Assembly: GCA_022646745.1 (NCBI GenBank)
Contig: CP060262.1
Location: forward strand, 2,070,001-2,102,000
Source: Planctomycetales bacterium
Lineage (GTDB): Bacteria > 4484-113 > JAFGCY01
DNA length: 32,000 bases
Reading direction: 5' to 3'
In this document: piece after piece, positions 1 to 32,000 of the stretch
Layout of the letters: every line of letters starts with the position of its first letter
How positions within the stretch are numbered: the stretch's first letter is position 1
The notes under the pieces: generated by a model
Databases searched by the model: none
What the model saw: the letters and a program-made list of their open reading frames with translations, nothing else
Told to the model about the DNA's origin: nothing
Position numbers and translations under genes: made by a program

Positions 1-1971
1 GATCTTGCCGCGGTAGACATCCAGCGACTCGATGATCGTATCCGTCTTGGCCAGCTCGCGGATGTCAATCCTGCGCTCGCTGATCTCCTGCTTCAGTTCC
101 TCATAGCGGCGCTCAATGCCAGCCGGGTCGCCCTTCAAAAGCTCGGTGATTGCATTCTCGATGAAGCGGTGCAAGAACGGCTCTAGGCCGCGGCTCTTCA
201 GGGCTGAGCCCTTGATCTGGATGTTGCCATTACTGTCCAGGAGCGCGTAGTTCTTGATCTTGACTGACAGCATCGCCGGGAAGCAGCCGCCGTACTCGAC
301 GACGATCCCTTCCTTCAGCTTCGAGTTGAACCTGGCAACCAGTGCCTCACCCTCCTCATCGCTGATCGCGCCCCTGTCAAAGCGGAAGTAGATGCCATCC
401 GTGTCGATCTCGATCACGTGCCCGCCTTCCTCCTCGACGAGCGTTGCCAGCTTCTGCACGATCTCCTGCCCGGTGGCGGTGATGTGCTCGGCGCTCGTCG
501 GGTCGGCCCAGTGCATGCGGTTGGTGCCGAGGTAGCCAAAGAAGCTGTTGATGAACACCTTGAACGCGGCCTGGCGGGCATCCGCCAGTACACGCACCTT
601 CTCGTCGCCACTTTCCCGCGCCAGGCGCTTGGCCTCCAGCCGCTGGCGGGTCAGCTCACGCAAGAGCGGCTGGAACACGCCGACGGTGTCGGAGTAGGGC
701 GCGATCTCCTCCGTGAGCATGATGCTCGGGTACAGGCTGGCAATGTCAACGTTGAGCACATTGGCAATCAGGCCGCTTTCACGCATGTCGGTGAAGCCGC
801 CGGGGAAGGTCATCGCATCACTCGGCTCGGGGATGCTCTCTCCGAGGCGCAGGTACTCACGCATGATCAGGTTGTTGATCTTCACGCCGTTGCCACGCAC
901 CGCGCTGTCCTGCAGCGAGAATGGCAGCATCTGGCTCTGGGCGAAGTAGCTCGGCACAAGTGTGCGGAAGATGCGCTGCGTCGCCGCCAGTTCATTGTGC
1001 AGGTCGGCCTCCAGGGCACTGCGGTCTTTGTCCCACAGTGCAGCGTGGTCCCAGCTCTCCGCCAGCGGCGGCAGCTGGTTCTGCCTGTCGAGGTAGTTGG
1101 CAACGCTTGCCGCATCGAACTCCTCCAGTTCGCGCTTGACGATGTCGTAGAACACCGTCAGGAACCACGTGTCCACGAGATGCCTGCCAACAACGTCCGC
1201 GCGCGGGTACTCCAGCTGCTTCTCTGCGGCCGGCGCACGGCTCTTCCTGACCTTCACGATGCTGCCATCGCGTCCGAGATCCAGCTTGATGCGGTGCTTC
1301 TTGCAGCGCAGGAAGAAGTGGTTGAAGCTGAGCTTGAACAGGTCGTGCCCGACGATCACATCCGGGTCGATCTCCTTCAGGCGCTCAAGCGTGAGCTGCA
1401 GCAACTTCTTCTCATCGTCATGCTGCAAGAGCTCAGTTTCGCCGGTGGCGCTGTCTGCCAGCATCACCATCACGATCCGGTCGTCCAGCACGTTCGGGTC
1501 GGCATAGTCCGCCCCGGCGGAAGGGTAGGCCCGCAGGCCGAAGTAGACAGTGCGCACGTCATCCAGCGCCATGTCTGTGAAATGCGTCAGTCCCGTGTCC
1601 ATCAGGAACATGTTCACCGGGTCGGTGAACTTGATGAAGGGCTCGTGCTCGTAGTTGAGCTTATCCTGGCGGTAGAGCGCGGAGACGTGCTTCAGCACCT
1701 CCCTCTGGTCCTCCCAGGAATCACTGCGCACCCGGCAGCAATAATAGTTCTCGCCGGCGAGCTCCTCGATGTCCGGTGTCGGGGCGGCCTGGTCCAGTAG
1801 CTCGGCATGCGAGCAGAGGAACATCGGCCGGTAGTCCACATGCTCCGCCTCCACCTGGCCGTCGCGGCGCCACCACAGCGTCATTCCGGTGGCGTCCTCA
1901 GCGCATCCAACCAGGCCGGGACGGCCGTCACTGCCCCACAGCATCTCCAGTCTCTCGTCACTGTTGCTCAT
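1..1971 (-). CDS. polB: Family B DNA polymerase (Pol II-like). N-terminal 657 codons only; the C-terminus runs off the left edge of the window.
   Basis: Absent from the ORF track because no stop codon lies in the window. Manual minus-strand translation from the ATG at 1971..1969 is open to base 1. It shows polymerase motif A NVDIASLYPSIM, motif B KVFINSFFGYLG, motif C IEIDTDGIYF and KNYALL. The 418..1800 + ORF is its antisense shadow. Confidence 0.9.
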   Translation of the reverse strand, partial: MSNSDERLEMLWGSDGRPGLVGCAEDATGMTLWWRRDGQVEAEHVDYRPMFLCSHAELLDQAAPTPDIEELAGENYYCCRVRSDSWEDQREVLKHVSALYRQDKLNYEHEPFIKFTDPVNMFLMDTGLTHFTDMALDDVRTVYFGLRAYPSAGADYADPNVLDDRIVMVMLADSATGETELLQHDDEKKLLQLTLERLKEIDPDVIVGHDLFKLSFNHFFLRCKKHRIKLDLGRDGSIVKVRKSRAPAAEKQLEYPRADVVGRHLVDTWFLTVFYDIVKRELEEFDAASVANYLDRQNQLPPLAESWDHAALWDKDRSALEADLHNELAATQRIFRTLVPSYFAQSQMLPFSLQDSAVRGNGVKINNLIMREYLRLGESIPEPSDAMTFPGGFTDMRESGLIANVLNVDIASLYPSIMLTEEIAPYSDTVGVFQPLLRELTRQRLEAKRLARESGDEKVRVLADARQAAFKVFINSFFGYLGTNRMHWADPTSAEHITATGQEIVQKLATLVEEEGGHVIEIDTDGIYFRFDRGAISDEEGEALVARFNSKLKEGIVVEYGGCFPAMLSVKIKNYALLDSNGNIQIKGSALKSRGLEPFLHRFIENAITELLKGDPAGIERRYEELKQEISERRIDIRELAKTDTIIESLDVYRGKI

Positions 1972-2066
1972 CTTTCGCCCTGCACTATCCTGATGGAGCT
2001 GAGTTTACCTGACCCCGCGGGGCCAGATCGGCCATTTCACCCAGGGAGACAGTTATAGTAAGTTGC

Positions 2067-2095
2067 TTGACACCGCTTGCAGTCTGCCTTATCCT
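2067..2095 (+). promoter_or_regulatory. Candidate sigma70-type promoter for the rplY operon
   Basis: TTGACA at 2067..2072, a 17-nt spacer, then TATCCT at 2090..2095, about 50 nt upstream of the rplY ATG. Sequence pattern only. Confidence 0.3.
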
Positions 2096-2144
2096 TATAA
2101 GTTCCACTGGCGGACCAGCGGAAAAACGAGAGGTATATCCCGAA

Positions 2145-2435
2145 ATGGCTATCGAACTTACAGCGGAAAAGCGTACCGAGTTCGGCAAGGAAAGGTGCAA
2201 GAAGCTTCGTGCTCGCAACATCCTGCCGGGCAACCTGTACGGCGGCGACTTCAAGGAGCCCGTCGCGATCCAGCTTGAGCTCAACCACAATGAGCTTGTG
2301 ATCAAGCGCAACGGCAAGCGCGCCGAGTATGTGCTGAACTTTGAGGGCAAGACCATCCCGGTGCGGATCGAGGAGATCCGCTACGAGCCGGTGATGAAGG
2401 CCTTCAAGCACCTCGATTTCGTGGTCAAGAGCTGA
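2145..2435 (+). CDS. rplY: 50S ribosomal protein L25, short 5S rRNA-binding form
   Basis: MAIELTAEKRTEFGKERCKKLRARNILPGNLYGG...HLDFVVKS resembles E. coli L25 ([31 protein letters not shown]...HIDFV). GAGAGG RBS at 2128..2133. The ORF-track start at 2067 is an upstream extension. Confidence 0.85.
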   Translation: MAIELTAEKRTEFGKERCKKLRARNILPGNLYGGDFKEPVAIQLELNHNELVIKRNGKRAEYVLNFEGKTIPVRIEEIRYEPVMKAFKHLDFVVKS

Positions 2436-3505
2436 TGGACGAGGAAGGCCGGAGCCAAGTAATCGCCCAGATTGAGGAGAGCCGCGGTCACCTGCATCGC
2501 ATCCACCGCCTGCTCGCCGACCTCAAGGGCCGCAACAGTCCCGCCGAGAGCATCGAGGAGGACCTGTTCCGCGTCCGTGAGGGCTACCACAACTTCCGGC
2601 TGGATTCTTTCAGCCAGCCCGCGCCTGAAATCAACTTCCAGAAGAACCCTGTCTCGCACAGCCTGAACCTGCGCTTCTTCTCGCGCACGCTGCAGCGCAC
2701 CCAGCTGGTCGGCCACTTCCTGGTCAAGGGCCAGGAGGTGCCGGTGCATTATTCGATCACCGGTGCAATCGTGCTGATGCGCCAGAACCGCAGCTTCAAG
2801 GTCTGGGGTTCCCCGGCCCTGCGCTACAACGTGCTCTTGCCCTTCCGCTATGTGGAGGACAGGAGCGTGCTGGACAGCATCCGCAACGACAGCCTGATCC
2901 ACCTGGTGGATTCCGAGGCTGACCGCGACGAGTACACCCAGATGCGTATCTCCGCGGTGCGCAAGGCGCATGAGATCACGCGCCAGCTGCGCGGTGGCCT
3001 GTTCTCGCAGTGGAAGGAGAAGGAAGGCAAGGACTTAAGCCAGGTGATGGTGGCCGATGGCATGATCGAAGACCTGCCAAACAGTGACCTGACCGACAAC
3101 TTCATCGCCACCAGCCGCACGGTCTACGTGCCCTGGCAGAACTCCGAGCTTGTCGAGTCGCAGCTCACCATCCCGGCCTACCGCCGCGGTGAGGTGATGA
3201 AGGTCACCGACACCACCGAAAGCGGGCCCAACAACAAGTACACATGGTTCACGCGGATGCGCATGAAGAGCCAGTCCGGACCGGAGTTTGGCCTGCTGCG
3301 CACCACGATCATCGCGGACAGCGACCAGGACGCGCTGGAACGTGCCAATGCGTTCTCCTCATGCCTCGTGGCGGAGCGCCTGCCGGTGACCTACCCGGCG
3401 GACAACTGGGACAAGCTGATCTTCCCCCACAAGCTCTGCAATGACTTCCTTGAGAGCATGATCCCGACGCAGACGACAGTGAAATCATACTTTGCACGCA
3501 TGTAA
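2435..3505 (+). CDS. NurA-like nuclease (tentative), partner of the downstream HerA-like ATPase
   Basis: 356 aa, the usual size for bacterial NurA, and positioned directly upstream of a HerA-like gene. Possible NurA motifs are LIHLVDSE and VMVADGMIED (DGxL-like). The start overlaps the rplY stop (TGATG). The assignment rests mainly on context. Confidence 0.45.
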   Translation: MDEEGRSQVIAQIEESRGHLHRIHRLLADLKGRNSPAESIEEDLFRVREGYHNFRLDSFSQPAPEINFQKNPVSHSLNLRFFSRTLQRTQLVGHFLVKGQEVPVHYSITGAIVLMRQNRSFKVWGSPALRYNVLLPFRYVEDRSVLDSIRNDSLIHLVDSEADRDEYTQMRISAVRKAHEITRQLRGGLFSQWKEKEGKDLSQVMVADGMIEDLPNSDLTDNFIATSRTVYVPWQNSELVESQLTIPAYRRGEVMKVTDTTESGPNNKYTWFTRMRMKSQSGPEFGLLRTTIIADSDQDALERANAFSSCLVAERLPVTYPADNWDKLIFPHKLCNDFLESMIPTQTTVKSYFARM

Positions 3506-3526
3506 CCGAGCTTAGGAGGCTATCCA

Positions 3527-5287
3527 GTGCAGAACGGCAGACCGGAATGCAAACATCCCGAATACGTGAACTTGGAGTTCGGCTCGATCGGCAAGTCGGC
3601 CAGTACCCGCGCCAACCCGAACACGGCGCAGTACTTCTACTTCTGGCTTGCCGCCGGCGCCTCCACGCTCGAGCTCGGTAACGTCGTCGGCGCGGTGACG
3701 GACGACGGCCATGTGACCTTCGGCACAGTCGTCGAGCTGTCCACCGTGATGGACATCGAGAACTTCCTCTCGGACTACATCTCGCATGACTTCGGCGACC
3801 CGAACGTCAGCCCGCCGAGTGACCTGGCCGAGATCATGATCGCCAAGGTGAACGTGATCCGCGCGACCCACGACCGCATCCGTCCGATCGGCCGTGGTTC
3901 GATCTTCTTCGCGACCCCCGCCGGTGTGGCCTGGAGCCTCGGCATGGCGGACTACGTGGAGGAAGACCGCGGTATCCCGATCGGCGTGATGGAGAACGGC
4001 GACGGTTCGCTGGTGCCGATCTTCCTCGACGACGAATTCCTGATCGGCCCGGAAGGCTCCCACATGAACATGTCGGGAATCTCGGGTCTGGCCACCAAGA
4101 CGAGCCTCGTCGAGTTCCTGCTGAAGTCCATCCTCGAGAAGATGATCAAGACGGATAAGCGCAAGGTCGCCGCCGTCTTCTTCAACGTGAAGGGTAAGGA
4201 CCTCCTGTACCTCGACAAGCCGAACCCGCAGTACGAGCGCAACGACCCGTACACCAACAAGTGCCGCCAGATGTACGACGTGCTGGGCATCGAGATGACG
4301 CCCTTCGAGAACGTGCGTGTGTTCGCACCCTACGACCGCAACAGTGACGGGCACACCAAGTCCTTCCGCCGCGACGGTAAGGTTGAGCACTTCATCTGGG
4401 ACCTGAACGAGATCGTGGAGGACATCCCCTACCTGTTCGACCGCGACTCCTGGGATGAGTCCGTTGACGCTGTCTACGTTGACATCAAGGACCAGATCGA
4501 GCGCCAGCCGATCCGCAGTTACGACCAGCTGATCGCCTGGATCAACGAGGAGCGCCGCGTCGTCTCCCAGGGCCACGTCACCCACTGGCGCGGCCATGAG
4601 AAGGAGGACTTCTACAAGTGCGCGAAGAACCTCGACGCACTGTCCGGCCTGTACGACGGCCTGATCTGCACCGGCGGTGTGGACCAGGTGGACGTGCCGC
4701 TGGAGGACCTCTACAACGGTTCGATCTTCGTGGTTGACATCCAGAGCCTCAACGACCGCGGACAGGCGATGGTGTTCTCCAAGATCCTCAAGCGTGTCTA
4801 CAAGGCGCTGATCGAGGACAACAAGGACGGCCACCGCGACTTCGACAGCGTCGTGTTCTTCATCGATGAGTTGAACAAGTTCGCCCCCGAGGACCCGCTG
4901 ATCAGTGCGCCGATCAAGCAGAGCGTGGTCGAGATCTGTGCCCGAGGCCGATCGATCGGCGTGTCGCTGTTCGGCGTGGAGCAGTTCATGAGCCAGATCG
5001 AGCCGCAGGTCGTTGACAACTCATCGACCCTGATCTACGGCCGTACCGGTCCGGCGGAGCTGATGACGAAGAACTACAGCTGGCTGGATGTCGACATGCG
5101 CAACCGCCTGACAACGGTGCCGAAGGGAACCTTCCTCCTGAAGCACGCGAAGTTCACCCAGCCGGTGTTCTGCAAGTTCCCGTTCCCGACCTGCGTGCCG
5201 GGCGACCAGTACGAGGAGGACCTGGAGAGCATCAAGGAGCGCGACCAGGTTTCCGCCTTCGCCTTCCGCCGCGACCTCGACGATTAA
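3527..5287 (+). CDS. herA: HerA-like (DUF87 / FtsK-HerA superfamily) ATPase
   Basis: GTG start 9 nt after an AGGAGG RBS (3512..3517). Deviant P-loop SGISGLATKTS. Walker B-like VVFFIDELNKFAP. ARGRSIGVSLFGVEQFMSQI and STLIYGR resemble the HerA C-terminal motifs. The N-terminal GNVVGAVTDDGHVTFGTVVEL fits a HAS-barrel. Confidence 0.75.
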   Translation: MQNGRPECKHPEYVNLEFGSIGKSASTRANPNTAQYFYFWLAAGASTLELGNVVGAVTDDGHVTFGTVVELSTVMDIENFLSDYISHDFGDPNVSPPSDLAEIMIAKVNVIRATHDRIRPIGRGSIFFATPAGVAWSLGMADYVEEDRGIPIGVMENGDGSLVPIFLDDEFLIGPEGSHMNMSGISGLATKTSLVEFLLKSILEKMIKTDKRKVAAVFFNVKGKDLLYLDKPNPQYERNDPYTNKCRQMYDVLGIEMTPFENVRVFAPYDRNSDGHTKSFRRDGKVEHFIWDLNEIVEDIPYLFDRDSWDESVDAVYVDIKDQIERQPIRSYDQLIAWINEERRVVSQGHVTHWRGHEKEDFYKCAKNLDALSGLYDGLICTGGVDQVDVPLEDLYNGSIFVVDIQSLNDRGQAMVFSKILKRVYKALIEDNKDGHRDFDSVVFFIDELNKFAPEDPLISAPIKQSVVEICARGRSIGVSLFGVEQFMSQIEPQVVDNSSTLIYGRTGPAELMTKNYSWLDVDMRNRLTTVPKGTFLLKHAKFTQPVFCKFPFPTCVPGDQYEEDLESIKERDQVSAFAFRRDLDD

Positions 5288-5354
5288 TCCGAGGTGCGGC
5301 GCAAGTCGCACAATGGGAGGCCCGGTGTCAGCCGGGCAACAATCGAGAAAACAA

Positions 5355-5380
5355 AGGCCGTCCCACGGGGCGGCCTTTTC
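5355..5380. terminator. Rho-independent terminator hairpin, potentially bidirectional
   Basis: AGGCCGTCCC-AC-GGGGCGGCCT followed by TTTT on the + strand. An A-run precedes it, giving a T-run on the minus strand. It lies 70 nt after the herA stop. Confidence 0.7.
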
Positions 5381-5676
5381 TATATTCCGCCTCGTGCAAG
5401 CACTCGGCGGTCTGGCGCTGCGATTGCACATCCGTGCAATCGGGCCGCGCTGGCAACGGAGGTTACAGGTTGGAGTGGGGAGGGTGGTGACTGGAGATGC
5501 GCAGCTTGTCTGCGCACCATGCAGAGGAGTGTGAGCTTTCAGCTCGCAGGATTGGCAACGTAGGGCGGCAGTAATACTGCCGCCGGGATGCGGTACTACC
5601 TCATCCCTGTTCAATCACCCGGGCCGGTAATCTGAAGCCAGTAGGGATTTGATTTAGATGTGCTAGACTTTCGTTC

Positions 5677-6183
5677 ATGCCCAACCTGCCTTGCATCCCA
5701 GTGGCCATCCTTGCTATTTGTTTGTTCGTCACTTCCTGTCCGGCTTCTTCCCGAAAGAATCTTTCCACGTCCCAGCCCGTTGTCATGCCGGCCTCCTGGC
5801 CGCTGCCAAATTTGTCGGTGCCGCCGGGAAGTTCAAGGAATCCCGCTGGGAGGTTTAGTCGTAGCACTCTTACATATGTGGTTGAGAGAAAGGAATACAA
5901 TGACGGGGAAGGAGTCTTCTGGGTGGTTGGATTCAAAACTGACGATGACATCAAATCAGTAAGTAAACACGTTGAATCCTGTCTGGATATGAATAACTTT
6001 GAATTGGATGGAGAAAGCCTCGACGGTTCATTCAAATCAATAACTTGGAATTCCAAAGATGGGAAGTATTTTGTGGTTCTGCATTATTCAAAACGTTGGC
6101 AAATTAAGGATGCCAATGCTCCTATTGGGATCTCATATTTTTCCGGTTACACACTCACGGTAATGGAAAAGCTCAAGAAGTAG
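5677..6183 (+). CDS. Hypothetical lipoprotein
   Basis: Signal peptide with lipobox (AILAICLFVTSC). The 3' two thirds are visibly lower in GC than the surroundings. No family recognised. Confidence 0.55.
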   Translation: MPNLPCIPVAILAICLFVTSCPASSRKNLSTSQPVVMPASWPLPNLSVPPGSSRNPAGRFSRSTLTYVVERKEYNDGEGVFWVVGFKTDDDIKSVSKHVESCLDMNNFELDGESLDGSFKSITWNSKDGKYFVVLHYSKRWQIKDANAPIGISYFSGYTLTVMEKLKK

Positions 6184-6266
6184 TACGCTTCAGCTACCAA
6201 GAACTTCTTCCACTATTCATACTATTGATACTACTCAGACTATTGCCAGAGCATGGCTCTGGCCTC

Positions 6267-6848
6267 CTACTTCCCACGCACGTGCTCGCTGGCAGCCTTC
6301 ATCGCCGTGAGCACTTCCTTGTCAATCTCCTTCACACTGCTCACGCGGATGCGGTGCGTGAACTTCGGGTTGCTGTTCTTGATCGCCTCCAGCCTGCCCG
6401 CTTCCTTCGTGCCCGGCGGCATTGCCAGTTCGAGGTCCACCGCCGACTGCGTGCGCGGGTTGATGATGGCGAACTGGTGCTTCGTGTGCAGCGAGCTGTA
6501 TGTCTTGCAGCAGATCTCCCGCACATCCTTGCCGAGTTTCATGCCTTCTTTCTTCAGGCGGTCGTAGATTGGCCGCAGCGCTTCCTTCTTGCCGCTGTAC
6601 AGCTCATCCATCAGCTTGTCGCCATCGTCGTAGGCGGTGATGCGGTCCGGGTCCGTCACGCCCCAGCCGACCCACAGCGCCTGGTTGTGCTTCACGCCGT
6701 GCTCGGACTTCATCCAGTCCACGATTTCCTTGTGCTTCGACAGGCCGGCCTTCTTCGCGGCCTTGACCCAGTATTCGAGCGGCTTGCCGCTCTGTTCCTC
6801 CAGCATGCGGATCTGTGACTTGATCATTTCCCCCGGTGAATCAGGCAT
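6267..6848 (-). CDS. DUF4287/DUF5655-like protein
   Basis: MPDSPGEMIKSQIRMLEEQSGKPLEYWVKAAKKAGLSKHKEIVDWMKSEHGVKHNQA matches my recollection of the DUF4287 N-terminus. GGAGGA RBS upstream of the ATG at 6848. The ORF-track start at 6995 is an extension. Confidence 0.6.
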   Translation of the reverse strand: MPDSPGEMIKSQIRMLEEQSGKPLEYWVKAAKKAGLSKHKEIVDWMKSEHGVKHNQALWVGWGVTDPDRITAYDDGDKLMDELYSGKKEALRPIYDRLKKEGMKLGKDVREICCKTYSSLHTKHQFAIINPRTQSAVDLELAMPPGTKEAGRLEAIKNSNPKFTHRIRVSSVKEIDKEVLTAMKAASEHVRGK

Positions 6849-6954
6849 GGCGCTTCCTCCAGTAATCTGCTCCGTCCAGTATACAAACAGTGCAAGGCTG
6901 CTGCCAGCCCGGTATAGTCTGGGGGGCCGAAAACTGACCAGGAGTACAGGGAAC

Positions 6955-8598
6955 ATGCACAGACTGACTGCAGGCGTGCTGCTGCTGATCGCCATGCTGG
7001 CATCCGGCTGCGGCGGAGGACAGGCGGGGCCGCAGGCCAGCCCGCCGACGGATGCCCCCGGCCTGCCGTCAGTGCCGGCTGAACTTGAGCGCTCGGCAAG
7101 CTACGACACGGTATTCCTGCTCAGCTACGGTGATGAGTACCGGGCTTCTCTGCCCAGCAACCGCGTGACCATCGCCGGCGACAGCCTGCTGTTCAGCCCC
7201 GACTGGGATCCCGCCGGAAAGCCGGCGGATGCATCGCAGCTGGCCTTCGCGCTGTACAGCTTCCCGATCGCTGACTATCCGGGGGAGGCCTACATTGACC
7301 TCAACTGGAACGGGGCGGCCCCGGCGCAGGACTACTTCATCGGCATCGCCGATCCGAACGCACTGCGCTGGCAGTGGTACAGTGGCACGGCGCGTTTCTC
7401 ACCGCCTGGTGGCTTCGCTCCCTGGCTGTATCCCTCAGGCGAAGTCCTGATCGCAGTAATGCTCAGTGGCACGCAGGCTCACACACTCGACAGCCTGCAG
7501 GTCGGTGAGCCGCTGGAGTTGCCGAGCCTGCCAGTGGATGAGATCGTGGTACCGGATGGCTTCCGGGTCAGCCTGTTCGCTTATCCCGTCAACAACGCAC
7601 GCGCCATCTGCCATGGACCGGATGACATCATCTTCGTCGGCACCCGCAATGGCGGCACCAGTGGCCTGTTCGCGCTGCAGGATGCTGACAACAACACGCT
7701 GGTCACGCCGGGCGAGACCTTCTCCATCTACCAGGGCTACACCCAGCCCTGCGGGGTGGACTACCGCGACGGCTACCTCTACTGGTCGGACATCAGCCGC
7801 ATCTGGCGCGCTCCTATCACGGACCAGTTCCTTGCCCCACCGGCGGCTGAGCTGGTCAGCGACCAGTTCCCCACCGAGACGCACCACGGCTGGAAGTTCA
7901 TTCGCTTCGGGCCGGACGGAAAGCTATATGTGCCGGTAGGCGCACCCTGCAACATCTGTGACGATGGCGACCCCTACGCCACGATCATGCGGATGGATGC
8001 CAACGGTGACAACCTCGAGATCGTGGCCCGCGGCATCCGCAACACGGTCGGCTTTGACTGGCATCCCGTCACCGGCGAACTGTGGTTCACTGACAACGGG
8101 CGCGACAGCCTCGGTGACGGCATCCCGCCGGACGAGCTGAACCGCATCCCGGCCGGCTTCGAGGGCATACCGCACTTCGGCTACCCCCACTGGCACGGCA
8201 ATGACATCGCTGACCCGACCTACGGCGGCGGGCACACGGCCGATGAGTTTGAGCTGCCTGAACAGGAACTGGTGGCGCACTGCGCGGCACTCGGGATGCG
8301 CTTCTACACCGGCGAGATGTTCCCGGAGGAGTACCACAACCAGATATTCATCGCCGAGCATGGTGACTGGAACAACTTCTCTGACAACGTAGGTTGCCTG
8401 GTCAGCCTCGTGAGGCTGAATGAAGCCGGCACTGCCGCTGTCTCATACGAGCCCTTCGCCACCGGCTGGCAACGGGAGGATGGCACACGCTGGGACCGCC
8501 CGGCGGATGTGCAGGTGTTGCCGGATGGCTCACTGCTGGTCAGTGGCGACCAGGCCGGAGCGCTATACCGGATCACGTACCATGGGAGTGGGCAGTAG
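6955..8598 (+). CDS. Lipoprotein with a C-terminal PQQ-dependent sugar (glucose/sorbosone) dehydrogenase beta-propeller domain
   Basis: Start MHRLTAGVLLLIAMLASGC (lipobox) with AGGAG upstream. The C-terminal part has HHGWKFIRFGPDGKLYVPVGAPCN, RGIRNTVGFDWHPVTGELWFTDNGRD and PDELNRI, typical of the sorbosone dehydrogenase family. An N-terminal domain of about 180 aa is shared with the two downstream lipoproteins. Confidence 0.8.
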   Translation: MHRLTAGVLLLIAMLASGCGGGQAGPQASPPTDAPGLPSVPAELERSASYDTVFLLSYGDEYRASLPSNRVTIAGDSLLFSPDWDPAGKPADASQLAFALYSFPIADYPGEAYIDLNWNGAAPAQDYFIGIADPNALRWQWYSGTARFSPPGGFAPWLYPSGEVLIAVMLSGTQAHTLDSLQVGEPLELPSLPVDEIVVPDGFRVSLFAYPVNNARAICHGPDDIIFVGTRNGGTSGLFALQDADNNTLVTPGETFSIYQGYTQPCGVDYRDGYLYWSDISRIWRAPITDQFLAPPAAELVSDQFPTETHHGWKFIRFGPDGKLYVPVGAPCNICDDGDPYATIMRMDANGDNLEIVARGIRNTVGFDWHPVTGELWFTDNGRDSLGDGIPPDELNRIPAGFEGIPHFGYPHWHGNDIADPTYGGGHTADEFELPEQELVAHCAALGMRFYTGEMFPEEYHNQIFIAEHGDWNNFSDNVGCLVSLVRLNEAGTAAVSYEPFATGWQREDGTRWDRPADVQVLPDGSLLVSGDQAGALYRITYHGSGQ

Positions 8599-8736
8599 TC
8601 AGTAGGCAGTGGTCGGTACTGAATCAGAAGCAGAATGAGAAGCAGCAGAATCTGAAGCCGCGAACTGTTCGCTGAACACCGGAATCTGCTGTTTCTGCCA
8701 ACTGCTTCTCATCCTGACCACTGGCCACTGACTACT
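8594..8736. repeat. 143-bp imperfect palindrome built from 7-nt units (GGCAGTA/GTCAGTA/GAAGCAG types)
   Basis: Left arm AGTAGTCAGTAGGCAGTGGTC (8594..8614) against right arm GACCACTGGCCACTGACTACT (8716..8736). Central perfect hairpin GCGAAC-T-GTTCGC (8660..8672). It lies between convergent stop codons. Confidence 0.8.
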
Positions 8737-8744
8737 CACAACTC

Positions 8745-10097
8745 CTAGCGGAAGCGGTAGATGCCGGCTTCCGGGTCCAGTTCCAGTTCGACCTCCAGCG
8801 GCTGGGAGCCGCCATCGTACTTCAGCGTATAGGTGAAGGTATCCGTGCCGAAGAAGTTCAGCGGGATTGTCAGCTGGCCGGCCTTGCCGGTCTTGATGCT
8901 GATTTCCTCGCCCGCCACCTGCATGCTCAGTTCGGCATCCGGAATCGGACCGGTAATGCCGATCAGGATCGCGATGATGCCGAGGCTCTGGCTGCCCGGC
9001 AGCTGCATGAAGGGCGCGGCATTCAGGGCATTGTTGGTCTCGATCCCACCACCGGCACGCAGCATGCTGAAGGGATGCTGCCAGCCGTTCAGCTCGCCGG
9101 GATTGAAGAAGCCGTTGCGCCAGAGGTTGTAGTCTGAGGCATCGACGGAATTGAGGGCGGTGGTCGGTTCACCCGGCTCGCCGTCGGGCAGCAGGTTGAC
9201 GGGCAGGGCGAACAGCAGCCGTTCACTGCCCGATGTGTCATCAAACGAGAAGTCCTGCCTGTAGACATTGCCCTGCTCGATGTAGCTCATCGTTCCCACG
9301 CTGTCATTCCACAGCCCGCCGCCTTCCGAGCCCGCTGAGTTCCACTGGATGCTGCCATTCTCGCCTGAGCCAAATCCGTCGCTGGCACTGTTCCGGAACT
9401 TGCGCCAGTCCCACAGCTCCGTATTGTTGATGTAGCCGCTGACACTGCTTGTGCCGGGGTGGGCCGCGATCAGCAGGAAGCGCACGCTGCCGTCAGCCAT
9501 GCAGTAATCCTGGCTCTGGCTGAAGCTGCGACGGAAGTTGTACTGCGCGGAGGGGTTGTGCGTGCCGTCCGCGTTGTACTGCCCGGACTCGAAGCCGTCT
9601 GTGAATATCCGGCCGCCGACCTCCCAGCGTCCGTTGCCGGGGTTGGCAATCGCGAAGAACCAGCGTGCATTGCCGCCGCTTTCCAGCCCGGCCTGCACCC
9701 ATGCCAGGTGGCCGTCATCGCCGAAGTCCACCCTGTACATCGCCCAGCCGACGATGCGCTTCTCCAGTTCGCTGTCCGGCACCTGCAGCAGCAGGTCGCT
9801 GCCATCCTGGCCAAGCACGATGTTCTTCGTGGTGACGATGTCGCTGATGCCGTCGCCGTTGACATCAGCGCTGGCGACACTGATGCTTGCATTGCGCGCA
9901 GCTGAGCTGCTCGCGAGACTGGCGACGGAGGGGATGCCGGCAGTGCTGAGGTCAGCATCGCTGACTGCCTCCACCGGGTCCGGCAGGTTGGGCTGCGGGC
10001 TGGGCTGGCCGCTGCCACCGCCGCCACCGCAGGATGCCAGCAGCATTGCCGCCAGCAGCAGCGCAAGTGTTGTTGTCATTGTTTTCGTGCCTGTCAT
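8745..10097 (-). CDS. Hypothetical lipoprotein, paralog of 10109..11443
   Basis: MTGTKTMTTTLALLLAAMLLASCGGGGGSGQP (lipobox). GAGGA RBS before the ATG at 10097; the ORF-track start at 10112 is a GTG. It shares WAxYR...FxAxANxxxGxWExGG and GIIAILIGxxGPxPD with the upstream gene. Confidence 0.75.
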   Translation of the reverse strand: MTGTKTMTTTLALLLAAMLLASCGGGGGSGQPSPQPNLPDPVEAVSDADLSTAGIPSVASLASSSAARNASISVASADVNGDGISDIVTTKNIVLGQDGSDLLLQVPDSELEKRIVGWAMYRVDFGDDGHLAWVQAGLESGGNARWFFAIANPGNGRWEVGGRIFTDGFESGQYNADGTHNPSAQYNFRRSFSQSQDYCMADGSVRFLLIAAHPGTSSVSGYINNTELWDWRKFRNSASDGFGSGENGSIQWNSAGSEGGGLWNDSVGTMSYIEQGNVYRQDFSFDDTSGSERLLFALPVNLLPDGEPGEPTTALNSVDASDYNLWRNGFFNPGELNGWQHPFSMLRAGGGIETNNALNAAPFMQLPGSQSLGIIAILIGITGPIPDAELSMQVAGEEISIKTGKAGQLTIPLNFFGTDTFTYTLKYDGGSQPLEVELELDPEAGIYRFR

Positions 10098-10108
10098 TTT
10101 CCAGTTCC

Positions 10109-11443
10109 TCACTTCTGCACCGCCGGCAGCAGCAGGCCGACGTACTGTTCACCGAACTTCTGCACCTGCAGCTCAAACTGCAGCAGCGGGTTGGCATCAT
10201 CACCGACGCCGAATGAGTAGCTGCCTTCCTCCAGGCCATCCAGCACGATGCGCCCGCGGCTGTCCGTCACGCCGACGATCGGTGTATTGCTCAGGTCGCC
10301 CTGGATCAGGACGTATGAGACATCCGGCATCGGTCCCAGCAGTCCGATCAGGATCGCGATGATTCCGTTGGGCTCACCGTTGCCGGTGATGTCGAGCAAT
10401 GGGGCTCCGCTGACATACTTCTCAACGCCATCCACAGGCTGGGTGTAAACGTACTCATGTGCCGCGCCATTCACTGCGTTGACATCAAAGAAGTGGATGC
10501 CGGGATCGCTGTCATTGTGGTCGGTCCACTGGGAAGCCATTGCCAGCTGGTTCTCCGTATTCGTGCCAAGAGCGAGGCGCGCGCTGAAGGTCGGCGGCAT
10601 GCCGATGTTGAACCCAAGCGTGTTGGATGTGCCGTCCTTGATCAGCGAGAAGCTGTCCTCGCCCCACTGCATGCTGTACTCCTCGTCCGGGTAGTTCTCG
10701 CTGGCGGAGTCCAGGCCCGGGTAGCAGAAGCACTTGCCGAACTGGCATGACATGTTGCTGAAGTTACCGTTGCCGGGATGGCCGACCAGGATCGCGAGAT
10801 ATGAACCGCTCGGGAAGACATAGTCCTCAGACTGGCTGAAGTTGAGGGTGCCGCCGTTGTTGAAGATCCCGCCGCCACCCTGGCTGCTGTTGAACTGGCC
10901 GCCGAGTTCCCAGCCGCCCCTTGTCTGGTTGGCAACCGCATAGAACAGGCGCATGCCGGGGCGGGACTTCTGCATCTCGTACTCCAGCTTCCAGAGGTGC
11001 AGGCCGCCACCGTTGCCCGGGTCTGTGCCCGGTGCGATCCGGTAGACCGCCCAGGCCAGCACGCGGCCGGTCTCGCTGGTTTCGGCATTGACCTCCCAGC
11101 CCTTGCCGCCGCTGAGCTCGTCAAGGTTGCGGCTGGCGATCACGCTCTCCCAGCCGAGGCTGAGGTTCAGCACCAGCTGCTTGTCCTCCGGGAAGTCCAG
11201 CATCGAGGACGACTTCGAACTGATCGAGGCCAGGCTGGCGGGGTCGGGCAGGCCGGCGCCGGCGATGTCCGCCGTGCTCATTTCCTCCACCGGGTCCGGG
11301 TAGTTGGGCGTCGGGTCAGGCTGGCCGCTGCCGCTGCCGCCTCCACCACAGGCGGATATCAGTACGCTGATGAGCAGTCCAAGGGCCAGTGCAGCTGCAC
11401 GACGGGACTGGGAAGAACAGTAACGAATCCTGAGAATAGACAT
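10109..11443 (-). CDS. Hypothetical lipoprotein, paralog of 8745..10097
   Basis: AGGAGG RBS. Signal peptide and lipobox LISVLISACGGGGSGSGQP. Same domain order as the paralog. Ends in VGLLLPAVQK. Confidence 0.75.
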   Translation of the reverse strand: MSILRIRYCSSQSRRAAALALGLLISVLISACGGGGSGSGQPDPTPNYPDPVEEMSTADIAGAGLPDPASLASISSKSSSMLDFPEDKQLVLNLSLGWESVIASRNLDELSGGKGWEVNAETSETGRVLAWAVYRIAPGTDPGNGGGLHLWKLEYEMQKSRPGMRLFYAVANQTRGGWELGGQFNSSQGGGGIFNNGGTLNFSQSEDYVFPSGSYLAILVGHPGNGNFSNMSCQFGKCFCYPGLDSASENYPDEEYSMQWGEDSFSLIKDGTSNTLGFNIGMPPTFSARLALGTNTENQLAMASQWTDHNDSDPGIHFFDVNAVNGAAHEYVYTQPVDGVEKYVSGAPLLDITGNGEPNGIIAILIGLLGPMPDVSYVLIQGDLSNTPIVGVTDSRGRIVLDGLEEGSYSFGVGDDANPLLQFELQVQKFGEQYVGLLLPAVQK

Positions 11444-11628
11444 CGGATCCTCCTGGAACCATTTGATTTGGTAAGGAGGCCTGGCGGAATGCGTGCCCGC
11501 CGGTCCTGCTGTACCGGTATCTGAGTGCCTCGTTTATGGTTAAGTTTCAGTTTAACCAAAAACTCTGTGGAATTCCAGCAGGGCTGTTCAGCGGCCACTC
11601 TTTGCAGTTATCACGGGACCAGGCGCCT

Positions 11629-13866
11629 TCAGACCACATATTCGTTGAATTCGCCCACCGGGTAGTATTCGCCGTCGATCTCGATGAACCAGGTCTCATG
11701 CCCGCTCCACAGCTCGTCATACTGCATCACATACGGTCCATGGCCGCTGTCGAACAGCTCAAACAGCTCCGGGTATTCCTCCCGGGCATAGCGCTCCACA
11801 TCATCATCACTGGCGTCCGGGTGGGTATCGCGGTAGTAGCTGAAGTAGTTCCATTCCTCAAAGGTCTCCATCAGGTCGTAGGGGCCGCCGTACCAGCGGA
11901 CCGAAATGCTGCGTGAGTCCGGGAAGCCCTGCGCAGCACTGCGCATGTAGTTGCGACCCTCTTCCGTGCCGACACAGATCCCATAGACCTGGTTGCCAAG
12001 CGCGAAGGGCAGGCCGGGCTCGCTGGAGTAGATGTAGACCGCGCGCCAGGGATGGCCGGAGGGGAAGGGCTGCCAGTCGCCGGGGCTGGACCCGGTTGTC
12101 TGGCTGATGCCGCGCAGCATGGCGCGTTCCACCGGCCCGAGTCCGTCCAGCGAGGCATTCGGCGTGCAGTCCAACCGGTCAGGTGTGCCGTCGCCATCAG
12201 TGTCCGGGTTGTCAGGGTCAGTCAGCAGGCGCTGCTCCGTGATGTCAGTCAGGCCGTCGCCATCGCGGTCACTGCGCAGTTCTGCAAGGCTTGTGCTCTC
12301 CGTCAGGTAGTCGATCCCTTCTCCGGATTCGTGATCCATCGTGCGGCCGTCCCTGAGGCTGTTGTGGCTCAGCTGCAGTCGGCCCTCCGCGTATTCCAGC
12401 AGCAGTGGCCCGCGCCCCTCGTACTGGAAGCCGCCGATTGGTGCAATGTATGTTTCAGCAACATCCGCCCAGGGGGTCGGCAGCACCACCTCGAAACCGC
12501 CGTCATTGTCGCTGTCCACGGCGATGTAGATGTCGCGCTCGCTGGTCAGCCCGCCGCTGCTGTAGGCCAGCAGGCGCGTGCCGTCCGGCAGCAGGCATTC
12601 GCTCCAGTCCTTCTCCGTCTGCGGCCGGTAACTGAGGTAGCCTCCGCTGATCTTCTGCAGGTCGATGATGTAGGGAGGCAGCTGAATGGCGAACTGCTGC
12701 TGCGGCGGGTCCCAGGCGTCCATCACGCGCAGGTTGTCTCCGAAGTGCATGCCGTACAGGTGCCTGTCGTCAATCAGCCGGCTGTCAATGATGCCGTAGC
12801 CCTGTGAGGGTTGCCAGTAGATTGAGTCGTAGCCCAGTGCGAAACTGCCGCTGCGGTCCTGCATGAAGCGCGGCAGGGGTTCGATCCGGCCGCTGGCAAT
12901 GCCAATCAGTGCCAGGCCGTATCGGCTGGCCGTTCCGCAGTCAACCAGCAGGTTGCTGCGCCTGCGCATGAGGATCCGCCCATTGTCCCAGTCATTCCCG
13001 CCTGCCAGCAGGCTGAGCTGCCCGCCGCCCGCGAGATCGAGTTGCACGAGGCCGCTGCTGCTGGCGAGCATGGCGACAGTGCCGGACAGTTCGACCTGCC
13101 AGTCGCCCTGGCAATCCAGCTCGAAGCTGCTGGAGGATTCCAGCTGGCCCGTGCGGTAGAAGTGCAGGCTGAGCTGCTCGGCGTCGTGTTCCGCCAGCAG
13201 GATCCCATCGCGGCTGGAGCAGAGCCGTGCCTGCCAGCCCGGATGCGGTCGTTCAATCTCAAAGGGCAAGCCGGGGCCGGGGAAGCAATACAGCGCAGTC
13301 GATGTGGCGATTGCCATGTTGCGCTCGCCCGCGAAGCGATTGTCAACCACAGCTGCCACTTCATCATAGTCGTAGCTTTCCTGCAGGCCTCCGTCCTCGC
13401 TGAACATGCGCAAGAGCGTCATGCCTGGCTGTCCGTCCGCGCGCGGCACCAGGCCCCACAGGTGGTCATGGTTGCGCCCGAGGTTGGCAGGCAGCTCCGC
13501 GCTCCACAGCAGTTCATCCGAGAAGCGGGCGTAGGCACGCGTGCCATCTGCATCGCTGAGCAGCAGTCGTTCGTTGTCAATGTGGATTGCTTCGAGGCCG
13601 GTGTCCAGGGCGGGGTCGCTGATGCTGTTTTGGTTGCTGCCACCGCCCGCGTCACGGACCTGCAGCATCCCGTCCTGCAGGCAGTACAAGGCATGCCCGT
13701 GGAACAGCTGCGCCCGTTCCTGACTGCCATCCAGCGCCTGCCACCAGAAGTTATGTGCATCGTGCACCTGTGCCAGCGCTGGATGGGGTAATGTTGCCAG
13801 CAGGACTGCCAGTATTGTCAGGCAGGCAGGCAATGATCTGTGTTTCATGCTGGACCTCCAGCTCAT
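11629..13866 (-). CDS. Secreted protein: beta-propeller-like region, thrombospondin type 3-like Ca-binding repeats, and an unassigned C-terminal domain
   Basis: Signal peptide (KHRSLPACLTILAVLLATLPHPALAQ). DRDGDGLTD and DTDGDGTPD repeats. The C-terminal ~200 aa are collinear with the upstream paralog. ATGA overlap with the upstream gene; the ATG at 13848 is an alternative start. Confidence 0.7.
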   Translation of the reverse strand: MSWRSSMKHRSLPACLTILAVLLATLPHPALAQVHDAHNFWWQALDGSQERAQLFHGHALYCLQDGMLQVRDAGGGSNQNSISDPALDTGLEAIHIDNERLLLSDADGTRAYARFSDELLWSAELPANLGRNHDHLWGLVPRADGQPGMTLLRMFSEDGGLQESYDYDEVAAVVDNRFAGERNMAIATSTALYCFPGPGLPFEIERPHPGWQARLCSSRDGILLAEHDAEQLSLHFYRTGQLESSSSFELDCQGDWQVELSGTVAMLASSSGLVQLDLAGGGQLSLLAGGNDWDNGRILMRRRSNLLVDCGTASRYGLALIGIASGRIEPLPRFMQDRSGSFALGYDSIYWQPSQGYGIIDSRLIDDRHLYGMHFGDNLRVMDAWDPPQQQFAIQLPPYIIDLQKISGGYLSYRPQTEKDWSECLLPDGTRLLAYSSGGLTSERDIYIAVDSDNDGGFEVVLPTPWADVAETYIAPIGGFQYEGRGPLLLEYAEGRLQLSHNSLRDGRTMDHESGEGIDYLTESTSLAELRSDRDGDGLTDITEQRLLTDPDNPDTDGDGTPDRLDCTPNASLDGLGPVERAMLRGISQTTGSSPGDWQPFPSGHPWRAVYIYSSEPGLPFALGNQVYGICVGTEEGRNYMRSAAQGFPDSRSISVRWYGGPYDLMETFEEWNYFSYYRDTHPDASDDDVERYAREEYPELFELFDSGHGPYVMQYDELWSGHETWFIEIDGEYYPVGEFNEYVV

Positions 13867-16760
13867 GACACCCAGGTTCCGCGTTTATGGTAGGGCCAGT
13901 ACTCCCCGTCCACCAGGCGAAACAGGATCACTTCACCGTGGTAGGGGAAGTCCAGATCAAGCACGGCGTCAGGACCAGCCTCGTCGGATTCTCTCTCCGG
14001 GTCATAGTAGTAGAACCCGGCGTATTGCTGCCATGACTCTGCTTTCTCGCGCAGTTCATCCTCAGTGAATTCGCGGCCTTCGTCAATGTAGTACTGGTAC
14101 ATCCTGCTGCGCTTGTAGCCCTCAATCGGGTCGGCACGGCGGTCAATCCATTCCATTGTGATGCTGTTCTCCGGCCATTCCCAGCGGTTGGCATCTCCAT
14201 TGTTGAGACGCTCATTGCTGCTGCCATCAAGGCAGATGCTGTACTCGCCGGCACTGCGGGCGAAGGCCACCGGGCCGGAGTTGTAGACGGTGAAGTAGCG
14301 CGCCTGCCAGGGGCTGCCGGTTTCCACACTCGCCACCCAGTCTAGCTCCCTTCCGCTTCCATCCTCCGGCCAGTACATTGCCAGCGCGCGGGCGATGCCG
14401 CGTTCCACCGGGCCCATTGCGGCAGGGTCGGCAGTCGGAGTGCAGTCAGCCCCGTCCGGGATGCCGTCGCCATCGCAATCGGGGTTGACCGGGTCGAGAA
14501 TCAGTAGTCGCTCCGCGATGTCAGTCAGGCCGTCGCCATCGCTGTCACGCTGCACTTCATCCAGGCTGAGTGGGCTCTCGACATAGTCCAGTACGGGATA
14601 AACAATCGGATACTGTTCGAGGTCGGCATCCGGCTTCAGCCGGTTGTGCAGTACGGTCAGCCCGCCATCACCAGCATCGCGCAGACTGAGCCAGGCGGTC
14701 GGTGCCAGGTTGCTGTTCCAGTGGGAAACCCTGTCAAGCAGGCCGGTTGGCAATACATGCCTGAAGCCCTGCCCCTCCACGGGCTCAAAGCCTACGTAAA
14801 TGTCGCGGTCGTCATACAGTCCCGGTGATGTGAACACGGCAATCCTGTCCGGGGTGCCGCTGTGGACTTCGGCCCAGCCGGGGATGCTCACATGCCTGTC
14901 GCCACCACTGTACAGCTCGAAATTGTCTTCCCTGACGGGGTAGGGCCCGGGGACCTGCACATGCAGGCCGCTGTAGCCGAACTCGTCGTTGGCAGCGAGG
15001 TAGCTCGCCCCGGCAGCGCCGCAGTTGGATATCGCCTCACGCAGCTCGATCAGCTGACCGGCAAATAGCGGCATTTCCTGCCAGCGCAGCAGGCTTGGCA
15101 GGCTCGCTTCCGAGTTGAGGTTCTGCAGCACGCGCAGCAGTCCGCTGGTCACAGAACCGTAGCTGCCGAATTCCTGGCGTGATGTATCCATGTTTTCTGA
15201 CTGGTGCATGTAGTAGTTGGCAAGGGCCAGCGCATCCATGTGGACCGCATCCGTGCCGGCGGTGCCGCTGAGCAGCTGCTCCTGTGCATTCAGGCCGCCG
15301 CCCACGATTTCGTCCATCAGTTCCCGGTCCGCCAGCGGATCAGCACTGGCAAGGAAACGCGCCAGCAATTCGTCATGCAGCGGCGGCCAGCTCAGGGCCT
15401 GCATCCGGCCGGGGAGGGGCTGGCCGTTTGCGCCAATCTTCACGGAGATGATTTCCGTATTCCGCGGAGAGGGCGTATATGGCCTTCCGTTGGCAATCAG
15501 CAGGTTCCTGCTGTTCAGCTGGCTGGTCCAGTCACTGAGCTCCAGGCTTGCCGGAAGTTCTGAGATGCTGAGGCTCCGGGGGTCGAGCATTGCGAAGTAG
15601 CTGTCCTGGTGGCCATTCTCGTCGACATCACCGATGTTGATCGTTGCCAGTACCATGTTGTCGTTGCTGCCCAGCAGCACGCCTCCTGGCCAGCCATCAG
15701 CCTTGCCAAGTCCGGCGAGTTCCTTCCCGCTGTCAATGTCGAAGCGGCGCAAGCCAGATTCGTCCACCAGCAGCAGCATTGAATCAACCAGGCCGATGCT
15801 CGCATAGTAGAACGAGCGTACATCCAGGTCCAGTACATAGAACCTGTCCCTGGTGTGGGCTTCCTTTGCAAGATGCCGCAGGCTGATCACTGCCTCAGTT
15901 CCGCCTGCCGGAAACCAGTCCAGGCTGAAGTCGATGAGATCGTCGCGCTTCGGCTGGCCGACCAGCAGGATGCCCTGCGGGTAGCTGTAGATCACCGCAT
16001 GCAGTTCAGGTTGCGGCAGCGGGATTGCCAGCGGATCCTCAAGGCCATTGAAGCGGTACAGCTGATTCTCAGATCTGACAACCAGCCCACCGCCGTCACC
16101 AGGCCGGCTGAATTGCTTGATTGGTGTCAGTTGCCACTGCCCAAGCACCTCTCCATCCAGCGGATCGAGGGCTCGCAGCACATCAGGCTCGCCATACTGG
16201 TTGACATCGGGTGAATGCGTGCCGACCCAGACGTAGCCATCGAATATGCCGAAGATGTGCTCGTAGTCAGCGGTCCACAGCAGCTGCCCATCCTCCAGCG
16301 AGCGGGCTTCGGTCTTGTAGCGCCACTCGTATACGAGCAAATTGTCCGCAAGGAACAGCTTATCCAGTCGGGCCGTGCCGTTTGGAAACAGCCGGTAGAA
16401 ATCGCTGGCGTAGTCCTGTTGCCAGAGCAGCGCCCCGCTGGCGGCATCCAGCAGATTGATGTCCCAGCCGTTGGTGTAGGCGATGTGCTTTTCATCTGCG
16501 ATGAAGGCATCAAACCTTGACCCGCCATCAATGTAGCGGTACCAGCCTTCGTAGTCAGGCAGCTCAGGGTCCTTGGCCAGCCAGTCATCGCCGGGGGCCA
16601 GCCCCCAGTACCCATCCGGGGGCAGCTGCAGTTCAAGGTAGCCCATCTCGGGGTCAGGTGCCGGCAGGCTCCAGTGTGCCGAAGCGGCAGGCTCCTCCTG
16701 CGCCGTGGCCAGCACCGGCAGCAGGCAAAGCATGAGCAGTGCGATCCGCAGTCGCTGCAT
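13863..16760 (-). CDS. Secreted protein, larger paralog of 11629..13866 (PQQ/BamB-like propeller repeats, TSP3-like repeats, same C-terminal domain)
   Basis: Signal peptide MQRLRIALLMLCLLPVLATAQ. Repeats of the type SGALLWQQDY and DGQLLWTADY. DSDGDGLTD and DCDGDGIPD. The C-terminal GPVERG...PWQARYF...GEYWPY aligns with the paralog. Confidence 0.7.
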   Translation of the reverse strand: MQRLRIALLMLCLLPVLATAQEEPAASAHWSLPAPDPEMGYLELQLPPDGYWGLAPGDDWLAKDPELPDYEGWYRYIDGGSRFDAFIADEKHIAYTNGWDINLLDAASGALLWQQDYASDFYRLFPNGTARLDKLFLADNLLVYEWRYKTEARSLEDGQLLWTADYEHIFGIFDGYVWVGTHSPDVNQYGEPDVLRALDPLDGEVLGQWQLTPIKQFSRPGDGGGLVVRSENQLYRFNGLEDPLAIPLPQPELHAVIYSYPQGILLVGQPKRDDLIDFSLDWFPAGGTEAVISLRHLAKEAHTRDRFYVLDLDVRSFYYASIGLVDSMLLLVDESGLRRFDIDSGKELAGLGKADGWPGGVLLGSNDNMVLATINIGDVDENGHQDSYFAMLDPRSLSISELPASLELSDWTSQLNSRNLLIANGRPYTPSPRNTEIISVKIGANGQPLPGRMQALSWPPLHDELLARFLASADPLADRELMDEIVGGGLNAQEQLLSGTAGTDAVHMDALALANYYMHQSENMDTSRQEFGSYGSVTSGLLRVLQNLNSEASLPSLLRWQEMPLFAGQLIELREAISNCGAAGASYLAANDEFGYSGLHVQVPGPYPVREDNFELYSGGDRHVSIPGWAEVHSGTPDRIAVFTSPGLYDDRDIYVGFEPVEGQGFRHVLPTGLLDRVSHWNSNLAPTAWLSLRDAGDGGLTVLHNRLKPDADLEQYPIVYPVLDYVESPLSLDEVQRDSDGDGLTDIAERLLILDPVNPDCDGDGIPDGADCTPTADPAAMGPVERGIARALAMYWPEDGSGRELDWVASVETGSPWQARYFTVYNSGPVAFARSAGEYSICLDGSSNERLNNGDANRWEWPENSITMEWIDRRADPIEGYKRSRMYQYYIDEGREFTEDELREKAESWQQYAGFYYYDPERESDEAGPDAVLDLDFPYHGEVILFRLVDGEYWPYHKRGTWVS

Positions 16761-16868
16761 CAGTGTGTTCCTCCCCTCACTCTTCCTGCTGAGTTTATCG
16801 CAGCATGGCAGGCATTGTTAAGCAGGTTGAGCCTGACCGCCGGCAGGGGCCGCATATATGATCTGTGC

Positions 16869-17396
16869 ATGCAGATCGTGATCATGGACTACCAGCGGCG
16901 CTGGGCGGAGGAGTATGCGGCAATCGAGCAGGCCATCAAGGGCGTGGTCGGGCCGGAGGTGCAGCGCATCGACCATATCGGCAGTACGAGCGTGCCGGGC
17001 CTGGCGGCCAAGGACATCATTGACATCCAGCTCAGCGTGACGGCCATCGAGCCGGTTGAGGTCTATGGCAAGGGACTGGAGTCACTGGGCTACTTCGAGA
17101 AGCCGGGTAACCTCGAGCGCAACAAGCGCTACTTCCGTGAAAGCGGCGAAATGCGCCGGACCCATATACATATAAGGGAGAGCGGGGCCTTCGGCCAGCA
17201 GTTCGCGCTGTTGTTTCGCGACTACCTGCGCGCCAGCCCCGAGGAATGCGAGTACTACGCGGCACAGAAGAGAGAACTGGCGAAACAGGAATGGGAGAAT
17301 GTCAGCGACTTCGGCGATGCCAAGGACCCGCTGTTCTGGGAGATCATGCGCCGTGCCAATGCCTGGCAGCAGGACACTGCGTGGAGGAGTGGGTAG
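16869..17396 (+). CDS. GrpB family protein (UPF0157)
   Basis: IDHIGSTSVPGLAAKDIIDIQLSV and RTHIHIRESGAFGQQFALLFRDYLRASPEECEYYAAQKREL are typical of GrpB. The ORF-track start at 16674 is an extension. Confidence 0.7.
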   Translation: MQIVIMDYQRRWAEEYAAIEQAIKGVVGPEVQRIDHIGSTSVPGLAAKDIIDIQLSVTAIEPVEVYGKGLESLGYFEKPGNLERNKRYFRESGEMRRTHIHIRESGAFGQQFALLFRDYLRASPEECEYYAAQKRELAKQEWENVSDFGDAKDPLFWEIMRRANAWQQDTAWRSG

Positions 17397-17422
17397 CGTT
17401 CCCGCGTTACAATATCCCTCCT

Positions 17423-18502
17423 ATGTCGAAGGGACGTGTGATGGTGGCGATGTCGGGCGGCGTGGATTCCTCAGTGGCCGCGCTGATGCTCACGCGCGCC
17501 GGTTACGAATGCATCGGCATGACCGCCATCCTGTTCGGCGATGCCAGTGCGGCCGGGCCCTGCTGCGGCACCGAGGGGGCCAACTCCGCCGAATGCGTCT
17601 GCAACAAGCTCGGCATCGAATTCCGCCACATCGACCTCTCGGAGCTGTTCGAGGAGCAGGTGATCGGGCGCTTCCTCGGTGAGTACGACGCCGGGCGCAC
17701 GCCCAACCCCTGCAGTGACTGCAACCGCTTCATCAAGTTCGACACCTTCTTCAGATATGCAGATGAATGGGGCTGCGACTACGTTGCCACCGGGCATTAC
17801 GCGCGCATCATCGAGGATGGCAGCGCACGCCTGCTGGGCACCGGGATTGACAACAACAAGGACCAGAGCTACTTCCTCGCCTGCATCCCGCCGGAGCGGC
17901 TCAAGCGGGTGCTGTTCCCGCTCGGCGGGATTGACAAGCCTGAGGTGCGCCGGCTGGCACGCGAGGCGCTGCTGCCGACAGCGCACCGCACGGAAAGCCA
18001 GGATGTCTGCTTCATGCACAACGGGGCCGGCATCGACGAGCTGATGAGCTGGCATATGGGCAAGGCACCCGAGCCGGGTGAGGTGGTGGACGAGGCCGGC
18101 AATGTGCTGTCAACGCACAAGGGCTACCAGCGCTACACCGTCGGCCAGCGGCGCGGGATGCGGCTTGGTGGCGGCACCGAGGGGCTGGTGGTGCACCGCG
18201 TGGAGCCGGAGACGAACCGCGTGGTGGTGGCGATGAAGGATGCGCATCCGCTGGACTATGTCAGCATGCGCGACTTCGTGGACATGGCACCGGGCCGCTG
18301 GCAACTCGGGCAGGACATCCAGGTGCGCATGCGCTACCGCCAGCCGCTGTTCAGGGCGCGGGTGCTTGAACATGAGGGACAGCTGCGGGTCTATCCGCTG
18401 GAGCGGCAGTACGGCGCGGCCCTCGGGCAGTGGTGCGTTGGCTACAGTGGCGACGTCGTGCTGTTCGGCGGCATCATCGATGGCGTTGAGTACGAAACGT
18501 AG
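17423..18502 (+). CDS. mnmA: tRNA 2-thiouridine(34) synthase MnmA
   Basis: MSKGRVMVAMSGGVDSSVAA PP-loop, NPCSDCNRFIKF, ATGHYARI, KDQSYFL, ESQDVCF. The ORF-track start at 17246 is an extension. Confidence 0.9.
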   Translation: MSKGRVMVAMSGGVDSSVAALMLTRAGYECIGMTAILFGDASAAGPCCGTEGANSAECVCNKLGIEFRHIDLSELFEEQVIGRFLGEYDAGRTPNPCSDCNRFIKFDTFFRYADEWGCDYVATGHYARIIEDGSARLLGTGIDNNKDQSYFLACIPPERLKRVLFPLGGIDKPEVRRLAREALLPTAHRTESQDVCFMHNGAGIDELMSWHMGKAPEPGEVVDEAGNVLSTHKGYQRYTVGQRRGMRLGGGTEGLVVHRVEPETNRVVVAMKDAHPLDYVSMRDFVDMAPGRWQLGQDIQVRMRYRQPLFRARVLEHEGQLRVYPLERQYGAALGQWCVGYSGDVVLFGGIIDGVEYET

Positions 18503-18526
18503 GTTCTAGGATCTCGGTTGTAGGGC

Positions 18527-19347
18527 GTAGCGGCGACACTCCTGTCGACGGATTGATCATAACAACGCCGACACACCAGTTGCCAAGCGCACATGCGTGC
18601 ACTTTCTTCTGTGGTATATGGCGACGGTTTTCTTGGCGCAGAGGCGCTGAGGAAAATGAGGCGCAGAGAATTCAATACTAATTCGGGCCAAGCATGATCC
18701 GTCAATTTAATGATCAGGATACCGGTTTGTAGTTGTTCACCAGGCGTTGAATTCCTTCTCGAAGGAATGGTACATGGAAGTTGATCATCAGGCCACGCTG
18801 CTTGCCTGAAAGGCGCAGGTATGTCAGCAACTGTGCCTTATGCACTGGCTCAAGTTTGTTGACAACCTTCAGTTCAAGGAAGAGCTCATTCTCGACGATC
18901 ATATCCACCCTGTAAGCCACCTCAAGCCTGACTCCCCGGTACGTCAGGGGCAATGGCGCCTCCACCTGGATTGCCATGTTTCGGTGGATCAATTCCTGGG
19001 CAAGACAGCTTTTACAGGCTGATTCCATCAGGCCGGGGCCAAGTTTCCGGTGAACTTCAATTGCCGCGCCAATCACTTCAGCAGTTAATGGATCGTGAGC
19101 TTCAATTTCATTATGCATAACGTAAGTATGGCATATTAATGTAAAGTCACAAACAAGAATTGTAAAATCTCTGCGCCTCAGAAATATCTGCGCCTCTGCG
19201 CCAAGAAAACCGTTTCGAGCCGAGTGAGTCTATCTCGAGCGAATGCGAGTCTCATAAGCAGGAAATGGAAATGGCAGCAGATCAGGAAGGAGGGGATATG
19301 GTGTCGCCGCTACGTTCATGATCCGGCGACAGGAGTGTCGCCGCTAC
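18527..19347. mobile_element. Cassette bounded by nested inverted repeats, carrying the GxxExxY gene (possibly mobile or IVS-like)
   Basis: Outer IR is a perfect 21-mer, GTAGCGGCGACACTCCTGTCG at 18527..18547, with its reverse complement at 19327..19347. Inner IR is 18625..18669 against 19168..19212, with 23 + 12 identical end bases out of 45. The interior is lower in GC than the flanks. Confidence 0.45.
18714..19118 (-). CDS. GxxExxY protein (PD-(D/E)XK-like; the family often annotated as 23S rRNA intervening-sequence protein)
   Basis: AEVIGAAIEVHRKLGPGLMESAC..CLAQEL....V..E..LPLTYRG....AYRVDMIVENELFLELK fits the family pattern, including the G..E..Y region and the D..(V/I)E.K nuclease-like motif. 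Confidence 0.8.
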   Translation of the reverse strand: MHNEIEAHDPLTAEVIGAAIEVHRKLGPGLMESACKSCLAQELIHRNMAIQVEAPLPLTYRGVRLEVAYRVDMIVENELFLELKVVNKLEPVHKAQLLTYLRLSGKQRGLMINFHVPFLREGIQRLVNNYKPVS

Positions 19348-21397
19348 GTCGTTTTAAATATTCCCACCCGTTGCCAATCGCGATTGCCAGCACGCACCAG
19401 ATCAGGCCGGTCGCCGCTCCGAGGCTGAGGCCGAGCAATACGCGGGTGACCGTCAGTTCCAGCGGGGTGTGCAGGTGGCAGAAGGTGTTGAGGATGCTGA
19501 TCTGGCCCAACAGAGCGCCGATGCCGAGCATCACGGAAACACGTGTGCGCCAGGCGATTGACAACAGGAACAGCATCAGCAGCGGATGGCCGATCAGTTC
19601 CTTGGTGCGCGGGCGCACGCCGAAACTCTGCTCCAGACCCTCGCGGAACAGGTTCTCGATGGACAGCACTCCCAGCAGGGAGTCGTTGCCAGAGCGCAGC
19701 AGCACCACGCCGATGATGCCCATCGCGATCAGGATGAAGGCCACGTCGCCGTAGCGGATCGGGGACTGCCACAGGGTGGAAAAGCGTTGCCAGTAGCCGA
19801 CGAGGCGGTTCTCGGCGACCTGCCAGGCGTCGGCCAGCGTCTCGGCCTGCCAGCCCCAGGCGGCGAACAGCAGCACCGGCAGGGCCATGGACAGGGTCAC
19901 ACCGCGGAATTCAGACAGCTTGAGGATGCCCTCAGCGCTGGCCAGCGTGCCGTGGATGATCACTCCGCCGGCAATCGAGAACAGGCTGGCAACGATCAGC
20001 CCGAGCAGCGCAATGAAGATCCGCCGCGGACAGAAGCGCTTGCAGGAAAGCCGCGTTGTCAGGTACATGTTGACATGCATCGCCAGCCAGAAGCCGACCA
20101 GCGGGAAGGTGGTGGCCGCCAGCAGCAGCAGGATGTCGCGGGCCGCATTGCTGAATGAAGCAGCCCCGGCAGCCAGCAGTCCGGCAGCCAGCAGGCCGAT
20201 GAAGATCGGCAGTGGAATGGACTCACGGCCGGGGAAGGCCAGCAGGTAGATCAGCAGCAGGATGCCCGGCAGCCAGGCTGCTACCCAGATGCCTCCCTTC
20301 AAATCTGGCATCACGGACTGCAGCGCCATCGGTTTGCTGGCAATCGTGAAGCCCTCCGCCTGCAGTTCGCTGGCAAGGGTCTGGAAGTACTTCCGGTTCA
20401 GCTCCAGCAGGCGCTGCACGTAACCAGTATCACCGGCGCTGCCGCTGTTGAGTTGCCTGCCCCGGATGAAGGGCCGCACATACAGCACGCGCATGCTGCG
20501 CTCATCCACCGCGCGCAGGTACCTGGCAACGGCCCCGGCGATGTCGTAGTTGTCCATTTCCTCCGGTGGGATGCTGTGCAGGCGCGCCAGATGGATCTTC
20601 CCGTCGCTGCCGGTCATCCGCCGGGCCAGGCCGCCGCCGCCATCCTGCTCGTCAAATTCCACCCAGCAGAATGTCTGGCCATTGCGCTTGATCGCATTCG
20701 CCATTTCATCCAGCCGGCCGGGGTAGCCGAGCACGGTCGGGCCCTGGAACAGCACCAGGGGCTGCTCCGCGATGAAGCCCATCGTTTCCTGCAGGCCGTT
20801 GTCACCGAGGAACTCCGAGCCACCGGGACGCAGGATCAGCGATGCTCCATGCAGCGCGGCCGCATCCTGCACACTCTGGAACCAGGCCACCGGCAGCAGG
20901 CGCAGGTCCTCCTCCGGCATCGCCGGGAACTGCACGACCAGGCTTTCGTAGCCGCTGGCGAAACGTGCCACACGGCGATACGGATACCCGTGGCGGCTTG
21001 CCCCGCGTGCAATGTCAGCGCTGTAACGTTCATCCGTCACTTCAAAGGCGGGAGCCCCCGTTGCCAGTTCCGCCGGCGCGAAGATCCCGCTGTCCAGCAG
21101 GCTGCCGACGGTTTCCTCACCGTAGCAGAGCTGTGCGCCGGGCAGGGCCGCCAGCAGCTGCCAGGGTTGCTCACTGTCCTCCGGATAGGAGATGGATCCG
21201 CCGGAGGCATCCGGCAGGGAGGCCAAGGCCTGCCAGTCCACCAGCACCGCGACATCCTTGTAGCTCCTGTCCAGCACGCTGCGGCTCATGCAGAAGATCA
21301 CACTGCCAATGGCGGCAACAGCGGTGAACATCAGCGCGATGCCCAGCAGGTTCCTCCTGCTGATCATCATGCCATGCCTGTCCTCGCTCACTTCCAT
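19316..21397 (-). CDS. Large polytopic membrane protein: N-terminal anchor, ~330-aa extracytoplasmic domain, and a multi-TM C-terminal half (possibly DUF5693-like)
   Basis: Hydrophobic segments are visible throughout the C-terminal half (WVAAWLPGILLLIYLLAF, LLAAGLLAAGAA, VAFILIAMGIIGVVLL and others). The start is uncertain (21397 or 21370). The last ~10 codons and the stop lie inside the right outer IR of the GxxExxY cassette. The DUF5693 label is from memory only. Confidence 0.6.
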   Translation of the reverse strand: MEVSEDRHGMMISRRNLLGIALMFTAVAAIGSVIFCMSRSVLDRSYKDVAVLVDWQALASLPDASGGSISYPEDSEQPWQLLAALPGAQLCYGEETVGSLLDSGIFAPAELATGAPAFEVTDERYSADIARGASRHGYPYRRVARFASGYESLVVQFPAMPEEDLRLLPVAWFQSVQDAAALHGASLILRPGGSEFLGDNGLQETMGFIAEQPLVLFQGPTVLGYPGRLDEMANAIKRNGQTFCWVEFDEQDGGGGLARRMTGSDGKIHLARLHSIPPEEMDNYDIAGAVARYLRAVDERSMRVLYVRPFIRGRQLNSGSAGDTGYVQRLLELNRKYFQTLASELQAEGFTIASKPMALQSVMPDLKGGIWVAAWLPGILLLIYLLAFPGRESIPLPIFIGLLAAGLLAAGAASFSNAARDILLLLAATTFPLVGFWLAMHVNMYLTTRLSCKRFCPRRIFIALLGLIVASLFSIAGGVIIHGTLASAEGILKLSEFRGVTLSMALPVLLFAAWGWQAETLADAWQVAENRLVGYWQRFSTLWQSPIRYGDVAFILIAMGIIGVVLLRSGNDSLLGVLSIENLFREGLEQSFGVRPRTKELIGHPLLMLFLLSIAWRTRVSVMLGIGALLGQISILNTFCHLHTPLELTVTRVLLGLSLGAATGLIWCVLAIAIGNGWEYLKRRSGDTPVAGS

Positions 21398-21801
21398 TCA
21401 CCGCGCAGCAGCAGTGCACAGTCGTTGGCCGGGCGGATGAAGATGTCATGCCCGCTGCCGTTGACATAATGGTGCGCCGGCAGCAGGGCCGTCGCGCTGA
21501 CGCGCTCCCCCGCGCTGATGTCCAGCAGGTCGTCCCGCAGCGGGTCCAGCTCATCGATCACGACCTGTCCGGCTGCGGGCTGGGTCACGATCAGTTCAGC
21601 GCCTGTGCCGAGTCGGATGCTGGTCCCCGCCGGCACCTGCCGCAGTGTGAACATCCCGCGGTGCTGCACATAGCTGACCGTCGCCAGCGGATCCTCCTTG
21701 CTGCCCGGGTCAGCGGACAGCACGCCCATCGTCGCCAGTGAACACAGTGCGGTCACGGCCGTTGCCAGCAGCAGCCGCTGCCGGATTCCGATCATCCTCA
21801 T
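21388..21801 (-). CDS. Small secreted hypothetical protein
   Basis: GAGGTGGGAG RBS before the ATG at 21801. Signal-like MRMIGIRQRLLLATAVTALCSLATMGVLSA. Overlaps the downstream gene start. Confidence 0.55.
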   Translation of the reverse strand: MRMIGIRQRLLLATAVTALCSLATMGVLSADPGSKEDPLATVSYVQHRGMFTLRQVPAGTSIRLGTGAELIVTQPAAGQVVIDELDPLRDDLLDISAGERVSATALLPAHHYVNGSGHDIFIRPANDCALLLRGEWK

Positions 21802-21811
21802 AACTCCCACC

Positions 21812-22753
21812 TCAGGCTTCGCCACCAAGCGAATTCATGTCCTTTTCGTCCGGCTCACTTTCATCCGGGATGTAGTCCGGGGCCGGGTTGCCACTCTGCT
21901 GCGCGGCCCCTTCCTTCTCCAGTGCTTCCTGCTGTTCCTTCTTGCGGCGCACGCGCTCCAGCTCGTCCAGCAGCTCCTGTTCGCGCTTGTCCAGTTCGCT
22001 GTCCCCCGCCGCTTCAGTACTCACTTCATCCAGCGCGCGGCTGCGGGCCTGCACGAACACGTATCCATCGTGCATCTCCAGCTTGTCAACCTCAATCGCC
22101 ACGCGGAACTGGTCCAGGTCCACCACCGGGGTGAGCGTACTGAAGGCGGCCTTCAGCTCCTTGACGCCAATCTCCGCCCCACCCAGCTGCAGTTCGTCCA
22201 CCTCCAGCTTGAGGCGCGTGCTGCCATCCGCCACGATCCGTCCGTTGGCGCCGATGCGCACCTCGGCAAAGGCCATGTCGAAGATCCCGTTGATCGTCAC
22301 GCTGCCATCCTCGAGTGCGATCTCGACGTCGCGCATGCCCTTCTTCTCCAGCTCCCCGCCCCAGCGCTGCTTGAGCGCATCCTCGCTGACCTTCAGTTCG
22401 AGCTCGCCGCTCTGCACCTCACTCAGCCCCGCGTTGCCACTGAGCAGCACCTGCGGCAGGTCGAAGCGGATACCGCGCCCCTTGAAGCGCAGGTCCTCGA
22501 CGAGCATCCCGTCCAGCTTGGCCTCGGCGCTGTCAACGTAGAAGCTGTCCACCTGGCCCTCGAGCGTGTCGAGCAGGCTGCCGCGCCCGATCACCACGGT
22601 TGAGCTCGGCGGCAGCAGGAATTCGCGGCGTACGCTGTCCGCCAGCTCCTCGTCCACCTTCGGCAGCAGCAGCCAGTTGAGCGCAGCCAGGGCCAGCAGT
22701 GCAAGCACCACCAGCACCAGCACGAAGTTCGCCAGTCTCTGGAAACAGCCCAT
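21812..22753 (-). CDS. LmeA/DUF2993-like membrane-anchored protein with an acidic, coiled C-terminal tail
   Basis: N-terminal TM FVLVLVVLALLALAALNWLLL. Repeated pattern VVIGRGSLLDTLEGQVDSFYVDSAEAKLDGMLVEDLRFKGRGIRFD is typical of DUF2993. Its start overlaps the upstream stop (TGATG). Confidence 0.6.
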   Translation of the reverse strand: MGCFQRLANFVLVLVVLALLALAALNWLLLPKVDEELADSVRREFLLPPSSTVVIGRGSLLDTLEGQVDSFYVDSAEAKLDGMLVEDLRFKGRGIRFDLPQVLLSGNAGLSEVQSGELELKVSEDALKQRWGGELEKKGMRDVEIALEDGSVTINGIFDMAFAEVRIGANGRIVADGSTRLKLEVDELQLGGAEIGVKELKAAFSTLTPVVDLDQFRVAIEVDKLEMHDGYVFVQARSRALDEVSTEAAGDSELDKREQELLDELERVRRKKEQQEALEKEGAAQQSGNPAPDYIPDESEPDEKDMNSLGGEA

Positions 22754-24603
22754 CAGTTCACTGTGATCTGGTAGTTGTCAATGTCCGCCTCGGCCACGGA
22801 GAACACATCCGTGTTGGCCTGCGGGTTGATCTGTTCATCGGTGTAGAAGTCGACCTCCATCTGCACCGCGATCGGGTTGAGCAGCTGGTCACGCACCTCG
22901 CCCAGCTGGTCCTCGTTGTCAAGCAGGTTGATGCCGGCATCGCAGGTGAAGAACTGCACGGTGAAGTCCTCCGGGCGCTGCTCCGCCAGGTCGTAGAACA
23001 CGTTCGGGTCGATCGTCAGCGAGATCGCGTTCTGCGTGAACTGGCTGCCGACGTACCACGCGTAGGTATTGCTAAGGATGTCCGGCAGGGTGTCGGTCCA
23101 GTAACGCTCGGCGGTGGTGTAGTTGCTCTTGCCGAGCCCGTAGAAGATCGAGATCGAGTTGCCGCCGTCCTCCAGCGAGGAGTGCGGCACGATCAGCTCG
23201 TCACGGCTGAGGTTGTCAACCGGCGCGACCTCGATGCGTGTCGGTTGCAGGCCCGTCAGGTATGTGATGATGTCACCCTCCCAGGTGAACACGCTGTCAC
23301 CGCCGCCCTCCGGCGTCTCGCGCCCGCTGCGCTGGATGTAGAGCGTCTGGTCGAGGTTGTCCGGGTCACCGGTCACGAGGATGATGTCGGAGGAGTTGTC
23401 ATTGCCGGTCTCGTCCGCCAGGCAGTAGGTCGGCACGTTGTTGCCGGTGCTGAAGGCGACCGGCGTGGCCGCCAGTGTGCCGGCGCTGTCCGTCAGCCAG
23501 GCCCCGGCGCTGCCCGTGCCGTCGGCATTCTGCCAGCAGGCCAGCACCGCCTCGCGCGAGAGGTAGCCGTTGCCAATCGAAGCGCTGAAGCATTCACCGG
23601 GCACGTCGAGCGTGCTGCGCAGGCTGATAGTTCCGTCATCGGCCACGTCCAGCACGCGCACCATCCCGTCGGCTGCACCGGTGCCGCTTTCCGCGATCGC
23701 CAGGCTGTCGGTGCCCTGCTCGAGGATGCCGTGCTGCAGGCTGATCGCGCGGTCCGCCACGGTGATGCTGTCGGTCGCGGTGAATGTGCCATCCGCATTG
23801 CCCAGCAGCACCTGCACGGAGCGCACCCCGCCGCTTTCGCCGATCAGCGCGATGTCACTGATCGTGTCATTGTTGAATTCCTGCATGATGCTGTCCACCA
23901 GCACCTCGATCCCGAGCGGCTGGTCCGCCAGCGCGGTGAACTCGGCATTGCCATTGCCCTGCAGCACGCGGATGAAGGGCGCGGTGCCCGCATTGCCGGC
24001 ATCCAGCACCACGACATCGCGGTTGCCATCTGCATCGAAGTCGTAGTTGTGGCAGCGGAAGGGCCGCACGCCGTCGTTGATGTCGCGCACCGGGCGGAAG
24101 TAGATTGGCTCCAGCAGGTTGTCCTGCACGGCCACGCTTTCAATCAGCTGCGTCACGCCGTCCTCGGCGCAGGTCACCACGATGTCGCCGAAGCCATTGC
24201 CATCGGCATCGAAGGTGGTGGTGCAGGTCGGGCCGTCGCCGGTGCCGATCACGGTCGGGCCGCGCGGGATCTGCTTCGTGAACAGCTGCGTGCCGCCAGT
24301 CTCCGGGTGGAAGCCGATGTACAGCTCCCAGTTCAGCGCGCGGTCCTCGTTGGAGATCACGTCGATCGGACGGTCCACCGCACTGATGCTCGGCGCCTTG
24401 CTGAAGTTGAAGACGGTGTAGTACCAGTAGTCCGGGCTGAAGGAATTGCCGCGCACGCTCCAGATGATGTTCACCTCATCGGGATAGGGCACGATGTCCA
24501 GGCCGGAGTTGGCGTCATGCGCGCAACCGCCGGGGATGAGCATCGCCAGCACGGCGGCGAGCGCCAGGCTGCGGCTGGTCAGTGTTAAGCAGATGCGTGG
24601 CAT
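22753..24603 (-). CDS. FG-GAP/VCBS-repeat lipoprotein
   Basis: Start MPRICLTLTSRSLALAAVLAMLIPGGC (lipobox). Repeats FDADGNGFGDIVV, YDFDADGNRDVVVLD and NNDTISDIALIG. The ORF-track start at 24672 is an extension. Confidence 0.75.
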   Translation of the reverse strand: MPRICLTLTSRSLALAAVLAMLIPGGCAHDANSGLDIVPYPDEVNIIWSVRGNSFSPDYWYYTVFNFSKAPSISAVDRPIDVISNEDRALNWELYIGFHPETGGTQLFTKQIPRGPTVIGTGDGPTCTTTFDADGNGFGDIVVTCAEDGVTQLIESVAVQDNLLEPIYFRPVRDINDGVRPFRCHNYDFDADGNRDVVVLDAGNAGTAPFIRVLQGNGNAEFTALADQPLGIEVLVDSIMQEFNNDTISDIALIGESGGVRSVQVLLGNADGTFTATDSITVADRAISLQHGILEQGTDSLAIAESGTGAADGMVRVLDVADDGTISLRSTLDVPGECFSASIGNGYLSREAVLACWQNADGTGSAGAWLTDSAGTLAATPVAFSTGNNVPTYCLADETGNDNSSDIILVTGDPDNLDQTLYIQRSGRETPEGGGDSVFTWEGDIITYLTGLQPTRIEVAPVDNLSRDELIVPHSSLEDGGNSISIFYGLGKSNYTTAERYWTDTLPDILSNTYAWYVGSQFTQNAISLTIDPNVFYDLAEQRPEDFTVQFFTCDAGINLLDNEDQLGEVRDQLLNPIAVQMEVDFYTDEQINPQANTDVFSVAEADIDNYQITVN

Positions 24604-24671
24604 GCTGCGACTATTATAGTGATGGCCATACCTCATATATATGCAGAGAGTGCATCGGGCAGGTCTGTTCA

Positions 24672-25802
24672 ATGTTAAACAGCACGCAAGCGGCGGGGCA
24701 GGGGGGCCGGCTCGGCTTTGCGGACTGGCTCACGCGGGTCTGCGGCCGCAGCACTGCCACGGCGAAATCCTACGAACGCGATGCGGCGGCCTATGTGGAC
24801 TGGTCCGAGGGGCAGGGGCTGGCGCTCAGGCAGGCGCTGAACCGGGCGCAGCTCGGGCTGTACCTGATGGAGCGGATGGACGAGCGGCGGCGCTGGGCCG
24901 GCGAGCAGCAGAAGCTCGGGGCGCGCAGTGCGGCACGCATCGTCTCAGCGCTGAGGATGTACCAGGCCTGGCTGCGCTTCAACGGCGAGCTGGATGGCGC
25001 AGACGGCTTCGACCCGGAGCCGCCGAAGTACAGCCGCCGCCTGCCGGACTACCACAACACGGACGAAATGCAGGCGCTGGTCAGTGCCTGGGATGGCGAG
25101 CGCGGTCCGCTGGCGCTGCGCAATGCGGCGATGCTGCACCTGTTGTACGCCACCGGGATCCGCGCCAGCGAGCTGTGCGGGCTCAACATCGGCGATATCG
25201 AGCCGCGCGCGCGGCTGGTGCGGGTGCGGGGCAAGGGCAACCGCGAGCGCGTCGTGCCGTATGGCGCTAAGGCGGCGGCAGCGCTGGAGCAGTGGCTGAG
25301 CAGCGGGAGACCGCTGCTCGGGGATCAGGGACCTGGGACCAGGGACCAGACAGCTGATTCCGGGGATCGGGGGTCGGGTTTCGGGGATCCGCAGAGCTCT
25401 CAGTCTGACTCTCGCCAGCGCTCTGCCGAAACCGGAAACCGGAAACCCGCGACCCGCTCCGCCGAAACCGGAAACCCGGATACCGGTATGCGGAAACCCG
25501 AAACCGGAAACCCGAAACCGGACGCATTGTTCCTGAATCACCGGGGCAGCCGCCTGACCCGCCGCGGCCTGCATGACGTGGTGGACAAGTCAGCGCTGAA
25601 GGCCGGCATCCTGAAGTCCGTCTCCAGCCACAAGCTGCGCCATGCCTGCGCCACGCACCTCTTGGAGGGCGGCGCGGACGTCCGCCTGGTGCAGGAACTG
25701 CTGGGCCACCAGAGCCTGGCGACCACCCAGGTCTATACGCAGGTCACCCGCACCCAACTGCTCGACGCCTTCGACAAGGCGCATCCGCGGGCGAAGAAGT
25801 AA
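24672..25802 (+). CDS. XerC/XerD-family tyrosine recombinase carrying a ~68-codon low-complexity insertion
   Basis: ATGIRASELCGLNIGDI, VRVRGKGNRERVVP, HKLRHACATHLLEGGADVRLVQELLGHQSLATTQVYTQV. The insertion sits between GRPLL and ALFLNHRG, where E. coli XerD has only a few residues. Confidence 0.85.
   Translation: MLNSTQAAGQGGRLGFADWLTRVCGRSTATAKSYERDAAAYVDWSEGQGLALRQALNRAQLGLYLMERMDERRRWAGEQQKLGARSAARIVSALRMYQAWLRFNGELDGADGFDPEPPKYSRRLPDYHNTDEMQALVSAWDGERGPLALRNAAMLHLLYATGIRASELCGLNIGDIEPRARLVRVRGKGNRERVVPYGAKAAAALEQWLSSGRPLLGDQGPGTRDQTADSGDRGSGFGDPQSSQSDSRQRSAETGNRKPATRSAETGNPDTGMRKPETGNPKPDALFLNHRGSRLTRRGLHDVVDKSALKAGILKSVSSHKLRHACATHLLEGGADVRLVQELLGHQSLATTQVYTQVTRTQLLDAFDKAHPRAKK
25320..25523 (+). 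repeat. In-frame heptamer-repeat / hairpin element inside the recombinase gene
   Basis: GGGACCW units, GGGGATC units, the core GGTTTCGGGGATCCGCAGAGC..GCTCTGCCGAAACC, then GAAACCS units. It is homologous at the DNA level to 28830..28918. Confidence 0.8.
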
Positions 25803-25843
25803 TATTTTTGGGCCTGGACAGATCGCCTGGCATATGTTAAGTA

Positions 25844-25849
25844 TATAAT
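25844..25849 (+). promoter_or_regulatory. Candidate -10 box (TATAAT) for the M-R-V operon
   Basis: Perfect TATAAT 18 nt upstream of the dcm ATG. No convincing -35. Confidence 0.3.
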
Positions 25850-25867
25850 GTCAGAGGCGAGGTGTGC

Positions 25868-26914
25868 ATGTCAGGCAGCAAGTTCACGTTCATAGATCTG
25901 TTCGCGGGTATCGGCGGCTTCCGCTTAGCGCTGGAGAAGCATGGCGGCAAATGCCTGTTCACGAGCGAGTGGGACAAGTACGCCCAGCAGACCTATGAAG
26001 CCTGGTATGGCGACAAGCCTCATGGCGACATAACGAAGATCGACGCCGCAGACATTCCGGATCACGACATTCTCTGCGCCGGATTTCCCTGTCAGCCCTT
26101 CTCTCTGGCAGGCGTTTCAAAGAAGAACAGCCTCGGGCGCAGCCACGGATTTGACGACGAGAAGCAAGGCAACCTGTTCTTCGAGATCATGCGCATAGTG
26201 GAGGCCAAGCGACCACCCGTGCTGTTCCTTGAGAACGTCAAGAACCTCAAGAGCCATGACAAGGGCAATACCTGGAAGGTCATTGAGGAACATCTGATCG
26301 CTGCCAATTACACACCCTTCAGCAGAATCATCGATGCGAAATACTGGGTTCCGCAACACCGGGAACGGATCTTCATCGTCTGTTTTGACAACGAGCGTTT
26401 CGGCATGGACCCCGGGTTCGAGTTCCCTGAGGAACCTTCCGAGCCTGCAATGAAGTTCGGGGATATTCTGGAGAAAGGCGTAGATCCGAAGTACATCCTT
26501 TCCGATCATCTCTGGCAGTACCTGCAGGATTACGCCGACAAGCACAGGGCGGCGGGCAACGGCTTCGGATTCGGAATTGCTGATCCCAAGGGCATCTCAC
26601 GCACGATCAGCGCTAGGTATCACAAGGATGGATCAGAGATCCTGATCGGTCGAGGCAAGGGAAAGAACCCCCGCCGACTGACTCCCAGAGAGGCCTGCCG
26701 CCTGATGGGATTCCCGGATGACAAGCCTCAGGTTGTATCTGATACACAGGCATATCGACAATTTGGCAACGCGGTTGTTCCGCTTGCGGTGGAGCATGTG
26801 CTGATGGCAATTCTGCCTGTATTACGGAAAGCGACCAGAAAGAACCAGAAAATATCAAGAAGCAATGCAAAAGCCAAGACTGTCAAGGGAGCTCTTAAGC
26901 CTGTACAATTGTAA
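25868..26914 (+). CDS. dcm: DNA (cytosine-5) methyltransferase
   Basis: Motif I FIDLFAGIGGF, motif IV GFPCQPFS, motif VI-like LFLENVKNL, and C-terminal QFGNAV. GAGGCGAGG RBS. The ORF-track start at 25862 is a GTG two codons upstream. Confidence 0.9.
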   Translation: MSGSKFTFIDLFAGIGGFRLALEKHGGKCLFTSEWDKYAQQTYEAWYGDKPHGDITKIDAADIPDHDILCAGFPCQPFSLAGVSKKNSLGRSHGFDDEKQGNLFFEIMRIVEAKRPPVLFLENVKNLKSHDKGNTWKVIEEHLIAANYTPFSRIIDAKYWVPQHRERIFIVCFDNERFGMDPGFEFPEEPSEPAMKFGDILEKGVDPKYILSDHLWQYLQDYADKHRAAGNGFGFGIADPKGISRTISARYHKDGSEILIGRGKGKNPRRLTPREACRLMGFPDDKPQVVSDTQAYRQFGNAVVPLAVEHVLMAILPVLRKATRKNQKISRSNAKAKTVKGALKPVQL

Positions 26915-26916
26915 GC

Positions 26917-28107
26917 ATGAATAAATATTCATGGCAGCATATTGTCAGGCAATGCGCAGAATCGCGTTGTGCCCTTTTGAAGATAATCAGTCCAAATGAC
27001 GCTGGCATTACCGGCACCCACCAGTGCGGTTTCTATCTTCCCAAATCAGTCTGGCAACACTTCACTGGGATTTCTCCTGAGAAGGACACGCTGAAGAAGG
27101 AAGATCTCGAGATAACCTGGCCGGATGGACTAGTAACGGATTCCGTGATCACCTGGTATGGTCAGAAAACCAGAAGCGAGTACAGGCTTACAAAGTTCGG
27201 ACGAGGTTTCCCCTGGCTAAGGGATGAATATGTAGGCAACCTGTTGGTACTGATCTTCACAGATTTCGGTAAAGCACATGCACACGTGATCGGCGATGAC
27301 ACTCTTGAAGCAAAGGTGTTGAGTGCGCTCGGGGTAGAGTTGCATTCAAACTGGGCACTGTTCGTTGGCCAGCCCATTTCTATTGATAGTCCGGCGGAGT
27401 GCATTCAGAAGAAGCAGATTGAGTACGCGGACCTTTTCGACAAATTCCCCATGGCACGAAAAATGTCAGATCTAGCAGCAGACATTCTGGAATCTTGCTC
27501 CGATCCTGATTACATCAACAGGCCGGACAAGGCATTGCTGGATCTCATGACATTGGAATACGAATTGTTCAAGAAGATTGAGAACAGACTTGTTGGCGAC
27601 ATTTCACATGACGGTGATACGGACGCTTTCATTGAAGCAGTGCTTCCCCTTATTCAGAGACGAAAAGCCAGAGCAGGAAAGTCGCTGGAAAATCATGTGG
27701 CGAGACTTCTGCGAGCAAATGCCGTCAGCTTTGAGGAACAGGCAAAGCGGATAAAGGGAAAGCCAGACGTGGTAGTGCCGGAAGAATCCTACTATTTCAG
27801 CCGAGGATTCGATCCAGGGTCTTTCCTGGTTTTGGCAATCAAGCGTACATGCAAGGACCGTTGGAGACAGGTTACCGAAGAAGCTCCCAAAATGGATGTC
27901 CGGTATCTGCTGACAATGCAGGAGGGAATCAGTTCCAACCAGCTTCTGGACATTCATAATGCAGGAATCAGATTGGTGGTTCCAAAGCAGCTTCATCGAC
28001 TATATCCGAAAGTTGATGAAGGAAACCCAATCTCAGTGTATGACTTCATTGAGGAATGTCTGAGGATCAGCAATGCTCATGATCCAGGCCAGATGAAGTT
28101 GTTATGA
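26917..28107 (+). CDS. EcoRII-like type IIE restriction endonuclease
   Basis: N-terminal LLKIISPNDAGITGTHQCGFYLPK resembles the EcoRII B3-like effector domain. C-terminal RRKARAGKSLENHVARLL...GKPDVVVP...AIKRTCKDRWRQV resembles the EcoRII catalytic domain. It sits between a C5-methyltransferase gene and vsr. Size of 396 aa is close to EcoRII. Confidence 0.65.
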   Translation: MNKYSWQHIVRQCAESRCALLKIISPNDAGITGTHQCGFYLPKSVWQHFTGISPEKDTLKKEDLEITWPDGLVTDSVITWYGQKTRSEYRLTKFGRGFPWLRDEYVGNLLVLIFTDFGKAHAHVIGDDTLEAKVLSALGVELHSNWALFVGQPISIDSPAECIQKKQIEYADLFDKFPMARKMSDLAADILESCSDPDYINRPDKALLDLMTLEYELFKKIENRLVGDISHDGDTDAFIEAVLPLIQRRKARAGKSLENHVARLLRANAVSFEEQAKRIKGKPDVVVPEESYYFSRGFDPGSFLVLAIKRTCKDRWRQVTEEAPKMDVRYLLTMQEGISSNQLLDIHNAGIRLVVPKQLHRLYPKVDEGNPISVYDFIEECLRISNAHDPGQMKLL

Positions 28108-28508
28108 CTCCAACTACTGAATCCCGCTCCCGCAACATGGCGGCGATCAAGGGCAAGGACACCAAGCCTGAAATGCTGGTCCGGCGGATGCTGCATGGGA
28201 TGGGATTCAGATACTCACTGCACAGGAAGGGACTGCCAGGCAGGCCGGATATCGTGCTCACCCGTCATGGCAAGATCGTGTTGGTCAACGGCTGTTTCTG
28301 GCATATGCACAGTTGCAGGTATGGGCAGGTCAAACCCAGGAACAACGCGGAGTTCTGGGAAAACAAGCGGCAGACCAACCGTGAGCGGGACAGACGCAAC
28401 CGCCGGGACCTGAAAGCCTTGGGATGGAAGGTGCTTACTGTATGGGAATGCCAGACGCGTGACCCGAGGAAGTTGGAGCGCATCCTGCGGAAGTTCATGG
28501 ATAGCTGA
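28104..28508 (+). CDS. vsr: Very short patch repair endonuclease
   Basis: SRNMAAIKGKDTKPEMLVRRMLHGMGFRYSLH...LPGRPDIVL...VNGCFWHMH...NAEFWENKRQTNRERD...GWKVLTVWEC is a typical Vsr. ATGA overlap with the endonuclease gene. Confidence 0.9.
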   Translation: MTPTTESRSRNMAAIKGKDTKPEMLVRRMLHGMGFRYSLHRKGLPGRPDIVLTRHGKIVLVNGCFWHMHSCRYGQVKPRNNAEFWENKRQTNRERDRRNRRDLKALGWKVLTVWECQTRDPRKLERILRKFMDS

Positions 28509-28511
28509 ACT

Positions 28512-28605
28512 CTGAAAGCAGAGAGCAGTAAGCAGAAACTCACGAGCTGAAAACGTAATGCTGGAAGAAGTGGTCTGCTCGCTGCTATCAGCTTCCTGCT
28601 TACAG
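28512..28605. repeat. Heptamer-unit imperfect palindrome (GAAAGCA/GAGAGCA/GTAAGCA types) between the vsr and holB stops
   Basis: Left arm CTGAAAGCAGAGAGCAGTAAGCAG (28512..28535) against the reverse complement of 28582..28605, 18 of 24 matches by hand. The holB TAA stop (28600..28602) lies in the right arm. Confidence 0.7.
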
Positions 28606-29979
28606 CGAGGCCTCAAACGCCATCTGGGCCAGCTCGCGGTCCACGTTGCCGCTGATGCGCCTGCGCAGCAGGGCCAGCTTAGCCATGTAGGTGGGGTCGC
28701 CCCAGGGACCAGGGACCTGGGACCGGGGATCAGCATAACGGGTATCGGGTTTCCGGTTTCCGGTTTCGGCATACCGGGTGTCGGGTTTCGGGATTCGGGT
28801 TTCGGCATACCGGGTTTCGGGTTTCGGGTTTCCGGTTTCGGCAGAGCGCTGGCGTGGATCTGATTGAGGCCTCTGCGGACCCCCGAAACCAGATCCCCGA
28901 TCCCCGAGGCTTGTCTGCGGAGCCCCGAGCCCCGAGCCCCGAGCCCCGTCCTCCCAGTCGTCCATATTTATTATTCCGGTGTCGGGTGTCGGGTTTCGGG
29001 TTTCGGCATATCGGGTTGCAGGTTTCGGGTTTCGGGTTTCAGCAGAGCGGTTCTGCGGGTCCCCGTTCCCCGATCCCTGTTCCCTGTTCCCCGTATGCAG
29101 CAGCCACCAGCTGGCGCGGTCATAGGCGCTCACCAGCGCCTGGCGCGTAAGCTCATTCTGCCGCGCCTTCGGCAGCGCCTTCTCCAGCTCGGCCTCCTCC
29201 ATCCCGTGGTCGGCCTGTTCCTTCTCCCACAGCAGCGCATGCTCAAAGCCGGCCGCATCCGCCGCCGCCTCCAGCACCCCGCTGCGCCGCATGATGGCCT
29301 CGGCCAGCACGGTCAGCGCACGCCGCCAGGCCTTGTTCCCGCCGAGCGCCAGGCTGTCCACATAGCGTCCGCCGCCCAGCAGCGCCCCTTCACTGGCAGA
29401 CTGCGCATCCAGCCCACTGGCCGCCAGTGCCGCCGCCAGCTCCTCTGAGCCCAGCGGTGACAGCGTGATCTTCTGCCCACGGCTGTGGATCGTCGGCAGG
29501 AGCAGCTCCGGGCGGTCCGTGGTCAGCAGGAACACAGTCTGCGCCGGGGCCTCCTCGAACAGCTTCAGCAGGCGGTTGCCGCTTTCCTCGTTCAGGTGGT
29601 GCGCATTGTCGATCATGAACACGCGGTGGCTCAGCAGGTTCGGCTTGTACAGCGCCGTGGCGAGCCCGCCATGCTCCTCGTCCAGCTGCTTTACCGAGAC
29701 GTCCTGCCCGCGCGGACGCACTGTGACATACTCCGGCTGCTCACCGGCAGCGATCGAGCGGCAGGCGTAGCATTCACCGCAGAAGGACAGCGGCTCCGAG
29801 GCCGGACGTGCACCGGTGCAGCACAGGGCCCGGGCCACGATGGTGGCGAGCGTGGTCTTGCCCAGCCCGCGCTGCCCGAGCAGCAGGAATGTGCCGCTCA
29901 GCCGCCCGCGTTCGATGTAGCGCGTGAGCAGGGAGCGCGCACGCTGCTGGCCGACGAACTCGGAGGCGGATGCAAGCAC
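28600..29979 (-). CDS. holB: DNA polymerase III subunit delta' carrying a ~131-codon low-complexity insertion near the C-terminus
   Basis: LLLGQRGLGKTT P-loop, Zn-module-like CGECYACRSI, VFMIDNAHHLN, TIHSRGQ (SRC-like). GTG start at 29979 with no RBS. On the coding strand, TATAAT (29991..29986) ends 6 nt before the GTG, so the mRNA may be leaderless. The start is uncertain. Confidence 0.85.
   Translation of the reverse strand: MLASASEFVGQQRARSLLTRYIERGRLSGTFLLLGQRGLGKTTLATIVARALCCTGARPASEPLSFCGECYACRSIAAGEQPEYVTVRPRGQDVSVKQLDEEHGGLATALYKPNLLSHRVFMIDNAHHLNEESGNRLLKLFEEAPAQTVFLLTTDRPELLLPTIHSRGQKITLSPLGSEELAAALAASGLDAQSASEGALLGGGRYVDSLALGGNKAWRRALTVLAEAIMRRSGVLEAAADAAGFEHALLWEKEQADHGMEEAELEKALPKARQNELTRQALVSAYDRASWWLLHTGNREQGSGNGDPQNRSAETRNPKPATRYAETRNPTPDTGIINMDDWEDGARGSGLGAPQTSLGDRGSGFGGPQRPQSDPRQRSAETGNPKPETRYAETRIPKPDTRYAETGNRKPDTRYADPRSQVPGPWGDPTYMAKLALLRRRISGNVDRELAQMAFEASL
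28699..29091 (-). repeat. Two tandem in-frame copies of the heptamer-repeat / hairpin element inside holB
   Basis: In coding sense the order is: GGGAACA units, a GCAGA..CTCTGC core, GAAACCC units, the AT-rich junction AATAATAAATATG, GGGGCTC x4, GGGGATC units, the core, a long GAAACCS run, then GGTCCCW units. Confidence 0.8.
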
Positions 29980-30127
29980 GGCTCGATTATAGGGGACAGG
30001 CTGCAGCCTGCATGGTGCAGGGTAGGAGCTGGGTCATGGTTAACGGGGTGCAGTTCATTCTTTACATGTGCAAATTGAAACAAAAACCCTGTAAGCACAG
30101 AAATAAGCCAAATTTGCAAAATCAAGG

Positions 30128-30133
30128 TATAAT
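30128..30133 (+). promoter_or_regulatory. Candidate -10 box (TATAAT) giving a ~140-nt leader for the RRM protein gene
   Basis: Perfect TATAAT in the AT-richer 296-nt intergenic region. The -35 is weak. Confidence 0.3.
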
Positions 30134-30275
30134 CGCCCGAGATGTCGCCGTTCGCGGCCGTTCAGCATGAGATTAGCCATTTGGCCTTCGCAAGTTCACA
30201 AACTGCCTGACCCGAATCGCTGTCCCCAAGCTCCGTAGTACATCGACCAAATATTTTTTTCCTGGAGATTCAGCG

Positions 30276-30608
30276 ATGAATATCTATGTTGGCAACCTTG
30301 ACTTCAAGACCACTGAGAACGAGCTTCGTGAAGCTTTCGCCGTCCACGGTTCCGTGGACAGCTGCCGCATCATCACCGACAAGATGACCGGCCGCCCGAA
30401 GGGCTTCGCCTTCATCGAGATGGAGGATGCCGGTGCCCGCGCCGCGATCGCAGCCCTCGACGGCAGCCAGCTTGGCAGCCGCACCATCAAGGTGAACGAG
30501 AGCCAGCCGCGTGAGGACCGTCCTCGTGGCGGCGGCGGTGGCCGTGGCGGCTACGGCGGCGGCGGCGACCGTGGCTACGGCGGCGGTGGCGGCGGCGGTC
30601 GCTGGTAA
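30276..30608 (+). CDS. RRM-type RNA-binding protein with a glycine/arginine-rich tail
   Basis: RNP2 IYVGNL and RNP1 KGFAFIEM. C-terminal RGGGGGRGGYGGGGDRGYGGGGGGGRW. GGAGA RBS. Confidence 0.9.
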   Translation: MNIYVGNLDFKTTENELREAFAVHGSVDSCRIITDKMTGRPKGFAFIEMEDAGARAAIAALDGSQLGSRTIKVNESQPREDRPRGGGGGRGGYGGGGDRGYGGGGGGGRW

Positions 30609-30657
30609 ACCGGCAACCGCAGGGCCGGCATATGCCGGCACTCAAGCAAGGAATCAA

Positions 30658-30686
30658 GCGGGCGGGGGAAACCCCGCCCTTTTTGT
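30658..30686 (+). terminator. Rho-independent terminator
   Basis: GGCGGGG-GAAA-CCCCGCC followed by CTTTTTG. Confidence 0.75.
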
Positions 30687-30694
30687 TAGCTTGA

Positions 30695-30895
30695 AGGGAA
30701 CAGGTTGCAGGTTGCAGGAATAGCAATGAGTAATGAAGAGTGAGCAATGAGTCTTACCTGCAGCGAGGTTACCTCGAATAGGCTCAGGCTCATTGCTTAT
30801 AACTCATACTTCATTGCTTTCCTGACCACTGCCTACTGCCCACTGATTACTGCCACTCCGAGCTCCACCCTCCAAACTCCAACCTATACTTACTG
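30695..30895. repeat. Composite heptamer-unit array (GCAGGTT, GCAATGA/GTAATGA, then NNCACTG/CTCCNNN types)
   Basis: Arms 30723..30751 and 30789..30817 are inverted (21 of 29 by hand). 30820..30856 shares CCTGACCACTG with 8713..8723. 30858..30885 is an inverted copy of 5466..5493. Confidence 0.75.
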
Positions 30896-30897
30896 CC

Positions 30898-31554
30898 ATG
30901 CGCCTGCGCCACTGGGTCTGCGGACCGCTTGACAACAACATCTACCTGCTGGAGGACGAGGCGGCCGGCCGCTGCGTGCTGTTCGACCCCGGCATCGACA
31001 TCGGCCCGGTGTTCCAGCACATTGACGACAATGGCCTCGAAGTCGAGCGCATCCTGCTCACGCATGCGCACTTCGACCACATCTTCGGCCTGGCCGAGGC
31101 CAAGCGGCGCTACAACTGCCCGATCCACATGCATCCGGATGACGAGGAGGTGCGCGCGCGCTTCCTGACGATCTGCGAGAACTGGGGCTTCCCCGGCGCG
31201 GACGCACCCCCTGAGATTGACGAACCGCTCAGCCACGGGCAGCGCCTGCAGCTGCTAGGCACGTCGTGCGAGGTGCGCCACACGCCGGGGCATGCCCCGG
31301 GCCAGGTGGCCTTTGTGTTTGACAACTTCGCGATCGTCGGCGACACGCTGTTCCAGCGCAGCATCGGGCGCTACGACCTGCCGGGCAGCGACCCGCAGGC
31401 GCTCGTCAACTCGATCATGGAGCAGCTCTACAGCCTGCCGGACGAGACCGTCGTCTACCCCGGGCACGGCGGCTTCACCACGATCGGCGAGGAGCGGCGC
31501 TTCAATCCTTACGTCGGCGAAGGCGCGCGCTTCCGGCTGCGCGAGGACGACTAG
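30898..31554 (+). CDS. MBL-fold metallo-hydrolase (glyoxalase II-like)
   Basis: LLTHAHFDHIFG metal motif, HTPGHAPG, GDTLF, PGHG. No obvious RBS. Confidence 0.85.
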   Translation: MRLRHWVCGPLDNNIYLLEDEAAGRCVLFDPGIDIGPVFQHIDDNGLEVERILLTHAHFDHIFGLAEAKRRYNCPIHMHPDDEEVRARFLTICENWGFPGADAPPEIDEPLSHGQRLQLLGTSCEVRHTPGHAPGQVAFVFDNFAIVGDTLFQRSIGRYDLPGSDPQALVNSIMEQLYSLPDETVVYPGHGGFTTIGEERRFNPYVGEGARFRLREDD

Positions 31555-32000
31555 CCGGCGGCACCGCTGCCGGTGCTGTCCTCACAGCGTCCGCCGAGCT
31601 GCTTCGCGAGGAAGCGGTCCGCGCGATGGTACCAGTCGAGGCGGTTCTGCGGCCGGGCGAAGCCATGGCCCTCGTCCTCGTAGCAGACGTACTCCACCTC
31701 GAGCCCTTTTTCGCGCATGCTGTCAACGATCTGCTCGCTCTCCGGACGCTTGACCCGCGGGTCGTTGGCACCCTGCGCGATCAGCAGCGGGACGCGGATC
31801 CTGTCAACGTAGTTGAACGGGCTGATTGAGCGGATGAACTCCAGCTCGGCCCGGTCCTCTTCGCTGTAGTCCGCCTTGTCCTTCAGCGTGCCGTCGGCAT
31901 TGCGCGGAATCACGCCCACGCGGCGGTCCATCACGCGGCGGAAGCTCTCCCAGTAGGGCGGGATGCTGTTGAGGAAGGTTTCCATGTTGCTCGGGCCGAC
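31551..32000 (-). CDS. S9 family (prolyl oligopeptidase-type) serine peptidase, C-terminal part; the gene continues past the right edge
   Basis: The frame stays open upstream of the listed ATG to base 32000 (..VGPSNMETFLNSIPPYW). LLIAQGANDPRV (Asp) and YEDEGHGF (His) belong to the catalytic triad region. Its stop overlaps the MBL stop in CTAG (31551..31554). Confidence 0.8.
   Translation of the reverse strand, partial: VGPSNMETFLNSIPPYWESFRRVMDRRVGVIPRNADGTLKDKADYSEEDRAELEFIRSISPFNYVDRIRVPLLIAQGANDPRVKRPESEQIVDSMREKGLEVEYVCYEDEGHGFARPQNRLDWYHRADRFLAKQLGGRCEDSTGSGAAG

Follow-up and report, generated by a model that had tools for sequence, protein, structure and literature searches.

How does a Xer-type recombinase come to carry a 68-codon segment built of 7-nt repeats, and what keeps that segment in frame? 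The question arises at a gene within a 32,000-nt stretch of genomic DNA (the window) from an uncultivated clade that probably belongs to GTDB phylum 4484-113, where an initial annotation had described a structured heptamer element interrupting the coding sequence.

The recombinase and the anatomy of its insert

The host gene (24672..25802, + strand) encodes a 376-aa Xer-type tyrosine recombinase, for which XerC/D-like is the safe name. Pfam assigns it Phage_int_SAM_1 and Phage_integrase (6.9e-44), the latter split into two stretches, its top match in the PDB is XerD (1A0P, 9e-40), and all the residues by which a tyrosine recombinase is recognized are present (R164, K188, H320, R323, H346, and Y355). 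Scores of 252.3/250.6 bits against the NCBIfam XerC/XerD equivalog models fall below the cut-offs of 335/330, a reduction attributable to the insert splitting the match. The catalytic RHR-Y residues had all been placed downstream of the insert, which is right for H320, R323, H346, and Y355 but not for R164 and K188, which lie upstream. The recombinase presumably remains functional despite the interruption.

The insert itself occupies 25320..25523 on the + strand, corresponding to residues 217 to 284, and its 204 nt translate in frame to exactly the peptide first reported. When the protein is aligned to E. coli XerD (1A0P), residue 216 matches XerD 198 and residue 283 matches XerD 204, leaving about 66 residues where the E. 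coli enzyme has 5, in line with the original description. AlphaFold predicts a disordered loop between two ordered elements, with pLDDT below 50 across residues 222 to 281, flanked by a helix (199 to 217) and a strand at 285. Translation of the insert, of which SAETGNPDTGMR is one example of a peptide to be expected, would give a disordered loop rich in Gly, Pro, Ser, Asp, and Arg. Four of the six frames of the insert are free of stops, and the GAAACCC unit is, as had been noted, stop-free in all six.

Several simple origins can be set aside. An assembly artefact is ruled out by two independent assemblies (L002 and L003) that are 100% identical across 23672-26371. An intein or self-splicing intron was rejected because Pfam detected no Hint or endonuclease domain and Rfam gave no match, and the frame and stop constraint kept across orthologues points to read-through rather than to removal of either kind. 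The insert borders showed no target-site duplication, terminal inverted repeats, or flanking direct repeat; they vary among orthologues and have no sharp ends.

Four parts make up the insert, all on the + strand. G-rich array 1 (25320..25349) reads GGGGATC, AGGGACC, TGGGACC, AGGGACC, with four G-tracts; Tandem Repeats Finder (TRF) reports it as GGGACCA x4.1 with period 7 at 25321-49, and it holds a G-quadruplex (G4) motif at 25320-25344 and CCWGG sites at 25332 and 25339. G-rich array 2 (25361..25389) reads CGGGGAT, CGGGGGT, CGGGTTT, CGGGGAT, which is of the GGGNATC type and again has four G-tracts (TRF, CGGGGAT x4.1 at 25361-89; G4 motif, 25362-25386), and as the left hairpin arm it pairs with the C-rich arm in both minimum free energy and consensus folds. 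A nonrepeat core (25390..25427) consists of the palindrome GCAGAG...CTCTGC and a variable loop. The C-rich array (25428..25522) is a run of GAAACCS, the complement of GGGTTTC, that TRF reports as GAAACCG x13.3, period 7, with 72% matches; it encodes ETGNRKP/ETGNPKP, which accounts for the 7-aa peptide period as the initial annotation held. It also contains the longest perfect heptamer tract of the insert, which is 20 nt or 2.9 units.

The 7-nt organization extends beyond this gene. The motif GAAACCGGAAACC, allowing up to two mismatches, has 24 occurrences in the window where 0.37 would be expected, a count reached by 0 of 100 shuffles, and period 7, with its multiple 14, is the only enriched period, with 9 arrays in the window compared to about 0.2 in shuffles. 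These arrays and this enrichment bear out the claim that the units exist at the DNA level. As units are 7 nt long, successive near-identical units are read in different frames, and on sequence grounds the repetition in the insert belongs to the DNA and not to the peptide.

Both hairpin-capable pairs proposed earlier, GGTTTCGG with CCGAAACC and GCAGAGC with GCTCTGC, were found in the insert. The arms, 25361-25400 and 25417-25456, are 40 nt each and 73% complementary, and the whole insert folds only modestly better than its shuffles (z = -2.2), a weak hairpin signal. Across five copies of the core, the stems are retained around a variable loop, there are no compensatory stem changes, and in the Xer gene of the orthologous locus L001 the GCAGAG/CTCTGC stem is broken and uncompensated. 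The Xer insert has two canonical G4 motifs on its sense strand, and of the seven such motifs in the window, six fall in the two gene inserts; with its G4 option enabled, ViennaRNA still prefers the hairpin. Rfam and tRNA scans of the window returned no matches.

Related elements in holB and between genes

A second host lies nearby. The holB-like gene (28600..29979, - strand; Pfam DNA_pol3_delta2, 6.2e-33; NCBIfam holB domain) encodes DNA polymerase III delta', a clamp-loader subunit essential in studied bacteria, and carries two inserts of the same class in a region between WWLLHT and PGPWGDP that outgroup homologues lack. Insert A (28978..29094, - strand) comprises five GGGAACA/GGGGAAC units, a reduced core, and (GAAACCC)n, and it shares its reading frame with the Xer copy (GDPQNRSAETRNPKP). 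Insert B (28700..28947, - strand) comprises four GGGGCTC units (x4.1), four of GGGGATC type, a core at 28840-28877, (GAAACCS)n within a 36-nt higher-order repeat (x3.1), and four terminal GGTCCCW units. Perfect tracts in the holB arrays reach 4.1 units, the entire insert region folds at z = -4.4 with its outer arms paired, and short-read contigs terminate inside insert B at 28858 and 28759. Between the inserts, an island encoding GIINMDDWED (28948..28977, - strand) is conserved in all insert-bearing holB orthologues; its DNA changes among the window, L024, and L001 are synonymous, which indicates constraint at the peptide level.

The close relationship between the Xer insert and holB that had been pointed out is borne out by 87% identity over 91 nt of the two cores, including an exact 27-mer, and by a peptide shared in the same frame, GDRGSGFG.PQ..SD.RQRSAETGN. 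Between the window and L001, the 91-nt Xer core with its arms is identical at 86 of 91 positions (95%), compared to 85% for the flanking Xer coding sequence overall and 73% at its third codon positions (P = 0.004), and in holB, too, conservation of the core exceeds that of the flanks. Neutral evolution does not describe the core: conservation above that of coding flanks suggests nucleotide-level constraint or recent exchange and is not what pure "tolerated junk" predicts. That gene conversion recently homogenized the Xer and holB cores was considered and rejected, as copies cluster by locus and not by genome; any exchange must be old. Other modules are also shared or nested: a second is identical at 61 of 68 positions between the Xer gene of L024 and holB of L026, and a third is nested within the second in holB of L001.

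Searches for further copies covered collections that do not contain the source genome itself. Among GTDB representative genomes, the 18-mer GGTTTCGGGGATCCGCAG matched three times at one orthologous locus, Xer in MAG AC1.30, and nowhere else beyond chance, the 18 further single matches being close to the approximately 17 that we estimate by chance for 596 Gb on both strands with what was too specific a pattern. The 22-mer CGCTCTGCCGAAACCSGAAACC had one match in JGI metagenomes, at the 3' end of an oxidoreductase-like open reading frame (ORF) of another organism. HMMER searches with the 68-aa insert against 1.84 billion protein representatives returned only the Xer cluster representative and three unrelated repeat proteins, and a search of a 5.8-billion protein set with the insert peptide and its reverse-strand translation left 0 of 189 candidates at E <= 0.001, probably owing to a word-index or low-complexity limitation. 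As these scans were empty beyond orthologous Xer and holB, apart from one short match, the core may be a local affair of two genes.

About 37 kb of the 4.1-Mb source genome contains two intergenic and three genic heptamer-array elements. One intergenic hairpin (8585..8745) lies between convergent genes and is built of CAGTAGT/GGCAGTG and then CTGACCA/CTGACTA units, with a dG of -82 kcal/mol compared to -49 for shuffles (z = -7.5); its array at 8593 overlaps a stop codon. The other (30695..30895; z = -4.1) lies between the terminator of an RRM-protein gene and an MBL-fold gene, with units CAGGTTG and AGCAATG/AGTAATG followed by CATTGCT, ACTGCCT, and CTCCAAC, and it cannot be aligned to L024 or L001 although its flanks can. 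Its unit families nonetheless recur in frame within Xer inserts, CTCCAAC in L024 and AGCAATG/AGTAATG in L026-L028.

Both intergenic hairpins have the order of the genic inserts, G-array and then C-array, and this polarity, a G-rich array 5' and a complementary C-rich array 3', holds on both strands in 32 of 32 clusters, unrelated contigs included. What differs is coding compatibility: the intergenic units CAGTAGT and AGTAATG contain stops, whereas the genic GGGGATC, GGGACCW, and GAAACCS are open in all frames, and the stop-containing AGCAATG/AGTAATG persist in frame only when interrupted (e.g., AGCAAGG). By its array composition, the Xer insert is a member of a clade-specific class in which G-rich arrays are followed by complementary C-rich arrays. 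The initial annotation had overlooked this wider class and the intergenic hairpins that belong to it. A link between the CCWGG-bearing GGGACCW arrays and an adjacent EcoRII/Dcm/Vsr island is probably coincidence, as L026 has the trio without such arrays; CCWGG frequency is not unusual (128 observed, about 110 expected).

Turnover at a shared site and its possible causes

All eight close Xer orthologues (58 to 77% identity) have an insert at the same site, unrelated in content and length. The insert-bearing proteins are 377 to 441 aa, except for one truncated to 305 aa (P0008), and carry roughly 60 to 130 extra residues of similar Gly/Pro/Ser/Asp/Arg-rich composition, with no peptide conserved across all eight. 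Stop codons and frame loss were absent from eight Xer and eight holB orthologues in spite of very different inserts. The alignment to L024, whose flanks are 90 to 95% identical to the window, breaks exactly at 25300/25519, and the L024 Xer insert is wholly different; flanks of 92% identity can enclose an entirely different insert. At 55% identity and below, homologues have no insert or at most a few extra residues, and the syntenic outgroups L094 and L095 are insert-free, with 0 to 1 period-7 arrays in 21 kb. Loci of the insert-bearing clade have 8 to 14 such arrays (L027, with 3, is an exception), and in L001 and L024, as in the window, periods 7 and 14 alone are enriched (8 to 9 arrays compared to about 0.1 in shuffles). 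Across the loci compared, the presence of inserts correlates with heptamer-array abundance. The insertion is thus lineage specific, as initially suspected, and no homologous segment, which would have argued for an ordinary linker, was seen in orthologues of unrelated phyla. Judged from these alignments, the site is also an old, conserved hotspot with content turnover, a feature that had been overlooked.

We think it probable, though well short of certain, that the insert is a clade-specific heptamer-array inverted repeat at a permissive Xer loop, subject to hotspot turnover, filtered by frame and stops, and tolerated as a disordered loop. In the clade ancestor, a heptamer element would have settled in the catalytic domain of Xer, at a surface loop that tolerates insertion, and two loops of the neighboring holB would have acquired such elements likewise. 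A typical element would consist of G-rich 7-nt arrays of about four units and then complementary C-rich arrays, often around small palindromic modules. Each site would then have become a hotspot where arrays grow, shrink, decay, or are replaced, and where small modules are exchanged or nested between sites. Selection would act mainly as a filter, so that whatever survives inside genes has a length divisible by 3 and units free of stops, and the product would be a disordered Gly/Pro/Ser/Asp/Arg-rich loop in a working recombinase. The comparisons above demonstrate the features on which this account is built: the anatomy of the insert, its restriction to the lineage, the turnover, the filtering by frame and stops, the predicted disorder, and the correlation with genome-wide heptamer arrays. 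Slippage or recombination would drive the turnover, and the insert would be neutral for enzyme function.

A nucleic-acid role is an unlikely alternative, in which core and arms form a selected hairpin or G-quadruplex, in RNA or DNA, within the coding sequence, and the peptide is a by-product; such an element might tune translation speed, mRNA stability, or local DNA metabolism. Core conservation beyond coding flanks at both genes is consistent with it, as are the conserved stems around a variable loop, the sense-strand G4 motifs and their concentration in the inserts, and a four-unit preference that fits published G4-forming GGGNATC repeats (PMC4692102). However, stem changes are not compensated, even where the L001 stem is broken, the fold z is only -2.2, Rfam is empty, ViennaRNA prefers the hairpin to the G4, and the closest relative, L024, has replaced its entire Xer insert. 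Another reading, which we regard as doubtful, is that the clade needs a long flexible Xer loop for partner or regulator contacts, slippage being only the mutational source. That all clade members keep an insert means the loop could be needed; eight of eight orthologues maintain its approximate size and composition, and the synonymous changes in holB GIINMDDWED indicate that insert-borne peptides can be functional. Yet Xer inserts have no peptide in common, even close relatives are unrelated in content, the heptamer units also build noncoding hairpins, and outgroup enzymes of the same phylum manage without the loop.

Mobility in the usual sense appears improbable. A nonautonomous transposable element, MITE or Rickettsia palindromic element-like, mobilized by a transposase in trans and present in many genomic copies, would suit the palindromic build, the nested modules, an in-frame position in two unrelated genes where the encoded peptide is conserved, and an identity across genes and genomes that exceeds that of flanks, but not borders that lack target-site duplications and defined terminal inverted repeats, copies that group by locus rather than genome, or the lack of further host genes in GTDB genomes, JGI metagenomes, and 1.84 billion protein representatives. 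The contingency switch suggested by the initial annotation, in which heptamer gain or loss turns the recombinase off and on by frameshift, is very improbable: 7 is not a multiple of 3, and four of the six catalytic residues come after the insert, but tracts are short and imperfect (2.9 perfect units at most in Xer), every orthologue is in frame, the same arrays with up to 4.1 perfect units occur in the presumably essential holB, and, at the level of assemblies, no difference within the inserts separates two samples and three runs (100% identity).

A more speculative proposal, distinctly doubtful at present, is that a dedicated activity restricted to certain lineages makes the fixed-polarity heptamer inverted repeats and rewrites a few hotspots, with the 91-nt core as its functional nucleic-acid module. 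As one candidate mechanism, the polarity could arise if G-rich 7-nt repeats were added from a template at both 3' ends of a break, and such an activity would repeatedly rewrite hotspots that include loops of essential genes. If it exists, the insert-bearing clade and its array-free syntenic sister in the same phylum offer a clean contrast for finding the gene responsible.

Implications and relation to known repeat families

Under the preferred reading of hotspot turnover with a frame and stop filter, repeat dynamics at the DNA level can write long disordered stretches into the middle of conserved enzymes, with frame and stops as the sole filter. The proteins affected, a recombinase in its catalytic domain and the clamp-loader delta' subunit, would illustrate how new protein loops can arise, and in holB heptamer dynamics have possibly produced a new short linear motif. 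There is also a practical side, as the inserts break short-read assemblies and lower family-model scores, affecting the annotation of such genomes. STRR heptamer repeats were described in 1990, and we know of no explanation for how bacterial heptamer repeats arise; the strict polarity from G to C, the preference for four units, and a syntenic array-free sister lineage provide handles on that question.

The analogies drawn initially, to STRR heptamers and to Rickettsia palindromic elements, are apt as far as they go. GGGNATC-type repeats of Xanthomonas and Nostoc are dispersed and mostly intergenic, the share inside ORFs being 7 to 11% in Xanthomonas and roughly one third in Nostoc (Rehm et al. 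2015, PMC4692102), and they prefer about four units, with the G-rich strand just past stop codons (PMC4692102). Like these and STRR repeats, the elements here consist of 7-nt units in tandem, more numerous than chance predicts; GGGGATC conforms to the GGGNATC consensus, GAAACCS arrays correspond to GGGTTTC on the C strand, arrays of about four units and four G-tracts recur (GGGGATC-type, GGGACCW, and GGGGCTC, each x4.1), and the array at 8593 sits at a stop codon. Unlike them, G-arrays and complementary C-arrays form inverted repeats combined with small palindromic modules, and long, presumably translated inserts lie in the middle of catalytic or essential genes and turn over between close relatives, and the uncultivated host lineage is related to neither cyanobacteria nor xanthomonads.

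Rickettsia palindromic elements are short, palindromic, and inserted in frame in unrelated housekeeping genes, where the encoded peptide is tolerated at the protein surface (PMC10969869). The present inserts resemble them in being stop-free and in frame within a housekeeping gene and in encoding a peptide that the Xer and holB copies have in common. However, Rickettsia palindromic elements are discrete units of about 100 to 150 bp in defined families with dozens of copies, in contrast to two documented host genes here and to inserts that lack sharp ends, have a heptamer-array body, and are hypervariable at a fixed site. Heterocyst-forming cyanobacteria reportedly carry what Elhai et al. described in 2008 as small dispersed repeats (SDR), very small hairpin repeats often within tandem heptamers, nested, and sometimes genic. 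These resemble our second and third modules, in another phylum and with unrelated sequences. The intergenic members at 8585-8745 and 30695-30895, long and stable, are closest in character to REP/BIME hairpins and intrinsic-terminator-like stem-loops, but they consist of 7-nt arrays, are much longer, and belong to a class whose genic members would be translated.

The recombinase gene and its insert

The insert is real, and most of what the initial annotation said of its structure is right. The tyrosine recombinase open reading frame (24672-25802, + strand, 376 aa) encodes a protein identical to NCBI MCB1220989.1 and UNM06872.1, matches Pfam Phage_integrase (6.9e-44) in two separate stretches along with an N-terminal SAM-like domain, and has E. 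coli XerD (1A0P, 9e-40) as its best solved relative. Aligned to 1A0P, query residues 216 and 283 correspond to XerD 198 and 204, so that about 66 residues stand where XerD has five, bearing out the long insertion proposed. The insert (25320-25523, 204 nt) translates to exactly the peptide originally reported. Catalytic residues had all been placed downstream of it, which holds for H320, R323, H346, and Y355, but R164 and K188 lie upstream. Because two independent assemblies agree at every base over the surrounding 2.7 kb, the insert is not an artifact.

That the heptamer runs are more than random low complexity also stands. Allowing up to 2 mismatches, the window holds 24 copies of the double unit GAAACCGGAAACC where 0.37 would be expected by chance, and a scan of periods 4 to 14, run on the window and two related loci, found enrichment at no period but 7 and its multiple 14. 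Within the Xer insert, TRF reported GGGACCA x4.1, CGGGGAT x4.1, and GAAACCG x13.3; the palindromic pairs named by the initial annotation are present, and GAAACCC is free of stops in all six frames. The insert folds modestly better than shuffled sequences (z = -2.2).

The initial annotation had suggested predicting whether the insert is a surface loop; AlphaFold, run with an orthologue alignment, points to disorder, with pLDDT below 50 for residues 222-281, between a helix at 199-217 and a strand at 285. Catalytic-domain elements flanking the loop are mostly confident up to about 330, and the C-terminal stretch at about 334-364 is not confident. Inserts in eight Xer and eight holB orthologues always keep frame and contain no stop codon. 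As an excised segment would not need an open frame, these inserts are probably translated, and from the model and this conservation we infer that the Xer insert forms a disordered surface loop.

Turnover between orthologues and sharing with holB

An insert occupies precisely this position in every one of the eight close Xer orthologues (58-77% identity). Homologues no more than 55% identical lack it or have just a few extra residues, which confirms the lineage specificity that alignment was expected to settle. Insert content is largely unrelated among the eight orthologues, which are 377-441 aa when full length, P0008 being a 305-aa fragment. Their DNA shows a separate mosaic of heptamer arrays and small modules in each insert: among related loci of the clade, L024 has GGGATGC x4 ... 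CTCCAAC, CCACTGA ... CATCCCC x4, and L026-L028 have AGCAATG/AGTAATG ... CTCATCC. Flanks of L024 are 90-95% identical to the window, and the alignment is lost exactly at 25300 and returns at 25519. In two syntenic outgroup loci of the same phylum (L094, L095), Xer and holB stand back to back with neither inserts nor an intervening island, and 21 kb of sequence holds 0-1 period-7 arrays; most clade loci have 8-14, and L027 has 3.

The holB-like gene (28600-29979, - strand) carries about 400 nt of heptamer-type sequence as two inserts, a region with a fold z of -4.4 against shuffles. Insert B contains the Xer core with its arms (91 nt at 87% identity, with an exact 27-mer in common) in the same frame. 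Core copies cluster according to locus and not genome, which indicates an old Xer/holB duplication. Between the window and the L001 locus of MAG AC1.30, a more distant relative than L024, the 91-nt Xer core is 95% identical, whereas its flanks are 85% identical, falling to 73% when third codon positions are taken alone (P = 0.004); the holB core is likewise more conserved than its flanks. This conservation above coding flanks is unexplained.

Inserts of both genes, in several genomes, have two more small modules in common, and these are in frame in Xer as in holB. Module 2, CCGGACATCCGGGGCGGGGG...CGGGCGGGGATGTCAGACAGGCCGG, encodes SRRTSGAG..AGMSDRPA, and module 3 is the palindrome GACGGCGCGACCCGGCGCGATGATTTCGCGCCGCAGCGC, nested in module 2 in L001 holB and repeated in the second insert of that gene. 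They occur in L024 Xer and holB, L026 holB, L027 and L028 Xer, and L001 holB, with 61/68 identity for one of them between L024 Xer and L026 holB. Between the two holB inserts lies the peptide GIINMDDWED (28948-28977, - strand), present as G(I/M)INMDDW(E/Q)G in all insert-bearing holB orthologues, with both flanks hypervariable. DNA changes between genomes at these positions are synonymous, which argues for constraint on the peptide; it may be an acidic-aromatic short linear motif gained along with the disordered insert.

Array polarity, spread, and neighborhood

Every element in the window places G-rich arrays 5' of complementary C-rich arrays. Across the window, L001, L024, L026-L028, and the IMG/VR loci L032-L093, all 32 clusters with both array types share this polarity, which is unexplained; the order reads the same on either strand, and no cluster is reversed. 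Unrelated IMG/VR contigs contribute 16 of 16 such clusters. Each of (GAAACCS)3 and (GGGGATC)2.4 turns up in about 30 IMG/VR contigs, where a rough estimate predicts less than one, and 29 of 129 arrays in IMG/VR contigs sit inside long open frames. The broader heptamer-array class is widespread.

Core-copy searches covered about 37 kb of the window's own genome and, beyond it, GTDB, JGI, and protein representatives. Among 185,579 GTDB representative genomes, the sole locus matching a core 18-mer was the orthologous Xer of MAG AC1.30, the other 18 matches being a chance-level number by our estimate; a core 22-mer had one match in JGI metagenomes, in another organism. The 68-aa peptide, searched against 1.84 billion representatives, found no family beyond the Xer cluster, bar three unrelated repeat proteins.

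Two long, near-perfect intergenic hairpins (8585-8745, z = -7.5; 30695-30895, z = -4.1) are built from heptamer families other than those of the Xer insert. In the window, intergenic units hold stop codons (CAGTAGT, AGTAATG), and genic units are open in all frames. The second hairpin lies just 3' of a terminator-like hairpin (GGGCGGGGGAAACCCCGCCCTTTTT, about 30662-30686) that follows a gene whose small product has an RRM domain and a tail rich in Gly and Arg (30276-30608; GGC-rich repeats at 30528-30598). L001 has other intergenic tandem repeats near the same genes (15046-15576, 4497-4641, and 17062-17197; periods 240, 37, and 36 nt).

Xer and holB are convergent, and between them lies a variable low-GC defense island, which encodes a Dcm-type methylase, an EcoRII-like endonuclease, and Vsr in the window (25862-28508) and L026 (11200-13840), GmrSD in L001 (11244-12974), an HNH_2 protein in L024 (12635-13627), and unknown genes in L027 (11457-15010). 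GGGACCW arrays at 25320-25349 and 28702-28729 flank the window's island, placing CCWGG every 7 nt in the same + strand orientation; this is probably coincidence, since L026 has the same restriction-modification genes without such arrays. Elsewhere, a low-GC open reading frame (18630-19205, - strand) between inverted repeats (TTGGCGCAGAGGCGCTGAGG...GGCGCAGAGA / TCTCTGCGCC...CTGCGCCTCTGCGCCAA) resembles a small mobile or cassette-like element; L001 and L027 have a PDDEXK_3-family gene at the equivalent position.

Candidate explanations and known systems

The initial annotation raised a contingency switch, in which changes in unit number would frameshift the enzyme. The data do not support it, nor does the Xer insert qualify as a phase-variable locus: longest perfect tracts are short (20 nt, or 2.9 units, in Xer; 29 nt in holB), and assemblies of two separate samples show no difference across the Xer insert, holB insert A, and the part of insert B that precedes the contig ends inside a 36-nt higher-order repeat. 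The same arrays are also carried by holB, a gene essential in studied bacteria. Sharp ends and a target-site duplication, expected of a MITE, are likewise absent from the Xer insert. We favor, with some reservation, a clade-specific, DNA-level heptamer-array element that a permissive loop tolerates, with filtering for frame and stops alone.

Short-read contigs of the same strain stop within the 36-nt repeat of insert B (28759, 28858), and P0122, a 322-aa truncated holB product, derives from such a contig end. Heptamer inserts thus split assemblies and shorten gene calls.

The nesting of very small repeats within heptamer arrays calls to mind the SDRs reported by Elhai. In unit size, form, and number, the insert agrees with the heptamer-repeat family, and GGGGATC matches the GGGNATC consensus of Xanthomonas and Nostoc repeats. 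Those repeats have a preferred length of four units, fold into G-quadruplexes in vitro, and lie mostly between genes, on the sense strand immediately after stop codons (PMC4692102). Rickettsia palindromic elements are palindromic inserts lying in frame in housekeeping genes (PMC10969869). Unlike these precedents, the elements described here combine a composite inverted-array architecture with long, putatively translated loops well inside catalytic or essential genes, turn over at hotspots between close relatives, and belong to a different host lineage.

Follow-up and report, generated by a model that had tools for sequence, protein, structure and literature searches.

How a Xer-type recombinase gene and holB, the gene for the delta-prime subunit of DNA polymerase III, came to carry the same translated repeat in the same sense and reading frame is the question that this locus raises. 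The window, i.e. the whole 32-kb stretch of DNA that was analysed, is the extent to which its source genome (W) was covered; it was compared with related loci (L009, L035, L036, L037 and L040), with an outgroup (L041) and with a soil contig (L045). We consider it probable that the inserts are compound heptanucleotide microsatellites which belong to this locus alone, yield hydrophilic, disordered linkers on translation and have been spread by local copying. The features concerned are as follows.

24582-25802, plus strand: Xer-type tyrosine recombinase, host gene (Pfam Phage_integrase and SAM-like domain; XerD 1A0P, 9e-40)
25320-25523, plus strand: Xer insert, (GGGACCW)x4 followed by module A, with about 66 extra codons at 25320-25517
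25389-25433, plus strand: core of the Xer copy, codon phase 0
25862-28508, plus strand: islet of Dcm methylase, EcoRII-like endonuclease and Vsr (Pfam; GC 0.49-0.53), context and not part of the element
28600-29979, minus strand: holB (DNA polymerase III delta-prime), host gene, 459 aa (Pfam DNA_pol3_delta2, 6e-33; orthologue alignment)
28690-29094, minus strand: whole holB insert, aa 296-430, about 135 extra codons relative to insert-free orthologues
28978-29092, minus strand: holB arm 1, a short module A copy with GGGRAMC heptamers, a CCGCAGA-ACC-GCTCTGC mini-hairpin and then GAAACCC heptamers
29035-29058, minus strand: core of holB copy 1 (arm 1), codon phase 0
28945-28977, minus strand: conserved motif GIINMDDWEDG, between two hypervariable arms
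28699-28955, minus strand: holB arm 2, a long module A copy with (GGGGCTC)x4, a 42-nt subunit, a CCGCAGAG-loop-CGCTCTGC core, GAAACC heptamers and terminal GGTCCCW heptamers
28834-28878, minus strand: core of holB copy 2, a GCAGAG/CTCTGC inverted repeat with a 24-nt loop (pattern match)

Both host proteins are otherwise intact, and the orthologue and XerD alignments together with an AF2 model place the two inserts in surface loops, in frame, and 100-280 nt inside the genes rather than at their ends. The recombinase, which is identical to P0107 (NCBI start at 24672), carries 66 residues where E. coli XerD (1A0P) has a 5-residue loop at 198-204; its Phage_integrase domain is split by Pfam into two stretches, and downstream of the insert the XerD-like HxxR and Tyr region still aligns with 1A0P. 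The holB insert occupies the loop preceding the last two helices of the C-terminal domain (orthologue alignment, AF2 model), with pLDDT below 50 at residues 301-420 and confident flanks; it is missing in about 60 orthologues of 330-360 aa and present, at variable length, in 8. A preliminary description of this DNA had counted some 131 extra codons in holB, in agreement with the value above, had read the peptides of both genes correctly and had recognized the different G-rich unit flavours of the holB copies; the predicted insert-encoded peptides include SAETGNPKPETR and GIINMDDWEDGAR.

The two inserts have in common a DNA module, module A, that consists of G-rich heptamers, the left half of a palindromic core, a loop, the right half, and then GAAACC heptamers. 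Positions 25361-25522 match the reverse complement of 28745-28906 at 132 of 162 nt (81%), which bears out an earlier estimate of about four fifths; the alignment that accompanied this estimate (25362-25450 against the reverse complement of 28830-28918) was 13 nt out of register and yields 29/89 matches as given, whereas the true register (25362-25450 against the reverse complement of 28817-28905) yields 77/89. A 28-nt identical block, likewise reported before, is indeed present as CGCCAGCGCTCTGCCGAAACCGGAAACC at 25413-25440 on the plus strand and at 28827-28854 on the minus strand. Nor is the similarity confined to the GAAACC repeats, a possibility raised at the outset: the non-repetitive 24-nt loop matches at 17/24 between Xer and holB copy 2, in fixed register and between identical flanks, a value that only 2 of 62,557 background 24-mers in the window attain. 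The core pattern has three matches in the window and none in 100 shuffles, all three cores lie in codon phase 0 of their host gene, in keeping with the sense and frame first described, and the GGTCCCW array of holB (28702-28733) corresponds, inverted, to the GGGACCW array of Xer (25321-25349). Taken together, the overall identity, the 28-mer, the loop and the common phase of the cores support the proposal, made at first from the letters of the DNA, that the three copies have a common DNA origin and are not a product of convergent protein evolution.

The preliminary description had also spoken of unrelated genes and of transposition, a picture that the relatives do not support. In W, L009, L035 and L036, a count that takes in every relative with both genes on a recovered contig, xer and holB lie next to each other in convergent orientation, separated by 2.5-4.5 kb; the outgroup L041 has the same synteny with 17 nt between the genes, a holB of 345 aa and a Xer of 319 aa, and neither insert. 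The inserts date from the ancestor of a single clade, being absent from the outgroup pair, and persist in both genes across that whole clade. As for the intervening Dcm/EcoRII-like/Vsr islet, it is missing in L041 and gives way to other genes in L009 and L035; W and L036 share the islet type, which is 74% identical between them, consistent with vertical descent. The idea that strains trade the defence islet at breakpoints marked by the inverted copies was rejected, the stretches of holB and xer that lie 3' of the inserts being no closer than the 5' ones in the comparison of W with L036. An explanation of the locus specificity by dif or the terminus was set aside, given an outgroup spacer of only 17 nt and a GC skew that is uninformative over 32 kb. 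Separately, the shared block (28858) is the precise end point of two independent contigs, and such arrays may break short-read assemblies; the MBL gene of the organism is found on 12 contigs.

Within this syntenic setting the content of the inserts turns over. Orthologous inserts are mosaics that vary in unit number, in subunits and in entire modules, arm lengths range over 37-113 residues, and a flank divergence of 7-10% already goes with unrelated modules in the place of orthologous arms: W and L035 have flanks that are 90-93% identical and Xer inserts that are unrelated (score 20), and their arm 1 differs by replacement, not insertion. The orthologues of arm 1 in L035, L009, L036 and L037 carry a different module, B, so that the module A copy in arm 1 of W is specific to the window's lineage; in holB of L009, module B is interrupted by a GC palindrome, and modules are hence nested in one another. 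Within one genome, the holB arms resemble each other and the Xer insert: in a score matrix of arm 1 (h1), arm 2 (h2) and the xer insert (x) across genomes, h1 and h2 score 175 in L036, 109 in W and 105 in L040, and x and h1 score 92 in L036. A 42-nt subunit is found in holB arm 2 of W and in Xer of L009, and not in their orthologues. Arrays and module content bear the marks of this exchange, which the module A core loop does not show; the loops group by gene (22/24 for x of W and L009, 23/24 for h2 of W and L035), thereby indicating that the core was inherited vertically since before these genomes split.

All ten orthologous inserts that were read are in frame despite their differing lengths, the differences being multiples of 3, and the frame is preserved through higher-order periods of 21, 36 and 42 nt. 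The 78-nt length difference in arm 2 between W and L035, for instance, equals 42 + 36, and the GAAACC heptamers of arm 2 follow a 36-nt superperiod (3.1 copies, 89% match, 28733-28843). The frame in use is free of stops and surpasses the other five in hydrophilicity in 14 of 15 arms from six genomes, which fits the early suggestion that one tolerated frame had been selected. The inserts resemble phase-variable contingency loci in being slippage-prone repeats inside an ORF, with a unit that is not a multiple of three; unlike at such loci, the ten orthologous inserts are all in frame, with no change in unit number that shifts the frame or switches the gene, and, the hosts being housekeeping genes, on/off switching is not indicated for holB and xer.

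One part of the holB insert escapes the turnover. The preliminary description had seen two tandem copies separated by an AT-rich junction; both copies exist, but the supposed junction encodes GIINMDDWEDG, and G[IM]INMD[DHN][WY] is kept in 8/8 insert-bearing holB orthologues as the sole conserved part of the insert. A short helix is predicted at residues 339-346 with low confidence (AF2). Function in the holB insert probably resides in this motif, with the arms as tolerated spacers; the Xer inserts are without a conserved motif.

Each arm runs from G-rich 7-nt units (GGGGNNC type, with four G-runs) through the palindromic core to C-rich units (GAAACCC, GGTCCCW), can be folded on paper as a 'ladder' hairpin of period 7 and holds G-quadruplex motifs. 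In the mechanism that we favour, slippage would have altered the arms rapidly in steps of 21, 36 and 42 nt, all of which keep the frame. Modules would have been copied between the two holB arms, direct repeats that lie some 200 bp from each other, and between holB and xer, in which the copies form inverted repeats at a distance of 2.5-4.5 kb; both kinds of copying may be due to gene conversion or to template switching during replication, primed from the heptamer arrays that the copies have in common. Since the genes are convergent, an inverted local copy has the same sense in both of them, and the shared frame would follow because selection retains only open, hydrophilic frames. Microsatellite-derived low-complexity inserts occur in conserved proteins, and nearby repeats undergo concerted evolution by gene conversion. 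The inserts described here are likewise hydrophilic, disordered and fast-evolving loop inserts with a greater similarity within than between genomes; they differ in their 7-nt unit, in a frame that is held by the 21-, 36- and 42-nt periods, in arrays each of which spells all three unit frames, and in a repertoire that two neighbouring genes share.

A bolder reading, which we regard as unlikely, is that ladder hairpins form a class of self-propagating DNA that would spread by transposase-free, short-range fold-back/template-switch copying, colonise tolerant loops of essential genes and be translated, having been co-opted here as flexible tethers of a new δ′ motif, INMDDW. There are hints that such a class is wider than the clade, since the same architecture is found both upstream of and inside the ORF of a DnaE-like gene on the soil contig L045.

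The same array of L045, a similar (GGGGYTC)n...(GARCCCC)n hairpin that lies upstream of, and in frame inside, an unrelated gene, would also suit a small non-autonomous mobile hairpin element (MITE-, REP- or RPE-like) that survives in coding DNA only in frame in tolerant loops, as would the recurrence, three times in two genes and in the same frame, of a composite module with a palindromic core and inverted terminal arrays, the nesting of a GC palindrome within module B of L009 holB, and the GGGGGTCGGGTTTC and (GAAACCY)n arrays that flank a HicA cassette upstream of holB in L036. We nevertheless hold this explanation to be quite improbable, for the hosts found are only two adjacent genes of one clade. 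Two queries of 5.8 billion proteins, one with module A in six frames and one with modules B, D and others, recovered nothing but the clade's own holB and Xer and two array-only matches; in 1.84 billion representative proteins, searched exhaustively with phmmer, the sole matches were the Xer of L009 and three weak low-complexity ones. A scan of a genome collection with CCGCAGAN{3,33}GCTCTGCYGAAACC returned 34 loci, 33 of them single chance matches in unrelated taxa and the one true locus being the syntenic relative L009, whose Xer copy had been missed in a first pass of the exact-pattern scan. A more tolerant core pattern had no matches in metagenomes, where a module B 21-mer had 2 chance matches in unrelated genes, and the scan of viral DNA had none. 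With blastn, the 16 arms found in about 130 kb of related DNA, outside the inserts, only two short heptamer arrays adjoining holB, and no copy. Dispersal beyond the two genes, as first envisaged, was accordingly not seen in these protein and DNA collections, in the 130 kb or in the window that represents the source genome: xer and holB were the only genes or spacers with a copy, and random insertion would very improbably hit only two neighbours.

Much in the structure of the inserts points the same way. They have neither sharp ends nor a discrete consensus with defined ends; their borders show, against the outgroup L041, no visible direct duplication of flanking host sequence that would mark a target site, with inverted GGGACCW/GGTCCCW arrays present; and arm 1 differs between W and L035 by replacement. 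The terminal inverted unit arrays noted in the preliminary description do exist, but in appearance they are the outermost rungs of a ladder hairpin made of heptamers, unlike transposon ends, and the mobilising enzyme that it had contemplated (TnpA or RAYT) does not appear among the 18 large ORFs of the window scanned with Pfam. Rickettsia palindromic elements (RPEs) were reportedly described by Ogata and colleagues in 2000 as selfish palindromic repeats in frame within protein-coding genes; they are multi-copy, have a discrete consensus and are dispersed in many unlinked genes and spacers. Our inserts are like RPEs in that a stretch of some 100-250 nt that is able to form a hairpin sits in frame in a surface loop, is translated, spares the host protein and keeps the same frame across hosts, and unlike them in having only two adjacent host genes, a mosaic of heptamer arrays and modules that differ between close relatives. 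The small dispersed repeats (SDRs) of Nostoc and other cyanobacteria are said, after Elhai and colleagues in 2008, to be often nested in heptameric tandem repeats; SDRs are 21-27 nt long, high-copy and genome-wide. Here, too, small hairpin-like units go with heptamer arrays, nest and can lie in genes without breaking the frame, whereas the modules are larger and low-copy, with no dispersal in the searches made.

We assign the same low probability to a reading in which the nucleic-acid structure itself is selected, a hairpin or G-quadruplex serving as a barrier, terminator, stabiliser or pause site with the peptides as by-products. Six of the seven G4 motifs in the 32-kb window fall inside the two inserts (1.5 are expected per window), in four-unit G-rich arrays such as (GGGGCTC)x4, (GGGACCW)x4 and GGGGATC GGGGGTC GGGTTTC GGGGATC, and every arm in six genomes keeps a G-rich 5' to C-rich 3' polarity despite differing unit flavours and folds as a ladder hairpin; moreover, an ancestral pair with 17 nt between the stop codons would have had no room for a terminator. 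The RNA folds of the inserts are ladder hairpins with z = -2.8 and -2.2, but DNA hairpin stability is only modestly above shuffles (z = -1.3 to -2.2), and a strong thermodynamic hairpin signal was on these values rejected; an Rfam gathering scan of the window gave no matches. Flavour-specific complementarity of the 5' and 3' arrays, tried as covariation proof of a selected hairpin, was rejected as well: when halves were swapped between genomes no diagonal signal emerged, since a G-rich half will pair with whichever C-rich half it is given. Complete sequence turnover between close relatives and the position of the inserts, well inside the genes, also speak against selection on structure. Heptameric G-quadruplex-forming repeats of GGGNATC type are known in Xanthomonas and Nostoc, where such four-unit repeats are gene-proximal, and are found genome-wide, mostly in intergenic DNA, while ORFs avoid them on the coding strand (Rehm et al. 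2015, PMC4692102, where the cyanobacterial STRR heptanucleotide repeats are also cited). The arrays of the window share with these repeats tandem 7-nt units with G-runs (GGGGATC, GGGGCTC, GGGACCW, GGGAACA), of which about four make four G-tracts, and unit numbers that differ between relatives, the G4 propensity being predicted here from motif counts. Unlike them, they lie in frame inside two essential-type genes with the G-rich half on the coding strand, face complementary C-rich arrays across a palindromic core, and make up composite modules that are confined to one locus. A literature search on heptamer repeats in Planctomycetes or Armatimonadetes returned nothing relevant.

Alternatively, the peptide could be the function, a repeat-encoded linker or interaction region being selected such that one frame is kept. 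The frame in use is open throughout and exceeds the others in hydrophilicity (14 of 15 arms), INMDDW is conserved between the arms and would require spacers for its exposure, and the inserts persist clade-wide in both genes; yet the arm sequences are unconserved, orthologous arms are swapped for unrelated modules, arm length varies between 37 and 113 residues, and the Xer inserts lack a conserved motif, all of which makes this reading decidedly doubtful to us. It overlaps with the tolerated spacer of the explanation that we prefer, from which it differs only in the strength of selection. Lastly, independent microsatellite expansions in two loops, convergent and with no shared DNA origin, are refuted by the comparison of the loops and the 28-mer and are highly improbable given also the 42-nt subunit common to the two genes, even though arrays of other flavours in the window (8587-8745, 28514-28538 and 30701-30885) make this genome seem prone to 7-nt slippage.

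This locus offers a clean natural example of repeats that sit within housekeeping genes with a unit length not divisible by three, their content turning over while the flanks stay 90-93% identical. If copied locally, as we consider probable, they further illustrate that a sequence common to two genes can arise by short-range copying between neighbours and not necessarily from a mobile element, a caveat for scans that look for repeats or MITEs. Finally, the conserved motif INMDDW is a recent addition to the δ′ subunit of the clamp loader in an uncultured clade, where it could be a new interaction site.

The inserts lie within two host genes, one of them carrying a short conserved motif, with the following coordinates in the window:

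28600-29979, minus strand: holB, a DNA polymerase III δ′ homologue of 459 aa (ORF and Pfam)
24582-25802, plus strand: Xer-type tyrosine recombinase, its Pfam catalytic domain broken into two stretches
28945-28977, in holB: conserved motif GIINMDDWEDG

A holB protein search returned about 60 close orthologues that lack the insert (330-360 aa) and eight of 406-489 aa (54-81% identical to the query according to the search output) that carry one at the same position as the window, between ...AYDRASWWLL and YMAKLAxLRxRIxGNVDRELAQ, which corresponds in the orthologue alignment to the loop preceding the last helices; in an AlphaFold2 model built from this alignment, pLDDT is below 50 for residues 301-420 and both sides are confident. 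The recombinase, identical to P0107 (NCBI MAG, 'Planctomycetales bacterium'), aligns with 66 residues where E. coli XerD (1A0P) has the five-residue loop 198-204, and its catalytic C-terminal region past the insert is intact and aligns to 1A0P. The preliminary description had read the holB insert as two tandem copies separated by an AT-rich junction; this junction is the sole conserved stretch inside the insert, reading G[IM]INMD[DHN][WY] in 8/8 insert-bearing orthologues and predicted at low confidence to form a short helix (AlphaFold2). Conservation being confined to this stretch, the insert is better described as one short conserved motif between two hypervariable arms.

Runs of 7-nt tandem units occur on the coding strand of both genes, and three copies found in them have one anatomy in common, termed module A: G-rich heptamers (GGGGATC, GGGGCTC, GGGAACA, GGGACCW) in the 5' part, a core of CCGCAGA(G), a 3- or 24-nt loop and CGCTCTGC, and in the 3' part GAAACC(C/G) heptamers mixed with GGTATGC into a 36-nt superperiod, with terminal GGTCCCW heptamers in the second holB copy only. 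The identical 28-mer noticed earlier is indeed present, at 25413-25440 and 28827-28854 (minus strand); the coordinates of the accompanying alignment were 13 nt out of register, and the correct register gives 77/89 matches between 25362-25450 and the reverse complement of 28817-28905, and 132/162 between 25361-25522 and that of 28745-28906. Neither is the likeness restricted to simple repeats: the non-repetitive 24-nt loops of xer and holB match at 17 of 24 positions with the register held fixed, which only 2 of 62,557 background 24-mers within the window equal, and in 3/3 copies the CCGCAGA core falls in codon phase 0. Loop and phase confirm the observation, and on sequence grounds we regard the common DNA origin of the xer and holB copies as established.

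Scores from pairwise local alignment of the arms indicate turnover. Orthologous module A copies score 231 (Xer inserts of the window and L009, the relative MAG AC1.30) and 222 (holB arm 2 of the window and of the relative L035), and paralogous copies 186 (window Xer against window arm 2) and 220 (window arm 2 against L009 Xer). Two further relatives, L036 and L040, have genome-specific modules, their two holB arms resembling each other (175 and 105, respectively) and not their orthologues, and in L036 the Xer insert shares in the module of that genome (92 and 74). In the window, arm 1 holds a short copy of module A that is nearest to arm 2 of holB (109, versus 75 for Xer); the arm 1 position in L035, L009, L036 and L037 is occupied by another hairpin module, termed B (GGCAGCCGGACATCCCGGG...CCGGCTGCC), and the difference between the window and L035 is a replacement bounded by a GGGAAC array common to both and by the conserved GGAATAAT... 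motif. A 42-nt (14-codon) subunit, CCGCAGACAAGYCC plus GGGGATC GGGKATC KGGTTTC GGGGRT, occurs once in holB arm 2 of the window and twice in L009 Xer, and is missing from the window's Xer and from holB arm 2 of L035 and L009. Flanking coding DNA of the window and L035 is 90-93% identical, yet no relationship is seen between their Xer inserts (score 20), and their arms 2 differ in length by 78 nt, that is, 42 + 36. On these comparisons, the arrays and modules are the parts that move. The 24-nt loops cluster by gene, with 22/24 and 23/24 matches for orthologues versus 17/24 between xer and holB, and therefore the xer/holB split of module A predates these genomes.

The two genes are convergent and 2.5-4.5 kb apart in the window, L009, L035 and L036. 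In the insert-free outgroup L041 (holB 57% identical, surrounding synteny as in the window), their stop codons are 17 nt apart with no islet between, the proteins measure 345 aa (holB) and 319 aa (Xer), and the loops are short (QSAVPPPG; VSGHSGQ); both inserts arose in the same clade. Convergence of the host genes makes the copies in xer and in holB inverted repeats of one another along the chromosome, and therefore any inverted local duplication takes the same sense in both. The spacer itself is a variable defence islet (window 25862-28508, L009 1536-3266, L035 11737-13627), holding Dcm, EcoRII-like and Vsr genes in the window (GC 0.49-0.53) and L036, GmrSD in L009, and RRM, hypothetical and HNH_2 genes in L035, and empty in L041 (11038-11056, 17 nt); window and L036 islets are 74% identical, consistent with vertical descent. 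Two contigs from different ENA assemblies (L038, L039) are 100% identical to window 28858-32000 and both stop at 28858, the edge of the xer/holB common block, which suggests an assembly break from the repeat or array polymorphism.

The evidence best supports a compound heptamer microsatellite that is restricted to the xer/holB locus and translated as a disordered linker. Insert lengths would change by slippage in frame-preserving steps, and modules would spread by copying over short distances, from one holB arm to the other and between holB and xer, through what we infer to be gene conversion or template switching.

A dispersed mobile element would be the first alternative, and the preliminary description had proposed looking for further copies and a mobilizing enzyme; no dispersed copies beyond holB and xer emerged from protein, genome, metagenome or viral scans. 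A six-frame translation of module A searched against 5.8 billion proteins matched holB and Xer of the clade and two others, an array-built ORF that is likely spurious and a DnaE-like fragment; the Xer insert, run exhaustively with phmmer against 1.84 billion representatives, matched only L009 Xer and, weakly, three low-complexity sequences; and a protein query of modules B, D, L040-type and L035-type matched only holB and Xer. DNA scans, which as exact-pattern searches overlook diverged copies, returned one true locus (L009) among 185,579 species genomes, no genuine match in JGI metagenomes and none in viral contigs. With blastn-short, 16 arms had no match outside inserts in ~130 kb of related loci except two short heptamer arrays, in spacers adjoining holB, and a Pfam scan of the 18 large window ORFs found no transposase or RAYT.

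A selected nucleic-acid structure could be favored by the G4 motifs, 6/7 of the window's lying in the two inserts (Markov expectation 1.5 per window), by the G-rich 5' to C-rich 3' polarity of every arm and by the period-7 ladder hairpin that each arm forms on paper. Folding as DNA and RNA, as proposed earlier, does predict these hairpins, but with only a modest excess of stability over dinucleotide shuffles (DNA z = -1.3 to -2.2; RNA z = -2.2 and -2.8), and swapping 5' and 3' halves between genomes gave no flavour-specific pairing.

A selected peptide had been suggested by the frame shared between hosts. That observation holds for the cores; in the arrays three consecutive heptamers spell the unit in all three frames (ETRNPKP), and the shared frame is therefore informative for the core only. 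The frame in use lacks stop codons in 15/15 arms, is the most hydrophilic of six in 14/15 (GRAVY -1.0 to -1.9) and has only 2-14% hydrophobic residues, and one alternative sense frame has stops in 3/3 window copies. Selection for a frame both open and soluble suffices as an explanation. Independent convergence of the two inserts is refuted by the 17/24 loop match and the identical 28-mer.

Other repeats occur nearby. Window spacers at 8583-8745, 30690-30890 and also 28514-28538 contain long imperfect hairpins of other 7-nt flavours (CAGTAGT/CTGACCA, AGCAATG/CTCATTG, CAGGTTG/CTCCAAC), one spacer lying between convergent genes, and CTCCAAC and CTGACCA are seen again within the L035 Xer insert. 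Upstream of holB in L036 (1731-2395), a GGGGGTCGGGTTTC array and a (GAAACCY)n array flank a two-ORF cassette, one ORF being a HicA toxin (1e-7), which looks as if a toxin-antitoxin pair had inserted into an intergenic heptamer hairpin. L009 has a 33-nt unit (CTGCTACACCCTATGTCCCAGATCCTAACTTCTCGC) in triplicate, arranged in tandem directly upstream of the holB start (7340-7560), and a multi-copy repeat, one frame of which reads ...WLLRATGPCRSQTDTPS..., fills its GmrSD-holB spacer (3880-6130). Between mnmA and a DUF5693 gene, an intergenic unit of ~820 bp (window 18526-19348) with a 28-nt terminal inverted repeat (18526-18553 / 19321-19348, 96%), inner 49-nt inverted arrays of GGCGCAGA octamers and a PD-(D/E)XK ORF (18714-19118, minus strand; PDDEXK_3, 2e-35) appears to be a small cassette that was inserted. 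The RRM gene at 30276-30608 is preceded by a TATAAT box and, after it, a ~135-nt leader (30085-30275), with counterparts in L035 (9720-9905), L009 (7570-7770), L036 (1525-1720) and L040 (5195-5390); over the five genomes mean column identity is 76%, with long invariant blocks, and adjoining spacer DNA is not conserved. The leader, which has an RNAalifold structure with almost no covariation and no Rfam match at the gathering threshold, may be cis-regulatory for this glycine-rich RNA-binding protein gene.

The Rickettsia palindromic element is an in-frame, loop-located and hairpin-capable insert that is multi-copy and has a discrete consensus; the holB/xer insert is alike in frame, loop location and hairpin capacity, but was not multi-copy in the collections searched and has no discrete consensus. 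The insert heptamers match the units of the G4-type heptamer repeats described in Xanthomonas and Nostoc (PMC4692102); those occur across the genome, mostly between genes, and are avoided in ORFs, whereas the holB/xer arrays are inside ORFs and found at one locus. In an unrelated soil-metagenome contig (L045), (GGGGYTC)n...(GARCCCC)n arrays lie both ahead of a DnaE-like gene and, in frame, within it, and therefore the architecture, not these modules, occurs outside the clade; its arrays (640-830 and 1120-1310) are hairpin-type, the DnaE-like ORF (424 aa) has PHP, HHH_6 and OB-fold matches and no polymerase-core match, and a bAvd/23S-IVP-like gene lies upstream. We rate the holB/xer inserts as a variant of kinds already known.
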